58,918 nucleotides of DNA from Desulfobulbaceae bacterium. Its GTDB lineage: Bacteria; Desulfobacterota; Desulfobulbia; Desulfobulbales; BM004. The stretch spans positions 1 to 58,918 of the forward strand of contig PKTW01000020.1 in assembly GCA_002868955.1 (NCBI GenBank), read 5' to 3'. How positions within the stretch are numbered: position 1 is the stretch's first letter; every line of letters starts with the position of its first letter. Made by a program: the position numbers and the translations under genes. The notes beneath the pieces were generated by a model. That model made no database searches and was not told the origin of the DNA. It saw only the letters and a program-made list of their open reading frames with translations. This document shows positions 1 to 58,918 of the stretch, one piece after another.

Positions 1-1445
1 CCGGAGGAGGCAATTACTGGGATGGAAACGCTTTCGCTGATGTGTTTCACAAGTTCAATGTCAAAACCACTATTCGTACCGTCCTTGTCAATACAGTTGA
101 GTAATATCTCTCCGGCACCGAGCTTCTCACATACTTGAGCCAATTGCATTGCATCCACATCACGGCCTTCTCTGCCGCCTTTCACGGTGCACTGATACCA
201 GCAATATTCTTCCCCATTGGAGCCAGGAAATTTTGTTTTAATGGTGTTGTGCTCGGTAGCATTCGGGTCATGGACATAAACCCGGCGTGGGTCTATGGAA
301 ATTACAACCGCCTGGTTCCCATAAACGCGGGATATCTGTTCAATAGAACTGGTTCCTGTCATATTTCCTGTGCGTAAATATTCTTCGACTATATATACGG
401 CATCACTGCCGATGGATATCTTGTCTGCTCCGGAACGGAAATATTCTGATGCGACATCGAGGGCAGAATAATATTTGCCTTCACTGTCGGTATACTCCCT
501 GATGCCGCCGCCAATGGTCAAAGGCACAAAGACATTTTCCGAGGTTTTCCGTAAGACATCGAGCATGGGCTGGTCTTTCATGGGAAAATCTCGAAAGCCG
601 GTAATATTAAGAAAGGTTATCTCGTCAGCCCCTGCCTCGTAATATCTCCTGGCCAGTTCCACCGGCTTACCCAGGTTTCTGACTTCGCCTTTTTCGCGTA
701 CATCATACTGGTCGCCCTTGGTAACAACAAGGTCGCCATTGTCGTTTGTCCGGACATCCAAACAGGCAATGATGCGCTTGGCCAGCCTGGTCCGATCAGT
801 GGAATGCAGCAGTTCTCCTGTCATGGATTCATAGAGTCTGGGGCCTGAGAGGAAATTTTTTAAAATGTTCAGCCCTGCCTCACCACTTTTTTCCGGATGG
901 AACTGGAAGGCTGCCACCCGGCCCTTTGCCACCCCGCTGATGAACTCAGTGCCATAGTTGGTGGTCGTCAGGATCCAGTCATTATTTTCTATGGTTGGGA
1001 CTGCCCGGTATGAGTGGACAAAATAAAGCTTTTCCTGGTTGTATCCTGAAAAGAGGGGAGATGGTTTTCGTATGATAATGCCGTTCCACCCTATCTGGGG
1101 TACTGAGAGGGACGTATCATCAAAACGCTTGATAATTCCCTTGATAATGCCCAGGCCATCCACTCCGAGCGCTTCCTCGCTGCCCTCAAACAGGGTCTGC
1201 AGGCCGAGGCAGATGCCGAGAAAAGGTCTGTCATCTCTGATATACCGGATCAGCGGCGCAAGATAGCCGTCTTCTGCCAACCGCAGCATGGCATTGCCAA
1301 AACTTCCCACTCCGGGGAAGATCAGCTTTTCTGCCTGCAGTATATCTTGTGGCGAAGAAACGTCTTTGACCGTATAGCCCAGTTTGCGGATGGCATTGCG
1401 GACGGAGCGGACATTTCCCGCGCCGTAATCGAGTAGGGTGATCAT
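1..1445 (-). CDS. hisHF: Imidazole glycerol phosphate synthase, single-chain HisH (glutamine amidotransferase) + HisF (cyclase); the C-terminus runs off the window
   Basis: The minus-strand frame is open from ATG at 1445 to the window edge. It is missing from the ORF track because it has no stop. The translation starts [24 protein letters not shown]...FPGVGSFG (class I GATase). It continues without a stop through ...[20 protein letters not shown]... into [58 protein letters not shown]...PLTIGGGIR...[16 protein letters not shown]...IPVIASSG (HisF barrel). Confidence 0.9.
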
Positions 1446-1539
1446 TTAAAATATTTAATTTTGAATTTTGAAATTAATATTCTTGCTAACTTACCTCATA
1501 AGGCTTTAATGGTTTTTTGTAAAAGCCAGGAAGGTGTTT

Positions 1540-1935
1540 TTGCCATATCACGCAGCCGAGCAGCAGAGCCAGGAACGGAAAAGCGACTCGGCGGAGCGCT
1601 AGCGACTTTCCGACGTCGCCCGTTCATGGCGAGCAGCGCAGGGCAGTCAGCCAGAGGCTGACCAAGTGATCGGCTGCCCTTTTGGTTCGTTTTGGGCAAG
1701 CAAAATGAACATATAACTAGAAAGTATCTTTATTTATATAAACTTCCTTATAAACCTCCTTCTTTTGCTTGCCCAAAAGAAGGAGCAAGAAAAGGGCACC
1801 CCGCTGAACCGGCCCTTCGGGCTCCCTTGCGCTTCTCGCTGTTGCCGGGACGCTGAAAACTCGCCCACCTGCGGTGGACTCAAACAAGTCCAGCGTCTTA
1901 TTCCGCCTACAGCTGCGATGCTCAGCGGCACAGAA
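1540..1935. repeat. Two diverged inverted copies (about 170 bp each) of a G+C-rich repeat unit around an A+T-rich 57-bp centre; non-coding
   Basis: There is a perfect 16-nt inverted core: TTTTGGGCAAGCAAAA (1690-1705) and TTTTGCTTGCCCAAAA (1763-1778). By eye, the reverse complement of 1540-1689 aligns with 1779-1935 through shared blocks (AAAAGGGCA, CCCT[G/T]GCGCT[G/T]CTCGC, GGGACG, GAAA.TCGC, CTT.TTCCG). Track ORFs in this region overlap each other on both strands and are low-complexity. Confidence 0.7.
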
Positions 1936-2156
1936 TGGGACCTCAAACCCAATTTTGGGGGTGAAGCAATAACATGCAACCGAGCAGCGCCCCGCACGTG
2001 GGTATAAACTCCAGGAAGCCTTGCAATATAAGGGGGGCAAGTAGTCGGCTGCATGAACACAGGACAAGGACAGAAGTATATCATCTGCCGCCGGTGTTAA
2101 AGCGGCCTGCATAGTAGACCAAATGCCAGGCAAAAACAAGACGCAAAGCGTGACAG

Positions 2157-2948
2157 TTATTTCGCAAAGGTATCCTTCAGGAATTTCTGCATATCCTGCC
2201 AGGATTTTTTGTCAGCCTCTGCATTGTAGCCGACCGGTATATTAAATTTTTCGGCATAGATGTCAGCACCGGGGTTGGTAAAGCTGTGTTTTGCACCAGG
2301 GTAAGAAATGAAAGTTAAGTCCGCGTCGGCAGCTTTCATTTCCTTGAGAAAAGCCTGGATCTGCTCCGGGGTAATCATTTTGTCATCGGCACCGTCGCAC
2401 ACGAGTATCCTGGCTTTGATCACTCCAGGTGAAGCAGGATTGCTCGTTGCCAGAGAACCGTGAAAACTGACGACTGCATCAAGATCAAGTCCCTGTCGCG
2501 CCATCTCGAGCACGACTCCTCCGCCAAAGCAGTATCCGATTGCCGCAATATGTTCCGGGTCAACCGTCGGGTGTTTTTGCAGAAGCTGCATTGCGGCTTT
2601 AAAACGTTGAGTTGCAGCCGGCATGTTCTGTCGTACTTCGGCTGCGAATTTCCCAGCGTTATCGGGATGATCCGCCTGTTTGCCGTCCCCGTACATATCA
2701 ACAGCCAGTGCTGTATAGCCGAGTTCCGCCAGCATCCTGGCTCTCTTGCGGGAATATTCGTTATGCCCCCACCATTCGTGCACCACCAGTATTCCCGGTC
2801 TTTTCCCGGCAATGCTGTCATCATAGGCCAGGTATCCTTGCATGGTAAATTCATCGGATTTATACATGACAGGTTCTCCGATGATGGCAGCAGCAGCTTG
2901 AGTGTTCCAGAGCAACAAAAGTAAAAGTGTAAAAATTAAGCGTTTCAT
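2157..2948 (-). CDS. Dienelactone hydrolase family protein (secreted alpha/beta hydrolase)
   Basis: 263-aa ORF with a signal-like N-terminus (MKRLIFTLLLLLLWNTQAAAA). It has the nucleophile elbow GYCFGG, then CDGADD and GAKHSF, which fit a DLH-type Cys-Asp-His triad. Confidence 0.85.
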   Translation of the reverse strand: MKRLIFTLLLLLLWNTQAAAAIIGEPVMYKSDEFTMQGYLAYDDSIAGKRPGILVVHEWWGHNEYSRKRARMLAELGYTALAVDMYGDGKQADHPDNAGKFAAEVRQNMPAATQRFKAAMQLLQKHPTVDPEHIAAIGYCFGGGVVLEMARQGLDLDAVVSFHGSLATSNPASPGVIKARILVCDGADDKMITPEQIQAFLKEMKAADADLTFISYPGAKHSFTNPGADIYAEKFNIPVGYNAEADKKSWQDMQKFLKDTFAK

Positions 2949-3075
2949 GGAAGCCCTCCCTGTTTTTGGGATACAAAATTTTACAAATCGTCTATGATAC
3001 TAATAAACTAGGATGAGCTATATTATAACCCTGCGCGCAGAAAAGAAAAGTTTTTAGAAAAGTAATTTTCACAAA

Positions 3076-3396
3076 ATGAGGTGGTCCATGTATTGTCCTT
3101 CATGCCGGGCGGAATTCAGGGAAGGCTTTTTAAGGTGCGAAGATTGTGATGTTAACTTGGTAGAGGGTCTCCCGAAAGAGACCGAAAAACAAGGATATAT
3201 TCATCTTGCCACTGTTTTTACCGAAGGGGATATCGCCTTTATCAAGTCCAGCCTGGATCATACAGGTATTGATTACTATTTTCATGGCGAACAGGCGCAT
3301 CGCCTTACACCTCTGCCTTTAGGGGCCAGGTTGATGGTGCGGGAGGACTTCAGGGAAGAAGCTGAAGCAATCCTGAGAGCTACGGGTCAGCTTTAG
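3076..3396 (+). CDS. Small zinc-ribbon / DUF2007-like protein of unknown function
   Basis: 106-aa ORF with CPSC...CEDC cysteine pairs at the N-terminus, followed by a segment resembling the small 'putative signal transducing' DUF2007 fold. An alternative start at ATG 3088 is preceded by GAGGTGG. A terminator follows the gene. Confidence 0.6.
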   Translation: MRWSMYCPSCRAEFREGFLRCEDCDVNLVEGLPKETEKQGYIHLATVFTEGDIAFIKSSLDHTGIDYYFHGEQAHRLTPLPLGARLMVREDFREEAEAILRATGQL

Positions 3397-3444
3397 GATT
3401 TTGTCGGCTTTTTATCTTGCTTTGAAGGAAAAAGAGAACAAAGC

Positions 3445-3467
3445 ATCCCGGACCGGGATTTTTTTTT
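3445..3467. terminator. Rho-independent terminator, probably bidirectional
   Basis: ATCCCGG-A-CCGGGAT hairpin (3445-3459) followed by a run of 9 T on the plus strand. On the minus strand the same hairpin is followed by the T-rich TGCTTTGTTCTCTTTTT. Confidence 0.65.
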
Positions 3468-3470
3468 GCC

Positions 3471-3566
3471 TCAGCCGTATAAATTCTTGCATGCCATGCG
3501 CATGTTGATGGCAGCAAATACATAAATAACGGCAACAACGATAATAATTATGAAAATCCAGTGCAT
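3471..3566 (-). CDS. Possible 31-aa hydrophobic micro-protein
   Basis: ATG at 3566 and TGA at 3471-3473. The translation is MHWIFIIIIVVAVIYVFAAINMRMACKNLYG, a single TM-like helix. A weak SD (AGGGA) lies about 8 nt upstream, and the ORF ends at the hairpin terminator. It is below the ORF-track length cutoff. Confidence 0.25.
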   Translation of the reverse strand: MHWIFIIIIVVAVIYVFAAINMRMACKNLYG

Positions 3567-3675
3567 TTGAATTCCCTGCTAAATAGTGCGACTTTAACCT
3601 TGATATTATAGCACATTATACCCAACTTGCGGAACAAATTTTGGAATATAACTGAGAATTGACATATTCGCTGTT

Positions 3676-5157
3676 TTAGGATTGACCCTTCTGGCTGAAT
3701 TTTTTAAGTCGTGCAATTACCCGGTCTTTGCCGATGGCCATAAGCACTTCAAATAGCCCGGCACCTGCTGCCTGGCCGGTCACCACAGTCCGGGTGCCGT
3801 TGATCAGGATACCGGCCTTGATGTCAAGTTCATCAGCTAGTTCGCGGGTTGATCGTTCGGCTTCCTCTCGGGTGAAATCGGCTAACTGTTCGAACCGGTC
3901 TGCCAGAAGCCCAAGCCATTCCCGGATGTGTTCAAATTTTTCCAGGTTTTTTCTCATCGGCTTTGGATCCCATGTATAGGTGTCGCTGAAATAGGCCCTG
4001 CCGGGACCTGAGAAATCCTTGAGGGTATGGAATCTGCTGCGGATAAGATCAATAGTGTTTGTGAACCATTCTTTTTTTTCACCATCAAAGCCGGCATCCC
4101 AGAGATTTGCCGCGATCAGTTCCTCTTTGACAAGGGGGATGAGGTCTGCAATAGGCATGGTGCGCAGGTAATGGGCATTAATGGAAAGGGCCTTGGGGTC
4201 AGTGATAAACTTGGGATCGTCCTTGGTATAGTTGAAGATTGAATTTGCTTTATTCATACCTTCCAGAGAATAGATGTCAATCAGTTCCTCCTGGGTGAAA
4301 ATTTCCTGGTCACTGGCCGGTGACCAGCCTAAAAGCACCAGGAAATTTACTAAAGCCCAGGGAAGAAAGCCGTTTTCCTTATAGAACTGTACCGTTACAA
4401 CCTCGCCGTGAGACCGTTTGGATATTTTTCTTTTCTGAGGGTCAAGGGTGAGCGACATGTGGGCAAAGATTGGTACCGGAGCGCCTAAAGCTTCGTAGAT
4501 GAGGACCTGCCGCGGAGTATTGCCGAGACCATCCTGGCCTCGAATAATATGTGTAATGCGATCACGGATGTCATCGACTACATTGCTCAGTAAATAGAGG
4601 GGGGTGCCGTTTGAACGGATGATGACAAAGTCCTCAATATCTTTATAGGATTTTTCTATGTGACCGTAAACCTTGTCTTCAAATACAACCGAGCCATCAC
4701 CCTCAGGCACCTTGAAGCGAATGACATGGGGAATATTCTGTGTTTCTTTCCGGGCAATTTCTTCAGGAGTCAGATTCAGGCAGGAACGGTCATACTGATA
4801 GGTCACCTTGGCTGTCACAGCAGCTTCTCGCTTCGCGTCAAGCTCTTCTTTAGTGCAGAAACATTTGTAGGCATGACCTGTAGAGATCAATGAATGGGCT
4901 GCCGCAATGTGTTCCTGGATATAGTCAGACTGAAAGTAGGGGCCCTCGTCCCAGGTTATTCCCAGCCAGTTGAGGCCGTCAATTATGCCGTCAATCGATT
5001 CTTTTGTTGAACGTTCAACGTCGGTATCCTCAATTCTGAGAATGAGCTTGCCGTTATGTTTTTTTACATAGAGCCAGTTATAAATGGCGGTCCTGGCCCC
5101 ACCTATATGGAGATAACCGGTAGGGCTCGGGGGAAATCGCAGCCTGACTTCTGACAT
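3676..5157 (-). CDS. gltX: Glutamate--tRNA ligase
   Basis: Contains PSPTGYLHIGGARTA (HIGH) and KISKRS (KMSKS-like). I chose the start at ATG 5157 (MSEVRLRF...), which has AGGAGA 6 nt upstream. The track ORF extends 120 codons further upstream with no recognisable similarity. Confidence 0.93.
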   Translation of the reverse strand: MSEVRLRFPPSPTGYLHIGGARTAIYNWLYVKKHNGKLILRIEDTDVERSTKESIDGIIDGLNWLGITWDEGPYFQSDYIQEHIAAAHSLISTGHAYKCFCTKEELDAKREAAVTAKVTYQYDRSCLNLTPEEIARKETQNIPHVIRFKVPEGDGSVVFEDKVYGHIEKSYKDIEDFVIIRSNGTPLYLLSNVVDDIRDRITHIIRGQDGLGNTPRQVLIYEALGAPVPIFAHMSLTLDPQKRKISKRSHGEVVTVQFYKENGFLPWALVNFLVLLGWSPASDQEIFTQEELIDIYSLEGMNKANSIFNYTKDDPKFITDPKALSINAHYLRTMPIADLIPLVKEELIAANLWDAGFDGEKKEWFTNTIDLIRSRFHTLKDFSGPGRAYFSDTYTWDPKPMRKNLEKFEHIREWLGLLADRFEQLADFTREEAERSTRELADELDIKAGILINGTRTVVTGQAAGAGLFEVLMAIGKDRVIARLKKFSQKGQS

Positions 5158-5901
5158 TATTTTCTCCTGTTGTATATTTCCCCGGGCAATAGGTGCCGGG
5201 AATTTATAAAGAGTGTAATTCTTAAGGTTGCTGTATATAAATCTTTTTAATAAGAGAATCAATAGGCATATCCCTGAATCCGTGGCTGAAAAATTGGTTA
5301 AACAGACCAAATCCCGTGTATTAAGGAAATCCCGGAGGAGACAGTTGAACTTAAAACAAGAGTATAAAGTCTTGCAGTCATCAATGGGGCCCATTACAGT
5401 CAAGTCATTATCGGCGCAATACTTTGTGATGAAGAATTTTAACGAAGCCGGTGTATATTTATCTTTACCTTCTTCAAGTTTTGCAAGGAATAGCCCTTCG
5501 GAACCGCCAGCTGTCACCCATTTCCCGTGTCATTGCCCGTTCGGGAAACCATAGACGACGACTCTTCCTTGAACCTGTGGCACATACGACGGCTCACAGA
5601 TTAAGGTGTACAGCAGGAAAGGAATTAGTTTATTCTGAGTTATGGAAAAGAAAAAAATAAAAAGTGTAAAGGTGCATAATTTGTTTGAAATATTTGCCAA
5701 AATCATTTTTAAAGCTTTTTCTTGACTTGTTTAAATAAGATTTTTACCTTTTTTGAATCTTTGGCGAGTTCTGTCAATAAAAGTTTCTAAAGAGTATTGA
5801 TTATTTTTTGATTTTCAGGTTTGGCCCCTGAAATAAAAGTAAATACTGATAGCGCCCGGCTGAAATGGACGGGGCTTTGCAGGGAGAATAAAGGAGAGGC
5901 A

Positions 5902-7503
5902 ATGAAAATTCTTATCAGTGATAATTTAGCTCCTGTCGGAGCACAGATCCTCCTGGATGCAGGTCTTGAGGTAGATATTAAAACAGGTTTGGCGCCTGAG
6001 GATCTCAAGAAAATAATTCCGGAATATGAAGGCTTGGTTATACGCAGTGCCACCAAGGTGACAGCGGAAATAATTGAGGCGGCCACCAACCTTAAAGTTG
6101 TGGGCCGGGCCGGTATAGGGCTTGACAATGTTGATGTGGCAGTGGCCAGCAAGCATGGCATCGTTGTAATGAATGCTCCGGACGGTAATTCCACCACTGC
6201 CGCAGAACATGCCATAGCCATGATGGTATCACTTGCCAGGAATATTCCCCAGGCCACGACCTCTATGAAGGAAGGCAAATGGGAGAAAAAGAAGTTCATG
6301 GGCCGTGAATTGACCGGCAAGACCCTGGGGATAATTGGTATCGGAAGAATTGGCAGTATTGTGGCAGAAAGGGCTCAGGGCCTGAAAATGAAAGTGATTG
6401 CCTATGATCCCCATATGCCTGAAGAACTTGTGAAGAAACTCGGCGTTGAACTGACCAGCATTGATGAGGTTTGCAAGAAAGCAGATTTCATCTCTGTACA
6501 TGTGCCCATGACCAAGGACACTAAGCATCTCATTACAAAACCACAGTTCAAGAGCATGAAAAAAAGTGCCATGTTCATCGATTGTGCCCGCGGTGGAGTT
6601 GTTGATGAACAAGCCCTGTACGAAGCCTTGGTTTCAGATGAAATCGCCGGTGCGGCCCTGGATGTTTTTGAAGTTGAGCCAACCACCAAGGAAAATTGCC
6701 CCCTGCTTGGTTTGGATAATTTTATCTGTACACCACATCTAGGCGCTTCAACCAGTGAGGCCCAGGAAAATGTCGCGGTTGCCATTGCCAAGCAGATAAG
6801 TGAATACCTCAGAACCGGCGTAGTAAGCAATGCAGTGAATGTGCCTTCTGTAAGCAGCGATGTGCTTTCCAAGGTCGGCCCCTATCTCACCCTGGCAGAG
6901 ATGCTGGGCTTTTTTCATATGCAGATTGCCAAGGGCGGCGTGGAAGAAGTCAATCTGGAATACATCGGTGAATTTGAAGATCTGACAATAGGCCCCATCA
7001 CAGTGGCATTTCTTAAAGGCTTGTTCACGCCGATTCTGCAGGATGCGGTAAACTATGTCAATGCCCCTCTGATTGCCAAGGAAAGAGGTATACGGGTCGT
7101 TGAATCCAAAACCGGTCATTCCGACGATTTTACAAGTCTGCTTTCAATCCGGGTAAAGACAACTGATGGGGAAAATATGTTGGCCGGAACAGTTTTCGGT
7201 AAAAACGAACCAAGGCTGGTACGGTTGAATACTTTCCGTCTGGAGGCACTTCCTACCGGCCCCATGCTTTTTGTATACAACAAGGATGTCCCGGGAGTAA
7301 TAGGTGCCCTTGGTACAACCCTGGGTATGAATGGTGTTAATATTTCACGAATGACCGTTGGTCGCGAGAAGGAGCATGGACGCAATATTATCCTGCTCAA
7401 TACCGACAATATGATCAGTAAAGATCTTTTAAAAACAGTGCAGCAGCTTGATTATATTGATGATGCCATGGCTTTGGTGTTTCCCCATTACGCCGATATA
7501 TAA
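5902..7503 (+). CDS. serA: D-3-phosphoglycerate dehydrogenase (long form with ASB/ACT C-terminal region)
   Basis: Start at ATG 5902 after AAGGAGAGG (MKILISDNLAPVG...). It has the NAD-binding GIIGIGRIGS and a C-terminal regulatory region. Length is 533 aa. Confidence 0.92.
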   Translation: MKILISDNLAPVGAQILLDAGLEVDIKTGLAPEDLKKIIPEYEGLVIRSATKVTAEIIEAATNLKVVGRAGIGLDNVDVAVASKHGIVVMNAPDGNSTTAAEHAIAMMVSLARNIPQATTSMKEGKWEKKKFMGRELTGKTLGIIGIGRIGSIVAERAQGLKMKVIAYDPHMPEELVKKLGVELTSIDEVCKKADFISVHVPMTKDTKHLITKPQFKSMKKSAMFIDCARGGVVDEQALYEALVSDEIAGAALDVFEVEPTTKENCPLLGLDNFICTPHLGASTSEAQENVAVAIAKQISEYLRTGVVSNAVNVPSVSSDVLSKVGPYLTLAEMLGFFHMQIAKGGVEEVNLEYIGEFEDLTIGPITVAFLKGLFTPILQDAVNYVNAPLIAKERGIRVVESKTGHSDDFTSLLSIRVKTTDGENMLAGTVFGKNEPRLVRLNTFRLEALPTGPMLFVYNKDVPGVIGALGTTLGMNGVNISRMTVGREKEHGRNIILLNTDNMISKDLLKTVQQLDYIDDAMALVFPHYADI

Positions 7504-7548
7504 GTGTGGTCGTGTTGCTGGAAATTGAACAAAATTGAGGAGAGCTGC

Positions 7549-7869
7549 ATGGAGAAGAACGAAGAATGTAAACCGTGCCCTGAAGGCCAGGTTAGAAAGG
7601 ATGGCAAATGTGTTATGCCGGAAGTTACTTTAACGGCCTTTATTATGTCTCTTAATACATCGGCTCTATTCCACCTGGGTGAAATCAGTGACCCTGTCAC
7701 CGGTGAGAAGAATCAAGACCTGGTTCTTGCCAAACACACCATCGATACATTGAAACTGCTGGAGGATAAAACCAAAGGCAACCTTAACGGTGAAGAGCAG
7801 GATATTTTACGGCATGTTCTTTATGACCTCAAGATGCGTTATGTTGCCCAGGCTGACAAAAAAAAATAA
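7549..7869 (+). CDS. DUF1844 domain protein
   Basis: 106 aa from ATG 7549, after GAGGAGAG. The translation is MEKNEECKPCPEGQ...VTLTAFIMSLNTSALFHLGE..., which is typical of the DUF1844 family. Confidence 0.7.
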   Translation: MEKNEECKPCPEGQVRKDGKCVMPEVTLTAFIMSLNTSALFHLGEISDPVTGEKNQDLVLAKHTIDTLKLLEDKTKGNLNGEEQDILRHVLYDLKMRYVAQADKKK

Positions 7870-7941
7870 ATTTGCCGCCCTGCTTAAAAAGCGATCCATA
7901 CATCAACTTGCCAAGCTGTTCGACCTGCGGGCCCAAAATTT

Positions 7942-8838
7942 GTGAAACAAACCCCCCAAACAAGCCAGAGTCAAAGCCTTACCCTGAAGGCTCCTGCCAA
8001 GATCAATCTTTTCCTGAAAATACTGAACCGGCGTCCTGACGGTTATCATGAGATTGAGAGCCTGATGCAGAAGATTGCACTTTTCGATATTCTGCATTTA
8101 TCAAGGCAGAGAGACTCTATTTCTCTGTCCTGTCAGGGCCGCCCTGTGCCTGAAGACCGGGAAAATCTTGTTTGCAGGGCTGCCCTGGCGTTTTTCTCTG
8201 CAACAGGAATTGCGGCCGGTGTGCAAATTATCCTGGAGAAAAAGATACCTGTAGCTGCCGGGTTAGGCGGAGGCAGCAGTGACGCTGCAGCAGTACTTTA
8301 TGGATTGAACAGGCTTTTTTCTGCTGGCCTAGATTTGGAAAGTTTAATGGATGTCGGTCTGCAGCTGGGGGCGGATGTTCCGTTTTTTTTGCAGGATTGC
8401 AGCGGGGCAGTCGCCACCGGCATCGGCGAATGTATCAAGAAGGTAAAATCCATAAGCGATTCTTGGATTTTGCTGGTGAATCCAGGCTTTGAGGTTTCCA
8501 CGAAATGGGCTTATGAGAATTTCCCGTTGACATCCACCTCCAATCCATATATCTTAGCGCGGGGCCGAAAAATGGACATGAATTTTCAGATCGTTCCCCC
8601 TGGATTATTTGAAGAACTTGGTAATGATCTCGAAGCCGTTACGATAAACCGCTTTCCAGAGATAGGAGATATAAAGAAGGAATTGAAAAGGACAGGTGCT
8701 GTTACAGCCCTCATGAGCGGCAGTGGTCCGACTGTGTTTGGTTTATTTTCCGGAAAGGAACAAGCTCAGCGAAGTTTTGAGCAGTTTGTCAAAGAATATG
8801 GTGATAACGTATTTCTTGTCAGACCGTATATTCCTTGA
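7942..8838 (+). CDS. ispE: 4-diphosphocytidyl-2-C-methyl-D-erythritol kinase
   Basis: GTG start. It has N-terminal KAPAKINLFLKI and the GHMP kinase motif PVAAGLGGGSSDAAA. Confidence 0.92.
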   Translation: MKQTPQTSQSQSLTLKAPAKINLFLKILNRRPDGYHEIESLMQKIALFDILHLSRQRDSISLSCQGRPVPEDRENLVCRAALAFFSATGIAAGVQIILEKKIPVAAGLGGGSSDAAAVLYGLNRLFSAGLDLESLMDVGLQLGADVPFFLQDCSGAVATGIGECIKKVKSISDSWILLVNPGFEVSTKWAYENFPLTSTSNPYILARGRKMDMNFQIVPPGLFEELGNDLEAVTINRFPEIGDIKKELKRTGAVTALMSGSGPTVFGLFSGKEQAQRSFEQFVKEYGDNVFLVRPYIP

Positions 8839-8959
8839 TTGTCTTTCACTAAAAATATATAGTTGCAATTTTGATTGTCTCAAAAGAATCGTTCTAAATG
8901 CTGCAGACAAGAGCCGGATTTAGTGGAGATTTTTTACGGCTTTAATGAAATGAGCACAT

Positions 8960-9034
8960 TGGGGCGTCGTCAAGCGGTAAGACACAGGTTTTTGGTGCCT
9001 GCATTCGGAGGTTCGAATCCTCCCGCCCCAGCCA
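8960..9034 (+). tRNA. tRNA-Gln (anticodon UUG), CCA encoded
   Basis: Acceptor stem TGGGGCG/CGCCCCA. Anticodon stem CAGGT/GCCTG with loop TTTTGGT (anticodon TTG). T-arm GGAGGTTCGAATCCTCC. Discriminator G plus CCA. Confidence 0.93.
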
Positions 9035-9112
9035 GAAAAATAATCTGCCTTAAATGCAAGAAGGATAAAGAATTGGCAGATGTAATAAAAGAAAAAACAA
9101 AGCGAAAAAACC

Positions 9113-10051
9113 ATGCCTAACATTATCAAGGTATTTTCTGGAAATGCCAACCCGGAACTGGCAAAAGAGATCTGTGATTATCTCAAGATCTCCTTGTCAA
9201 TGGTCGAAGTAAGAAGATTCAGCGATGGTGAGATCTTCATTGAAATTGGAGAAAATGTGCGGGGCACGGATGTGTTTATCATTCAACCCACCTGTTCACC
9301 GGTAAACGATCACCTGATGGAGCTTGTAATCATGGTTGATGCACTGCGCCGCGCCTCTGCCAGAAGAATTACCGCTGTTTTGCCCTATTACGGTTATGCC
9401 CGGCAGGATAGAAAAGTTGCCCCTCGTGTGCCGATTACAGCCAAGGTTGTGGCAGAAATGTTGATGGTTGTCGGCGTACGGCGGGTGCTTGCCATGGATC
9501 TTCATGCCGGCCAGATTCAGGGTTTTTTCAATATCCCTGTAGACCACCTGTATGCTGCTCCAGTCTTGCTGAAGTATATAAATGAGACGTTTAAGAATGT
9601 GGTCATGGTCTCTCCTGATGCAGGTGGCGTGGAAAGAACCCGTGCTTTTGCAAAACGGTTGAAAGCAGACCTGGCCATTATAGACAAACGGCGTGATCGC
9701 CCCAATGAATCAAAGGCCCTGAATGTCATTGGTGATGTAATGGGCAAGACCGCAGTATTACTTGATGATATGGTTGATACGGCAGGAACACTTTGTAGCG
9801 CTGCAGCAATGCTGAAAGAGGCTGGTGCGGTTGAAGTACATGCCTGCTGTACCCATGGAGTGCTCTCAGGCCCGGCCATTGAACGGCTCGAAGGCTCTGT
9901 GATCAAGTCCCTTGTTGTGACAAATACTATTCCATTGCGCGGCAAGGCCAAGGAATGTAAAAAGATCAAGGTGCTTTCCGTGTCACATCTTTTAGGCGAG
10001 GCGATACGGCGTATTCATTCGGAAGATTCAGTGAGTTCCCTTTTTGTTTAA
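9113..10051 (+). CDS. prs: Ribose-phosphate pyrophosphokinase
   Basis: 312 aa. Contains [11 protein letters not shown] and the PRPP-binding loop [11 protein letters not shown]. Confidence 0.95.
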
Positions 10052-10168
10052 ATTTTGGAGCAAGAAAGAAAAGAAGTGTGTAATTGAAATATACTTGACT
10101 GGAAGATCCAGGATCAGAAGACTGCTTTTTCATGTTTCTGACCATCTTTTTTAAGGAGGAATCAAAAA

Positions 10169-10837
10169 ATGATACAACAGGATATGACCGCTGCGGTAAG
10201 GCAGGATTTTGGCAAAGGAGCGACGCATCGTTTAAGGCAGAGTGGATATGCACCTGCTATACTGTATGGGAAGAAATCAGAACCCATCGCCCTTGCCATG
10301 GAGACGAAGACACTGACCAGGGATCTCTTGCGGCTGCATGGCCATAATGTTGTGGTGAGCCTGGATATTGAAGGAGAAAATGGCAAGAAAAAGCATCATG
10401 TGCTTATTAAGGATATCCAGACAGACCCGATTACAGATTCTGTTCTGCATGTAGATTTTCTCGAGATCGACATGGATAAGGAAATTGTCCTGGATGTTGC
10501 GGTTGTGTATGAGGGAACTGCAAAGGGGGTTGATTTGGGCGGCATCCTGAACATTATGGCACATACTGTAAAGATAAAAGGGATGCCACTTGCCATTCCT
10601 GATGAAATTATGGTGGATGTGACTCCCCTCGAATTGACCAGTCATGGCATTACCTGTGGTGATCTGACAATTCCCGAGAATGTAACACTGGAAGAAGAGC
10701 TCGATAAAGTATGCGTTTCCATTGTTGCTCCCATGGCTGAAGAAGAGGAAGTTGAGGAAGAGGAGGCTGTTGAGGCGGAAGAGGGTGCTGAAGGGCCGGC
10801 CGAGACTGAAGAGCCAGCCACCCCTGCTGAGGAATAA
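10169..10837 (+). CDS. rplY: 50S ribosomal protein L25 / general stress protein Ctc, with acidic C-terminal tail
   Basis: AAGGAGGA lies 8 nt upstream. The protein has an L25 N-domain and a Ctc-type C-domain. The last ~35 residues are Glu-rich (EEEEVEEEEAVEAEEGAEG...). Confidence 0.9.
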   Translation: MIQQDMTAAVRQDFGKGATHRLRQSGYAPAILYGKKSEPIALAMETKTLTRDLLRLHGHNVVVSLDIEGENGKKKHHVLIKDIQTDPITDSVLHVDFLEIDMDKEIVLDVAVVYEGTAKGVDLGGILNIMAHTVKIKGMPLAIPDEIMVDVTPLELTSHGITCGDLTIPENVTLEEELDKVCVSIVAPMAEEEEVEEEEAVEAEEGAEGPAETEEPATPAEE

Positions 10838-10874
10838 AAGCACTTATTTTTCTCTTCATATAAAGATAAATTGG

Positions 10875-10910
10875 GCCGGGGAAAAGAAGTGCTTTTTCCC
10901 GGCTTTTTTA
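10875..10910 (+). terminator. Rho-independent terminator after rplY
   Basis: GCCGGGGAAAAG...CTTTTTCCCGGC stem with one mismatch, followed by TTTTTTATT. Confidence 0.7.
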
Positions 10911-10975
10911 TTCATAGTCGTGTGTGTCGTGTATTATACCCGAAGCAGTGAAAATATCTAAAGGTCCTTTTTGCA

Positions 10976-11542
10976 ATGTATTTGATCGTCGGTTTAGGTA
11001 ATCCAGGCCAGCAGTATACCGGGACAAGGCATAATGTCGGCTTTATGATGGTGGATTACCTTGCTGAAAAAAATAATCTGACTTTTACACATTCCAAATG
11101 GAAGGCTTTGGTCACTAAAGCTATTGTCTGGGAAGAGCCGATTGTACTGATGAAACCGCAAACATTCATGAACTTAAGTGGGACAGCTGTGGCACAGGCT
11201 GCACAGTTCTATAAAATGCAGCCAGCTAACATTATCGTCATCCATGATGATCTGGATATGGAGTTTGCACGCATAAAAATAGTTTCAGGTGGTGGCGATG
11301 GAGGGCACAAGGGAATTCGTTCAATCATCGAGCAACTTGGTACAAAGACTTTTCCCAGGATTAAAATCGGCCTTAGTCGACCTTCTTCCCCTGTGCTGCC
11401 AGAAAAATATGTGCTGGGCAAGTTTGATCCTGCGGAGAAAGAGATGATTGAAAAGAAAATGCCCTTTGTCTTGGAGGGCATAAGGATTTTCCTGCAAGAG
11501 GGAATCGCGGCAGCCATGACTATGATTAACCAAAAGAAATGA
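10976..11542 (+). CDS. pth: Peptidyl-tRNA hydrolase
   Basis: Begins MYLIVGLGNPGQQYTGTRHNVGF, the canonical Pth N-terminus with the catalytic His. Confidence 0.95.
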   Translation: MYLIVGLGNPGQQYTGTRHNVGFMMVDYLAEKNNLTFTHSKWKALVTKAIVWEEPIVLMKPQTFMNLSGTAVAQAAQFYKMQPANIIVIHDDLDMEFARIKIVSGGGDGGHKGIRSIIEQLGTKTFPRIKIGLSRPSSPVLPEKYVLGKFDPAEKEMIEKKMPFVLEGIRIFLQEGIAAAMTMINQKK

Positions 11543-11739
11543 TCATTAATTTTTCAGATGTCCTGGTAAAACATCCCGGTGCAGGAACTATATAAAAGCA
11601 AACTTTGAGTTTTTTGAAAAACTATGGTATGATGCATGATCTTAGTTCTTAAAAGCGTGTCAGGAGTGCTTTGATGCACTATTTTTCGGAATGGTTCTCT
11701 AATGAACCGGAACGTAATTTTATATGAAGGAGAGAAATT

Positions 11740-12219
11740 GTGTTTGATGTAGGACAAATGGCAGTATATCCAGCTCATGGTGTAGGCGTTATCGAGTCAA
11801 TTGAGCACAGAAGGATTGGTGAATGCGAACAGTCTTTTTATGTCATGAAAATCCTGAAGAATAATATGGTGATCATGATCCCGACAGCTACAAGCAAAAA
11901 TGTCGGTCTGCGAAACATAATTTCCCCCAAAGAGGTGAATGATGTTTTTGACATCTTGCAGGAAAAGGATGTCGTAATTGGAACACAGACCTGGAATAGG
12001 CGGTATCGTGAGTATATGGAAAAAATAAAAACAGGGTCTGTTTTTGAAGTTGCTGCTGTATTGCGAGATCTTTACCTGCTCCAGGAGGATAAGGATTTAT
12101 CCTATGGGGAGAGGAAAATGATGGATACAGCGAAAAGCCTTCTGGTGAAGGAACTGTCCATCGCCAATAAGACTGAAGAATGCAAAGTGGAAGAGAAGAT
12201 AGAGCTGATTTTCTCCTGA
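11740..12219 (+). CDS. carD: CarD/CdnL family RNA-polymerase-binding regulator
   Basis: GTG start after GAAGGAGAG. FDVGQMAVYPAHGVGVIESIE... matches the CarD_CdnL_TRCF domain. Confidence 0.88.
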   Translation: MFDVGQMAVYPAHGVGVIESIEHRRIGECEQSFYVMKILKNNMVIMIPTATSKNVGLRNIISPKEVNDVFDILQEKDVVIGTQTWNRRYREYMEKIKTGSVFEVAAVLRDLYLLQEDKDLSYGERKMMDTAKSLLVKELSIANKTEECKVEEKIELIFS

Positions 12220-12559
12220 TAGTCGTATAAACCACAATTGCAATACATATCGTTTCTGTTCCCTTAACGTAAGATCCGATGTGTCGTAAATTTTAAAACG
12301 GGAATTAATAGGGTTTGTGGCGATCCTGTTTCTGCATCAGTAAGCAGGATTGCCATAATTTACCCAATACTGAATCCTAACTAAAAACTACCTGTTTTTT
12401 CTTCCAATAGTCATACCTGTAAACAGTATAGTGTATAAATAAATCATACCCCGGTGCATGGATGTTCCCTTTGTGTAATTCTTTAAACTGCTATAGGGAT
12501 TTATATGGCCCCTCGATGTTTATGAGTGTTTCAGGTACAAACATTTTGCTTTCCCGGGC

Positions 12560-13543
12560 ATGGTAGAAACTGATTTCGTTACGGACAAAAAGGCAGTGCT
12601 GGGAGAGTCTATAAAGCTTGCTGTGCCAAATGAAAGGGAAGGCCAGCGGCTTGACCATTACCTCGTATGTATGGTTTCCAATGTCAGCCGAAGTCGACTG
12701 AGCAATCTTATACGCAATGGATTTATTCTTGTAAACGGCACTTCCTGTAAGGCGGGGAACCGCCTCAAGGGCGGTGATACTATAGAGATAACTCTACCTC
12801 CGCCTGAGCCGCTTGCAATTAAGCCTGAAAAAGTCGAATTTGGCGTGCTCCATGAGGACGATGATTTACTGGTAATTGCCAAACCGCCGGGGGTGGTTGT
12901 CCATCCGGCCAGCGGCCATAAAAAGGGGACACTGGTCCATGGTCTTCTTGCACATTGCGACAAACTGTCTGGAATAAGCGGTGTTGAACGGCCTGGAATA
13001 GTTCATCGTCTTGATAAAGATACTTCCGGGATAATGGTCATTGCGAAAAGCGACAAGTCCCACCATGGACTGGTTGAGCTTTTTAAGACGCGACAGGTCA
13101 AAAAGGTCTATCATGCCATTGTTGTTGGGCGGCCAGGAACAAAAAAAGGCTGTATATCGCAAGCAATTGGTCGGCACCGGAGCAATAGAAAAAAAATGGC
13201 TGTGCTCCAGTATGGCGGCAGAGAGGCTGTAACCTGCTGGTCTGTCCAGGAAGAGTTTGCAGACCACTTGACTTATCTTGAAGTGCGCCCGGAGACTGGA
13301 CGCACGCACCAGATACGAGTTCATATGGCTCATATCGGACATCCCGTAGCAGGAGATGCACTTTATGGAAACAGACAGCAAAAACAAACAAATGAGAAAT
13401 ATTGTATCAAGCGCCAATGTTTGCATGCTTACAGCCTGTCCTTTACGCATCCTGTAACAGGTGAACCGCTGGAGTTTATATCTCCGGTGTGGCCCGATAT
13501 GCAAGCGATACTTGTAAAACTCAGAGAACAGACACATCAATAA
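12560..13543 (+). CDS. rluD: RluA-family 23S rRNA pseudouridine synthase (RluD-like)
   Basis: N-terminal S4-like domain, the catalytic HRLDKDTSG motif, and RTHQIRVH. Confidence 0.88.
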   Translation: MVETDFVTDKKAVLGESIKLAVPNEREGQRLDHYLVCMVSNVSRSRLSNLIRNGFILVNGTSCKAGNRLKGGDTIEITLPPPEPLAIKPEKVEFGVLHEDDDLLVIAKPPGVVVHPASGHKKGTLVHGLLAHCDKLSGISGVERPGIVHRLDKDTSGIMVIAKSDKSHHGLVELFKTRQVKKVYHAIVVGRPGTKKGCISQAIGRHRSNRKKMAVLQYGGREAVTCWSVQEEFADHLTYLEVRPETGRTHQIRVHMAHIGHPVAGDALYGNRQQKQTNEKYCIKRQCLHAYSLSFTHPVTGEPLEFISPVWPDMQAILVKLREQTHQ

Positions 13544-13583
13544 CAGCGGATATGAGGCCCGGCCCGGAGCAATGAGTGCCTAA

Positions 13584-14234
13584 ATGGGATCAGCAGTGAT
13601 AAGAAAAATCGGTCTTACTGGTGGTATTGCATCGGGAAAGAGCCGGGTTGCCGAAATACTGGCCGGGATGCTGGATTGTGTCCATGTCGATGCTGATGAA
13701 CTATGCCGCCAACTTTTGCAACCGCATGCAGAAGGGTGGCTGAAATTTTCCAGTGAATTCGGCTTGACGTATTTTGCAGAAAACGGGAGTATAAACAGAC
13801 CCATTTTGCGTAAAAAGCTGTTTGCGGATGAAGATTTTCGCCAGAAAGTTAACAATGTAATTCATCCCCTGGTCAAAGGAGTAATTATTGCGCAAATGGA
13901 TCATATTATTGAATCCGATACCAATTCCAAAGTGCTTGTTGAAGTTCCTCTTCTCTTTGAGGTCCAGTGGGAAAATCTTTTTGATACAGTTGTTGTTGTG
14001 TATGCTGATTATGAAACGTGCCTCAACCGTCTGATGGAACGTGATGGAGTGGCAAGACGTGAAGCAATCAGGGAACTGGAAAGTCAGTTACCCCTGTCTG
14101 AAAAGGTGATAAAGGCGGATCATGTCATTGATAACAGCGGTGTGCTGACCGATACCAATATTCAAGTGGAACATCTGGCGGAATTGTTGAGCAGGAACCG
14201 CGGGCATAACTCCCGCGCCAGAACAAGGGATTAG
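13584..14234 (+). CDS. coaE: Dephospho-CoA kinase
   Basis: P-loop IGLTGGIASGKS. The true start may be the internal GTG (VIRKIGLTGG). Confidence 0.88.
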   Translation: MGSAVIRKIGLTGGIASGKSRVAEILAGMLDCVHVDADELCRQLLQPHAEGWLKFSSEFGLTYFAENGSINRPILRKKLFADEDFRQKVNNVIHPLVKGVIIAQMDHIIESDTNSKVLVEVPLLFEVQWENLFDTVVVVYADYETCLNRLMERDGVARREAIRELESQLPLSEKVIKADHVIDNSGVLTDTNIQVEHLAELLSRNRGHNSRARTRD

Positions 14235-14269
14235 CTTCAAAAATAATGGGAAGGATGTAGAAAAAAAGC

Positions 14270-14298
14270 TTGACAGTAAAAAGTGATGAAAATATGAT
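14270..14298 (+). promoter_or_regulatory. Near-consensus sigma70 promoter for rho
   Basis: TTGACA (14270-14275), a 17-nt spacer, then TATGAT (14293-14298). This implies a 5' leader of roughly 430 nt before the rho ATG. Confidence 0.6.
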
Positions 14299-14733
14299 AG
14301 CTAACACCTTGTGAAGTTTCTGAAATTCTCCCCACCTGTATAGGTACTTGCCCCTGGAAGAGAAAAAAGATCATAACTCCCTAATCGAATACAAAACACC
14401 TTTCTTCAATCTGTCAACGATCACATGATTTTTCCATAAAAGAAAAAAGTCCATATTGTTTGTGCCCAGAAATAACTGTGGCTGATTTAACAAATCACTA
14501 ACGATCTATTATTGCACTATTCAAGCAAAATAAAAATTGAAAACAAACAAAAGACTTACAGTATGTTCGGCGCTGTAAGATGATGGTCTTGTGTCTTGCC
14601 TGCACATTATCTGCAGTTGATTCTCGTTTACCCAGGGAGACCTGGAACATATAAATAAAAAAGGATTTTAAAAAATTAGGTGTAATGCAAAACAGGCATT
14701 GCATTAAAGAAAAAAAACAAAGGAAGCTGATGT

Positions 14734-15996
14734 ATGGATTTAGCGGAACTGAAAGAAAAGAAAATTAATGAACTTACCAAGCTTGCCCGGGATTATAACG
14801 TTGACGGTATCAGCGGTATGCGGAAGCAGGAGCTTATTTTTGCTATTCTGCAGGCCAAAGCAAAACAGGCCAAAGACGAAAAAAACGGCATGGTTACCGG
14901 GCGGGGAGTGCTTGAGATACTCCCTGACGGCTTCGGTTTTTTACGGGCACCGGCTTATAATTATCTTCCCGGTCCGGATGATATATATGTGTCGCCATCC
15001 CAGATCCGGAGGTTGAGTTTACGTACGGGTGATACCGTTGAAGGCCTTGTCAGATCTCCCAAGGACAGTGAACGCTATTTTGCGTTGCTCAAGGTAAAAA
15101 GCATCAACTATGAGGCGCCGGAGAAAGCCAAGGATAAAACCCTGTTCTCAAACCTGACACCTCTGCACCCAAACGAAAAAATTGAGTTGGAGGCAAAAAA
15201 GGATGAATTTTCGACCCGCATAATGAATATTATGTCGCCAATCGGCAAGGGGCAGAGAGGCTTGATCGTTGCGCCACCAAGGACTGGCAAAACAGTATTA
15301 TTACAGAAAATTGCCAATTCCATAGTTAAAAACCATAAGGAGATCATTCTTATAGTTCTTTTAATTGATGAACGGCCTGAAGAGGTCACGGATATGGCGA
15401 GAAACGTCAATGCTGAGGTGGTCAGTTCCACCTTTGATGAGCCGCCCCAACGCCATATACAGGTGGCGGAAATGGTCATACAGAAGGCAAAAAGGCTGGT
15501 AGAGCATAAAAAGGATGTTGTTATACTCCTGGACAGTATCACCCGGCTGGCGCGGGCCTATAATACAGTTACCCCGTCAAGTGGCCGGATTTTGTCCGGT
15601 GGGGTCGAAGCGACCGCATTGCATAGACCAAAAAGATTTTTCGGCGCAGCAAGGAATATTGAAGAAGGCGGTAGCCTCACCATTATTGCTACTGCTCTGG
15701 TAGAGACAGGCAGCAGGATGGACGAGGTTATTTTCGAGGAATTTAAAGGAACGGGTAATATGGAACTCGTCCTTGATCGAAAAATGTCGGAAAGAAGAAT
15801 TTTCCCCGCCATTGATATAAATAGATCCGGCACTCGAAAAGAGGATTTGTTATTAGATGCGGCTGAACTCAACAGAATATGGATTTTGCGTAAACTTCTT
15901 TCTTCATTAAATCCTGGCGATGCCATGGAATTTTTGCTTGATAAGATGAAGGCAACAAAAACAAATGCAGAATTTTTTCAATCCATGAATAGCTGA
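14734..15996 (+). CDS. rho: Transcription termination factor Rho
   Basis: Rho_N region ([19 protein letters not shown]), RNA-binding CSD ([14 protein letters not shown]) and Walker A APPRTGKT. Confidence 0.97.
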
Positions 15997-16171
15997 TACA
16001 GTTTTAAAATGTCGCGAAGGATCAGGAGGGGCTGGCACTTTGAGCTGGTTACCGGCGCAATACCTGTCGGATGAAAGCTTATTTGCGAAGCCAGCAATAG
16101 TTTAAGCGGAAATTTTTATTGTGCAAACGCAACCGTAACTTTCGGCTTATTTTGAATTTTTCTAATACAGC

Positions 16172-16199
16172 TTGCAATAATATTTTAATTATATATAAT
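16172..16199 (+). promoter_or_regulatory. Near-consensus sigma70 promoter for rpmE
   Basis: TTGCAA (16172-16177), a 16-nt spacer, then TATAAT (16194-16199), about 180 nt upstream of the rpmE ATG. Confidence 0.6.
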
Positions 16200-16378
16200 T
16201 CGCCGTTTTCATCTGGGCCTTTACTTTTAACATTGGGCTGAGATGCTATTTTAAAAAGGTTACAAGAGATAAAGTCTGCCCCGGTCGCTTAAGACAACCA
16301 GGGAAACCAAGACATTCTGGCTGAAAGTTTAAACGGTGCCGCATTGAACTGCAGGGCACTTGTTGGAGGAAAACAATA

Positions 16379-16603
16379 ATGAAGAAAGATATACACCCCG
16401 AATACCATAAAATTAAAGCACAGTGTGCCTGCGGCAACGAAGTAGAGCTTGGCTCAGTAAGCAATGAAATGAGTGTTGAGATTTGTTCCGCCTGCCATCC
16501 CTTTTTCACAGGCAAACAAAAGCTTATTGACTCAGCTGGTAGAGTTGAAAAATTCATGAAGAAATATGCTGATCATCTGAAAAAAAATCCTAAATCTGCT
16601 TAA
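16379..16603 (+). CDS. rpmE: 50S ribosomal protein L31 (zinc-binding type A)
   Basis: Begins [10 protein letters not shown] and carries the Cys pairs CAC...CSAC. Confidence 0.95.
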
Positions 16604-16622
16604 CACTTATAACAGTTTTAAA

Positions 16623-16663
16623 ACAGGGGACCTCCGGAGCCGGAGTGTCCCCTGTTTTCGTTT
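16623..16663 (+). terminator. Rho-independent terminator after rpmE
   Basis: ACAGGGGAC / GTCCCCTGT outer stem with inner CTCCG/CGGAG, followed by TTTTCGTTT. Confidence 0.8.
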
Positions 16664-16799
16664 GCTGCGGAAGAGCATGAACAGCAGCAAATCTGACAAA
16701 AAGTAACATCCTTACCCCGGGAGATTCTCCACAGCATAACGTTGGGAAGCTTCAAAAGCTGTTGTTGGCAAAATTTAAAATCTAAGAACTGCTAGAGCC

Positions 16800-17867
16800 A
16801 TGTTTCCAACACCCGATGAACTTGAGACTAAACTCTCTAATCTTGAAAAGAAACTTTCAGACCCCGCTCTCATTGCAAACCAGCGCGAGTACACAAAGGT
16901 GGCGCAGGAGCATGCCCAGGTAACCAAATTAGCTGCTCTCAGCAGCAGACACCAGAAGGTCAATGATGAGCTCGCAGAAAACAAGAAGATGCTCCAGGAA
17001 GAGGATGATCCTGAGCTGCTGGAATTAGTTAATAAGGATATCGAGGAACTTAAGGAAAAAGCGGGTGATATTGAAAACGATATAAAGCTGCTGCTGTTGC
17101 CGAAAGACCCGAATGATGAAAAAAATATTCTCCTTGAAATCAGGGCTGGCACCGGTGGAGATGAGGCCGCTCTGTTTGTAGGTGACCTCTTTAAGATGTA
17201 CAGCCGCTATGCTGATGAGGTAGGCTGGAATGTCGAGATCATGAGCAGCAATCCCTTAGGTATAGGCGGTTTCAAGGAAATAATCGCCCTTATAAGCGGC
17301 GAAAAAGTATACAGCAGATTAAAATATGAAAGCGGAGTGCACAGGGTCCAGAGAGTGCCGGAAACAGAGACCCAGGGTAGAATTCACACCTCAGCTGTTA
17401 CAGTAGCTGTATTGCCCGAGGCAGAAGATGTAGAAGTTGAAATTGATCCCAATGAACTGCGTATCGACGTTTTCCGCTCGTCTGGTCCTGGAGGCCAGAG
17501 CGTGAATAAAACTGAATCCGCCATCCGTATTACCCACCTGCCGACAGGACTTGTTGTCTCGTGCCAGGATGAAAAGTCGCAGCACAAAAATAAAGCCAAG
17601 GGCTTGAAAGTGTTGCGAGCCCGTCTTCTTGACAAGATGGAACAGGATCAGCATGACAAGATATCTGAAAACCGTAAAAGCCAGGTTGGTACAGGAGACC
17701 GAAGTGAACGCATCCGTACCTACAATTATCCACAGGGAAGAGTGACTGACCATCGTATAGGTCTGACACTTTACAGGCTTGAGTCCATAATGCTGGGGAA
17801 AATTGATGAGATCATTAACCCGCTTATTGTTCATTTCCAGGCTGAAGCCCTTAAAGAAATAATCTAA
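16800..17867 (+). CDS. prfA: Peptide chain release factor 1
   Basis: 355 aa with the GGQ motif ([11 protein letters not shown]) and an RF1-type domain 2. Confidence 0.96.
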
Positions 17868-17967
17868 GCCAGGGGAAAGATTATTTCCCTTCTGTAAATG
17901 TGAGGGAACAGTCACCAATTAACTTTTCAACAAGGTATTCCATTATTAAAATACCTGTAAAAATTAC

Positions 17968-18858
17968 GTGCAGATCAAAACAGTTTTCCACAACGGTGTT
18001 AAGCGTCTCAAACAGGCAGGAATTACTGAATCCGAGCTTGAGGCGTCCCTGCTGCTCGCCCATGCGCTCGAAATGAAAAGAACAGCAGTTCTCCTTGCCG
18101 GTGAGAAGGTCTTAAATGACACCCAACTTGAAGTATACGAAAGAAATGTCTCCAGACGACTGGCCCGGGAACCTCTGGCCTACATAATTGGTGAAAAAGA
18201 ATTCTGGTCGCTTCCCTTCAAAGTAACAAAAGATGTTCTTATCCCCCGTCCTGAGACAGAGTTTCTGCTGGAAAAAACACTGGAAGTCCTCAAAAGTTCT
18301 GCAGGAAATCCTGAACAGATTATCAAAATTCTCGATCTAGGCACTGGAAGTGGAGTCCTGGCCATTGTACTGGCTTTGGAACTGGCGACAGTAAAAGTGA
18401 CTGCCCTGGACTATTCTTGCAATGCATTGAAAGTTGCGCTCCACAATGCTAAAAAACATAAGGTCGCAGAAATTATCGATTTCATTAATTGCAATTGGTT
18501 CGAGGGAATAAAAGCAAAGGCTGAGTTCGATGTAGTAATTTCCAATCCTCCTTATGTAGCCAAGGAAGTTCTCGCAGAACCCTTTGGCAAGAACAACGGT
18601 TCTCTGCAACCGGAGGTGGGAGATTACGAACCGCGCTTGGCTCTTGATGGAGGTGAACGAGGTGTTCAGGAGATTCGTAGAATAGCAGCAGAGCTGTGGA
18701 AAGTACTCAAACCGCGCGGCTGGTTTTTTATGGAGATAGGTGGAGACCAGCAAAAAGAAGTTTTTGATATGTTTAGAAGAACAGCTGCATACGACAGCCT
18801 CGAAATTTTTAATGACTATGCCGGATTGCCCAGGGTTTTTCAGGCCCGCAAAAGTTGA
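17968..18858 (+). CDS. prmC: Release-factor glutamine N5-methyltransferase
   Basis: GTG start. SAM motif LDLGTGSGV and substrate motif ISNPPYV. It follows prfA, as in the conserved gene pair. Confidence 0.92.
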   Translation: MQIKTVFHNGVKRLKQAGITESELEASLLLAHALEMKRTAVLLAGEKVLNDTQLEVYERNVSRRLAREPLAYIIGEKEFWSLPFKVTKDVLIPRPETEFLLEKTLEVLKSSAGNPEQIIKILDLGTGSGVLAIVLALELATVKVTALDYSCNALKVALHNAKKHKVAEIIDFINCNWFEGIKAKAEFDVVISNPPYVAKEVLAEPFGKNNGSLQPEVGDYEPRLALDGGERGVQEIRRIAAELWKVLKPRGWFFMEIGGDQQKEVFDMFRRTAAYDSLEIFNDYAGLPRVFQARKS

Positions 18859-18934
18859 TATGACTTCGGGAAATAAGTATGCTGAATATTATGCACTTCT
18901 GGTGCCAAAAATATCTCTGCGTGAGTAATACGTT

Positions 18935-20191
18935 ATGCATAAATTGATCATTGAGGGAGCACACAAGCTGCAAGGTGAAGTCCGCATAAGCGGAGCTAAA
19001 AATGCAGCCCTGCCATTGATTGCGGCAACCCTGCTGGCACGTGGTTGGCATACTATACATAACGTACCTGACCTGCGTGATACCCGAACGATGCTTGCTC
19101 TGCTTGAAACCCTTGGGGCGCAATGGAAATGGGAAAACAGTACGTTATTGGTCAACACGGATTCTCTAAATAATTTTGAAGCTTCCTATGACCTGGTAAA
19201 AACGATGCGTGCGTCAATTCTCGTTCTGGGACCCTTGCTGGCCCGTATGGGGAAAACTCGCGTTTCCTTGCCTGGGGGCTGTGCCATTGGAGCACGGCCG
19301 ATAGATTTTCACCTGCAGGGTTTGAAGAATATGGGGGCAACTCTTGCCTTGGAAGATGGTTATGTCACAGCTTCTGCCAAAAAACATCTTACCGGGGGGA
19401 ATGTTTACTTTGATGTTCCATCGGTAACCGGGACTGAAAATATTCTCATGGCAGCTGTCCTGGCAAAAGGGGAAACGGTTATTAAAAATGCTGCCAGGGA
19501 ACCCGAGGTAAGCAATTTGGTCGACATGCTTATTTCCATGGGAGCACGAATTTCCGGCAAAGGCACTGAACGCCTGACCATTCAGGGGGTTAAAAAATTA
19601 AGGCCGGCGGAAATTATTACTATACCCGACCGCATCGAAACCGGCACCTATCTTATTGCTGTTGGAACCGCCGGCGGGGAGGCATCAGTGACACATTGCC
19701 AACCTTCCCATTTACCGTCCCTTATTGAGAAGCTACGGTCAGCAGGTCTTATTATCAAAGAGTCAGAAAATTCTCTTTTTGTATCACGCCCGGCAAAGGT
19801 GCAAAGCATTGATATCAAAACGCAGCCCTACCCGGGGTTTCCAACCGATCTCCAGGCTCAGCTCATGGTTCTTATGACCCTGGCTAACGGATTGAGCGTC
19901 ATCACGGAGACAATATTTGAAAACAGGTTCATGCACGTGGCTGAATTAAAACGGATGGGAGCAGATATAAAAATAAATGGCCACAGCGCCATTGTTAAGG
20001 GTATTAAGCAACTTAAAGGGGCCCCGGTAATGGCCACGGATCTTCGGGCCAGCGCCTCCCTGGTCGTGGCAGCTCTTGCAGCACATGGGATTACGGAGAT
20101 TTCCAGAATATACCATCTTGAAAGGGGGTATGAGGATATGGTGGGAAAACTTCAGGCCCTTGGAGCCAAGGTGCGCAAGGAAAAAGAATGA
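18935..20191 (+). CDS. murA: UDP-N-acetylglucosamine 1-carboxyvinyltransferase
   Basis: 418 aa with the active-site loop [13 protein letters not shown]. Confidence 0.96.
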
Positions 20192-21856
20192 TCAGGGCAG
20201 AGGCAGGCAAACTTCGGTAGTGGTTCCCTGATTTTTCATGCTGGTAATAGTGATACTGCCCTGATGAGCCTTGACAATCTGATGTACTATGGAAAGACCG
20301 AGTCCTGTGCCATTTTCTCTCGTAGTAAAGAAGGGTTCATAGATCTTATTGATGATGAGAGCAGGTATGCCTCGGCCAGTATCGGCTATGGTAATAACAG
20401 TTTTTTCAGCTCCAGTATCATCCTCTATCTCTCTGGCACTGATATGAATTTCGCCCTCCATATTTCTTAAAGCTATGCAGCTGTTGTGCAGGAGGTTAAG
20501 GAGCACCTTGTGGATCTGCTGCGGATCAGCCCAACAGGCCATTTTTTCTGGTATATCAACTACGGAGCTGCATTTTTGAGGCCAGTCTAGCGTATGCTGC
20601 AGGACCTGAATCATTTCCTGAACCAGCGGCAGCAGCGGAATAAATTCTTTTTCAGGTTCCATGGGTTTTGAAAAAGAAAGAAAGTCACTGATTGTGCTCT
20701 GCAATCTGATGCATTCTCTGGTAATTATGTTCATCAAGCCCTGGTTACGGGGATTGATATCTCCGCTTGCATCAAGCAATTCGGCCGCGCCGGAGATTGC
20801 CGCAAGAGGATTGCGCAATTCATGGGCGATGCCGGCTGACATTTCTCCAATGGTTGCCATTTTTTCAGCCTGCAGGATCTGCTTCTCCATCTGCTTGGTT
20901 TCACTGAGGTCCTGGAGGGTGATGACATCGTATTTGTCTTCTGTGCCAGGCATGTTCAGTTTAGCAAATGAATAGCCGATGGGGATGATGTTCTTGTCTT
21001 TTCTTGTAATTTCAACTTCCGAGCGGAAATTCATGCCGGTATCAAGATTGAGACCTGGAAACGTTTTGGTTATATCCTGGCCGATAATCTCATCTGCGTT
21101 AAAACCGGTAATATTCTCAGCAGCAGGGTTAATTGAAATGATATTTTTCTGGTTGATGACCGTAATAATACCGGAAGGAATATCCTCGAAAATCTTTTTG
21201 TACAGTACTGCCAGCTGGTCATACTTCAGTGTTGTTGTAATGAGCGCTTTTTCAGTACGGCGTAATTTTTCCGAAAGCAGGGCGCTTAATATGGCGGCAA
21301 TGAAGAAGGTCAGGCCGTGGATAGAAAATAAATTCAAAACGGAGCGCAAGTCTTTAACAGGCCTGTACCAGAAATCTTCAAAAAAAACGGGATGATATCC
21401 ATTATATTCAAGAGCCAGGATAATCCCGTAGGCGATAGTGCTGGCTGCAGCCGGTGTCAGGCCGCCTCTGCGGAAGAGAATATAACTTCCCGCGATGATG
21501 GGGAAAAAATAGAGGATGGTGAAGATGGACTGACTGCCGCCGCTGTAATAGATAAGTATGCTTATGAGAAGAACGTCTATAAGTATCTGGGCATAAGCAA
21601 AAGTGGAGTAACGCCTGATGAATTTCAGAACCAGCGCCGAACAGATGGTGTAGATGTAAACACCTGCAATGAAAGCAACCACATAATAAAAGGAAGGGAC
21701 AATAATGTGCTTTTCAGCGGACTGCAGCATAAAGTTTATGCCCAGGAGCAGCGTTAAAAAAACAACACGCACAAAAAGCATCCAATGCAACTGTTTTTTA
21801 AACAACTCAGCCGCAGCATCATTTTCAAACGGTTTGGCAATGAATGAATTGAGCAC
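20192..21856 (-). CDS. Membrane sensor histidine kinase (polytopic N-terminus + PAS + HisKA + HATPase)
   Basis: About six hydrophobic helices in the first ~200 aa, a PAS-like region, the H-box SAGIAHELRNPL, and N/G boxes LLNLLHNS, DTGRGI, GTGLGLSIV. Confidence 0.9.
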   Translation of the reverse strand: MLNSFIAKPFENDAAAELFKKQLHWMLFVRVVFLTLLLGINFMLQSAEKHIIVPSFYYVVAFIAGVYIYTICSALVLKFIRRYSTFAYAQILIDVLLISILIYYSGGSQSIFTILYFFPIIAGSYILFRRGGLTPAAASTIAYGIILALEYNGYHPVFFEDFWYRPVKDLRSVLNLFSIHGLTFFIAAILSALLSEKLRRTEKALITTTLKYDQLAVLYKKIFEDIPSGIITVINQKNIISINPAAENITGFNADEIIGQDITKTFPGLNLDTGMNFRSEVEITRKDKNIIPIGYSFAKLNMPGTEDKYDVITLQDLSETKQMEKQILQAEKMATIGEMSAGIAHELRNPLAAISGAAELLDASGDINPRNQGLMNIITRECIRLQSTISDFLSFSKPMEPEKEFIPLLPLVQEMIQVLQHTLDWPQKCSSVVDIPEKMACWADPQQIHKVLLNLLHNSCIALRNMEGEIHISAREIEDDTGAEKTVITIADTGRGIPALIINKIYEPFFTTRENGTGLGLSIVHQIVKAHQGSITITSMKNQGTTTEVCLPLP

Positions 21857-21884
21857 TGGGGGAGAACCTCAAAGATGGAAAATT

Positions 21885-23264
21885 TTATTTGATACCATAC
21901 TTTTGAACCTTATAGCGCAATGACCGGAAACTGATTTTTAAGAGTCCTGCGGCTTGTATCTTCGAATTATCCGTTTTGGCAAGTGCATGTTCAATCATCT
22001 CTTTTTCAAGAGTTGCCATTACTTCATCCAGGCCCTTGTTATATAATTCATCTTCTGATTCAACGGAGATGAAAGCCCTGGCGTTTTTTTCAACAGGTTT
22101 ACCGTCTTTTTTATAGCTGGAAAGGGTAAGACTTTCTGGCAGAATAATATTTGATGACTCCAGGGCAACACCTCGCTCAATAATATTTTCAAGCTCGCGG
22201 ACGTTGCCGGGATAATCATAACCCATGAGCACTTGCATGGCATATGAGGAGATCTCCTGAACGGTTTTCTCCATTTTGTCAGAATATTTTTTCAGGAAGT
22301 GATCGACCAGCAGGGGGACATCACCTTTTCTTTCGCGCAAGGAAGGGACCCTGAGAGGCACAACCGCCAGGCGGTAGAAAAGATCCTCACGGAAACGGCC
22401 AGCAATTATTTCCTCTTCCAGGTTCTTATTGGTTGCGGCAATAATCCTGACATTTACTTTAATAGTGTCAGTGTCACCGACACGTTTTAATTCACGTTCC
22501 TGCAGAACCCGTAAAAGTTTGGTCTGGATCAGAGGGGTAAGTTCGCCTATCTCATCAAGAAAGACACTGCCGCCGTCGGCCATTTCAAACAGTCCGATTT
22601 TGTTAGAGATGGCACCTGTGAAGGCACCTTTGACATGGCCGAAAAGTTCACTTTCGAGGAGGCTTTCCGGGATGGCACTGCAGGTTATGGGTACAAAAGG
22701 CTTATGGCGGACCTTGCTCAGGTTATGGATGGCCTGGGCAACCAGTTCTTTTCCCGTCCCGGATTCTCCATAAATAAGTATACTTGCAGGGGTTGGGGCA
22801 ATACGGGAGATAAGGTTATATATTTTCAGCATCTCGGGGCTTTTGCCAATGATGCCTTCAAAGGAACCGGTTAAGGCTGGGGCTTCACCTGTTTTGTTTG
22901 AAACAGTAGCTGCAATAGCCGATTTGATTATTTTGACAATCTCATCAACCTTGAAAGGCTTGGTTATATAATCAAAGGCGCCACTTTTCATGGCAACCAC
23001 AGCGTTTTCCGGTGAAGCATATGCGGTTATCATGATTACGGGAATAGAGTTGTTGATCTCCTTGATTTTTTCGAGCAGAGACAGGCCACCCATGCCAGGC
23101 ATTCTGATATCGGAGAGGACAAGGTCAAAGTCCTCGTTCTGCATGAGATCAAGAACGCTGGATGCATCGGAAGCAGTGGTAACTCTATGGCCCTCTTTTT
23201 CAAGGAGGATCTTCAGAAACTCCCGCATGCTGAGTTCGTCATCAACCACGAGGATGGACGGCAT
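21885..23264 (-). CDS. Sigma54-dependent response regulator (NtrC/PilR-like)
   Basis: REC domain (VVDDELSMREF...LSDIRMPG), an AAA+ domain with GESGTGKE and GAFTGA, and a C-terminal Fis-type HTH. Confidence 0.92.
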   Translation of the reverse strand: MPSILVVDDELSMREFLKILLEKEGHRVTTASDASSVLDLMQNEDFDLVLSDIRMPGMGGLSLLEKIKEINNSIPVIMITAYASPENAVVAMKSGAFDYITKPFKVDEIVKIIKSAIAATVSNKTGEAPALTGSFEGIIGKSPEMLKIYNLISRIAPTPASILIYGESGTGKELVAQAIHNLSKVRHKPFVPITCSAIPESLLESELFGHVKGAFTGAISNKIGLFEMADGGSVFLDEIGELTPLIQTKLLRVLQERELKRVGDTDTIKVNVRIIAATNKNLEEEIIAGRFREDLFYRLAVVPLRVPSLRERKGDVPLLVDHFLKKYSDKMEKTVQEISSYAMQVLMGYDYPGNVRELENIIERGVALESSNIILPESLTLSSYKKDGKPVEKNARAFISVESEDELYNKGLDEVMATLEKEMIEHALAKTDNSKIQAAGLLKISFRSLRYKVQKYGIK

Positions 23265-23655
23265 TTTTATCTCCTAGATAGTTCTATCAATCCTGCTGAT
23301 AACAAAAATAGTGATTAAAGTCTTCATTATTAGGATGTTAGTCGGGCATCAACCGCACTGAATGGTTACAATATGACTCCTGTATTGTCAACGCACAATA
23401 ATAACTTGCGCAAGTCATATGAGTTACTTATAAGTAATATAAATAATTGAAAAGGGCTTCTAAATCTGCATGCACGGGCCCAATTCGTTTTATATTATTG
23501 GTAATGACAGTAGTGACTGCAGATAAGGAAGTGTACGTTTTAATGGGACATAAAGCGGGTTATCAATATTAATATATTGGCGTGCCGGCCTCTTATCTAT
23601 AAAAACATTAATATATTCATTTTGCTGTTCGTTTAAAAGAAAAAGGTGATGCAGG

Positions 23656-23898
23656 ATGTGTGTCGCAATACCATCGAAGATTATCAGCAAAGAAGGTTTA
23701 TTGGCGACCATTGAGGTATATGGTGCCAGGCGCCAGGTCAATCTCATGCTGCTCCCTGAAGAGGCAGAAATAGGCGATTATGTACTTGTGCATGCCGGTT
23801 TTGCTATTCAGAAGGTTGATGTTGAGGCTGGAAAGGAGTCATTAAAGCTTTTTGACGAAGTTTTGCGGACAATGGGAGTGGATCCTGAAAATGCATGA
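23656..23898 (+). CDS. hypC: [NiFe]-hydrogenase maturation chaperone HypC/HupF family
   Basis: 80 aa starting MCVAIPSKI, with the essential Cys2 and an OB-fold-sized body. Confidence 0.9.
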   Translation: MCVAIPSKIISKEGLLATIEVYGARRQVNLMLLPEEAEIGDYVLVHAGFAIQKVDVEAGKESLKLFDEVLRTMGVDPENA

Positions 23899-24235
23899 GG
23901 CATCTATTGTCATGAGTTTGCTTGAGACGGTTTCCGACCTTTGTCAGCAGGAAGGCTATAACTCCATAGAATCGGTGCGGCTTAAAGTGGGAAAGGTGGC
24001 AGGAATACTTCCTGAAGCGCTTCTCTTTGCGTTTGATGCGGCAAAGTCAGATACTATTGCCAATAAAGCGGAATTGATCATTGAATATGTTGCCCTCGGT
24101 GGTTTTTGTTGTGACTGCGGTTCGCAGTTTGACTCTGAAGAACGATACATATATGCCTGTCCTGCCTGCAAATCCAGCGCGATAAAAATTACCAGAGGAG
24201 ACGAGTTGCAGATAATTGACATGGAAGTAAACTGA
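23891..24235 (+). CDS. hypA: Hydrogenase nickel-insertion protein HypA
   Basis: Starts MHEASIVMSLLE, the HypA N-terminal MHE nickel site. C-terminal zinc site CCDCG...CPAC. The start overlaps the hypC stop (ATGCATGA). Confidence 0.88.
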   Translation: MHEASIVMSLLETVSDLCQQEGYNSIESVRLKVGKVAGILPEALLFAFDAAKSDTIANKAELIIEYVALGGFCCDCGSQFDSEERYIYACPACKSSAIKITRGDELQIIDMEVN

Positions 24236-24305
24236 ATAACTAGCGCAGGTTCCAATCAAAAAATAAATTTGTATATTCCGCCCAACATAATCCCGGTGAA
24301 ATCCA

Positions 24306-25163
24306 ATGATACGATTGTCAAATAGTGGGGTCATAATACCTTTTCTAATGCTTTTGGCTTTTATGCCAGTTGCTACAGCCCAGGCAAAAGTCGACTGGGA
24401 AGTTTCCAGTGCTGTCCAGCTTGATGAAACACCCATAGATATTGCCCAAACACAAGGCGGTGATCTAACATTTCTTCTCACCGACGAGGCGAAAGTAGTC
24501 ATCTATTCAGCTGCCGGTAAAATTGTCGGCACGATACCGGTCGACCCCTCTGTGACTGACATTGCCGTTTCTGCAAAAGGTGAGCAGCTCTATCTTATAA
24601 ACAGTAAGCGCAAGACACTGCAAACGGTTGATATAAATTTCATCGTTGAAATAAATGCTGGGGATTCACCCTTTCTTGGGCCTGCCGGAGCCAAGGTTGT
24701 GCTTGCTGTTTTCAGTGATTTCCAATGACCTTACTGCGGCAAGATGATGCCGCTATTCGAGCAGGTGCTCGACAAATACCCTGACAGTGTAAAAGTGGTT
24801 TTCAAGCATTATCCGTTATCTTTTCACGAGCAGGCGCTTCCGGCGGCTCTTGCCTCCATGGCAGCTGCGGAGCAGGGCAAGTTCTGGGAGTATCATGACG
24901 AACTTTTTATCAACCAGAAAAGTCTGGACCAGAAAAAATATCTGGAAATCGCCGAAAATCTGGGCTTGGATCTCAAGAAATTTTCTCTTGATATGATGAG
25001 GCCCTCGTTGCGCCAGAAAATTGAACAGGATGTTGCTGAGGCCAAAAAAGCAGGCGTCACTGGAACCCCTACCATTTTTGTTAATGGCAGGAAAGTGAAG
25101 AACCGTGGTATTGCAGCCATAAGCAAACTCATTGATGAAGAACTTGCTGACGGAAACAATTAA
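24306..25163 (+). CDS. Secreted DsbA/BdbD-like thiol:disulfide oxidoreductase with in-frame TGA (24726-24728), probably read as selenocysteine
   Basis: Track ORFs 24306-24728 and 24744-25163 are in the same frame. Reading through the TGA gives ...VVLAVFSDFQ-U-PYCGKMMPLFEQ..., so the TGA sits at the first Cys of the FxDFxCPxC redox motif. The protein has the signal peptide MIRLSNSGVIIPFLMLLAFMPVATAQA, and a hairpin lies just downstream of the TGA. Confidence 0.7.
24736..24753 (+). promoter_or_regulatory. Candidate bacterial SECIS hairpin
   Basis: Perfect stem GCGGCA/TGCCGC with loop AGAUGA, beginning 7 nt after the UGA. The loop apex is 16-21 nt from the UGA, and G is the second loop base. 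A second hairpin, CGAGCA-GG-TGCTCG, lies at 24758-24771. Confidence 0.55.
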
Positions 25164-25190
25164 CAATCAAGAAGGGCTAATAGCCGGCAT

Positions 25191-26192
25191 ATGTCTAAAA
25201 AAAAGCTTACTTTCGAAGATAATAATTTAACAAGGCTGTTATATGGCGATCTGAATAAAAATTTGAGCACTATCGAAAGAACAGTTGGCGTTTCTGTAAA
25301 AACAAGGGGAAATGAACTGACACTTGAGGGTTTGCAGCATGAAGTTGAACTGGCGGCAATCGCACTGGAGCAATTATACGAGCTGCTGAAGGCCGGTTAC
25401 CCTGTATATCCTACAGATGTGGCTTACGGGCTGCGTATTCTTGAGCGCTCGTCAAAGGCCAACCTGAAAGAAATATTCCTTGACCGGGTTTATATTACTG
25501 CAAACCAGAGGGTGGTTTCCCCGAAAAGCGTCAACCAGAAAAAATATATTGATTCGATAAGGAATAATGACATTGTTTTTGGTATAGGTCCGGCCGGTAC
25601 CGGCAAGACCTATTTGGCCGTGGCAATGGCCATCTCAGCATTAACCGGCAGCCAGGTTAAAAATATTATACTGACACGGCCAGCTGTTGAAGCGGGAGAG
25701 AAACTTGGTTTTCTTCCCGGGGACATGGCCCAGAAAGTTGATCCTTATCTGCGCCCTCTGTACGATGCCTTAAATGATATGCTGGGAAGGGAGAAAGTCG
25801 TTGAATATATTGAGCGGGGAATAGTAGAGATAGCACCCCTTGCCTTTATGCGCGGACGCACATTGAACAGCGCTTTTGTAATTCTTGATGAAGCCCAGAA
25901 TACCTCCCATGAACAGATGAAAATGTTCCTCACCAGACTCGGGTTTGATTCCAAAGCTGTTATTACCGGGGATATAACCCAGATAGACCTGCCGGCAGGA
26001 AAACAGTCAGGACTTATTGAGGCGTCCCGCATTCTGAAAAGCATTAAAGGCATAGGATTCTGCACGTTTACCGATGTGGATGTTGTCCGTCATCCGCTGG
26101 TGCAGCAGGTTATCCGGGCTTATGCCAAGAAAGAAATGAAGCAGGGTGATAAACAAAGCAGGACAAGAAAGTTAAAGTCAGCCAAGAAATAG
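25191..26192 (+). CDS. phoH: PhoH-family ATPase (YbeZ-like)
   Basis: P-loop GPAGTGKTYLAV and a PhoH C-terminal core. It lies upstream of ybeY, as in the conserved ybeZ-ybeY arrangement. Confidence 0.92.
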   Translation: MSKKKLTFEDNNLTRLLYGDLNKNLSTIERTVGVSVKTRGNELTLEGLQHEVELAAIALEQLYELLKAGYPVYPTDVAYGLRILERSSKANLKEIFLDRVYITANQRVVSPKSVNQKKYIDSIRNNDIVFGIGPAGTGKTYLAVAMAISALTGSQVKNIILTRPAVEAGEKLGFLPGDMAQKVDPYLRPLYDALNDMLGREKVVEYIERGIVEIAPLAFMRGRTLNSAFVILDEAQNTSHEQMKMFLTRLGFDSKAVITGDITQIDLPAGKQSGLIEASRILKSIKGIGFCTFTDVDVVRHPLVQQVIRAYAKKEMKQGDKQSRTRKLKSAKK

Positions 26193-26254
26193 TCTATTCA
26201 TACGCTGAAGGTGCATGACAACTCCTGATAATCGCATAATTTCCTAGACATCCC

Positions 26255-27424
26255 ATGCCTGTTCTTTTTAGAAATGAGTTCTGGAGCCAACTACCCCGGG
26301 TCAACGAAGCGCTGGTGCGGCGGACAGCGGAGCGTCTCCTGGTATTGACGGGGATGCCCGATGCAGAATTGAGTCTCCTCCTGGCAGATGATAAACAGAT
26401 TGCCGAGTTAAACAGTTCCTGGCGCAGGAAAAACGGTCCAACCAATGTCTTGGCTTTTTCATTGACAGAGGGGACCGATTCTGCAATGGCCCTGAATATG
26501 CTTGGTGATATCGTCATTTCAGTGGAGATTGCTGCCCGGGAAGCAGAAAAAGCGGGACTTTCCCTGCATTCGCACTTGCAGGAACTGCTTGTACATGGAT
26601 TTCTGCATCTTATAGGGTATGATCATGAAAAGTCAGGTTCTGAGGCAGTAAGAATGCATAACAAAGAAAGAGAACTTTTGCAGGAACTTACGAAAAAGAG
26701 GAGAGAGAAAATGATAAAACTCGCGGTAAATGTCGATCATGTTGCAACGTTACGTGAGGCTCGCGGCACCAGCGAGCCCGATCCCGTTCTTGCCGCAGGC
26801 ATCTGCGAACTTGCGGGAGCTGAAGGCATTGTCGTCCATTTACGTGAGGATAGAAGACATATCCAGGACCGGGATGTCAGGTTGCTGCGCCAGACGGTTA
26901 AAACGAAACTCAATCTGGAAATGGGGGCAACGGAGGAGATTATCAAGTTCGCCCTGGACATACAGCCGGATATGGTGACCCTTGTGCCTGAAAAAAGAAA
27001 GGAGTTAACCACGGAAGGCGGGTTAAATGTAGCCGGCCAGAAAAAGAAGCTCAAAATGGTAATCGACCGGATGAATGATGCTGGAATTCCGGTGAGTTTA
27101 TTTGTTGACCCGGACTCTCGCCAGATTGGGGCGGCGAAGGACGCCGGAGCCACTTTTGTGGAAATCCATACCGGCAGATACTCTGATGCTGCAGGTGAAG
27201 AAGAAAGAGATCAGGAGTTTGAATTGATAGCATCTGCTGCTGAAGAGGCCTATGAAGCAGGACTGAGGGTGAATGCCGGACATGGACTTAACTATTTTAA
27301 TACTGGCAGGATTGCCGCGCTTGATACCATCGAAGAACTCAGCATAGGGCATGCCATAATGGCGCGCGCCATTATGGTTGGACTGGACCAGGCTGTGCGT
27401 GAGATGCTGGGCCTTATGATTTGA
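26255..27424 (+). CDS. In-frame fusion of rRNA maturation RNase YbeY (residues 1-152) and pyridoxine 5'-phosphate synthase PdxJ (153-389)
   Basis: The YbeY metal motif [12 protein letters not shown] is followed ~35 aa later, with no stop, by [19 protein letters not shown]...[10 protein letters not shown]...NLEM...EIHTG...NAGHGL (PdxJ). The internal ATG at 26711 is preceded by GAGGAGAG. Confidence 0.85.
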
Positions 27425-27451
27425 TTTTAGAGCTGAAGGCCCAACAATCAT

Positions 27452-28894
27452 TTACTGTTGAACAAGGGTGATGATGAAGGTCGCGCCCTTTCCTATCTTA
27501 CTTTCAACCGCAATAGAACCGCTATGCTCTTCGATAATATTTTTGGCGATTGCAAGCCCTAGCCCGGTGCCTCGGTTCTTGTCCGTAAAAAAGGGAGTAA
27601 ATACCATTGCCAGTTTTTCCTTTGAGATACCGACTCCGGTGTCCTTTATCATGATGACAATCATTTCCTTTTCTTCTGCCGACAAAGAGGTACTTATTGA
27701 GAGTGTGCCGCCATCGGGCATGGCTTGTATTGCATTGATGAAGAGATTGAGAAAAACCCTGTAGAGTAAATTCTGATCCATATTCATCGGTTTAAGGTCA
27801 GAATTCAAATCATTCTGAACTGTTATCCGGTTCTTGGCAAATTCAGGCTTCATGAATTCTTCTACCTTGATTATCAAGTCATTAATGAGTCCTTTGGTAA
27901 ATTGGGGCACCTGAGGCCTGGCAAAATCTAAAAACTCCCGGACAATACCATCCAGTCTGCTCGTCTCCGTTATTATGATTTCAGAAAGATGTTTGCTCGC
28001 CGGAGCCTGATCCTTCAATCTTTTATTGAGGATTTCAGCAGTGCTGAGGATGATGCCCAGAGGATTTTTTATTTCATGGGAAACAGAGGCTACCATTTCA
28101 CCAAGGCTTGCCAGGCGTTCAGAATGAAGGAGTTTATTCTCTAAACGGCGACGTTCCTCGTTTCGCGCTTCATTAATCTGGTCCGCTTTGGTCACAATTC
28201 GCGTCAGGATGAAGAAAAGGGTTCCCATAATCAGAATGGAGACAACAATAATAGTAAGCTGAAGCCGGAGTATGGCCTCCATGTCATCTGAAAGGTCCTG
28301 TACGACTTTGGTCACTCCCATAATATCATCAGTTCTTTCACTGAGAGGATTTTCCCGGCGAAAGGGGATATAGGTCATAAGTTTTGAAGATATCGGTTCC
28401 GATCCGGGCAGCAGGCTCAAAAGAGAGGCAGTAGACATGAGGCGGGAACTGTGAATCCCATTGAGCGCTCTTTCGTATTCCTTGCCACCTGTATTACGAA
28501 CTCCTACCTCTTCAGCAATAGTACTGTAGGAGATTATATTTTCCGTGGAGTCGAAAATGGTTACCGAGTCAACCTTTAGGCCTTCGGTTGTATTACGGAC
28601 AACCGTGTCAAGTCTTTTAAATTGTGTCGGATTCCGGAGAGCGATTTCGCCGTAACGCAGAGCTGTAGGTAAAACAAACTGCAAAAAAACCTGCCTGTTA
28701 ACATGCTCAGCAAGAAGGAGCGAGTAAGACTCGCTGCGTGCGAGCATGACCTTTTTGGCATAGTTGGATATAACCCACGAGAGGACCATGGTGGTGACAA
28801 GCACAAGTCCAAGGCCGGTGAAAGAGAAAAACTTTACCAGCCGGAAAGGTCTTAGAGAGTCAATTTTAGATTGTTGAGAACCGGATGTTATCAT
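27452..28894 (-). CDS. Sensor histidine kinase (2 TM, periplasmic sensor domain, HisKA + HATPase)
   Basis: H-box ASVSHEIKNPL and N/G boxes FLNLFINAIQA, DTGVGI, GTGLGLAIAK. TM helices lie near residues 25-45 and 210-235. Confidence 0.9.
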   Translation of the reverse strand: MITSGSQQSKIDSLRPFRLVKFFSFTGLGLVLVTTMVLSWVISNYAKKVMLARSESYSLLLAEHVNRQVFLQFVLPTALRYGEIALRNPTQFKRLDTVVRNTTEGLKVDSVTIFDSTENIISYSTIAEEVGVRNTGGKEYERALNGIHSSRLMSTASLLSLLPGSEPISSKLMTYIPFRRENPLSERTDDIMGVTKVVQDLSDDMEAILRLQLTIIVVSILIMGTLFFILTRIVTKADQINEARNEERRRLENKLLHSERLASLGEMVASVSHEIKNPLGIILSTAEILNKRLKDQAPASKHLSEIIITETSRLDGIVREFLDFARPQVPQFTKGLINDLIIKVEEFMKPEFAKNRITVQNDLNSDLKPMNMDQNLLYRVFLNLFINAIQAMPDGGTLSISTSLSAEEKEMIVIMIKDTGVGISKEKLAMVFTPFFTDKNRGTGLGLAIAKNIIEEHSGSIAVESKIGKGATFIITLVQQ

Positions 28895-30661
28895 TTAGCA
28901 GACTCCGCAACGTTTACACCGGGATGTATCGCAGGGGATGGTTGTTTTTTCACTTAAAGCTTTCTGGTATTCAGACCAGAGATATTTACGCTCAATACCG
29001 TGATCAATTATTTCCCAGGGAAAAGGCTCAGTTACGCCTCTCTGGCGCAGAGTGTAATAATCCGGATTGATATTTTCATTAATAATAGCCTGTTTCCAGG
29101 TGCAATTATTGCGCAGCATCGCCAATAAGGCAAGACCGACCCTACGGTCTCCCATGGAGAGAACAGCCTGGAAAAAAGCCTTTTCAGGACTTTCGGTCTT
29201 GATGCGAATGTTTGGTTCAGCGGTAATTTTTTTACGTAGAAATTTCAGTTTCTGTTTCAAAAGAGCAACTTTTTCCATGGGATGAAATTGAAATGGTGTC
29301 CAAGGCTTTGGAATAAAACAGTTTATGCTCAGCGTTAAGGTGCTGAGCCTGCCCCTGGAGCGCCCGACAGTCAAGATTTTTTTCTTCACCTTCAAGATAA
29401 GGTCTACCATTTCATTGAGGTCTGCTTGTGATTCGGTTGGCAGGCCTATCATAAAATAGAGTTTCAGGTTCTGTATTCCTTTTTTTACAAGTAATTCAGC
29501 AGCAGTGAGTACATCGTTTTCTGTTATACCCTTATTGATAACCAGCCGCAAGCGCTCAGAACCCCCATCAGGAGCAATAGCGGCACTTTTTAGTTTACTG
29601 CTGCCCAGCAGTTCCAGGAGAGAAGAATTAATGATATCTGCCCGCAAAGAAGAAAAAGACAGGGCGCATGACTGTTTGGAAAGATAGTCAGCTATCAGGT
29701 TGACATCTTCCGCGCGGGCCATTTCCATGCCAAGAAGCCCAACCCTTTCAGTGTTGTCAGGCCTTGCATCAATAGCATTAATTATTGTTTGAGCGCTCCA
29801 TAGCCGTGGCGGTCGATAGATAAAACCAGCTGCACAAAACCTGCAGCCGCGACTACACCCCCGTCCCAGTTCTGTCATATAGAGATCGGAAAATTCCGCC
29901 TGTGGGGAGAGAATCTGGGAATGGGCCGCAACAGACCCGCATGAATCCATAATTACTTTTTTAATTCGCGGAGGAAGTGTTGCATGTTCTTTTTTGGGAG
30001 TGTTGGAAAGGAGAGCGCCATCAGGGGCATACACAACCTCATAGAGACCGGGAGCATAACATCCGGGGAGCTTTGTCCCAATTTCCTCCAGAAGTTTCAC
30101 TTTGCTTTTTCTGTTTATTCCCGGCAACAAAAGCTCCATGGCAGAGTCCAGGATCGGTTCCGCTTCACCGATAATGAAAAGATCGACAAAAGGGGCCAGT
30201 GGTTCTGGATTCATGAATGTGGCAACGCCACCGGCAACAACCAGGGGTTGTCCGCCTGCAGCCATAGCAGAGACAACCTGGCTTTTTTCAGTTCTTTCGC
30301 ATGCCAGTGACGGGATGCCTGACATCTCCAGCAGCATGAGCATGTACTGATAATCTTGTTCGAAACTGACGGAGAAAAAAAGTAGAGGGAAATCGGCAAG
30401 CGGCCTGCCTGATTCGATGGATACAGGTTTTATTCCTGAATCCGGAAGAAAAACCCTTTCAGCTACAATGGCATCATCACGGTTCAGCAGCTGGTAGACA
30501 AGCTGTAACCCGAGATTGGACATTCCGAGTGCATACTTGTTTGGGAATATGAGAGCGATTGGGACCCGGTTTTTCCACTTTTTCTTAATACTCCCCTTTT
30601 CATGGAATAACTGTTCCCTGTTGCCGTCAACTCCAGCAGTCAATCTTGATTTTCGCCCCAT
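28895..30661 (-). CDS. B12-binding-domain radical SAM protein (TIGR03960-like)
   Basis: N-terminal B12-like region (ALIFPNKYALGMSNLGLQLVYQLLN) and the radical SAM cluster motif CSRGCRFCAAG. Length is 588 aa. Its stop codon abuts the ATG of the downstream kinase. Confidence 0.85.
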   Translation of the reverse strand: MGRKSRLTAGVDGNREQLFHEKGSIKKKWKNRVPIALIFPNKYALGMSNLGLQLVYQLLNRDDAIVAERVFLPDSGIKPVSIESGRPLADFPLLFFSVSFEQDYQYMLMLLEMSGIPSLACERTEKSQVVSAMAAGGQPLVVAGGVATFMNPEPLAPFVDLFIIGEAEPILDSAMELLLPGINRKSKVKLLEEIGTKLPGCYAPGLYEVVYAPDGALLSNTPKKEHATLPPRIKKVIMDSCGSVAAHSQILSPQAEFSDLYMTELGRGCSRGCRFCAAGFIYRPPRLWSAQTIINAIDARPDNTERVGLLGMEMARAEDVNLIADYLSKQSCALSFSSLRADIINSSLLELLGSSKLKSAAIAPDGGSERLRLVINKGITENDVLTAAELLVKKGIQNLKLYFMIGLPTESQADLNEMVDLILKVKKKILTVGRSRGRLSTLTLSINCFIPKPWTPFQFHPMEKVALLKQKLKFLRKKITAEPNIRIKTESPEKAFFQAVLSMGDRRVGLALLAMLRNNCTWKQAIINENINPDYYTLRQRGVTEPFPWEIIDHGIERKYLWSEYQKALSEKTTIPCDTSRCKRCGVC

Positions 30662-30996
30662 AAATTACTAACATCAGCTGTCAGAAAGGAAGAGTCTATT
30701 GCAGCAGGTTTAATTGATTCAAGCATAATAAGTCTCAGTCGGCAAAAGGGCCTCCAAAAAACAAAAAGTTACAGAAGGGAAACCAGTTCGCCGCACATTT
30801 TTTTGCAAGAGATGATAAATTGTCAAGATGGATATTCACGATTCAAATAATACGCACCTTGCACAGGTGCTCGAAATATTAAGAAACAGAGAAGGGATAT
30901 AATGTTAAACAATCCGCGCACAACAAATATGAAAGTATAGTAACCATTCTGGGGGAGAAGGCAATATAATCTCAAATCCTTCTGTTAGCCTCTGCA

Positions 30997-32196
30997 TCAA
31001 TCTGCAGCCTGACGTAAATATGTAGGTGTTTCCAGTTCTGCCTCGTCCAGAGTATTGGGAAAGGGCAATGACTGTTTCCTGACAAGTCCCGGATTACGGC
31101 GGTTAAAGATTTTGTTCGACCTGCTGAAGTTGTTGCCGGAAGAAATTTCAGGATTATTTCTGGCCTCAAGGTTTCTTTCCCGAGATTGGTCTTTATTGGC
31201 AACGGCTTGAATAGGCCTCTTGATAGTTTCAGCCTCTTCCATACCGTTTACGCCGGTGGCGATAACCGTAACCCGTATCTCGTCATTGAGGCTGTCGTCA
31301 AAAAGCGCCCCAACAATGATATTTGCATCTTCGTGAGCCTTCTGGGATATGAGGTTTGATGCTTCCATGAACTCATTCATTGTCAGAGAGTCTTCTGAAG
31401 CTGAAATGTTGATAAGCACACCTCTAGCGCCGTTAATTCCCACATCCTGCAACAAAGGATTGTCAATTGCGCGTTTCGCAGCTTCTATGGCACGATTCTC
31501 ACCTACACCCACACCTGCTCCCATGAGTGCCGGTCCTACTTCTTGCATGACTGCTTTGAGATCGGCGAAGTCGACATTCATATGGCCGGGAAGGTTTATA
31601 AGGTCAGTAATTCCTTTTACGGCCTGCAACAGGACCTCATCAGCCTTTTTCATCATGTCCATGAGCTTGCTGCCTTTCTGCATGATGGTCAGAAGACGGT
31701 CATTGGGGATTGTGATAATAGTGTCCACATGTTTCTTTAATTCCTTCCAGCCTTCTTCAGCTTTTTTCATCCTGGTCTTTGCTTCAAAAAAGAAAGGCTT
31801 GGTTACAACAGCAACTGTAAGTGCCCCCATCTCCTTACTGAGTTTGGCAATCACGGGTGCACCACCGGTTCCTGTGCCACCCCCGAGGCCGGCTGTAATA
31901 AAAACCATGTCAGAGCCTTTGAGTACCGCCCGAATCTCTTCCAGACTCTCAAAGGCGGCCTCTTTACCCCGTTCAGGGTCAGCTCCGGCCCCAAGCCCTT
32001 TTGTTATACCGGGGCCCAGTTGCAGGCACACATCAGCTCTGGAATTTTCCAGGGCTTGCATGTCAGTGTTGGCGGCAATGAATTCAATCCCCCGGAGATT
32101 GTTTTCGACCATTGTATTGACAGCGTTTCCTCCACCACCACCGATGCCAATAACCCTGATCCGGGCCAATGTTTCTTCTGCAATTCGAAATTCCAT
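30997..32196 (-). CDS. ftsZ: Cell division protein FtsZ
   Basis: Tubulin signature GIGGGGGNAVN...GGGTGTG and the C-terminal peptide ETPTYLRQ. Confidence 0.97.
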   Translation of the reverse strand: MEFRIAEETLARIRVIGIGGGGGNAVNTMVENNLRGIEFIAANTDMQALENSRADVCLQLGPGITKGLGAGADPERGKEAAFESLEEIRAVLKGSDMVFITAGLGGGTGTGGAPVIAKLSKEMGALTVAVVTKPFFFEAKTRMKKAEEGWKELKKHVDTIITIPNDRLLTIMQKGSKLMDMMKKADEVLLQAVKGITDLINLPGHMNVDFADLKAVMQEVGPALMGAGVGVGENRAIEAAKRAIDNPLLQDVGINGARGVLINISASEDSLTMNEFMEASNLISQKAHEDANIIVGALFDDSLNDEIRVTVIATGVNGMEEAETIKRPIQAVANKDQSRERNLEARNNPEISSGNNFSRSNKIFNRRNPGLVRKQSLPFPNTLDEAELETPTYLRQAAD

Positions 32197-32297
32197 CTTC
32201 TTTCCCCCTTCTTTCTGTTCGTTTTGACTATTTGAATCGTAAAGTAGAACGGTTTATTCTTTATATGATTGTCACATGCTATTTTATGTTTTGCCGG

Positions 32298-33539
32298 CTA
32301 CAGATTGTTGCTGAACCAGCCTTTTACCCAACCGACTACACCTCCTATGGCCTTTTTGCCCGGGACCCGCCATTTCTTTCCGGATGCATGCCTGCTTGCA
32401 TAAAAAACAAGCCCTACACCTGTTGCATGCTGAGGAGAGTTAATAGTTTCCGGTGCCTCATTGATATGGCGGGGATATCCAATTCTTACAGGCAGATCAA
32501 AAATCTGCTCTGCCAGATCGACAATATGCTCAAGAAGGGCTGTGCCGCCGCATATGACAACTCCGGCATTTAATCTGTCCTTGTATGTAGAGTCGATCAT
32601 TTCCTGGTTGAGGATTATCAGCATTTCCTCAATTCTCGGTTCCAGGATTTCGCCCATGATCCGCTGTTTGACTTTTCGGGGTTTTCTGTCCCCCACAGTA
32701 GGGACTTCTATACTATTGTCGCCATTTATCATGGCGGTCAGGGCAGAACCGTAAAGATTCTTTAAGCGTTCAGCCTCTTGAAATGGGGTGCGCAGACCAA
32801 CAGACAGATCGTTGGTCAGGTTATTGCCACCCAGTCCGAGTTCATAGGTATGCTTGATTGTGCCGCCGGAAAAGATGGCCAGATCAGACGTGCCTCCACC
32901 TATGTCAAGCAGTCCGACACCCAGGTCCATTTCTTCGCGGGATAGCACAGCATTTGCTGAGGCCAAGGATTCAAGAACAATATCAGCAACCTCAAGGCCT
33001 GCCCTGTTGCAACACATTACAAGGTTATGGATTGAGGTTGTATCGCCAGTTACAATGTGGACATTTGTCACCAGCCTGACCCCGGTCATTCCTAAGGGAT
33101 CCTGAATGCCGGTGTGGTCATCAACCATGAATTCCTGGGGAAGAACATGGATAATTTGTTGATTCTGCGAAAGGTTAACTGCCCTTGCAGCATCAATAAC
33201 GCGGTTGATGTCATCCTGCCGGATTTCCCGGTTTTTGATACCGACGATGCCCGGGCTGTTGAAACCTTTAATATGGCTGCCGGCGATACCTACACATACG
33301 GTGTTGATTTCGCAACCTGCCATTTCCTCAGCCTGTTCGACCGCCATACGGATCGAATGCACCGTGCTTTCGATGTTAACGACCACGCCCTTTTTCAAAC
33401 CTATTGAAGGATGGGTGCCTATACCGATAATATCAATTTTCTCCTCGAAAGCTTCGCCGATAACAGCACAGATTTTTGTGGTGCCGACATCAAGCCCGAC
33501 GATCAATTCGCCCCGTAGCTTTTTTTCCATTTCTTTCAT
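32298..33539 (-). CDS. ftsA: Cell division protein FtsA
   Basis: Actin-fold motifs (VGLDVGTTKICAV, DIGGGTSD). Its position between ftsQ and ftsZ also supports the call. Confidence 0.96.
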   Translation of the reverse strand: MKEMEKKLRGELIVGLDVGTTKICAVIGEAFEEKIDIIGIGTHPSIGLKKGVVVNIESTVHSIRMAVEQAEEMAGCEINTVCVGIAGSHIKGFNSPGIVGIKNREIRQDDINRVIDAARAVNLSQNQQIIHVLPQEFMVDDHTGIQDPLGMTGVRLVTNVHIVTGDTTSIHNLVMCCNRAGLEVADIVLESLASANAVLSREEMDLGVGLLDIGGGTSDLAIFSGGTIKHTYELGLGGNNLTNDLSVGLRTPFQEAERLKNLYGSALTAMINGDNSIEVPTVGDRKPRKVKQRIMGEILEPRIEEMLIILNQEMIDSTYKDRLNAGVVICGGTALLEHIVDLAEQIFDLPVRIGYPRHINEAPETINSPQHATGVGLVFYASRHASGKKWRVPGKKAIGGVVGWVKGWFSNNL

Positions 33540-34390
33540 CCCCGATGTATCCTGCCGGTTTCAATTTTACCGACCAGAATAGTATCCTTCTGATAATCTA
33601 AGCGGATATATAAAACTTCAGCAAATTCCCGCGTTTTATAGAGGTCTTTCAAAACTTTTACCAGCCGGTAATAACGTGTTGAAATTTTTCCTTCAGTCCC
33701 CAGATATATAGGGAATGGTCTGTCAAGCAGATAAAGAATAAGCTCACCTTGTTCTGTGATATGAATATCCGAGATATTTTGCTGGGGCAGTATCGGGTTA
33801 TTTCTATTGGCTAACTTCAGTAATTCAAAAACATCCTGGAGTGGTTTAGAAACATGTGCTGAGTCTTTCGTGTCAAAACTATAATTTTCAAGCCCGGTGA
33901 TAACTGGAAAGTCAAGTTCCTGTGAAGGGTTTGCCGCTGCAATAATCTGACCGTTGTCGTCGAGGTAAAACAGTCCCGTATCCCTGTTCAACAAGGCCAC
34001 AGGATTTTTTTCCTTCAAGTTGATCAACAACCTGTTTGGCCAGTCACGGATGACATCTGCCTTGGCAATCCATGGATGGCTTTCGAGTAATTCCTGCACC
34101 TGGACCACATTGATAGCCAGAAGATTGGAATGGATATCAACTCTGCTTAAGGCGGCAATCTGCTCCTTGCTTGTCATGCGGTTGTTATTGATCCGGACAG
34201 ATGTTATTTGGAAGAAATCACACTGGCACAGCCTGTGATATATATGCTTGACCCCGAATCCAAGACCCAGGAGAAGAATCAGAAGCCCCATAATCTTGAT
34301 AAGCAGTTTTGACTGCTTTAAGGCATGTTTGGGGCCTTTGGGGTTTTTGATTGATTTGATCTCTATGCTTGCAGCATGTGGCATATTCAT
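33536..34390 (-). CDS. ftsQ: Cell division protein FtsQ (POTRA domain)
   Basis: A single TM helix followed by a POTRA/FtsQ-type domain. It overlaps the ftsA start by 4 nt. Confidence 0.85.
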   Translation of the reverse strand: MNMPHAASIEIKSIKNPKGPKHALKQSKLLIKIMGLLILLLGLGFGVKHIYHRLCQCDFFQITSVRINNNRMTSKEQIAALSRVDIHSNLLAINVVQVQELLESHPWIAKADVIRDWPNRLLINLKEKNPVALLNRDTGLFYLDDNGQIIAAANPSQELDFPVITGLENYSFDTKDSAHVSKPLQDVFELLKLANRNNPILPQQNISDIHITEQGELILYLLDRPFPIYLGTEGKISTRYYRLVKVLKDLYKTREFAEVLYIRLDYQKDTILVGKIETGRIHRG

Positions 34391-34395
34391 TTGTC

Positions 34396-35349
34396 TTACA
34401 CTCCACCCAAAATATGGACCTCAGGTTCAAGCTTGATGCCAAATCGTTTATAGACTTCCTGTTGCACAGTCTGCATGAGATGCAAGATGTCAGCGGCTGA
34501 AGCCTTGCCGGTATTTACAATGAAATTGGCATGCTTTTCGGAAATTTTTGCACCACCGACTGAAAATCCTTTTAGCCCTGCCTTTTCAATCAAGCGTCCG
34601 GCAGAGTCAGCCGGTGGATTTTTAAAGAAAGAACCGGCACTCGGTTCTGCAACAGGTTGATTTCTTCGGCGCAGTTCCTGGTATTTTCTGCATGTTGCTT
34701 TAATGACATCTTTACTGCCTGGTGTTAAACTAAACGTTGCCGAGAGCAGAATCATATTGTGTGGCAAGGACCATTTTCTGTAAAAAAATCCTAGATTTCT
34801 TCCTTGTTCAGGAAATATATCGCCATTGCTGTTCATGAGGAGAACCTCATCAACCAGGCTGCCAATTTCGTATCCCCAGGCTCCGGCATTCATGACAATT
34901 GCCCCGCCGATACTTCCCGGGATACCGACTCCAAATTCCAGGCCGGATAAATTCTGCGAAATGCAGTAATTCACAAGCTTGGGAAGCAGGCATCCTGCAC
35001 CGGCGCGGATGAGAACCTTTTCTTTTTTCCGGGTAATGCTCGAATTCATGAGTTTTTCAATAGATCTGAATTCCCCTTCCAGGATAATGACGACCCCCGC
35101 AAGTCCTGTATCAGGGACCAGAATGTTGCTGCCTCTGCCAACAATCCACCAGCCAATTTCATGCTTTTTCAACCAGAGGATCAATTTATTGAGTTCCTGG
35201 TTGTTCGTTACAGAAATAATAGCCTCTGCCGGTCCACCGACTTTGAGAGTAGAGAACTGCGACATGGGACTGTCCCATAAAATTCTACCCTGCCAGAAAC
35301 GATCAAGATCCCTTGCATGTGAATTAAGTCGCGCCATTATTTCAGTCAA
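34396..35349 (-). CDS. murB: UDP-N-acetylenolpyruvoylglucosamine reductase
   Basis: FAD-binding region (TLKVGGPAE...GRGSNILV) and the MurB C-terminal domain. Confidence 0.94.
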   Translation of the reverse strand: MTEIMARLNSHARDLDRFWQGRILWDSPMSQFSTLKVGGPAEAIISVTNNQELNKLILWLKKHEIGWWIVGRGSNILVPDTGLAGVVIILEGEFRSIEKLMNSSITRKKEKVLIRAGAGCLLPKLVNYCISQNLSGLEFGVGIPGSIGGAIVMNAGAWGYEIGSLVDEVLLMNSNGDIFPEQGRNLGFFYRKWSLPHNMILLSATFSLTPGSKDVIKATCRKYQELRRRNQPVAEPSAGSFFKNPPADSAGRLIEKAGLKGFSVGGAKISEKHANFIVNTGKASAADILHLMQTVQQEVYKRFGIKLEPEVHILGGV

Positions 35350-35359
35350 TCAACCTTTT

Positions 35360-36739
35360 TTAGTCCTGCAGCATTTTCAGCAGTTTTTCACCAGCCTGCC
35401 AGATGTTCCCGGCTCCCAATGACAAGACCACGTCACCAGGGGCAAGAATGTCCATGGCCTTGTCTAGGAGCTCGGAAAAACTTGGTTCAAAATAAGCATG
35501 TCTATGACCATGCTTCTTTATGCCATTTAACAGTGCTTCGGCAGTCACACCAGGGATTGGGGATTCGCTGGCACTGTATATTTCGGTTAAAAGAAGGATG
35601 TCAGCCTCATGAAAGGCTGTATAGAATTCTTCTGCCAAGGCCTTTGTTCTTGAATAGCGATGTGGCTGAAACAGAACCACAAGCCTGCGTTCAGGCCACG
35701 CATCACGTAGGGCGGAGAGGGTTGCCCGTATTTCAGTCGGATGATGTCCATAATCATCGACAACCGTAATGTCTCTCCTTTCTCCTTTAACTTGCAACCT
35801 GCGCTGCACCCCCGAAAAACTTTCTAAAGCAGCAGCAATAGTTGCAAACGGGATATCCAACTCCAACCCTACAGTGATGGCGGCTAAGGCATTGAATACA
35901 TTGTGTACTCCGGCCAGGGGAAGATTGACTTCACCAAGGACAACATTTTCTACGCAGACTTCAAACCGGGTGTTAAGCCCGGAAGTGTTAATTCCTTTGG
36001 CATAGACGTTTGCCTGGCTGGTCAGGCCATAGGTCAGGAATCTTTTCTTGACCTCGGGCAGGATAGAGGCAACGTGGGGATCGTCCAGGCAGAGGATGAC
36101 CGCGCCGTAAAAGGGAATTTTGTCGATGAAATCAAGAAATACAGCTTTGATCTGTTCAATTGAACTGTAGTAATCCAGGTGTTCTAGGTCAATGTTGGTA
36201 ACAACCTCAAGGACCGGGGCAAGCTTCAAAAAGGAGCCGTCCGATTCATCCGCCTCGGCAATGAGAAAGTCTCCTTCTCCCAGTTTGGCATTAATTCCCC
36301 CCAGACAGTCGACTTTACCACCGATTACAACGGTTGGATCAAGTCCTGCCTCGGCAAGAACCCAGGCCACCATGGATGTGGTCGTTGTTTTGCCGTGACT
36401 TCCGGCAATGGCGATACCGAACTTGGTGAGTCGCATCAGTTCTGCCAGCATCTCGGCCCTGGGAATGACGGGGATAAGAGAATTCACGGCAGCTTCGACT
36501 TCCGGGTTGTCAGCAGCAATGGCCGAGGAAATGACCACAACATCAGCTCCGTTTATCCAGGCGGCGTCATGGCCGATATGCAAGGTTCCGCCCAGGGCCT
36601 GCAGGCGGCGGGTTATGTCAGACTCCTGCAGGTCTGATCCGCTGATCCTGTAGCCAAGATTCAGCAACAGTTCTGCAATGCCGCTCATGCCGATACCGCC
36701 AATGCCTACGAAGTGTATATGTTTGCTTTTACTGTACAT
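35360..36739 (-). CDS. murC: UDP-N-acetylmuramate--L-alanine ligase
   Basis: [17 protein letters not shown] and the Mur ligase P-loop [11 protein letters not shown]. Confidence 0.96.
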
Positions 36740-36767
36740 TTTACGTGTTCTTACATTTATGCGTTTA

Positions 36768-37916
36768 TCAGAAGGCTAAAATTTTTCCACTATTCTCTGC
36801 TAATTTGTCTTTCATGAGTTCCATGCATATGCTGACTATCGTTCCTGTGGCTTCTGGTTTAGCAACCTTTCCAGAGTTTATTGACATTTCTGCCAGAAGT
36901 TTTGTGTCAGCCAGAAGTCGTGTTATTTCCATGCCGAGTTTTTTTCCGTCCAGTTCAGCTTGCCTGAACATGCGGGCACCACCTGCTTCGACAAGATAGC
37001 GACCGTTGATCTCCTGGTGATTGTCTGCAGCAAATGGAAACGGCACAAGAATTACAGGCTTGTGGAAAACTGTGAGTTCTGCCAGGGTGGTGGCTCCCGC
37101 TCGTGAGACGACAAGGTCGGCCTGGGAGTAAATCTCTGCCATGTCACTGAAAAATGCTTGCACCCTTGCATTGATCCCGAGTTCAGCATATTTTTGCCGT
37201 ACATGGATTTCGTCATGCTCACCCGTCTGGTGGATAATATTGGGTATCGGTGTACGATCGGCCAAAGAGCTTGCAGCTGCTTCAAGCATAAGGCTGTTCA
37301 AGCGCTGTGCGCCCTGACTGCCACCTAAAATCAAGAGTGTCAAGGGCTCCTGGTATTTTTTCTGGGCCACCTGGTTTGCTGTCTTTACAATTTTGCTGCG
37401 CACCGGATTGCCGCTTAATATGGTTTTTGCGGGTGAAAAATATTTTTCACTTCCAGGCAGAGAAACAAATATCCTGTCAGCTATATGGCCCAGCAGTCTG
37501 TTAGCCAGACCTGGTATGGAATTCTGTTCATGTATGCAGGTCGTGACACCCAGCAGACGGGCTGCGAGAATTACCGGCCCAGTTACATAGCCACCGACAC
37601 CAAAAACAAGATCTGGTCCGAATTTTCGGATAATCCTGACAGCTTCGAAAAGCGCTGCCGGTTGTTGCAGCATGGCCCGTATTTTTGCCGCCGCGTTTTT
37701 GCCTTTTATGCCCTGGCTTTTGATGGTCATGGCAACAAAACCGAGGTCAGCCAGGGCGGTTTTGTCCACCTTTCTTTCTGTACCGATAAAAAGCACCTCG
37801 CAGCCGGGATAGGTCTGCATCATGGCTTGGGCCAGGGAGATACCCGGAAAGAGATGGCCGCCGGTCCCACCGCCGGTTATGATAAGTCGCATGCAGTGTG
37901 CTTTTTCGTCTTTCAT
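36768..37916 (-). CDS. murG: Lipid II synthase MurG (UDP-GlcNAc transferase)
   Basis: [11 protein letters not shown] motif. The true start may be the internal Met (MRLIITGGG). Confidence 0.95.
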
Positions 37917-37917
37917 C

Positions 37918-39375
37918 TTACTGTACTGCTATATTTTGATTGGTACTGGCAGAATTTTTCCGCAGCCCAAGGACAGATTTCCTGAAAACATCGCCGCGTT
38001 CAGCATAACTTGAAAACATGTCAAAGCTCGCGCAGGCAGGCGACAGCAAAACAGCGTCACCAGGCGCAGCAAGACTTGCAGCTCTTAAAACCGCTTCCTG
38101 GAGAGTGTCGAGCATCTCTACATTGGTAAATGCCAGAAAGGCGCGGGCCATTGTGTCTTTTGCTTCACCTATAAGCAGCATATGTTTAACTTTTTGGCGG
38201 ACAGGCTCAACAAGGATTGAGTAATCTCCTCCCTTGTCCCTGCCGCCGGCAACAAGAATAACGGGTTGCTGCAAGGCTTCAAGGGCAGAGTAAACCGCCC
38301 CGACATTTGTAGCCTTTGAGTCATCGATATAGCTGACACCCCCAATCTCAGTCACCAGTGTCATGCGATGCTCAAGGGGTTTGAAGGAGGCAAGACCTTG
38401 TTGAATAGCCTGCTGCGGACAGCCCATAAGGCGGGCACCAAGAATTGCTGCAGCCGCATTTTGCAGGTTGGGGGAATTTTTAAAACCAGTGGCTGACAAT
38501 TCGTAAGACTCGCCATGTATGTTGTTTGGAAGCGTGGACGAACTGCTGTTTTTCAGATGAACAGTACAACCATGAATTGATGCGCCGGCAAGATCAGCGA
38601 GATGTTCGCCGAAAAAGAACCTTTGGCTTGCAGGCCAAAGGCTTCTGCGGTTCATGATCTCAGCGTCGTCAGCATTAAGTATTGCGTAATCATCAGGACC
38701 CTGGGCAGCAAAAATTGTGAATTTGGAATCCACGTATGATGCAAAAGAGGCATATCGTTCCAGGTGATCCGGTGTGATATTCAGCAGGATGGCGGTTTTA
38801 AAAGGCAGGCCTTTCTGGGAGCCGCCGGTATCCAGTTGAAAGCTGCTGACTTCAGCCACGACAATATCAGCATCCTGAGCACCGGAAATATAATCAAAAA
38901 GCGGGGTGCCGATATTGCCGCCGACAAAAACTTTACGGGCAGCAGCCTGGAAAATGTGGCCCAAGAGGGTGGTTACCGTGGTTTTGCCATTGGTACCTGT
39001 TACTGCAATTACAGGAGTCTGCATGAAATATGCCGCGACACCCAGTTCGCCAATGACGGGTATATTGAGGCGTCTGGCTTCATTCAGGGGTTTAATGGTA
39101 AGAGGGATTCCCGGACTGACGAATATAAGGTCAGCTGAGGTGAAAAGGTCAGGAGTATGCCCATCTGTCTCACAGAATATATTATTTCCCGTGAGCCATT
39201 CAATAAGTTCAGGGGATATGGAGCTTTTGCACGAGGATTCAGACACCGAGACTTTGGCACCATGCTGTAGGAAAAACCTGACTGCCGCCTGACCGGTTTT
39301 TCCTAAACCAACGACAACAACATGTTGGCCATGCAGTTCAAAGATGGTTTCCGGTTTTTCAAGTGATTTTGTCAT
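37918..39375 (-). CDS. murD: UDP-N-acetylmuramoylalanine--D-glutamate ligase
   Basis: VVVVGLGKTGQAA Rossmann-like N-terminus and P-loop GTNGKTTV. Confidence 0.95.
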   Translation of the reverse strand: MTKSLEKPETIFELHGQHVVVVGLGKTGQAAVRFFLQHGAKVSVSESSCKSSISPELIEWLTGNNIFCETDGHTPDLFTSADLIFVSPGIPLTIKPLNEARRLNIPVIGELGVAAYFMQTPVIAVTGTNGKTTVTTLLGHIFQAAARKVFVGGNIGTPLFDYISGAQDADIVVAEVSSFQLDTGGSQKGLPFKTAILLNITPDHLERYASFASYVDSKFTIFAAQGPDDYAILNADDAEIMNRRSLWPASQRFFFGEHLADLAGASIHGCTVHLKNSSSSTLPNNIHGESYELSATGFKNSPNLQNAAAAILGARLMGCPQQAIQQGLASFKPLEHRMTLVTEIGGVSYIDDSKATNVGAVYSALEALQQPVILVAGGRDKGGDYSILVEPVRQKVKHMLLIGEAKDTMARAFLAFTNVEMLDTLQEAVLRAASLAAPGDAVLLSPACASFDMFSSYAERGDVFRKSVLGLRKNSASTNQNIAVQ

Positions 39376-39409
39376 GTTAATTACAATTATTGCCGTAAAA
39401 AGTTGAGCT

Positions 39410-40489
39410 TTACCTGAGTTTTAAAGTTGCAAGGGCCAGCAGAGCAAGAATGATGGAAATGATCCAGAAGCGCACCACAACCTTTGGTTCGGCCCAGCCT
39501 TTTTTTTCAAAATGATGGTGAAACGGGGCCATGAGGAATACCCGCTTGCCCCCGGAAATCTTGAAAAAGCCTACCTGGATTATTACAGACAGGGCTTCCA
39601 TAACAAAAATACCACCAACAATTGCCAGCAAAATTTCCTGTTTCGTGATAATTGCAATGGTGCCCAGCGTTCCTCCCATGGCCAGTGAACCCACGTCACC
39701 CATGAACATCTGCGCTGGATAAGCATTGAACCATAGAAAACCAAGGGCACTGCCCACGAGTGCACCGCAATAAACAGCAAGCTCCCCGGAACCCGGCACA
39801 AAAGGTATCTGCAGGTAGTCTGACAAAACTGCATGGCCGGCCAGATAAGAAAACACAAGGTAAACTGAGCCGGTGATTATTATTGGTCCTGCAGCCAGGC
39901 CGTCCAACCCGTCAGTGAGATTTACAGCATTGGAAGATCCGACAATGACGAACATGGCGAAAATGACATAAAACCAGCCAAGGTCCGGTTTGAGAGCTTT
40001 AAAGAAGGGAACACTCAGATGTCCGTCGAAATTAGGGTGACTGTAAAGAATAACACCCAGGAGCAGGGCGCCGACTACCTGCAGGAGTAACTTGCCCCGA
40101 GCACTCAAACCTTTGCTGTTGTTTATGGTTATTTTTCTGAAATCATCAATGGCGCCGATTAAACCAAACCACAGCGTAACCCCTAATATGACCCAGACAT
40201 AACGGTTGCTAAGGTTGGCCCAGAGCAGGGTGGTGTTGATAATGGTAAAAATGAGAAGCATGCCGCCCATGGTCGGAATGCCTTCTTTCTTAAGGTGCGT
40301 TTCGGGGCCGTCGTTTCTGACCACCTGACCAATGTGCAGATTTCTGATAAAGCGAATAAAGGCTGGGGCAACCAGAACAAAGAAAAGAAATGCGGTGACT
40401 GCGGCTCCAATGGTCCGAAACGTGATGTAACGGAAAACATTGAAACCTGCAAATAGGGTGTTTAGTGGGTATAGGAAGTGGTATAGCAT
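39410..40489 (-). CDS. mraY: Phospho-N-acetylmuramoyl-pentapeptide transferase
   Basis: A polytopic membrane protein with [13 protein letters not shown] and [11 protein letters not shown]-type motifs. Confidence 0.96.
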
Positions 40490-40494
40490 GAGTT

Positions 40495-43400
40495 TTAGTT
40501 GCCCGCTCCCTTGAAAATGGAGTTTGTGTTATGTAGAAGTTCAAGTACTTCTTCCATGCGCATGCCCCTTGAGCCTTTAACTAAAAACCAATCACCGGAT
40601 TCGATCTTGCCCTCCTGTACTAATTTCTGCAGCCAGAAGGCCAGATCTTTCTTGCTGTTGAATCCTTTGGCCGCAGCCGGGTCCATGCCGGCATTTCTTG
40701 CACTTGTGACCATGTTTTCTGCCTGGTTGCCGAAAGCGGCCAGAAAGTCGATGCCAAGCCTTTGCACTGCAGTGCCCAAAGCCGTGTGAGCTTCATCAGT
40801 TTTAATGCCTAACTCCAGCATGTCGCCCAGAACAGCCACAGCCCGGCGGTTTTTTTTCAGGTCCACCAGGGTGTTAAGGGCAGCCAGCATTGATGCAGGG
40901 TTGGCATTATAACAGTCGTTTAGCACCCTTACGCCTGAAGGCAGCTCTTCAACGCGGGCCCGTTTGTCATGAGGCCTGAAAGCAGCAAGTCCACTGGTAA
41001 TTTCATCAATGCAGATGCCGGATCCGTGGGCCATTGCAGCTGCAGCAAGACTGTTTGTCACATTGTGCTTGCCCAGGCCCTGAATTGCGACCTGTCGTGT
41101 TTCTGTGCCGATATGGAGGCTAAATTTCATGCCGTTTTCACCCAGGCTTTGTATATTTGTTGCGCGAACAAGTGCATCCGGATGGCAGCCAAAGAATATT
41201 TTTTCCTGCCCTAATGCGGCAGCAAGAGAACTGACAATTTCGTCATCCAGGTTGACCGCGACCTTGCTCTCTGGTTTGAGGCCGGCAAAAAGTTCGTTCT
41301 TGGCTCGGGCCACTCCCCAGATATCTCCGAGACCTTCCAGGTGCGCCTCTTGAACGTTAATGATGCAGGCAACATCCGGATCGGCAATTTCCGTTAACCT
41401 GGCAATTTCACCTGGCCTGTTCATGCCCATTTCCAACACAGCTATCTCGTGCTCCGGTTCTAGTCTGAAAAGGGTTAAGGGCAGGCCGATCAGGTTATTG
41501 AAATTGCCTTCGGTTTTTAAAATTGCATGACTTTGACTGAGAATAGCCCCGACCATTTCCTTGACCGTGGTTTTACCGGAACTGCCGGTTATGGCAAGGA
41601 CCCGCAAATCATTATTCCAGCGCCGCAAATTGCCGGCGAGTTGACCGAGGGCGGCAAGTGTATCGGGCACCAGCAGGACAGGGGTGGACTGGTGAAAATC
41701 CATATCAGGTTGACTCTGGCCAGGGACGTGATTAATGAGAAGTCCGCTTGCCCCTTTTTGTATTGCTTTGCCGCAGAAGTTACTGCCATCAAAGTTTTCA
41801 CCTTTCAGGGCAACAAAGAGATCGCCGGCTTGAATTGTCCTGGTATCGGTAGAAATGTTCTTGAAGGTTACGGATTTTTCAAGGGGAAAGAGAAGTTGTG
41901 CGCCGGTGATCTGTTGCACCCATTCAAGTTTCCAGGCTGGGGGTGCGCCGGACTTTGCCTGCAGTTGCATTTCAGCTTCAATCCGATCATCGAAGAAAAT
42001 TGTTCCTTTTCTGTTAATCTGATAATTTTCATGCCCTTTGCCGCTGATGAGGACGACATCATCCGGTTTGGCAAATCTGATAGCAGTACTGACTGCAACG
42101 TGCCGGTTCACCAGGATGTCATATCCTTTTCCCTCCTGCCGTATGAGAGTTTCTGGAGCTGATACCTTTTTAAGGCCGCTACTGCATAGTCCCTCTTCAA
42201 TCTGTGCCAGTATCATATCAGGGGACTCGGAACGGGGATTATCTGAGGTTGCCAGCACCACATCGCACAGTTCGCCTGCAATTTGCCCCATAAGAACCCT
42301 TTTGCCGCGATCACGGTCGCCGCCGCAGCCAAAAACACAGACCAGCCGTTTGGGTTTGAGTTTCAGCAGGGCAGTCAATACATTTTCAAGGGCATCTGGA
42401 GTATGGGCGTAATCGATAAAAACTGCAGGGCAGGCTGCGGTTGTTTTTTCAAGCCCAACCCTTTCGAGCCTGCCGGGAATAGTTTTTACATCTTCCAGAC
42501 CATTTTTCATGCAGCCCGGCATTTCACCATGAGCTACACCAATACCGATGGCGCAGAGTATATTCCGTAGGTTGAATTCGCCAACCAGAGGAGTTGTCAG
42601 TGACATGGTCCAGGCAGGAGTTGTGATGTCAGAAGAAATGCCGTTGATGTCTATGGTGAAATCATGCGGGTGTATATCGCAGTCACGACTCATGCCACAT
42701 GTTATCATTAAAGGCGAATCTTCTCTGGTCTGAAACAAGGACAGCAACTCCGCATGCATCTGTTTACTCCAGTTATTGCTTTCACAGGATGCAGCGCTGT
42801 TATCCATTGCCTGATCTGCAGCAACATCAAGTACAATGACGATGCGGCCCCCGGGTTTTATATAATCGGTGAAAAGCAGTTTTTTGCTCGTGAAATAATG
42901 ATGCATGTCAGTGTGAAAATCCAGGTGGTCCCTGCTTAAATTGGTAAATACGCCTATATCAAATCCCAGTCCCGTAAGTCTTGACTGGGCCAGGGCATGT
43001 GACGATACTTCCATGACCACATCGGTGATATTCTCGTCAGCCATCGTGCGCAGCAATGCAAAGAGGGTAGGTGATTCCGGTGTTGTAAAAGGGGCTTCCA
43101 TTTCAATGTGCTTGTTGTTTTTGTCGTTATAGCGATAGTTGACGGTACCGATTACTCCCGGACGCCTGCCGCAGGCCTTTAACATGGACTCAACCAGAAA
43201 AGTTGTAGTTGTTTTGCCGTTTGTTCCTGTCACCCCGATCACGGTGAGTTGCCGGTCAGGATGGTCATAGTAGTTCGCCGCCACATTACCCAGGGCAGTT
43301 TTAGTATCAGTGACCTCCACTATTGCAACCCGGGGCCAATCCTCAGCACCCGGCGCGTATTCCTGCCAACCCTGATTTACCAATAGGGCGGAGCAACCTG

Positions 43401-43596
43401 CGGCAACTGCCTGGTCCAGATAGTTGTGCCCATCAACAGAAAGACCTTTAAGGGCGGCAAACATATTCCCAGGCTGAACCTTCCTTGAATCTGAACAAAG
43501 TCCGGTAATTTCAGTTTTTTCAAAATCTCCGGTGATGTTGTATTCTACTCCTTCAAGTAAGATTTTGAGTTGTTTTGCTGTTGTAAGTGCCGACAT
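40495..43596 (-). CDS. Fused MurE (meso-DAP-adding ligase) + MurF (D-Ala-D-Ala-adding ligase), 1033 aa
   Basis: N-terminal half: [13 protein letters not shown] and DNPRSE (MurE). The frame stays open through ...[36 protein letters not shown]... (around 41900-41990) into a second Mur ligase with [12 protein letters not shown] (MurF). Confidence 0.88.
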
Positions 43597-43639
43597 TAAT
43601 ATGATCCAAAAACCGGGCTGTTATTTGTCTGTACGTCGT

Positions 43640-45637
43640 TCATATTTCCTGCTGCATTTTCAGAACACATTCAGCACCGTTTTTAAGTTCAGTGCCGGCA
43701 GCAGGATATTGCGAAATTATTCTGCCATTGCCGACAAGCTTAATTTCCAGGTTGTAATGCTGGAGTACCTGCAGACCTGCCCGTAGACTTTTCCCGGTGA
43801 CGTCAGGCATATTTTTTTTGCTTTCAGTCGTTGCAGCAGGACTCTTTTTTTCAGATGCAAGAGTGTCTCTTCCCGTTGCTGAGGCAGTTCCTCCATTGGT
43901 CCAGAAATCTGGAGAAGGTACCAGGGGTGGGTGATCGGCCACATAGAGCATTTTTTTAATCATATCGTCATCCGGGCGCAGCACCGAGAATCTGTTCCCA
44001 GAGGATTTCAGTGCATCGGGATAAGCCGTATCAAAATTGTCCGGATACGAAAGCTGAGCGATCATGGTCAGTTTGGGGGCACTGCCGGGGATGGCCCCCA
44101 ACATTATACTTTGCCTGATGCGCGGACTTTGTTCGCTCGGCGCGACTGTATCAAGTTTCGCTTTTTTTTGTCCGGAATTCTCGGGTATTGCTGCAAAGCT
44201 GTGGGCTTCAAAAAACATTGGCACTCGTGGAGTTCTGCTTTCTCTTCTGTGTATTTTTAACCATTTGGCTGCAAGGAAATCTATTAAGTCTTCACTGGTG
44301 TCCGGATGCAGTGTAGCAGTATGTTCAGCTCCGGACAGGGTTGGTTCCACCGGGGTGGTATTTTCCTTTGGGTATACCTTGTTGAGCAGATGCGGGGAAA
44401 CAATCTTGCCATTATTCACAAGTGCCGTGAAACCGGTGAGAAGGCGCAGGGCAGACGAGTGAAATTCAGGATCAGTGAGAACAAGGGATGAGTCAATGAT
44501 AGCTTCATCCTTGAGAGGGAGGTCTGTCACTGGTTCTTCATCAAAACCTAAAAGTTGGGCAAAGTGGACAAAATAATCAGGATCAACAGTATCAACGAGT
44601 GGTGCAATGGATAATTCTTTTCTTTTAAAAATTTCCGGAGTAATGACCCGTAAAGGCTCTGCTTCATCCATGTTGTCTAGGGCCTGCGATTTGCGTTCAT
44701 TTTTGAAATTTATTGCAGCTGCCTGCTGGAATATTAGCGCAAGTTCGCCGGGATATAGTGGTTCGCTAACAACATTGTTATTGAGAGCGGAGCTGGAAAA
44801 CTCCCAATAACGATTTGGATTAAAAGCAGGATAACTGGCCATGGCAAGTATAGCGCCGGTATCGGCATCCATGAGGAGGAATGCACCGCTTTCAGCCCCG
44901 GTAATCTTAACCCTCTTTTTCAGAAAGTTTTCAATTTTGGACTGAAGCATCAGATCAAGGTTAAGTACCAGATGGGAGCCGTTCTGGCTGAGTTCTGACG
45001 CAGAACTAAAGTGCAGGGCTTTCAGTTCTGCACTGTTTATTTCATCTCCCCGCAGGAGCGTATTGTATTGGAATTCTATACCGTCGAGACCCTGATCATT
45101 TTCGACAAAGCCCACTGCATGTGCAGCTGTTTCATAATTAGGATAAAAACGACTTGTTTCAACAACCTGGTAAACACCCTTTATATTGCGTTCTTTTATG
45201 CGATCTGCCAGGCTTTGATCGATTCCCTTGGCAATCCAGACAAATCCCCGTTCACTTTTTAAGTTTGCCGAAAGCTTGTTTTGCTTCAACCCCAGGATTT
45301 CTTCCAGCAGGTTGGCAGAAGCAGCCGGGTCTTCCATTTCAAGGGGGCGGGCGTATATGGCATAGGTTTCATAGGTGGCGGCAAGGCGTCTGAAATTGCG
45401 GTCGTAAATGTCGCCCCTGGGGGAAGCTGCTTGAATCGGTGCCAGATTCTTTTCAGGTCTGTTTTGCTTGAGCCAGGTGAGAACTTCTGAGATGGCATAA
45501 AGTTTCTCTTTATGAAACAAGAAAGCCCCAGATCCTAAAATCAGGATAAGGGCCAGAAGAAGCAATACCTTCTTCTTTCTTATATTGAAGAGCGACATTC
45601 GTCGTCTCTGAAATTTTTTCTGCGCGTGATCAGTCAT
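43640..45637 (-). CDS. FtsI-like class B penicillin-binding protein homologue with degenerate transpeptidase motifs and a C-terminal PASTA domain
   Basis: TM anchor and PBP dimerisation domain (RGDIYDRN..., FYPNYETAAHAVGFV..GLDGIE). The transpeptidase-fold region has LYPGELALIF where xEPGSTxKP is expected (codons 44735-44746). I see no correctly placed SxN or KTG. The C-terminus MPDVTGKSLRAGLQVLQHYNLEIKLVGNGRIISQYPAAGTELKNG resembles PASTA. Confidence 0.8.
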   Translation of the reverse strand: MTDHAQKKFQRRRMSLFNIRKKKVLLLLALILILGSGAFLFHKEKLYAISEVLTWLKQNRPEKNLAPIQAASPRGDIYDRNFRRLAATYETYAIYARPLEMEDPAASANLLEEILGLKQNKLSANLKSERGFVWIAKGIDQSLADRIKERNIKGVYQVVETSRFYPNYETAAHAVGFVENDQGLDGIEFQYNTLLRGDEINSAELKALHFSSASELSQNGSHLVLNLDLMLQSKIENFLKKRVKITGAESGAFLLMDADTGAILAMASYPAFNPNRYWEFSSSALNNNVVSEPLYPGELALIFQQAAAINFKNERKSQALDNMDEAEPLRVITPEIFKRKELSIAPLVDTVDPDYFVHFAQLLGFDEEPVTDLPLKDEAIIDSSLVLTDPEFHSSALRLLTGFTALVNNGKIVSPHLLNKVYPKENTTPVEPTLSGAEHTATLHPDTSEDLIDFLAAKWLKIHRRESRTPRVPMFFEAHSFAAIPENSGQKKAKLDTVAPSEQSPRIRQSIMLGAIPGSAPKLTMIAQLSYPDNFDTAYPDALKSSGNRFSVLRPDDDMIKKMLYVADHPPLVPSPDFWTNGGTASATGRDTLASEKKSPAATTESKKNMPDVTGKSLRAGLQVLQHYNLEIKLVGNGRIISQYPAAGTELKNGAECVLKMQQEI

Positions 45638-45736
45638 GTAGCATTCTAAACTCCCATGCTTTGCTGCAAATATTTATTTTTATATTTACTGAATTATATC
45701 TGTATCTCCGGTGAACCGGTCAATGTATTGCTGCCT

Positions 45737-46105
45737 TTAAGGATAACGGATTTGGTTTTCCGCCGGGGATCGCAAACCGAGTTTTTGAGCAGCAGTCTCC
45801 ATTTGGTTGTGGGTCAGCATCAGGTCACGTTGCACAATCATCAGCCTCTTTTCTTTAAGCAATTGATTGTTGACAGATCTGTTGCTGCCGATTTGATCCA
45901 GGGCGACTTGCACCTGCAGGCCGTACCAGATAGTTGAACTGATGCCGATGATGACGGTTACCAGAAGCATGGCACCAATGGTTTTCAACATAAGTTTGGA
46001 TGGTTGAAAAAGATCCGTGAAGTCAGTGGAAGATTTTTTCTGCGAAATTTTTATTTTTTTCCTGCCGTTTGCCACAATAAACCCGCCAGAATAATCCTTG
46101 ATCAT
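45737..46105 (-). CDS. ftsL: Cell division protein FtsL-like
   Basis: 122 aa with a single TM helix (IGAMLLVTVIIGISSTIWYGL) followed by a coiled-coil-like segment. It sits between rsmH and ftsI. Confidence 0.7.
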   Translation of the reverse strand: MIKDYSGGFIVANGRKKIKISQKKSSTDFTDLFQPSKLMLKTIGAMLLVTVIIGISSTIWYGLQVQVALDQIGSNRSVNNQLLKEKRLMIVQRDLMLTHNQMETAAQKLGLRSPAENQIRYP

Positions 46106-46124
46106 TTTGAGTTCCTCCTCTTTC

Positions 46125-47084
46125 TCAACCTTTCATATATGCTGCCCGAAGCTTTGCACTTCTGGACCGTGGATTCATCCTGATCTCTTCTGCGTCCGGA
46201 ATTACAGGTTTTTTGGTTAATACATGCAGTTCAGGGTTGTCTTTGAATTTCCATTTTACCAACCGGTCTTCCAGGGAATGAAAGGCAATAATGCATATTC
46301 TGCCCCCGGGTTTAAGAATTTTTGTTATGGTATCGAGTAAAAGCGTCAGGTTATCAAGCTCTTTATTGACAGCAATTCGCAGGGCCTGGAAAACTTTTGT
46401 TGCCGCATGAATTTTCCGGGGTTGAAATTTTTTTGGAACGGCACCGGCAACAATGCGGGCAAGATGCGAGGTCGTTGCTATCCTTTTTTGGGCCCTTTCT
46501 GCAACTATATGTGCCGCTATGCGCCGGGCCTGCCTTTCTTCACCGTAGTAATAAAAAATATCTGCAAGGTCTTCCTGGCTCAAACTGTTTATTATATCTT
46601 CAGCATTTGGGTGTGAACGCTTATCCATTCGCATATCGAGTGGTCCGTCTATCTGGAAGCTGAAGCCTCTTTCCCCAGAATCAAACTGCAATGAAGAAAC
46701 ACCGAGATCCAATAACATCCCGTCCACTCTGTGAATATCTATTTCAGTCAGTCCAGCCATAATTTCAGCATAGTTCCGATGCAGGGCGCAAAATCTTTCC
46801 CCGAAAGGGGCGAGTCTTTTCCTGGCGAGTTCCAGGGCATTTGCATCACATTCAAAACCAATGACGCGGCCTGAGGGGCCGCAGGACTGCAAAATTTTTT
46901 CAGTATGTCCACCAAGGCCCAGGGTGCCGTCAATATATATTCCGCCATCAACCGGGGCTAGGAAGCGGATTACTTCTTCGAGAAGAACAGGGGTGTGGAT
47001 TTTAGAGGAAGAATCTGTATTTGAGAATTGAACCATGGGAGAGCAAGGCTTTTGGGCGTTAAGGTCGTTCCTCGCATTCGTCAC
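46125..47084 (-). CDS. rsmH: 16S rRNA (cytosine1402-N4)-methyltransferase
   Basis: HTPVLLEEV and the SAM motif DGTLGLGGH. The true start may be the internal Met (MVQFSN...). Confidence 0.94.
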   Translation of the reverse strand: MTNARNDLNAQKPCSPMVQFSNTDSSSKIHTPVLLEEVIRFLAPVDGGIYIDGTLGLGGHTEKILQSCGPSGRVIGFECDANALELARKRLAPFGERFCALHRNYAEIMAGLTEIDIHRVDGMLLDLGVSSLQFDSGERGFSFQIDGPLDMRMDKRSHPNAEDIINSLSQEDLADIFYYYGEERQARRIAAHIVAERAQKRIATTSHLARIVAGAVPKKFQPRKIHAATKVFQALRIAVNKELDNLTLLLDTITKILKPGGRICIIAFHSLEDRLVKWKFKDNPELHVLTKKPVIPDAEEIRMNPRSRSAKLRAAYMKG

Positions 47085-47095
47085 GGCATCTCCAA

Positions 47096-47575
47096 TTAAA
47101 GTATACCCAGGGCTGATAAGCTTTGTTCAAAATCGCTGAATTTGTCTCTGGTCATCTTTCTTTCCTTCTCCCAGGCACTTTTATCCCAGATTTCGAAGTG
47201 GTCAAGCATGCCGTTCAGCACCACATCTTTTTTCAAGTCGAAGTCCGTCCGCAGAGTAGGCGGCAGAAGGATTCTTCCTTGTTTGTCCAGGGTACATTCG
47301 CTCACACCGGAAATCACATAGCGCCTGAAAGAATCCATACCGGGCTGCTTTTTTCCCTGGACAAGCAGCGTTGTTTCAATGCGTTCCCAGACTTTGACAG
47401 GAAAAGCTTTCAAGCACATGTGCCAGTTTGTGACCATTAACTGCTCATTCTTCTGGTCCTGCATCACATCACGAAACCTGCTTGGAATATTCAGTCTTCC
47501 CTTCGCGTCCAGTGTGTGTTCCGAACGGCTGCGAAATCTGCTTTTCGATGCGTTGCTGTTGTCGGTTTTTGGCAC
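47096..47575 (-). CDS. mraZ: Transcriptional regulator MraZ
   Basis: GTG start after GAGGTGG. It has two SpoVT/AbrB-like repeats with LDAKGRLNIP and LDKQGRILLP. Confidence 0.92.
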   Translation of the reverse strand: MPKTDNSNASKSRFRSRSEHTLDAKGRLNIPSRFRDVMQDQKNEQLMVTNWHMCLKAFPVKVWERIETTLLVQGKKQPGMDSFRRYVISGVSECTLDKQGRILLPPTLRTDFDLKKDVVLNGMLDHFEIWDKSAWEKERKMTRDKFSDFEQSLSALGIL

Positions 47576-47579
47576 GGAG

Positions 47580-47655
47580 CCACCTCTTTATCCCCTTTTA
47601 TACCACTTTGCACCACTAGGGGTTCTTTTTATCGGATAGGTTGGGCCTATGTCAA
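47580..47655 (-). promoter_or_regulatory. Candidate dcw promoter plus phased G-rich direct repeats (putative MraZ operator)
   Basis: On the minus strand: TTGACA (47655-47650), a 16-nt spacer, then GATAAA (47633-47628). Downstream lie GTGGT (47616-47612), GTGGT (47606-47602), GGGGA (47595-47591) and GGTGG (47584-47580), spaced 10-11 bp apart. Confidence 0.45.
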
Positions 47656-47859
47656 GGAAAAATTATGGAAAATTAAACTGGATGCAGGGAAGATATCACA
47701 CTGTGTGGCCGCATAACTGGGGTTGTGCACAATATGTTGTATAGTCTGGCTGCAGGCAGCACAACATATGGCAACAGTGCGGCAAAAAAATATTTTATTG
47801 GTGGAAACAGAAAAGCAGAAATATGGCTGCGGCGATATAGGAAAGCTTGAGGGGTAACT

Positions 47860-49854
47860 CTACCATTCAAGTCTGAGGATATTGCTTAAGGGGTCAACTT
47901 TTGCAAGTTTGACCAGCACGGTGTCGCCTGCTGTAACTTTAAAGGCAGGATTATGGGGCAGGTCTGCATCAAGAAGGAATTCTTCCAGGAAGATATGCAC
48001 TCGCTTGGGGCCGCTGTCAATAACAAGGGCAGGTAGTCTTTCTCCGCTTTTTGCCTGCAGGTATTTCAGTATCCAGTAGCGCTGGCGCAGATATTTGACC
48101 TGGTTGGCTTTTTCAAGGGTTGTCAGAATAATTGAGGCGAAATGTTTCATGTCTTTTTTGCTGAAGAGAATACCTTTGCCCATGCAAAGGTAACTGATCT
48201 GTAACTGCATGATCAGGTCAAGCAGACGCCGTATAGGAGAGGTGACGGTGGTGTATTGTGGTGCACCGACACAACTATGGCTCTTGGGAGTGGTCAGCAG
48301 CGACATGGGTGAGAGGCGTTTGCGTTGCTGCATGATTTTAAGAATATCCGTTTCAAAACCTTCGATTAGGCGTTGGCGTGGTTCAGCCTGGCAGCGGAAT
48401 AGTCCGGGAGCCTCGCGTTCAGCAACGAACTGGGCCCCAAGCGTATTTGCAAGAATCATAAATTCTGCAACAAGAATTCTGCTTGGGGTATCAACAGCAG
48501 ACCGTTTAATTTCAATGCTGTCATCTGCCGTGATCCTGATATGTAATTCCGGCATGGGCAGAAGTATCGCCCCGCGATTCACGCGCCTTTGCCGCAATAA
48601 TACACTCAAGGCTGCCAGGGCAGCCAATGCTTGGTTCTGTTTGACCAACTGATCCGCAACCTGGTATGTCAGTTGTTGTTTCACAGATATGATACTTCGA
48701 ACGATTTCAAAGTTGAGAACTTCCGCTGCGGGACTGAGCAAGACCAGAAAACTGAGTGCGGGGCGTATCTGATCTTTCAAGAGACTTAATTTGTCTTCAG
48801 CAAGGGCTGCAGGTAGCATGGGGTAATGTTTTTCAGGAAAATAGATTGAAGTGCCCCGCGTCAGCGCTTCTTCAAAAAGAGCGGTTCCCTGTTTTACATA
48901 AAGACCGACATCGGAGATATGAATACCCACAAGGTAGTTGGCGCCCTGTTTTTCAATGTGGAGCGCGTCATCAAAATCCCGGGTCTCAGGCCCATCAATG
49001 GTTAAAATCTGCAAGTCCCGGAGATCCCTTCTGTCAGCGGCAGGCAGATCAGCCTCATTTTGGAGCTTTATTTTTTCGACTTCGGCCAGGGCTTTTTCAG
49101 AAAACAAAGTAGGTATATCCTGTTTGCGAAGTTGAATATTTTCGTTTTTATCCCAGAATCCTGTCATTACCAGCAGGTAAAAAATATCATGGGGGCCGGT
49201 CAGTTCAGCTTTTTTAACAAGTTTGCGTGCCATATCCGACTCGGAAGAATCCTTGCCGAAAAGGTAGTAATCAGCAAGTATTTGCAGGATGGAATCCCGG
49301 TCTTTCCAATCTTCTGAGGATTCGCCGTTTTTGTAAAGACGACGCAGGGCAGCGGTATTCTCGGCAATAAAAATTTCCTGTTCTTTATCTTTTTTCTGTT
49401 GCAGTTTTAGCTGTTCAACGGTTTCAGGGGAATGGACAAGAATACTGCCGGCTTTGTATTTGAAATAGACCCGGTTGCCAATTACTGCCCGCATGAAGGC
49501 CGCGCACTGATCATCCGAGGGATCATTGCCGAAATAAAGGCTTGCCATAAAGTCGACCCCCAAAGCATCTTCATGTTTATCAGAGACAATTTCCCAGATC
49601 TCATCAAGATCGATGCCTGCCGTCAGCACAGCCCGTTTTTTAGCGGTTTTTTGCAGGAAGGTTATGATATCTTCCCTGGTAGAAAATGATGCAGCCTTTT
49701 CATTTGTGCAGTGGACTATCCTGTTTGGGGCTAAGTTGAGTTCCCGGCTGTTCTGGTTGAGTAAATGAAGACGAGTGCCATTATCTTCATTGACATAGGC
49801 GCAGATGAATTTGCCGTTTTCCAGATATTCGACTATTCTGCCGTTTAATGTCAT
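47860..49854 (-). CDS. RNase II/R family 3'-5' exoribonuclease
   Basis: 664 aa. The RNB catalytic region has TIDGPETRDFDDALH and a C-terminal S1-like domain. Confidence 0.85.
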   Translation of the reverse strand: MTLNGRIVEYLENGKFICAYVNEDNGTRLHLLNQNSRELNLAPNRIVHCTNEKAASFSTREDIITFLQKTAKKRAVLTAGIDLDEIWEIVSDKHEDALGVDFMASLYFGNDPSDDQCAAFMRAVIGNRVYFKYKAGSILVHSPETVEQLKLQQKKDKEQEIFIAENTAALRRLYKNGESSEDWKDRDSILQILADYYLFGKDSSESDMARKLVKKAELTGPHDIFYLLVMTGFWDKNENIQLRKQDIPTLFSEKALAEVEKIKLQNEADLPAADRRDLRDLQILTIDGPETRDFDDALHIEKQGANYLVGIHISDVGLYVKQGTALFEEALTRGTSIYFPEKHYPMLPAALAEDKLSLLKDQIRPALSFLVLLSPAAEVLNFEIVRSIISVKQQLTYQVADQLVKQNQALAALAALSVLLRQRRVNRGAILLPMPELHIRITADDSIEIKRSAVDTPSRILVAEFMILANTLGAQFVAEREAPGLFRCQAEPRQRLIEGFETDILKIMQQRKRLSPMSLLTTPKSHSCVGAPQYTTVTSPIRRLLDLIMQLQISYLCMGKGILFSKKDMKHFASIILTTLEKANQVKYLRQRYWILKYLQAKSGERLPALVIDSGPKRVHIFLEEFLLDADLPHNPAFKVTAGDTVLVKLAKVDPLSNILRLEW

Positions 49855-50153
49855 TTGCTCAGTTTTTTAATAGTGTTGACCGAAACAGCTTCCACAGAGT
49901 ATTTTAGGGCCCAATTGTACAAAGCCCGCACGAATTACCATGTATTCACGGTTCCGTAAAGTTATGAATAGCTACTTCGGAAAATATCTATGTAATCTAA
50001 ACGCGAAAGGTAATTTAATCCAGGCACTTTTTCGCGTTCCTGGGAAAGGAGGAATATATTCCCCACACACTAAACATATATCATAAATAAATTATGAAAA
50101 GGACTGCAGTCAATACGTGAGTCCATAACAAGATAAGAATTTTGCCGATAGAG

Positions 50154-51047
50154 ATGCTGGAAGATACAATCAAATCAGGTATGGTAGCCATTGTCGGGCC
50201 GCCCAATGCAGGTAAATCCACACTGCTGAATGCTTTGCTGGGGCAAAAGATTTCCATCGTAACACCCAAGCCCCAAACAACCCGAAACCGGATCATCGGT
50301 ATCGTCAATGATCCTGCCTACCAGATAGTTTTGCTCGATACGCCCGGCCTGCATAAGGCCAGGAAACCCCTTAACCTGGAAATGGTGAAAATAGCTGTGT
50401 CAAGCCTTGCAGAGGTTGATGTGGTCCTGTTTCTTATAGATGTTTCCCTGCCCCTGCCTGAAAGGCAGGCGCAGACGGTTGCATATCTCGAGTCCACAAC
50501 AGTTCCGGCAATTCTGGTTTTAAATAAGATCGATCTCCTGTCAAAGGCACAGATATTGCCGCTGATAGAGGTGTACTGCAATATCTATCCCTTTGCTGCA
50601 ATTATTCCGGTTTCTGCCCTTTTGAAAAGTGGTACAGATGTGTTGCTGCAGGAACTTCTTCGGCTTTTGCCTGCTGGTTCCAAATTCTATCCGGAGGATA
50701 TCCCGACAGATGCAAGCGAGCGCTTTATAGTTGGGGAGATTATCCGGGAAAAGATTTTTCTTTTAACCGGCCAGGAAATCCCCTATTCTACAGCAGTTGT
50801 GATTGACAGCTTCAAAGAAGACGATAATAGGTCGCTTGTGACAATTCATGCAACAATAGTTGTCGAGAAGTCTTCACAAAAAGCGATTATCATTGGCAAG
50901 AAAGGTTCAAAGCTCCAACAGATAGGAAAAAATGCCCGTCTGGATATAGAAAAACTCCTGGGACAACGCGTTTTGTTAAAGCTTTGGGTCAAGGTTCACA
51001 AAAACTGGACCAAGGATATGCGCTTTATCCGTGAATTGGGCTTTTGA
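50154..51047 (+). CDS. era: GTPase Era
   Basis: G1 motif GPPNAGKSTLLN, DTPG, NKID, and a C-terminal KH domain. I prefer the ATG at 50154 over the track's TTG at 50142. Confidence 0.94.
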   Translation: MLEDTIKSGMVAIVGPPNAGKSTLLNALLGQKISIVTPKPQTTRNRIIGIVNDPAYQIVLLDTPGLHKARKPLNLEMVKIAVSSLAEVDVVLFLIDVSLPLPERQAQTVAYLESTTVPAILVLNKIDLLSKAQILPLIEVYCNIYPFAAIIPVSALLKSGTDVLLQELLRLLPAGSKFYPEDIPTDASERFIVGEIIREKIFLLTGQEIPYSTAVVIDSFKEDDNRSLVTIHATIVVEKSSQKAIIIGKKGSKLQQIGKNARLDIEKLLGQRVLLKLWVKVHKNWTKDMRFIRELGF

Positions 51048-51101
51048 GGAGGAACCGTCTCCCTGCTCCTCCGGGTTTAAGGTGCAATTGCCCGGGATGC
51101 A

Positions 51102-52457
51102 TTACTTATCGGCACCCTGCCCGGAAAGCACATTCAGGCTTTTGAGAACAAGCAGTGCGGTGCTGAGCTGGTTGTCGTCCTTGAGCTTTTCTTTTGTTGC
51201 CTCTTCAATCGTGACCTTATCTGAAATCAAGTTGCTTTCATCGATGGTCGGAGGCTGGGGTTTCTCATCTGCAGGTTGCAAGTCGCCTCCATTTTCAAGG
51301 TGATGCCGCAAATCCTTTTCCCTGAAAAATTCCCCGGGTCCCTTTGGGGTGTCTTCTTCAGCAGCAACACTTTTAGGAACAAGAACATCGGGGGTAATAC
51401 CGGTTGCCTGGATGGAGGTTCCGCTTGGCGTATAATACCGTGCAGTAGTGAGTCGCAGTCCGGCACCGTCGGCCATGGGGATGATGGTCTGCACAGAGCC
51501 CTTACCAAAGGACTGGGTGCCAAGAATGAGTGCTCTTTTATGATCCTGCAGGGCTCCGGCCACAATCTCTGATGCAGAGGCAGTGCCGCCGTTTATCAAA
51601 ATGACTATGGGGAAATCGTATTCCGCTCCGCCGCTGTGTGCTGAAAATTCCATATTCTGGTCTTGAAGACGGCCCTTGGTGGAAACAATAATGCCTTCAT
51701 CCAGAAAAATGTCCACGATCTTTACCGAAGAATCCAGAAGCCCCCCCGGGTTATTACGCAGGTCAAGAACTAATCCTTTAAGAGCTCCTTCTTTAATTAG
51801 GTCTTCAAGGCTGTTCTGTAGGTCCTGAGAGGTGTTTCTCTGGAAGTTGGTGATCCGGATATATCCGTATCCGGTTTCAAGAACACTGTCGCGCACAGAG
51901 TGAATCGGTATTACGTCCCTGATAATGGTAAACTCCTGCAGGTCTGTCCAGTCTTCGCGATGAATTGAAATGGTGACCTCAGAACCTTTTTGCCCACGTA
52001 GTTTTTTTATAGCGTCAAGTAATGACATTTCCTTGGTGGATTCGCCCTCAATCTTAATGATCCTGTCTCCTGCCTGGATGCCTGCCTTGAAGGCAGGAGT
52101 GTCCTCAATGGGCGAGACAACGGTAAGCATGTCGTCCTTGAGGGTAATTTCAATACCAATGCCGCTGAAAGTGCCCGTAGTTTCGACCTGGAGTTCCTTG
52201 AAATCATCCGGTTTTAAAAAGGAGGAATGGGGGTCCAGGCTTGTGAGCATTCCCTTAATTGCTCCCTCAATGGTTTCCTGCGTGTCAATGTCATCGACAT
52301 AATTCTGTTGGACGATGCTGAGGACATTTGCGAAGACCTCGAGATTCTTATAGGTTTCCTGCGCATCATCATATGATTCCAGGGCCTGAAGGTTCCTGGC
52401 AAAGAATAGAGGGAGAATAAGAAGCGTGATGGGGAGAACTTTTTTAAACGTAATCAT
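51102..52457 (-). CDS. ctpA: S41 family C-terminal processing peptidase
   Basis: Signal peptide, PDZ domain (GIQAGDRIIKIEG), catalytic Ser in GGTASASEI and Lys in SFGKGSVQ. Confidence 0.9.
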   Translation of the reverse strand: MITFKKVLPITLLILPLFFARNLQALESYDDAQETYKNLEVFANVLSIVQQNYVDDIDTQETIEGAIKGMLTSLDPHSSFLKPDDFKELQVETTGTFSGIGIEITLKDDMLTVVSPIEDTPAFKAGIQAGDRIIKIEGESTKEMSLLDAIKKLRGQKGSEVTISIHREDWTDLQEFTIIRDVIPIHSVRDSVLETGYGYIRITNFQRNTSQDLQNSLEDLIKEGALKGLVLDLRNNPGGLLDSSVKIVDIFLDEGIIVSTKGRLQDQNMEFSAHSGGAEYDFPIVILINGGTASASEIVAGALQDHKRALILGTQSFGKGSVQTIIPMADGAGLRLTTARYYTPSGTSIQATGITPDVLVPKSVAAEEDTPKGPGEFFREKDLRHHLENGGDLQPADEKPQPPTIDESNLISDKVTIEEATKEKLKDDNQLSTALLVLKSLNVLSGQGADK

Positions 52458-52776
52458 AGTATTCCTGTCTGTAGGGGCCTTTTAATGCGGGGAATATGAG
52501 GATTTTATCGGCCAAAAAGAAATTTGTTCAGTTTTGCAACTACACGAAGTGTTATGCATAAAATTATTACGTTATCATGCTGTACATCTTCAAACAATAT
52601 AATATTAAGCTGCGGAAAGTCCAACAATGAATAGTGCAGAATATAAATTTTACCGTTTAGCTGACCGCTTGTCCGCGCTAACAAGTGAATTTAGCAGCGA
52701 GGAGCAAGGATAAAAACAGACAAGAGTTGGTAATAAGGCCGCCTTGCAACAAGAGTTCTATTTTCGAAACATTCTA

Positions 52777-54168
52777 TCAGGGAAGCAATTGGACTTTCTG
52801 GGTTGAGGTTTCGAGTGGTAGGGCGTCATTTTTTAGCCACAACATGGGATCCTCAGGGGTTGAGCCCTTGCGAATTTCAAAATGAAGACCCTTGCCGTAA
52901 AGAGGATCTCCTTCACCCGTCATGCCAATAATCTCTCCGGTTGTGACTTTTTCACCTTCCTTTTTGTAAAAGTCAGCTGCCCTCGAAATGAGTGAGAAGT
53001 ACTGTTGCCCATGGTCAATGATAAGGAGATTTCCATAGCCGCGCAGGTAGCCTGAATGGATAATCTTGCCATCGTAAACAGCCTTGATTTCCTCACCTTT
53101 TTTTACTCTGATATCGATCCCATCCGCTATGGTGAATGAATCAAACTTGCCCGGGACTTTTTGTCTGAAAAAAGTGATAACAGCTCCAGGGACAGGGGGA
53201 TCGAGTAATCCTTTCCGGCCTGGAAAACCTTCTTGGACAACGGCTTTTTCTTGCGGCAGTTTTTTCTTAGCTGTATCAATTAGGCGCACAGGTTGTGGCG
53301 CAGCTGGCTGTGGTTGGGATGCTGCCTGCAGCCTTTGCAAGGTTTCAGCCAGATCAGTAGCTGCTTCTTCAATTTCCAAAACAGCTTGTTCATAAAGATG
53401 CTGTTCTGTGTTTACCTGTTTGAGAAGGTAGCTTTTTTCTTCGCGAATCCGGGTAAACTGTAATTCATTTTCGCTTACTTCATTCGCCAGTTTCATAAGG
53501 CGCAATTTTTCCCGCGCATGTTCCTCCCGGGCAATATTCGACGCCTTGAGCTGGGCGAGATATTCCTGGATAATGGCATGGTCATGCTGCACCATGAGGC
53601 TAAAATACTCTTTAAAATCAAGAAGTTCCGGCAGTGATTCTGAAGCAAATACGACATTCATCAGTCCGACTGAACCCATGCGGTAATAGGATGCCAGCCT
53701 GTTTTTTACATGCACCTGATGTGCCCTTTTTTCAGCGAGGACCTGCTTGAGGTACTCCTGTTTGTCAGCGAGGAGTAATTCCTGCTTTTCAGTTTCTGCC
53801 CGGAGGGAGGCAAGCATATTTTTTTGAGCCTCGAGCTCCCTTTCAATTTTTTCCAGTTCTCCAAGCAGGTTTCTTTCCTTTTTTCTGGAATCGAGGATTT
53901 TTATTTTATGATCAATTATGCCTTCCTGCAGTTTCCGGATTGTGGCATTTTTTTCTATTATTTCCTGTTGTTGTTCTTTCGTGAGTTTATTGCGGTTAGA
54001 TTCTTGCGGATTGTCCGGAGAATTTGCTTCCTGGGCATAAGCGATGTGGTTGATGCCTGTTCCAGGAAAACTGCTGGGAATAAAAGAGCAGGCAGATACG
54101 AGTGAAAAAAACAAGACGCGCACCGGCTTTATAGCATATATCTTCAATGTGTGACGCAGGATTCTCAT
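52777..54168 (-). CDS. envC: EnvC-like murein hydrolase activator (coiled coil + degenerate LytM/M23 domain)
   Basis: A long coiled-coil region followed by an M23 fold in which the first metal ligand is lost (ADGIDI instead of HxGxD) and HxH is reduced to GLHFE. It lies directly downstream of ftsEX. Confidence 0.82.
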   Translation of the reverse strand: MRILRHTLKIYAIKPVRVLFFSLVSACSFIPSSFPGTGINHIAYAQEANSPDNPQESNRNKLTKEQQQEIIEKNATIRKLQEGIIDHKIKILDSRKKERNLLGELEKIERELEAQKNMLASLRAETEKQELLLADKQEYLKQVLAEKRAHQVHVKNRLASYYRMGSVGLMNVVFASESLPELLDFKEYFSLMVQHDHAIIQEYLAQLKASNIAREEHAREKLRLMKLANEVSENELQFTRIREEKSYLLKQVNTEQHLYEQAVLEIEEAATDLAETLQRLQAASQPQPAAPQPVRLIDTAKKKLPQEKAVVQEGFPGRKGLLDPPVPGAVITFFRQKVPGKFDSFTIADGIDIRVKKGEEIKAVYDGKIIHSGYLRGYGNLLIIDHGQQYFSLISRAADFYKKEGEKVTTGEIIGMTGEGDPLYGKGLHFEIRKGSTPEDPMLWLKNDALPLETSTQKVQLLP

Positions 54169-54169
54169 G

Positions 54170-55057
54170 TCAGATGCGCATGAATTTTCGCATGGACGAA
54201 AAACTGCCTCCTATGCAAAGAGTAATACTGGCAGTGACAATTATCGAGATAATCGGAGGAGAGAAGAAAGTAAAATCGACAAGCTGCAGTATCCCAGGGC
54301 CTGTAAAACGCAACTGGATCCAGCGGTACAAAAAGAACAGGGCCAACAAGCCTAAAGAGGAGCCGAACAAACCCTGCAGAAAACCTTCAATGAGAAACGG
54401 GGTGCGGATATAATTGTTGGTCGCCCCCAATAACCGCAGTATTTCCAGCTCCGCCTGCCTGGCCACGACTGCCAGGCGAATGGTATACGCAACCATAAAG
54501 GTAGCGGTCATGATAAGAAGAATGCCGCTTAAAACGACAATGATCCGCAAAAGTTTGGTAAAATAATTAAAGCGCTCTATCCATTCCTGACCATATTGCA
54601 CTTTGATGGCCCCGGGCAGGGTGGAAAGATATTCAGAGAACCGTTGTATCTGGGCCAGGGTGTTGAGGCTTTTCTTGGGGTAGATCTCGATTGAAGGTGG
54701 CAGGAATGATGCGTCCAGGTCATCAAGCACATCGACATTGTCTCCCAATTGAATGGCAAGACGTTTGAAGGCATCATTTCTTGAGGTGAAACGTATCTCT
54801 TCAACCGGGCTGAAATTAATAATTTTTCGCACCAGTTGTGCCTGCATTTCCAGAACAGGCTCTTCTTCAAGGTATATGGTAAGCCGCAGATCATCCCCGA
54901 GTTTTTCACCTGTGTTAATCATGTTCGTATAAATCAAAAAGAAAAAGGAAAAGATCAGGACTGACAAACTCACGGTCAACAGGGTCATGAACTGCGTAGG
55001 CCAGGTCTTCTGAAGGTTACGGCTTGTTTGTAATGCAATGGTGCTGATAAATTTCAT
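54170..55057 (-). CDS. ftsX: Cell division ABC transporter permease-like protein FtsX
   Basis: Four TM helices with a large first periplasmic loop. It overlaps ftsE by 4 nt. Confidence 0.9.
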   Translation of the reverse strand: MKFISTIALQTSRNLQKTWPTQFMTLLTVSLSVLIFSFFFLIYTNMINTGEKLGDDLRLTIYLEEEPVLEMQAQLVRKIINFSPVEEIRFTSRNDAFKRLAIQLGDNVDVLDDLDASFLPPSIEIYPKKSLNTLAQIQRFSEYLSTLPGAIKVQYGQEWIERFNYFTKLLRIIVVLSGILLIMTATFMVAYTIRLAVVARQAELEILRLLGATNNYIRTPFLIEGFLQGLFGSSLGLLALFFLYRWIQLRFTGPGILQLVDFTFFSPPIISIIVTASITLCIGGSFSSMRKFMRI

Positions 55058-55773
55058 GGCATATTATTCGACGTGGAGGTTGTCATATCTGCCTGCGGTA
55101 AAAAGCGGCCGCTGTGCAACTCGAGTACACGATAATCTGCATCCCTGTAAATATCATTGTCGTGTGTGGCGATAATAACCGTTGTGCCTGAAATGTTGCA
55201 GTCCTCAAAAAGTTCCATGACAAGTTTTGTGGTTTTTGAATCCAGATTGCCGGTTGGTTCGTCAGCCAGAATTAGTCTTGGCGAGTTGGCTACCGCACGG
55301 GCAATGGCAACACGCTGCTGTTCGCCACGCGATAATCTTCCGGCCAGAGCATCATGCTTATGCTCTAGTCTGAGTTTCTGCAGCAATTCAATGACCCTGC
55401 TCTTTATGGCCCTGATGTTGTGGTAGGCAACCTCCATGGCCATGGAAATATTCTGGGCCACGGTCCTGTCGGCCAGAAGCTTGAAATCCTGGTAGGCCAT
55501 ACCGATCTGCTGGCGCAGCCAGGGTATTTCTTTGGCTTTTATGCGGTTCAGATCCTTGCCGGCCACCTCAACCAACCCCTTGTCAGGATGTTCTATGCCG
55601 CATATCAGTTTCAACAGTGTTGTCTTGCCGGCCCCGCTCATACCGGTCAGAAAAAGCATCTCACCGGCTGGAACGGACAACGAAATATCCTCGAGTGCCA
55701 CTACATCAGGAGAATATATCTTTGTGGCCCTGACAATCTCGATTATAGGTTTATTGACGGGTTTTGTTTCCAT
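55054..55773 (-). CDS. ftsE: Cell division ATP-binding protein FtsE
   Basis: Walker [10 protein letters not shown], signature LSRGEQQRV and Walker [13 protein letters not shown]. Confidence 0.93.
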
Positions 55774-55938
55774 GAAGTAAAAAAGGCAAGGCCGGGATTA
55801 GCAATGGGTCGGAAAAGGGAATTTTGCATACTGTTTATATCCTAAATGAAAAATTCTTTAGCTTCCAGTACGTTATTTCAGACCTGAAGCAGTTTTTCTA
55901 TTACGATTACCAAGTTCTGTCAAGTCCAATCAAAAGGC

Positions 55939-56697
55939 CTATTTAATGATTTTTGAAAAAATTTCATAGGCTTGCTGTATGACGGTCGCATCTTCGGCCA
56001 GCTCAAGATATGATTTGCCGCTCAACTCCTGACGGATTAACTGGTTACTGCTAGAGATGATTCCTGCCAGTGGAAGATCGGTGCTCTCAGTGGTTTCTTT
56101 TATCTTGGCATACAGCTCGTCAGGTAAGGGGTCCGGAGTGCGGTTGACAATGAGATACTTTTCCTTAATTTCAATTTTCAATGGCTTGGTAAGTTCGGAA
56201 ATTCTTTTAGCCGTGAGAATGCCGCGGGCTGAAGGGTCTGAAATCACCAGCAGTATATCTATGGAGCGCAGGTTCATCCGGCTCAGATGTTCCATGCCCG
56301 CTTCATTGTCTACCAGGATAAACTTGTAGTTATCGGCCAGCTTGTCCATGGTCATGGCCAGATGCTGGTTGGCAGCACAGTAGCAGCCGGGGCCATCGGG
56401 CTGCCCCATTACAAGAAGATCAAAACCTGTGGCTTCAACCAGAGCCTGATGGACCTTCATTTCCATGAACTGGTCCCTGGTTATATGGGCAGGGACATCA
56501 CCCTTCAGATCTCTGCGTATTTCCCCAAGGGTGAGATCAACATCCATGTTCAGGAGTTCATTTAAATTGGCATTGGCATCTGCGTCCACTGCCAGGATAG
56601 GGGTTAAATTGTTGTGCAGCATGTAGTTTATGAGCAGGGCGGAAATAGTTGTTTTCCCGGTGCCGCCTTTCCCTGCCATGGCAATTACTTTTGGCAT
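55939..56697 (-). CDS. CooC/AcsF-family nickel-insertion P-loop ATPase (MinD/ParA superfamily)
   Basis: Deviant Walker A AGKGGTGKTT, the CxC metal motif GPGCYCAAN, and DNEAGMEHLSR, as I recall from CooC proteins. Confidence 0.75.
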   Translation of the reverse strand: MPKVIAMAGKGGTGKTTISALLINYMLHNNLTPILAVDADANANLNELLNMDVDLTLGEIRRDLKGDVPAHITRDQFMEMKVHQALVEATGFDLLVMGQPDGPGCYCAANQHLAMTMDKLADNYKFILVDNEAGMEHLSRMNLRSIDILLVISDPSARGILTAKRISELTKPLKIEIKEKYLIVNRTPDPLPDELYAKIKETTESTDLPLAGIISSSNQLIRQELSGKSYLELAEDATVIQQAYEIFSKIIK

Positions 56698-57154
56698 TTA
56701 TCCCTCGCAGCGGTAAAGGTTGTCTGTATTAAAGATGTATTTGCTGTATTGCAAGAGATCCAAATACATTTATTAAATCATGGTATTTCATTATTGGCAT
56801 GGTTGATTATATTAATCAGCCGTTTGCTTGTCAAACTGTAAACCCGGATTATTCTTGGGAATTGCTCCGAGGAGAGTATATCTGTGCATAATCCGGGTAT
56901 AGGCATACTATGGATACTTTACTGCCTGGTATGGGCTGAAAATTAAAGTCAAGATACTTCCACCGGGCAAGGGAACTTTACCCTTGCAACTTGCTTATTA
57001 CCTGTTATTTTAGCGGCAAAGCTTCATTAAATGCGCCTTGTCACTGAGTAACGGGCGGGAATTTTCTGATGGTATGAAGCAGGTTCTGACTCAATTTGGG
57101 TTCTGGCGGAGTTCAGAAGTATTTGTAACTGATGAGGAAAAGGAGCAATAAGAA

Positions 57155-58918
57155 ATGGATTATCGGGCAACCCTAAATCTGCCCCAAACAAATTTTAAGA
57201 TGAAGGCGAATCTGTCCCAGAAGGAACCTGAGTTTTTGAAGCAATGGGAAAAAGAGGACCTTTATGGACAGATAGAGGCTGAAACAAAAGACAAACCCCT
57301 TTATGTTCTTCATGATGGGCCGCCTTATGCAAACGGGCACATTCATCTTGGCACAGCTTTTAACAAGGTGCTCAAGGATATTATTCTTAAGTCAAAACGG
57401 ATGGCAGGTTATCACTGTCCCTATGTTCCCGGTTGGGATTGTCATGGTCTTCCCATAGAGCACAATGTTGACAAGGAACTGGGATCCAAAAAAAATGAGA
57501 TCCCCATCCTGTCTGTACGCGCAGCCTGCCGCAAATATGCTGAAAAATGGATAAAAATCCAGAAGGACGAGTTCAAGCGCCTTGGAGTTCTGGGGGATTG
57601 GGACAATCCATACCTGACAATCAATTATGGCTACGAAGCATCCATTGCCAGGGAATTCAACAGGTTTTTACTCTCTGGCGGGGTAATAAGGAGTAAAAAA
57701 CCTGTTTATTGGTGCTCATCATGCCGTACTGCTCTGGCTGAGGCTGAAGTGGAGTATCACGATCACGGCTCCCCATCAATTTATGTCAAGTTCCCAGTGC
57801 TGGATGACCTTGGGAAGGTGGTTCCGGAATTGGCTGAGGAAAAACTTGCAGGGCGGCAAGTCTTTGCCCTGATCTGGACCACCACGCCCTGGACCTTGCC
57901 GGCCAACCTGGCTGTAGCTTTTCATCCGGACTACAAGTATGGCGCGGTTGCGGTGGGAGATGAGATCTGGATCATGGCTGAAGACCTTATAGAGCAGGCA
58001 TTTGCCGGCTTCGATGAGGATGTGGTCAGCAGGGGGCACAAACTGCTCGCCACCTTTTCAGCACGAGATATTGAAGGGAAAAAATGCAGACATCCCTTCA
58101 TGGAGCGCGAGTCGCTTATTATTCTGGCCAATTATATAACGCTAGAAACGGGTACCGGCATTGTGCATACCGCACCCGGTCATGGGCGGGAAGACTACTT
58201 GAGCGGCCTGCAGTACAATCTGCCGATACTCTCTCCTGTTGATAGCGAGGGTGTTTTCACTGACGAAGCCGGGCCATATGCGGGGATGTTCATCTATGAT
58301 GCCAACAAACGCATTATCAGTGACCTGCATGAGAAGAGGTTCCTGGTCAAAGAAGCAGCTCTAACACACAGCTATCCCCACTGCTGGCGCTGTAAGAAGC
58401 CGGTTATTTTCCGGGCCACGGAACAGTGGTTCATCTCCATGGATAAAAACAACCTGCGGGAAATTGCCCTGCAGGAGATAAAAAAGGTTGCCTGGACGCC
58501 GCGTTGGGGCATGGAGCGCATCTACGGCATGGTCGAAGTCAGGCCTGATTGGTGTCTCTCGCGCCAACGCGCCTGGGGGGTGCCGCTTACCGTGTTTACC
58601 TGTGAGGATTGCGGTGAGGTGCTCAAGGATGAAACCGTAGCAGAAAAAATTGTTTCTGTTTTTACCGCAGAGGGTGCTGATGCCTGGTTTAAACATGACG
58701 CCTCCTATTTCATTGGGGAGAACCGCAGCTGCGCAAACTGCGGCGGGACATCTTTTATTAAAGAAAATGATATCCTTGACGTCTGGTTTGATTCAGGAGT
58801 CAGTTATGCCGCTGTCCTGGAAGAGAGAGAGGAACTCAGGGCGCCTGCCGATCTGTATTTGGAAGGCAGTGATCAGCATCGGGGATGGTTCCAGAGTTCT
58901 CTCCTTGCTTCGGTTGGA
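57155..58918 (+). CDS. ileS: Isoleucine--tRNA ligase, N-terminal 588 codons (continues beyond the window)
   Basis: ATG at 57155 after AAGGAG. Begins MDYRATLNLPQTNFKMKANL, with HIGH region PPYANGHIHLGTA, editing-domain motifs and CWRCKKPVIFRATEQWF. The frame stays open to the window edge. Confidence 0.95.
   Translation, partial: MDYRATLNLPQTNFKMKANLSQKEPEFLKQWEKEDLYGQIEAETKDKPLYVLHDGPPYANGHIHLGTAFNKVLKDIILKSKRMAGYHCPYVPGWDCHGLPIEHNVDKELGSKKNEIPILSVRAACRKYAEKWIKIQKDEFKRLGVLGDWDNPYLTINYGYEASIAREFNRFLLSGGVIRSKKPVYWCSSCRTALAEAEVEYHDHGSPSIYVKFPVLDDLGKVVPELAEEKLAGRQVFALIWTTTPWTLPANLAVAFHPDYKYGAVAVGDEIWIMAEDLIEQAFAGFDEDVVSRGHKLLATFSARDIEGKKCRHPFMERESLIILANYITLETGTGIVHTAPGHGREDYLSGLQYNLPILSPVDSEGVFTDEAGPYAGMFIYDANKRIISDLHEKRFLVKEAALTHSYPHCWRCKKPVIFRATEQWFISMDKNNLREIALQEIKKVAWTPRWGMERIYGMVEVRPDWCLSRQRAWGVPLTVFTCEDCGEVLKDETVAEKIVSVFTAEGADAWFKHDASYFIGENRSCANCGGTSFIKENDILDVWFDSGVSYAAVLEEREELRAPADLYLEGSDQHRGWFQSSLLASVG

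Follow-up and report, generated by a model that had tools for sequence, protein, structure and literature searches.

The window, i.e. the entire 58,918-nucleotide stretch of DNA that was analysed, contains on its forward strand two open reading frames, 24306..24728 (140 aa) and 24744-25163, which share one frame and between which, as the initial annotation had stated and as both the ORF listing and the read-through translation confirm, only the TGA at 24726-24728 is situated. Beyond this codon the frame stays open up to the TAA at 25161-25163, and the start listed for the downstream ORF is an internal Met at 24744. Upon read-through the junction becomes VVLAVFSDFQ-[TGA]-PYCGK (FSDFQ-U-PYCGK). 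The following features were assigned to the locus:

24306..25163, + strand: gene of a DsbA-like selenoprotein precursor (predicted periplasmic), 285 codons plus TAA
24306..24386, + strand: putative signal peptide, aa 1-27, MIRLSNSGVIIPFLMLLAFMPVATAQA / KVDW, recognised by inspection, with an A-x-A (AQA/K) site and no lipobox Cys
24387..24659, + strand: all-beta N-terminal module of seven strands (aa 28-118), arranged as two blades of the beta-propeller type
24660..25160, + strand: DsbA/BdbD/ScsC-type thioredoxin-fold catalytic domain with helical insertion, aa 119-285, assigned by Pfam and Foldseek
24726..24728, + strand: in-frame UGA, proposed Sec codon, residue 141; the next base is C (context UGAC)
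24726..24737, + strand: redox motif U-P-Y-C (UGA CCU UAC UGC), the UxxC version of CPYC, assigned from sequence and homologues
24736..24753, + strand: hairpin 1, GCGGCA-AGAUGA-UGCCGC, conserved and specific to Sec forms, proposed to act as helper or spacer hairpin
24757..24772, + strand: hairpin 2, UCGAGC-AGGU-GCUCGA, which fits the bacterial SECIS consensus and is proposed as SelB-binding core
25065..25070, + strand: Thr254-Pro255 of the conserved GTPT loop, both residues invariant in the homologue alignment
25191..26192, + strand: phoH, followed by a ybeY-pdxJ fusion, 27 nt downstream of the selenoprotein gene and assigned by synteny

The two ORFs constitute a single gene, since one Thioredoxin_4/DSBA domain as well as a confident DsbA fold predicted by AlphaFold cross the TGA. 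In Pfam, residues 119-278 match Thioredoxin_4 (PF13462) across the UGA with 99.8 bits and 2.5e-28 (cut-off 23.2), and DSBA (PF01323) likewise extends across it with 71.4 bits and 1.1e-19 (cut-off 25.6). Full-length homologues of the read-through product (n=22, 42-48% identity), which share the same N-terminal module, were aligned with it as the initial annotation had suggested, and in 22 out of 22 the UGA column is occupied by Cys. Hence, the earlier proposal of one DsbA-like gene that is split at a UGA in the position of the first active-site Cys is borne out by domain, fold and homologues alike. Public gene calls nevertheless cut the 24306..25163 gene into products of 140 aa and 138/139 aa, and the gene calls in six other assemblies also break at the TGA.

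The UGA is conserved far beyond the present locus. TGA is found at the same codon in 13 loci of the same architecture and in five others, while nine further same-architecture loci carry TGC or TGT. A scan for the motif F-x-D-[FY]-[EQ]-TGA-P-[YH]-C returned at least 120 stretches, with about two expected by chance according to our own estimate, and at least 55 other species from several phyla possess TGA at the Sec codon. In the Sec-form loci which were fetched, TGA occupies this codon in 80 out of 80, and the frame remains open for at least 58 aa past it (mostly for about 140-190 aa) where the DNA allows, one of the 80 matches being situated at the very end of the fetched stretch and therefore not judgeable. 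Among the closest 150 clusters (50%-identity representatives) 113 end exactly at F-x-D-F-Q, whereas 29 run on with CxxC, which corresponds to a ratio of Sec to Cys forms of roughly 4:1 within the subfamily.

The identity of the codon itself is firmly established. The initial annotation had named TGC or TGT in the reads as an observation that would speak against its proposal. Contigs from four independent metagenome DNA runs of different studies are identical over 24600-24900 at 10-63x word depth, six other assemblies keep the TGA, with close strains differing by just 2-3 nt within the gene, and public assemblies contain the 140-aa product, in exactly this form, in 325 index blocks. Transcription proceeds across the UGA: metatranscriptome contigs, covering 23407-25930 and 24267-25488, span the codon and are unchanged there. 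That TGA at 24726-24728 is read as selenocysteine in this DsbA-like gene is very probable on the basis of these sequence comparisons, from which the insertion itself is inferred.

The encoded protein appears to consist of three parts. Residues 1-27, which adopt a short helix of low pLDDT in the AF2 model, have comparable hydrophobic counterparts at the N-termini of the homologues and would direct the putative export via the Sec pathway to the periplasm or cell envelope. The strands of the subsequent N-module are predicted with pLDDT values of about 90-96. Foldseek relates this module to the propeller of hydrazine synthase (5c2v_B, E 2e-5), to the YVTN propeller 1l0q_A (rmsd 2.0 Å over 69 columns) and to designed propeller fragments which assemble as oligomers (6r5z_A, 8pr9_A), while it matches no Pfam family or Pfam repeat family. 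The YVTN/beta-propeller-like character which had been noted for this region is thus retrieved at the level of the fold, as two blades resembling those of a YVTN propeller. The module does not form a closed propeller, which would comprise four to ten four-stranded blades; with seven strands it amounts to about two blades, the geometry of which is propeller-like. It is kept in both Sec and Cys forms. In public gene calls the N-terminal half is sometimes annotated as a YncE-like DNA-binding propeller.

In the AF2 model (pLDDT 89.6) a beta-strand formed by residues 131-137 precedes the UGA and a helix formed by residues 144-157 follows it, placing the UxxC motif, U141-P-Y-C144, at the helix start (residue 144 in the model). 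Foldseek matches of the catalytic domain comprise 3gyk (E 3.9e-12), BdbD (3eu3), Wolbachia alpha-DsbA2 (6eez) and ScsC (7rgv/4xvw). Thr254-Pro255 presumably represents the cis-Pro loop facing the active site, as we would expect for a thioredoxin-fold enzyme.

Two hairpins follow the UGA, both of which covary among the orthologues and are specific to the Sec forms. The 55-nt stretch that contains them folds with -19.5 kcal/mol (z = -3.5), a stability attained in 1 out of 200 shuffles. When 24690-24810 was searched against Rfam at permissive thresholds, only chance-level matches (mir-223, HAV IRES) were obtained and no family covers the element.

Hairpin 1 (-10.7 kcal/mol, z = -3.9) is, exactly as the initial annotation had described it, a perfect 6-bp stem (24736-24741 paired with 24748-24753) with the loop AGAUGA, beginning 7 nt past the UGA. 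One register of this hairpin for all orthologues had to be rejected, each of the two being compatible with only about half of the set; the discrepancy disappeared once the orthologues were grouped according to codon type. Among the 17 that have a Cys-Gly codon pair, pairing extends to 98.8% of cells, and at two synonymous third positions C-G is exchanged for U-A (11 versus 6 orthologues, zero mismatches). In the other 25 orthologues the corresponding hairpin is displaced by 4 nt. The mean energy amounts to -8.4 in Sec forms and to -3.6 in Cys forms. The loop varies freely in both sequence and size, and a G within its first two positions is present in only 9 of the 42 orthologues.

Hairpin 2, the second hairpin whose presence after the first one had likewise been noted, folds with -8.8 kcal/mol (z = -3.3). 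Throughout the 42 orthologues 93.9% of its cells are paired, a share that rises to about 99% in the six core pairs and compares with 25-52% in slid controls, and five pairs are changed on both sides. Double-change cells number 22 versus 6.2 +/- 1.9 in shuffles, a value reached by 0 out of 500. The third position of the Leu codon and the first base of the E/Q codon are complementary in every case (GC in 30, CG in 12, mismatch in 0 orthologues). Cys-form orthologues retain just 0-5 of the six pairs, with a mean of -2.6 kcal/mol versus -10.1 kcal/mol in Sec forms. The loop reads AGGU in 34 of 42 and AGUU in 8 of 42 orthologues, an invariance which may partly reflect protein constraint since the loop overlaps conserved Gln-Val/Leu codons.

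The published model of the bacterial SECIS demands a loop of 3-9 nt, a stem of 4-16 bp, a spacing of 16-37 nt and an MFE of -7.5 kcal/mol or below (PMC13188914), with a G at position 1 or 2 of the loop, namely G and then G/U early in the loop (PMC13188914, Fig. 2 legend). Hairpin 2 satisfies all of these constraints with its 4-nt loop AGGU, 6-bp stem, -8.8 kcal/mol and a spacing of 34 nt, the latter close to the upper limit of the model, and so do its counterparts in 42 out of 42 orthologues. Judged from sequence, it is the probable SelB site. The initial annotation had instead assigned the SECIS to hairpin 1. This hairpin is real and conserved, and its loop does lie 16-21 nt away if counted from the U of the UGA; yet just 13 nt separate codon and loop, where the model requires at least 16 nt, and with its spacing at or below the model limit and an early G in so few orthologues it is the weaker candidate.

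That hairpin 1 is nonetheless the SelB-binding SECIS of the same selenoprotein, with hairpin 2 being accessory or conserved for another reason, is a rather unlikely alternative which deserves consideration. Hairpin 1 is stable (-10.7 kcal/mol), is Sec-form-specific and covaries, carries in the window a G at position 2 of its loop, and occupies about the same place as the one SECIS hairpin found in other Sec-DsbA subfamilies and in E. coli fdhF (PMC8659212). Against this stand the 13-nt spacing, below the 16-37 nt of the model (PMC13188914), the scarcity of an early G in a loop of variable sequence and size, and the 4-nt difference in register between the two groups of orthologues. In addition, other Sec-DsbA subfamilies, some of them in Desulfobulbales genomes, harbour just one hairpin, which resembles that of fdhF and has its GUC/GGUC loop at about +19-22, and it is the AG[G/U]U loop of hairpin 2 which shares the G-U with the GGUC/GUC loops of these other Desulfobulbales Sec-DsbA genes. 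We therefore favour hairpin 2 as SelB site, as its invariant loop and its fit to the model in all 42 orthologues contrast with the variable loop of hairpin 1.

Explanations which dispense with selenocysteine altogether fare considerably worse. Were the UGA a true stop, the locus would encode a 140-aa exported propeller-fragment protein plus a 139-aa cytoplasmic DsbA fragment, or else a pseudogene resulting from a nonsense mutation, in line with public annotation and gene callers, which list the halves as separate genes. The downstream half, however, would lack beta-strand 1, nucleophile and signal peptide; the UGA falls exactly on the column of the catalytic Cys and is followed by RNA structure specific to Sec forms; and a pseudogene would decay, whereas 113 of the 150 diverged clusters, and no fewer than 55 species, share the TGA with the frame open beyond it, and all close strains keep it despite their 2-3 nt of divergence within the gene. 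We regard this reading as very improbable. Comparably remote is a recoding of the UGA as an amino acid other than Sec, be it Trp or Gly by a reassigned code or Cys or Trp by near-cognate read-through. UGAC is a leaky termination context, which would favour such a reading. The long ORFs of the window, however, end in TAA (14), TGA (14) and TAG (3), and since TGA terminates 14 out of 31 of them the genetic code is standard, which excludes reassignment. Moreover, the homologues all have the redox Cys in the aligned column and in no case Trp or Gly, and simple read-through would not need conserved hairpins conforming to the SECIS model. That the TGA is an erroneous TGC/TGT introduced in sequencing or assembly, finally, is practically precluded by the agreement of the four DNA runs, the six assemblies, the 325 index blocks and the RNA contigs.

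The gene is probably co-transcribed with phoH, whose downstream synteny is maintained in more than 25 loci comprising both Sec and Cys forms. A functional link to the upstream hypC/hypA was considered and rejected, as only the closest relative preserves this upstream gene order while phoH/ybeY-pdxJ is conserved. Within the 58.9-kb window, ARAGORN and Rfam detect no tRNA-Sec, and selA, selB and selD are absent from the window ORFs of 280 aa or more. On longer contigs from this organism, the approximately 8 kb past each window end contain only housekeeping genes and none of selA/selB/selC/selD, and tblastn with E. coli SelD and SelB queries, together with ARAGORN, found nothing on 210 loci. Hence, the Sec-decoding capacity of the source genome is assumed. 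The PLP-site motif of SelA has diverse, genuine-looking matches in GTDB genomes, none of those listed being tied to the source or to Sec-DsbA genomes. A scan of the window for further selenoprotein genes (TGA flanked on either side by 60 or more open codons) gave no protein-like junction.

Following the established bacterial Sec pathway, SelB·GTP·Sec-tRNA(Sec) would be tethered to the structured mRNA just 3' of the UGA and would deliver Sec once the ribosome arrives at this codon, in competition with RF2. If selenium is lacking, the 140-aa product consisting of signal peptide and N-module would result. Hairpin 1 fills most of the long spacer and may thereby shorten the effective distance to hairpin 2: in its folded state 7 + 3 = 10 unpaired nucleotides lie between UGA and hairpin 2, compared to 11 in E. 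coli fdhF. Alternatively, it might stall the ribosome at the channel entrance with the UGA in the A site. The N-module could serve oligomerisation or substrate binding. As two blades cannot close into a propeller on their own and as DsbC, ScsC and alpha-DsbA2 are oligomeric, we infer by analogy that this module may oligomerise the enzyme and bring together several seleno-active sites, an arrangement that would suit isomerase or reductase activity better than that of a simple oxidase.

Taken together, 24306-25163 can with considerable confidence be regarded as a single gene for a putatively exported DsbA/BdbD/ScsC-type oxidoreductase which uses Sec as N-terminal nucleophile (U-P-Y-C) and is recoded through a two-part signal. 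The more detailed picture, in which hairpin 1 is the spacer and hairpin 2 the distal part of a two-part SECIS, Sec is the majority state and the propeller fragment renders the enzyme a multivalent seleno-isomerase, is tentative and, with all its parts combined, somewhat doubtful.

These findings add a well-supported, putatively exported selenoenzyme which is transcribed in situ to a widespread lineage of estuarine and marine sediments. Public gene calls cut about four fifths of the classable clusters (113 of 142, from the closest 150) at the Sec codon; flagging the family or providing a curated model would put right hundreds of database entries for Desulfobacterota of sediments and increase their selenoprotein counts. 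Furthermore, the locus offers a natural test case for how distant from the UGA a bacterial SECIS loop may be, and for whether an intervening hairpin compensates for it, a question which bears on design rules for recombinant selenoprotein expression.

Enzyme family and recoding mechanism are both already established, and current understanding is not overturned. The initial annotation was correct in stating that the family concept is not new (PMC1088965, PMC1794560, PMC5029168). DsbA-like UxxC selenoproteins form an established family (PMC1088965, PMC1794560), defined by the UxxC motif (PMC1088965 Table 3; PMC13188914 Table 1) and known since 2005 as 'DsbA-like protein form 1' (PF01323; Zhang, Fomenko & Gladyshev, PMC1088965); 45 genes in 41 organisms have been reported (Peng et al. 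2016, PMC5029168). Desulfotalea psychrophila, also a member of the Desulfobulbaceae, has 12 selenoproteins, SelD among them (Zhang et al. 2006, PMC1794560). The present gene has in common with this family the DSBA/Thioredoxin_4 domain, Sec as first residue of UxxC, widespread Cys homologues, a SECIS hairpin directly downstream and its distribution, which takes in Deltaproteobacteria/Desulfobacterota as well as metagenomes of sediment or marine origin. It differs by its N-terminal two-blade module of about 90 aa, the subfamily possibly being included among published family members, by two covarying hairpins with a consensus-type loop 34 nt from the UGA, and by the roughly fourfold excess of Sec over Cys forms (113 versus 29 clusters). 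None of the NCBIfam selenoprotein models scores above its cut-off. The nearest curated one, NF041057 (Rcas_1661 thioredoxin-like (seleno)lipoprotein), also describes a thioredoxin-like domain and reaches 74.9 bits versus the required 190; the gene is not a member, being below cut-off and having neither lipobox nor signal-peptide Cys. No curated model names the propeller-fragment Sec-DsbA subfamily, a gap that would be consistent with the splitting of the gene in public calls.

Regarding structure and sequence family, aa 119-285 are matched best by two DsbA homologues of the Thioredoxin_4 type, BdbD of Bacillus subtilis and 3gyk of Silicibacter pomeroyi, both being Cys enzymes without an N-terminal propeller fragment. 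The catalytic domain also superposes with those of ScsC from Proteus mirabilis and Caulobacter crescentus and of Wolbachia alpha-DsbA2, which likewise possess an extra N-terminal module, and we take the xPYC-type motif and the Thr-Pro loop to resemble those of ScsC/DsbC-type enzymes. In contrast to ScsC, alpha-DsbA2, DsbC and DsbG, however, the N-module consists of propeller blades instead of a helical or DsbC-type dimerisation domain and the proposed nucleophile is Sec instead of Cys.

The SECIS of E. coli fdhF consists minimally of a 17-nt upper stem-loop 11 nt past the UGA, whose loop nucleotides G23/U24 bind SelB (PMC8659212). As in fdhF, the element described here is a stable short stem inside the coding sequence just past the UGA; unlike in fdhF, the loop is situated 34 nt instead of 18 nt past the UGA, no bulged U is evident and a separate conserved hairpin occupies the spacer. 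The apical loop of fdhF, which we take to be GCA-GGUC-UGC, and the GC-AGGU-GC found here are both small loops with G-G-U. If true, the two-part SECIS would set this subfamily apart from the other Sec-DsbA subfamilies, also those of the same order, which use one hairpin of the fdhF type. The two-hairpin recoding signal is an unusual feature of an otherwise known enzyme family.

The gene at 24306-25163 on the forward strand, encoding a DsbA-like oxidoreductase, is interrupted by an in-frame TGA (24726-24728) proposed as a selenocysteine (Sec) codon. This triplet closes an ORF of 140 aa (24306..24728), beyond which the frame remains open until the TAA at 25161-25163, for 285 codons in all when the UGA is counted with the sense codons; the ORF listed as 24744..25163 begins at an internal Met. 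The two ORFs sharing one frame, the read-through junction VVLAVFSDFQ-[UGA]-PYCGK and two hairpins following it are all present as described in the initial annotation. The hairpins are:

24736-24753, + strand: hairpin 1, GCGGCA-AGAUGA-UGCCGC, perfect stem, 7 nt past the UGA; -10.7 kcal/mol, z = -3.9
24757-24772, + strand: hairpin 2, UCGAGC-AGGU-GCUCGA, 3 nt past hairpin 1; -8.8 kcal/mol, z = -3.3

A sequencing error at the TGA, where reads with TGC or TGT would have spoken against the initial annotation, is ruled out. The exact 140-aa truncated product is contained in 325 blocks of indexed public assemblies, the same TGA occurs in six further long contigs, whose copies of the gene deviate from that of the window at no more than 2-3 positions, and the stretch 24600-24900 is identical in contigs of four DNA runs from separate studies (sediment, wetland, marine sediment). 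Metatranscriptome contigs spanning 24267-25488 and 23407-25930 likewise carry the UGA unaltered, DNA carry-over being possible in such libraries; a strain variant among them shows synonymous changes only, outside both stems. Reassignment of UGA is also ruled out, as the 31 long ORFs of the window end in TAA (14), TGA (14) or TAG (3) and UGA is therefore an ordinary terminator in the source organism.

The correspondence of Sec and Cys was assessed, as the initial annotation had suggested, by alignment with Cys homologues, and it holds throughout: Cys occupies the UGA column in 22 of 22 full-length homologues, which have 280-330 aa at 42-48% identity, derive from Desulfobulbaceae, Desulfopila and related MAGs and carry an all-beta N-terminal module (N-module) ahead of the DsbA domain. 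Among the genomes of species representatives, TGA (Sec form) is the aligned codon in 13 loci that share this architecture and in 5 that have another one or come from other phyla; 9 loci sharing the architecture have TGC or TGT (Cys form). The DNA pattern F-x-D-[FY]-[EQ]-TGA-P-[YH]-C is found in at least 120 stretches, about 2 being expected by chance on our own estimate, which takes account of database size and of the information in the pattern. All 80 pattern loci fetched are DsbA-like genes, 36 of them with the N-module, and their frame is open for at least 58 aa past the TGA where the DNA allows, mostly for about 140-190 aa. A HMMER search with the 140-aa half against 1.84 billion cluster representatives yielded 643 relatives; among the best 150 of these, 113 stop exactly at F-x-D-F-Q, the Sec-codon split point, and 29 run on into CxxC, the Sec form thus being the majority state of the N-module subfamily in this sample. 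Selenoprotein families are typically recognised by such a UGA/Cys pattern in sequence comparisons. Public gene calls accordingly split 113 of the 150 nearest clusters (50% identity) of the subfamily at the Sec codon, some N-terminal halves (window 24306-24725) being named 'DNA-binding beta-propeller fold protein YncE' (JGI uses 'YncE') and C-terminal halves (window 24744-25160) 'DsbA family protein' or 'protein-disulfide isomerase'.

With the UGA replaced by Cys, the Pfam matches Thioredoxin_4 (2.5e-28) and DSBA (1.1e-19) span aa 119-278 uninterrupted at the UGA codon. In the AlphaFold2 model (mean pLDDT 89.6; alignment of 23 sequences) the UGA residue follows beta-strand 131-137 and precedes helix 144-157, as the CxxC motif classically does. 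Foldseek relates aa 119-285 to the DsbA-type enzymes 3gyk (E 3.9e-12), B. subtilis BdbD, Wolbachia alpha-DsbA2, ScsC and DsbA proper. Domains and predicted fold thus cross the UGA, in agreement with the earlier view that neither half alone forms a thioredoxin fold, and 24306..25163 is one gene. Its N-terminus, MIRLSNSGVIIPFLMLLAFMPVATAQA|KVDW, reads on inspection as a putative signal peptide. The N-module comprises seven strands at residues 43-109 (pLDDT > 90), and its earlier description as YVTN/beta-propeller-like is borne out by Foldseek, which matches it to about two propeller blades of hydrazine synthase (5c2v_B, E 2e-5), of WD40 proteins and of the archaeal YVTN propeller 1l0q_A (rmsd 2.0 Å over 69 columns). 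Further matches are the designed propeller fragments 6r5z_A and 8pr9_A, which close only through oligomerisation. By analogy with DsbC, ScsC and alpha-DsbA2 we infer that the fragment may oligomerise. A Pfam search of the whole protein returned no family for the N-module, the unit of which is repeated 11-20 times in two very large proteins.

The 55 nt starting at the UGA fold with -19.5 kcal/mol (z = -3.5), and a gap-free alignment of 66 nt from the UGA was obtained for 42 Sec-form orthologues. Hairpin 2 is paired in 93.9% of its cells, its six core pairs in about 99%, compared with 25-52% in slid controls. Both-side changes affect five pairs and amount to 22 cells vs 6.2 ± 1.9 in shuffles (0 of 500 with as many). 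The third base of a Leu codon is always complementary to the first base of a Glu/Gln codon (G-C 30, C-G 12, mismatch 0), and several compensations alter amino acids (E/L to Q/L, R/S, E/F or D/V). The loop reads AGGU in 34 and AGUU in 8 sequences. Hairpin 1 occurs in two registers: 17 sequences with Cys-Gly codons, the window included, pair in 98.8% of cells and exchange UGC/CCG for UGU/CCA at two synonymous third positions (11 vs 6), and 25 Cys-Ala-Arg sequences form an equivalent 5-bp hairpin displaced by 4 nt (77% paired). Nine Cys-form orthologues are devoid of both hairpins, with 0-5 of the six pairs of hairpin 2 possible and mean energies of -2.6 vs -10.1 kcal/mol (hairpin 2) and -3.6 vs -8.4 kcal/mol (hairpin 1) for Cys and Sec forms, respectively; both are thus features of the RNA, linked to the UGA. 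An Rfam search assigned no family to the two-hairpin element. With the UGA aligned to Cys, its conservation and hairpins specific to the Sec form, the selenoprotein reading of the split gene is upheld, and 24306..25163 is very probably a selenoprotein gene.

According to the published bacterial SECIS consensus (PMC13188914, Fig. 2 legend), the loop has 3-9 nt, with G at its first or second position and mostly G or U next to it, the stem has 4-16 bp, the UGA-loop distance is 16-37 nt and the MFE is at most -7.5 kcal/mol. In each of the 42 orthologues hairpin 2 stays within all of these limits, its loop lying 34 nt from the UGA. Hairpin 1, the initially chosen SECIS, is present at its place, but in the window 13 nt lie between the codon and its loop, and G lies within the first two loop positions in only 9 of 42 orthologues; loop and spacing make hairpin 2 the likelier SECIS. 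In other Sec-DsbA subfamilies, several from Desulfobulbales genomes included, a single hairpin of the fdhF kind presents its GUC/GGUC loop some 19-22 nt past the UGA. A small G-U loop therefore seems to be what SelB of this order recognises; hairpin 2 has such a loop and hairpin 1 lacks it. We thus rather favour hairpin 2 as the putative SelB site and hairpin 1 as an accessory element. Folding of hairpin 1 would leave 7 + 3 = 10 unpaired nt between UGA and hairpin 2, much as in E. coli fdhF with its 11 nt (PMC8659212), and would place hairpin 1 at the mRNA channel entrance while the UGA occupies the A site. Spacer compaction or ribosome pausing is a plausible role for it.

Further Sec-containing DsbA-like subfamilies were encountered among the loci L089-L166: a short 'IEFIDFQ-U-PHCVAAGP' type in Nitrospirota and Desulfobulbales, and additional types in Chloroflexi and in Acidobacteriota/Myxococcota (examples: L091, L110, L111, L149, L158; L089, L090, L114; L107, L113, L165). 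The single GUC/GGUC hairpin is present in many of them, most clearly in the PHCVAAGP and Acidobacteriota/Myxococcota types. The Myxococcales locus L067 harbours two UGA codons in one frame, 630 nt apart (3061, 3691), each falling on the active-site residue of an F-S-D-F-Q-U-P-F-C motif of the DsbA type. Two MAGs contain two separate Sec-DsbA paralogues each (L088 and L116 in JARGFW01; L140 and L155 in JBDLID01).

The source organism belongs to the lineage Desulfobulbales/'Desulfobacterales SG8_35' from estuarine sediment, and the window has a GC content of 46%. phoH follows 27 nt downstream of the gene, succeeded by a ybeY-pdxJ fusion, an order kept in over 25 loci of Sec and Cys forms (window 24306-26192; L001-L023, L135, L152); the phoH linkage has no evident functional reason. 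The fusion is an ORF of 389 aa (26255-27424, +; PF02130 and PF03740) to which tblastn gives matches right after phoH in most of the Desulfobulbales relatives covered. Upstream, hypC-hypA is kept in the closest relative only. No sel genes or tRNA-Sec are found in the window or within about 8 kb past each end. A scan for a SelA motif gave matches, none of those listed being assignable to the source genome. Elsewhere in the window, Rfam Rp_sR47 (Rickettsia sRNA47) matches 51487-51605(+) with 66.9 bits (gathering score 60), antisense within an S41 peptidase (ctpA-like) ORF (51102..52457, -), and probably reflects conserved coding sequence, not an sRNA. Judged from its translation, a single 1033-aa ORF (40495-43596, -) resembles a murE-murF fusion of the dcw cluster. 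A stretch of 712 nt (1445-2157), flanked by a hisH/F-like gene (truncated) and by one for a dienelactone hydrolase, has no convincing gene and no Rfam match and contains a 16-nt inverted repeat, TTTTGGGCAAGCAAAA (1691-1706) / TTTTGCTTGCCCAAAA (1763-1778), around an AT-rich core.

DsbA-like UxxC selenoproteins were described in 2005 (PMC1088965); finds from Anaeromyxobacter, Desulfovibrio and Desulfotomaculum followed in 2006 (PMC1794560), and one from an Olavius delta-symbiont in 2007 (PMC1976440). A count of 2016 arrived at 41 organisms (PMC5029168), and reviews of 2022 and 2026 list these proteins (PMC9312934, PMC13188914). Deltaproteobacteria are a phylum rich in selenoproteins (PMC5029168), and Desulfotalea psychrophila possesses 12, SelD among them (PMC1794560); the Sec trait, well documented in the group, is assumed for the source genome. 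The gene 24306..25163 is an unannotated member of this functionally uncharacterised family, for which no NCBIfam selenoprotein model reached its cut-off. Family and recoding mechanism are already established and the consequence for annotation is broad. Compared with the published accounts consulted, the N-terminal propeller fragment, the predominance of the Sec form and the two-hairpin signal with its distal consensus loop, a neat and testable variant of SECIS architecture, may be new.

Follow-up and report, generated by a model that had tools for sequence, protein, structure and literature searches.

The dcw cluster in the 58,918-nt (59-kb) stretch of Desulfobulbaceae DNA analyzed here (the window) encodes an FtsI orthologue, FtsI*, from whose sequence all three penicillin-binding motifs are gone. 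With a probability of roughly 0.7, we consider FtsI* to be a non-catalytic divisome scaffold, septal synthesis being carried out by another synthase. Septal peptidoglycan synthesis is generally ascribed to the FtsW-FtsI pair, which is regarded as essential and nearly universal and is an important target of antibiotics; to our knowledge, the sole well-documented exception in FtsZ-dividing walled bacteria is found among Clostridia. Our literature search returned no earlier report of FtsI motif loss, and a 2025 global survey of class B PBPs (PMC12516126) mentions neither Desulfo-/Thermodesulfobacteriota nor active-site motifs.

FtsI* retains the class B PBP fold

FtsI* is a dcw-cluster FtsI orthologue in which the class B PBP fold is retained. 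The gene is an intact ORF of 665 aa on the minus strand, an orientation left unmentioned in the earlier note on this DNA. It is flanked by an ftsL-like gene and murE-F, an order that is identical in all related loci, in a dcw cluster that is complete but for ftsW (see below; Table 1). The match of the ftsL-like product to PF04999 falls under the cutoff (E 0.0074), and the position of the gene is kept in related loci.

Table 1. Coordinates of ftsI*, its domains and its surroundings in the window.
Feature	Coordinates	Strand	Evidence
dcw cluster: mraZ, rsmH, ftsL-like, ftsI*, murE-murF fusion, mraY, murD, murG, murC, murB, ftsQ, ftsA, ftsZ	30997-47575	-	Pfam and NCBIfam
ftsL-like gene, 122 aa, directly upstream of ftsI*	45737-46105	-	Weak PF04999 match, position
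ftsI*, intact FtsI orthologue without SxxK, SxN and KTG	43640-45637	-	ORF, Pfam, hhalign, AF2, Foldseek
N-terminal membrane anchor, residues ~24-42, VLLLLALILILGSGAFLFH	45512-45568	-	Hydrophobicity, AF2 model
Pedestal/PBP dimerisation domain, residues 71-198	45044-45427	-	PF03717, 54.9 bits (cutoff 24.4)
Transpeptidase-fold domain without catalytic residues, residues ~249-585	43883-44893	-	PF00905, hhalign, Foldseek
Former SxxK tetrad, now E298-L299-A300-L301	44735-44746	-	phmmer, MAFFT, hhalign
Former SxN site, a low-confidence loop with R339-K340-E341	44615-44623	-	hhalign, MAFFT
Former beta3/KTG region, residues 476-487, FEAHSFAAIPEN	44177-44212	-	hhalign
C-terminal PASTA domain, residues ~607-662	43652-43819	-	PF03793, 35.8 bits (cutoff 23.2), match 610-656
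murD stop/murG start junction, usual ftsW site, 1 nt between genes	37914-37920	-	ORFs, Pfam MurD and MurG

The earlier note had described a canonical anchor and dimerisation domain, a recognisable transpeptidase fold and an intact reading frame ending in a PASTA domain, and each of these elements is recovered. Residues 24-42 form the most hydrophobic 19-mer of the protein (mean Kyte-Doolittle 2.5) and lie within a long N-terminal helix of the AF2 model (pLDDT 76, pTM 0.69, core above 90), and the pedestal holds many family-invariant residues. The Pfam transpeptidase profile PF00905 matches residues 251-297 only, through the first 43 of its 299 positions; the entire transpeptidase-fold domain is covered by hhalign and Foldseek. 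The top Foldseek matches of the model are class B PBPs, with E values of about 1e-29 to PBP2x, SpoVD and P. aeruginosa PBP3 over about 550 columns, and a 69-sequence FtsI* family profile aligns to 14 canonical FtsI proteins by hhalign with 100% probability and an E value of 3e-87 over 581 columns (query 54-664). Among the full-length NCBIfam models for FtsI, PBP2 and SpoVD, the best scores are 141 bits (cutoff 688), 116 bits (cutoff 455) and, for the FtsI model NF011685, 97.9 bits (cutoff 737), all below the cutoffs. At the C-terminus, the modeled PASTA region comprises an alpha-helix plus beta-strand unit at residues 618-662. Relatives of FtsI* appear in NCBI as 'PASTA domain-containing protein' or 'hypothetical'.

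Loss of the three catalytic motifs

The catalytic columns were placed by three independent alignments (PDB phmmer, MAFFT and profile-profile hhalign), which agree with one another. In the phmmer alignment to PDB FtsI/PBP3 sequences, PGELAL of FtsI* lies opposite PGS(I/T)xK; MAFFT alignment with canonical relatives gives the same placement, and hhalign equates the catalytic Ser column with E298 and the Lys column with L301, exactly at the codons where the E-L-A-L tetrad had previously been read. The SxN columns correspond in hhalign to gap/R339, K340 and E341, with E341 in place of the Asn and with pLDDT below 50 for the surrounding residues 322-341, and DPDYFVHFAQLLGF aligns with the next helix after SxN (canonical ...LYxxLxxFGFG). 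The K-T/S-G columns are occupied by I484-P485-(E)-N487.

String scans of the whole protein agree with these placements. The only SxxK strings are SGQK (488), SAPK (519) and SEKK (595), the same three that had been listed before; SxN strings occur only in the pedestal (107, 123 and 217) or at 546, and no K[ST]G string is found anywhere in the 665 residues. The peptides quoted in the earlier note are all present (ILAMASYPAFNPN at 263-275, YPGELAL at 295-301, ALRLLTGFTALVNNGKIVSPHLL at 396-418, FEAHSF at 476-481 and SIMLGAIPGSAPKLTMIAQLSYP at 510-532). Its claim that all three motifs are lost stands, as the hhalign alignment places no Ser/Lys, SxN or KTG in the fold. Its assignment of SxN to TVDPD does not, because hhalign puts SxN about 11 residues upstream, at K340-E341, yet the conclusion that no SxN exists is unaffected by this shift. 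Judged from these substitutions, FtsI* would be unable to form an acyl-enzyme and so would neither cross-link peptidoglycan nor bind beta-lactams, and residual activity of the protein appears improbable.

Purifying selection and an inherited PASTA domain

The altered motif is not peculiar to the window. Ninety-five intact homologues (44-99% identity) have YPGELxLIFQQAA at this site, and independent JGI, ENA, NCBI and Logan assemblies give the same motif sequence. A search of public assemblies for a protein identical to FtsI* gave no match. The presence of the same substitutions in all 95 relatives excludes chance and sequencing error as explanations. A base-calling artefact around 44700-44760, the stretch singled out earlier as the place where errors would matter, or a recently inactivated and decaying pseudogene is ruled out for practical purposes: the ORF is intact, an 868-kb contig has the same synteny and omega is about 0.2. 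With the motif near-invariant in the near family, the old cleft could still bind something.

Between the window and a related locus (L004), omega for ftsI* is 0.225 overall, with values of 0.15 for the pedestal, 0.23 for the transpeptidase-like domain and 0.17 for PASTA, compared with 0.21 for MurEF and 0.16 for RsmH. These substitution patterns indicate that ftsI* is maintained under purifying selection, and the per-domain range of 0.15-0.23 fits the pseudo-enzyme reading put forward in the earlier note.

Conservation is unevenly distributed along the protein. Pairwise identity in the transpeptidase domain, taken relative to that in the pedestal, is 0.64 for the degenerate clade against 1.09 for canonical FtsI; for PASTA relative to the pedestal, the degenerate clade has the higher value (1.11 against 0.83). 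PASTA has the highest mean pairwise identity of four regions in the degenerate clade (0.48), followed by the pedestal; among the three periplasmic domains, conservation is lowest in the transpeptidase domain.

These patterns bear on the idea that the fold has acquired a new catalytic or ligand-binding role at Glu298, for example as a peptidoglycan or lipid II receptor or as a carboxylate-nucleophile hydrolase. The near-invariance of YPGELxLIFQQAA down to 44% identity and the non-neutral omega of the transpeptidase-like domain would be expected of such a role, but Glu298 is not kept across the order, other Desulfobulbales families showing PGGLNG, DLGAMERL, NPGGISGI or LPDSLRRY at this position. 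The low conservation of the domain within the clade and the variable former SxN and KTG loops, which are modeled with low confidence, also speak against it, and we regard a new function at Glu298 as improbable.

The PASTA domain was in place before the catalytic residues were lost. A C-terminal PASTA domain occurs in many non-proteobacterial FtsI proteins. Among catalytically canonical relatives of FtsI*, drawn from Desulfovibrionales, Acidobacteriota, Zixibacteria and other 'Deltaproteobacteria', 31 of 36 have the same domain, and it aligns with that of FtsI*. PASTA is therefore ancestral, and its gain along with inactivation, as the earlier note had proposed, is ruled out. On the evidence of these alignments, the PASTA domain of FtsI* is inherited and relatively more conserved in the dead form.

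Motif loss and absence of ftsW from the dcw cluster across the Desulfobulbales

The three motifs are absent from all 43 full-length FtsI proteins from Desulfobulbales-type genomes, and in an NJ tree built on the pedestal region the degenerate proteins group as a single clade. The matches listed in the profile search did not include FtsI of Desulfobulbus propionicus or Ca. Electrothrix, taxa whose lack of ftsW is published.

The degenerate loci also share a missing neighbor. In the window, the murD and murG ORFs (37918-39375 and 36768-37916; Pfam MurD and MurG) directly adjoin at the usual ftsW site (Table 1). ftsW is absent from 28 of 28 degenerate-FtsI loci reaching murG, where the murD-murG gap ranges from -226 to 363 bp. 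By contrast, the gap measures 860-1222 bp in 15 of 15 canonical loci with both genes detected, the ORFs within it belonging to PF01098, and a SEDS HMM identifies a SEDS gene at the ftsW position in every one of the 19 canonical-FtsI loci whose sequence continues beyond murD. Searches by HMM and six-frame tblastn found no SEDS homologue in the window, no SEDS gene up to 10 kb away from the 43 degenerate loci, and no trace of ftsW in the murD-murG spacers of 240-363 bp that some Desulfobulbales loci have. At the level of gene content, motif loss is thus a trait of the whole Desulfobulbales lineage, coupled to the absence of ftsW from the cluster, and both losses probably occurred once, in the ancestor of the lineage.

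A published analysis of the same order describes a dcw cluster that likewise lacks ftsW: cable bacteria and Desulfobulbus have no ftsW, ftsN or zipA, with FtsI listed as present, and in four Desulfobulbaceae genomes, other than the source genome of the window, annotation and blastp found mreBCD-pbpA-rodA and no ftsW (Geerlings et al. 2021, PMC7873302). The order-wide absence of the motifs, and of ftsW from the cluster, suggests that the septum is probably built by a different enzyme. The earlier note had reasoned that septal cross-linking must fall to another enzyme, a reasonable inference that is strengthened by the missing ftsW between murD and murG, which it had not seen.

The two losses could also be read differently: ftsW may merely have left the dcw cluster and the dead FtsI, still its partner, may stimulate glycan polymerisation allosterically, with cross-linking supplied in trans by a different transpeptidase, as for B. 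subtilis PBP2b. SEDS glycosyltransferases require the pedestal of a class B PBP for activity, and the pedestal is among the two best-conserved regions of FtsI*, after PASTA. In known complexes the SEDS protein mainly contacts the TM/N-terminal region, and this region is relatively less conserved in the dead form (TM/pedestal identity ratio of 0.47, against 0.67 in canonical FtsI), an argument that is weak because the TM region aligns poorly. Bacilli carry ftsW outside dcw (PMC10693644), and since our SEDS search covered the window and 10 kb on each side of the 43 degenerate loci, the source genome may carry ftsW, or another intact class B PBP of the divisome, at some other place. Within that range, however, no SEDS gene is found, and annotation and blastp found rodA and no ftsW in the four published genomes (PMC7873302). 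We therefore consider relocation of ftsW an unlikely explanation, though a better one than a new function at Glu298.

Candidate synthases and a proposed scaffold role

If FtsI* has ceased to cross-link, a class A PBP is a candidate replacement. PBP1A orthologues from Desulfobulbaceae, Desulfurivibrionaceae and Thiovibrio share 57-66% identity, and the GT51 motifs are retained, together with SxxK, SxN and KTG, in at least 110 of 120; by these sequence criteria, intact PBP1A is present across the order. In Desulfurivibrio sp. D14AmB (GCA_044068625.1), a single assembly contains an intact PBP1A together with a degenerate FtsI and an ftsW-less dcw cluster; it is the one case in which PBP1A and FtsI* are linked to a single genome at assembly level. 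The only second PBPs found near the dcw cluster are class A PBPs, intact and divergently oriented, adjoining mraZ in two lineages (L009 and L010); no PBP1A lies beside dcw in Thiovibrio JS02 or Desulfurivibrio D14AmB. As it is confined to two lineages, the PBP-mraZ adjacency is a hint and no rule.

Taken as a scaffold, FtsI* would be an FtsI orthologue turned pseudo-enzyme in Desulfobulbales, kept, we propose, because its non-catalytic parts still serve division. The membrane anchor and pedestal most likely tie FtsI* to the late divisome with its FtsQ and FtsL, the transpeptidase fold may act as a rigid spacer, and the strongly conserved PASTA domain may bind nascent peptidoglycan, lipid II or a partner protein. 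Thus positioned, FtsI* would recruit or regulate another synthase for septal glycan polymerisation and cross-linking, the candidates being the order-wide, catalytically intact PBP1A and/or the sole remaining SEDS-class B PBP pair, RodA-PBP2. A divisome role finds indirect support in the purifying selection on ftsI* and in its retention in the cluster at 43 loci; the localisation, the protein partners, the PASTA role and the identity of the replacing synthase are our inferences. The chances are about even that this scheme extends to the whole of the Desulfobulbales including the cable bacteria, with an FtsZ/FtsA/FtsQ/FtsL divisome that has no SEDS-class B PBP septal synthase and in which FtsI is a PASTA-bearing non-catalytic adaptor handing septal synthesis to a class A PBP or RodA-PBP2.

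Comparison with known division systems and implications

The best sequence and structure matches of FtsI* are FtsI/PBP3 of the FtsWIQLB synthase (E. coli and P. aeruginosa; PDB 8bh1, 3pbn and 7onw), with which it shares the dcw position, TM anchor, pedestal and fold, and from which it differs in lacking the three motifs and a cluster-borne ftsW and in bearing PASTA. Canonical PASTA-bearing FtsI proteins of Desulfobacterota, Acidobacteriota and Zixibacteria (e.g. Maridesulfovibrio ferrireducens, P0111) have the same four-part architecture and are 22% identical to the FtsI* profile over 581 aligned columns. Unlike FtsI*, they keep PGSxxK, SxN and KTG, score 239 bits on PF00905 and are encoded with ftsW between murD and murG.

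Two engineered situations and one natural one come close to the arrangement proposed here. The transpeptidase activity of B. subtilis PBP2b is dispensable when PBP3 is present, and both PBP2b and S. aureus PBP1 are divisome class B PBPs with an essential non-catalytic role, another PBP doing the cross-linking. For both, the protein is required and its transpeptidase activity dispensable (Sassine et al. 2017, as cited in PMC12516126). These two proteins are naturally active, their inactivation was engineered and their SEDS partner FtsW is kept, whereas FtsI* was inactivated in nature, long ago and across the clade, and its cluster has no ftsW. Clostridioides difficile divides without FtsW/FtsI, driven by the class A PBP1 (PMC10693644), and thus resembles Desulfobulbales in having an FtsZ-based divisome without a functional FtsW-FtsI pair, with a class A PBP as the candidate replacement in the latter. 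C. difficile, however, is a Gram-positive spore-former whose dcw-encoded pair is catalytically active and re-used for sporulation, whereas Desulfobulbales are diderm, have kept a dead FtsI and lack the SEDS gene in the cluster.

The finding flags an annotation problem, since FtsI* proteins are named FtsI, after their PASTA domain or as hypothetical, and it corrects the working model of cable-bacteria division, which assumes FtsI activity. If the scaffold reading is true, an intrinsic insensitivity to FtsI-specific beta-lactams is expected of Desulfobulbales, an order of free-living diderms. The reading would also imply that a divisome class B PBP can go on scaffolding or regulating after its chemistry is lost, and that septal synthesis can be re-assigned in Gram-negative bacteria. 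The order would then be the first diderm lineage so arranged, a natural experiment in which what FtsI does as a scaffold can be told apart from what it does as an enzyme.

Catalytic motifs and fold of FtsI*

FtsI*, the FtsI homologue of the window, is encoded in a complete dcw cluster that shares its minus-strand orientation, in the order mraZ, rsmH, ftsL-like, ftsI*, murE-murF fusion, mraY, murD, murG, murC, murB, ftsQ, ftsA and ftsZ. An earlier note had described the protein as devoid of all three penicillin-binding motifs, and the peptides quoted there were all found where it placed them. In a phmmer search of PDB sequences, ...EPLYPGELALIF... pairs with ...DVFEPGS(I/T)xK... of solved FtsI/PBP3, and a MAFFT alignment with canonical relatives (those keeping SxxK, SxN and KTG) puts E298 in the column of the nucleophile Ser and L301 in that of the Lys. 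An hhalign comparison of a 69-sequence FtsI* family alignment with 14 canonical FtsI (probability 100%, E 3e-87, 581 columns, residues 54–664) returns the same two residues for motif 1, a gap, K340 and E341 in the SxN columns, and I484, P485 and N487 in the K-[TS]-G columns. No K[ST]G string occurs anywhere in the sequence, and wherever SxxK or SxN appears it lies outside its expected position. The three kinds of alignment concur, showing that the catalytic motifs are gone, as the note proposed; its equation of TVDPD with SxN does not hold, which leaves that conclusion untouched. The segment DPDYFVHFAQLLGFDEEPVTDLP pairs with the canonical post-SxN helix and loop (...LYxxLxxFGFGxxTGIDLPGE).

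An AlphaFold2 prediction that took the family alignment as input (mean pLDDT 76, pTM 0.69) has core helices and strands at pLDDT >90, and its low-confidence parts are loops only, including residues 322–341 (old SxN) and 486–503 (post-KTG). Foldseek against the PDB retrieves class B PBPs (E ~1e-29, ~550 columns), among them PBP2x, SpoVD, P. aeruginosa PBP3 and the FtsWIQBL complex 8bh1. FtsI* thus retains the transpeptidase fold despite the loss of the motifs.

Features of the window and of related loci (L-numbers)
Feature	Position	Strand	Details
ftsI*	43640–45637	−	intact ORF, 665 codons
FtsI* hydrophobic anchor	residues 24–42		
FtsI* PBP dimerisation (pedestal) domain	residues 71–198		Pfam, 54.9 bits
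FtsI* transpeptidase match	ends at residue 297		Pfam, profile positions 1–43 of 299
FtsI* PASTA domain, C-terminal	residues 610–656		Pfam, 35.8 bits
ftsL-like gene	45737–46105	−	122 aa, at ftsL position; weak Pfam FtsL match, E 0.0074, below cutoff
murE-murF fusion	40495–43596	−	one 1033-aa ORF; NCBIfam PRK11929, 958 bits
RNase II/R-family exoribonuclease	47860–49854	−	N-terminal winged-helix/HTH domains; directly upstream of mraZ
ftsE, ftsX, M23 (EnvC-like) peptidase, S41 C-terminal processing protease (CtpA-like)	51102–55773	−	grouped, close upstream of dcw
YbeY-PdxJ fusion	26255–27424	+	389 aa; N-terminal YbeY endoribonuclease, residues 18–145; complete pyridoxine-5'-phosphate synthase domain, residues 155–388
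Glutamyl-tRNA synthetase	3676–5517	−	613 aa; catalytic domain from residue 123 only
Class A PBP of L009	304–2391	−	divergent neighbour of mraZ/rsmH
Class A PBP of L010	3261–5279	−	divergent neighbour of mraZ/rsmH
FtsI of L039 (Ca. Desulfatifera)	9995–11902		relic Ser at nucleophile column (SLRR); no SxN, no KTG
FtsI of L077 (Desulfopila)	5167–6990		relic Lys at Lys column (VLRK); no SxN, no KTG

Conservation and selection

A database search yielded 95 full-length or near-full-length homologues of FtsI* (44–99% identity; hereinafter the near family) from independent JGI, ENA, NCBI and Logan assemblies. All 95 carry YPGELxLIFQQAA and none carries SxxK, refuting a sequence error as the source of the motif loss. 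Residues invariant across the family concentrate in the pedestal, in PASTA and, within the transpeptidase domain, in its first strands. Glu298 is conserved within the near family, as would suit an old cleft that had taken on a new binding or catalytic function, but it is not conserved across the order, and we regard such a function as very improbable.

Simple pairwise dN/dS estimates (Nei-Gojobori) between the window and the related locus L004 (84% identical, dS 0.35) give an omega of 0.225 for the whole gene, near that of MurE-F (0.21), which refutes a dying gene. Values for the pedestal, transpeptidase-like domain and PASTA are 0.15, 0.23 and 0.17, and those for RsmH, MurC and MraY 0.16, 0.11 and 0.05; FtsI* is therefore conserved with a stringency close to that of a genuine enzyme encoded in this operon. 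Selection maintains it, and with its motifs gone and its fold kept, the note's reading of it as a retained pseudo-enzyme is supported. An omega of 0.39 marks the ftsL-like gene as faster-evolving than the genes around it. The literature reports ftsL as apparently absent from many Desulfobulbaceae, so it may simply be too divergent for annotation.

The other part of the note's interpretation, a PASTA domain gained alongside inactivation, is ruled out by canonical relatives: PASTA columns are occupied by aligned residues in 31 of 36, PF03793 is found in several catalytically intact matches, and Maridesulfovibrio ferrireducens FtsI combines a full transpeptidase with PASTA (Pfam). Mean pairwise identities of pedestal, transpeptidase domain and PASTA are 0.38, 0.41 and 0.31 among canonical FtsI and 0.44, 0.28 and 0.48 in the degenerate clade, two sets of unlike phylogenetic breadth for which only ratios are meaningful. 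Relative to the pedestal, the transpeptidase ratio falls from 1.09 (canonical) to 0.64 (degenerate) and the PASTA ratio rises from 0.83 to 1.11; it is the apportioning of constraint among domains, rather than the presence of PASTA, that changed.

Distribution of degenerate FtsI and absence of ftsW

Each GTDB species was scanned through a single genome, and the FtsI homologue and its neighbours were taken from each of the 78 loci recovered. SxxK, SxN and KTG are absent from 43/43 full-length FtsI of Desulfobulbales-type genomes (labelled Desulfobulbaceae, Desulfurivibrionaceae, Desulfocapsa, Ca. Desulfatifera, Desulfopila and Thermodesulfobacteriota, and including the cultured Hydrosulfovibrio ferrireducens CB1MN) and are all kept in 36/36 FtsI of other lineages, including Acidobacteriota, Zixibacteria, Desulfobacterales, Desulfovibrionales and other 'Deltaproteobacteria'. 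Neighbour joining on the pedestal region groups the degenerate proteins as one clade; this tree, which carries no bootstrap, makes a single origin likely without proving it. The divergent FtsI of L039 and L077 retain one motif-1 relic residue apiece, and beyond the near family the old SxN position reads S-x-E, mostly S-P-E, in the majority of Desulfobulbales families.

The murD and murG genes overlap or lie ≤363 bp apart in all 28 degenerate-FtsI loci reaching murG (in the window, the murD stop and murG start are 1 nt apart) and are spaced by 860–1222 bp in all 15 canonical loci with both genes detected. The gap ORFs of canonical loci are PF01098 SEDS proteins; a profile built from them matches in 19 canonical loci and finds no match in the ORFs or six-frame translation of the degenerate loci or the 59-kb window. 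FtsI state thus predicts the ftsW state of the cluster perfectly, and dead FtsI is coupled to ftsW absence. The same dcw order without ftsW recurs on an 868-kb contig of a 63%-identical relative and in Desulfurivibrio sp. D14AmB. That ftsW has moved elsewhere and is still activated by the dead FtsI appears unlikely.

Geerlings et al. 2021 (PMC7873302) independently record ftsW, ftsN and zipA as absent, and mreBCD, pbpA and rodA as forming a single cluster, in genomes from two Ca. Electrothrix and two Desulfobulbus species, and appear to treat FtsI as an active enzyme. We found no prior report of the FtsI motif loss in the searchable literature; as far as that literature shows, a natural, ancient, order-wide dead FtsI with ftsW loss is unreported save for this passing note of missing ftsW.

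Candidate septal synthases

The window contains no other PBP. The class A PBPs of L009 and L010, whose dcw clusters have a dead FtsI and no ftsW, retain intact GT51 motifs, PGSAFKP, SRN and KTGT. The orthologues of these two proteins, PBP1A, are 57–66% identical across Desulfobulbaceae, Desulfurivibrionaceae and Thiovibrio, far more conserved than dead FtsI (25–33% between families), and all catalytic motifs pass a strict test in at least 110 of 120. All three features, dead FtsI, ftsW-free dcw cluster and intact PBP1A, coincide in the D14AmB assembly. PBP1A does not adjoin dcw in Thiovibrio sp. JS02 (L080) or D14AmB (L081), so this adjacency is not general. The conserved, intact PBP1A and the published RodA-PBP2 point to a class A PBP or this elongation pair as candidate septal synthases; the first would resemble Clostridioides difficile, in which a class A PBP is the septal synthase (PMC10693644).

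Other genes of the window

MurE-MurF chimeras are of a described kind (PMC10214165); the fusion also occurs in L001–L005, L011, L039, L045, L052 and L077, and the two genes are separate in most other Desulfobulbales loci. The ftsE-ftsX-M23-S41 group and the exoribonuclease hold the same positions in L079, a 63%-identical relative. The YbeY-PdxJ fusion is unusual and joins unrelated functions. The glutamyl-tRNA synthetase either carries additional N-terminal sequence, or its ORF was called too long, from a GTG lying upstream.

Discussion

FtsI* has lost its chemistry and most likely serves in the divisome as a non-catalytic subunit. The anchor and pedestal would hold it in a late divisome containing FtsQ/FtsL, the genes for which (ftsQ and the ftsL-like gene) are both kept in the cluster. 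The transpeptidase-fold domain would serve as a spacer and PASTA may bind nascent wall material or a partner, and a recruited synthase would perform both polymerisation and cross-linking.
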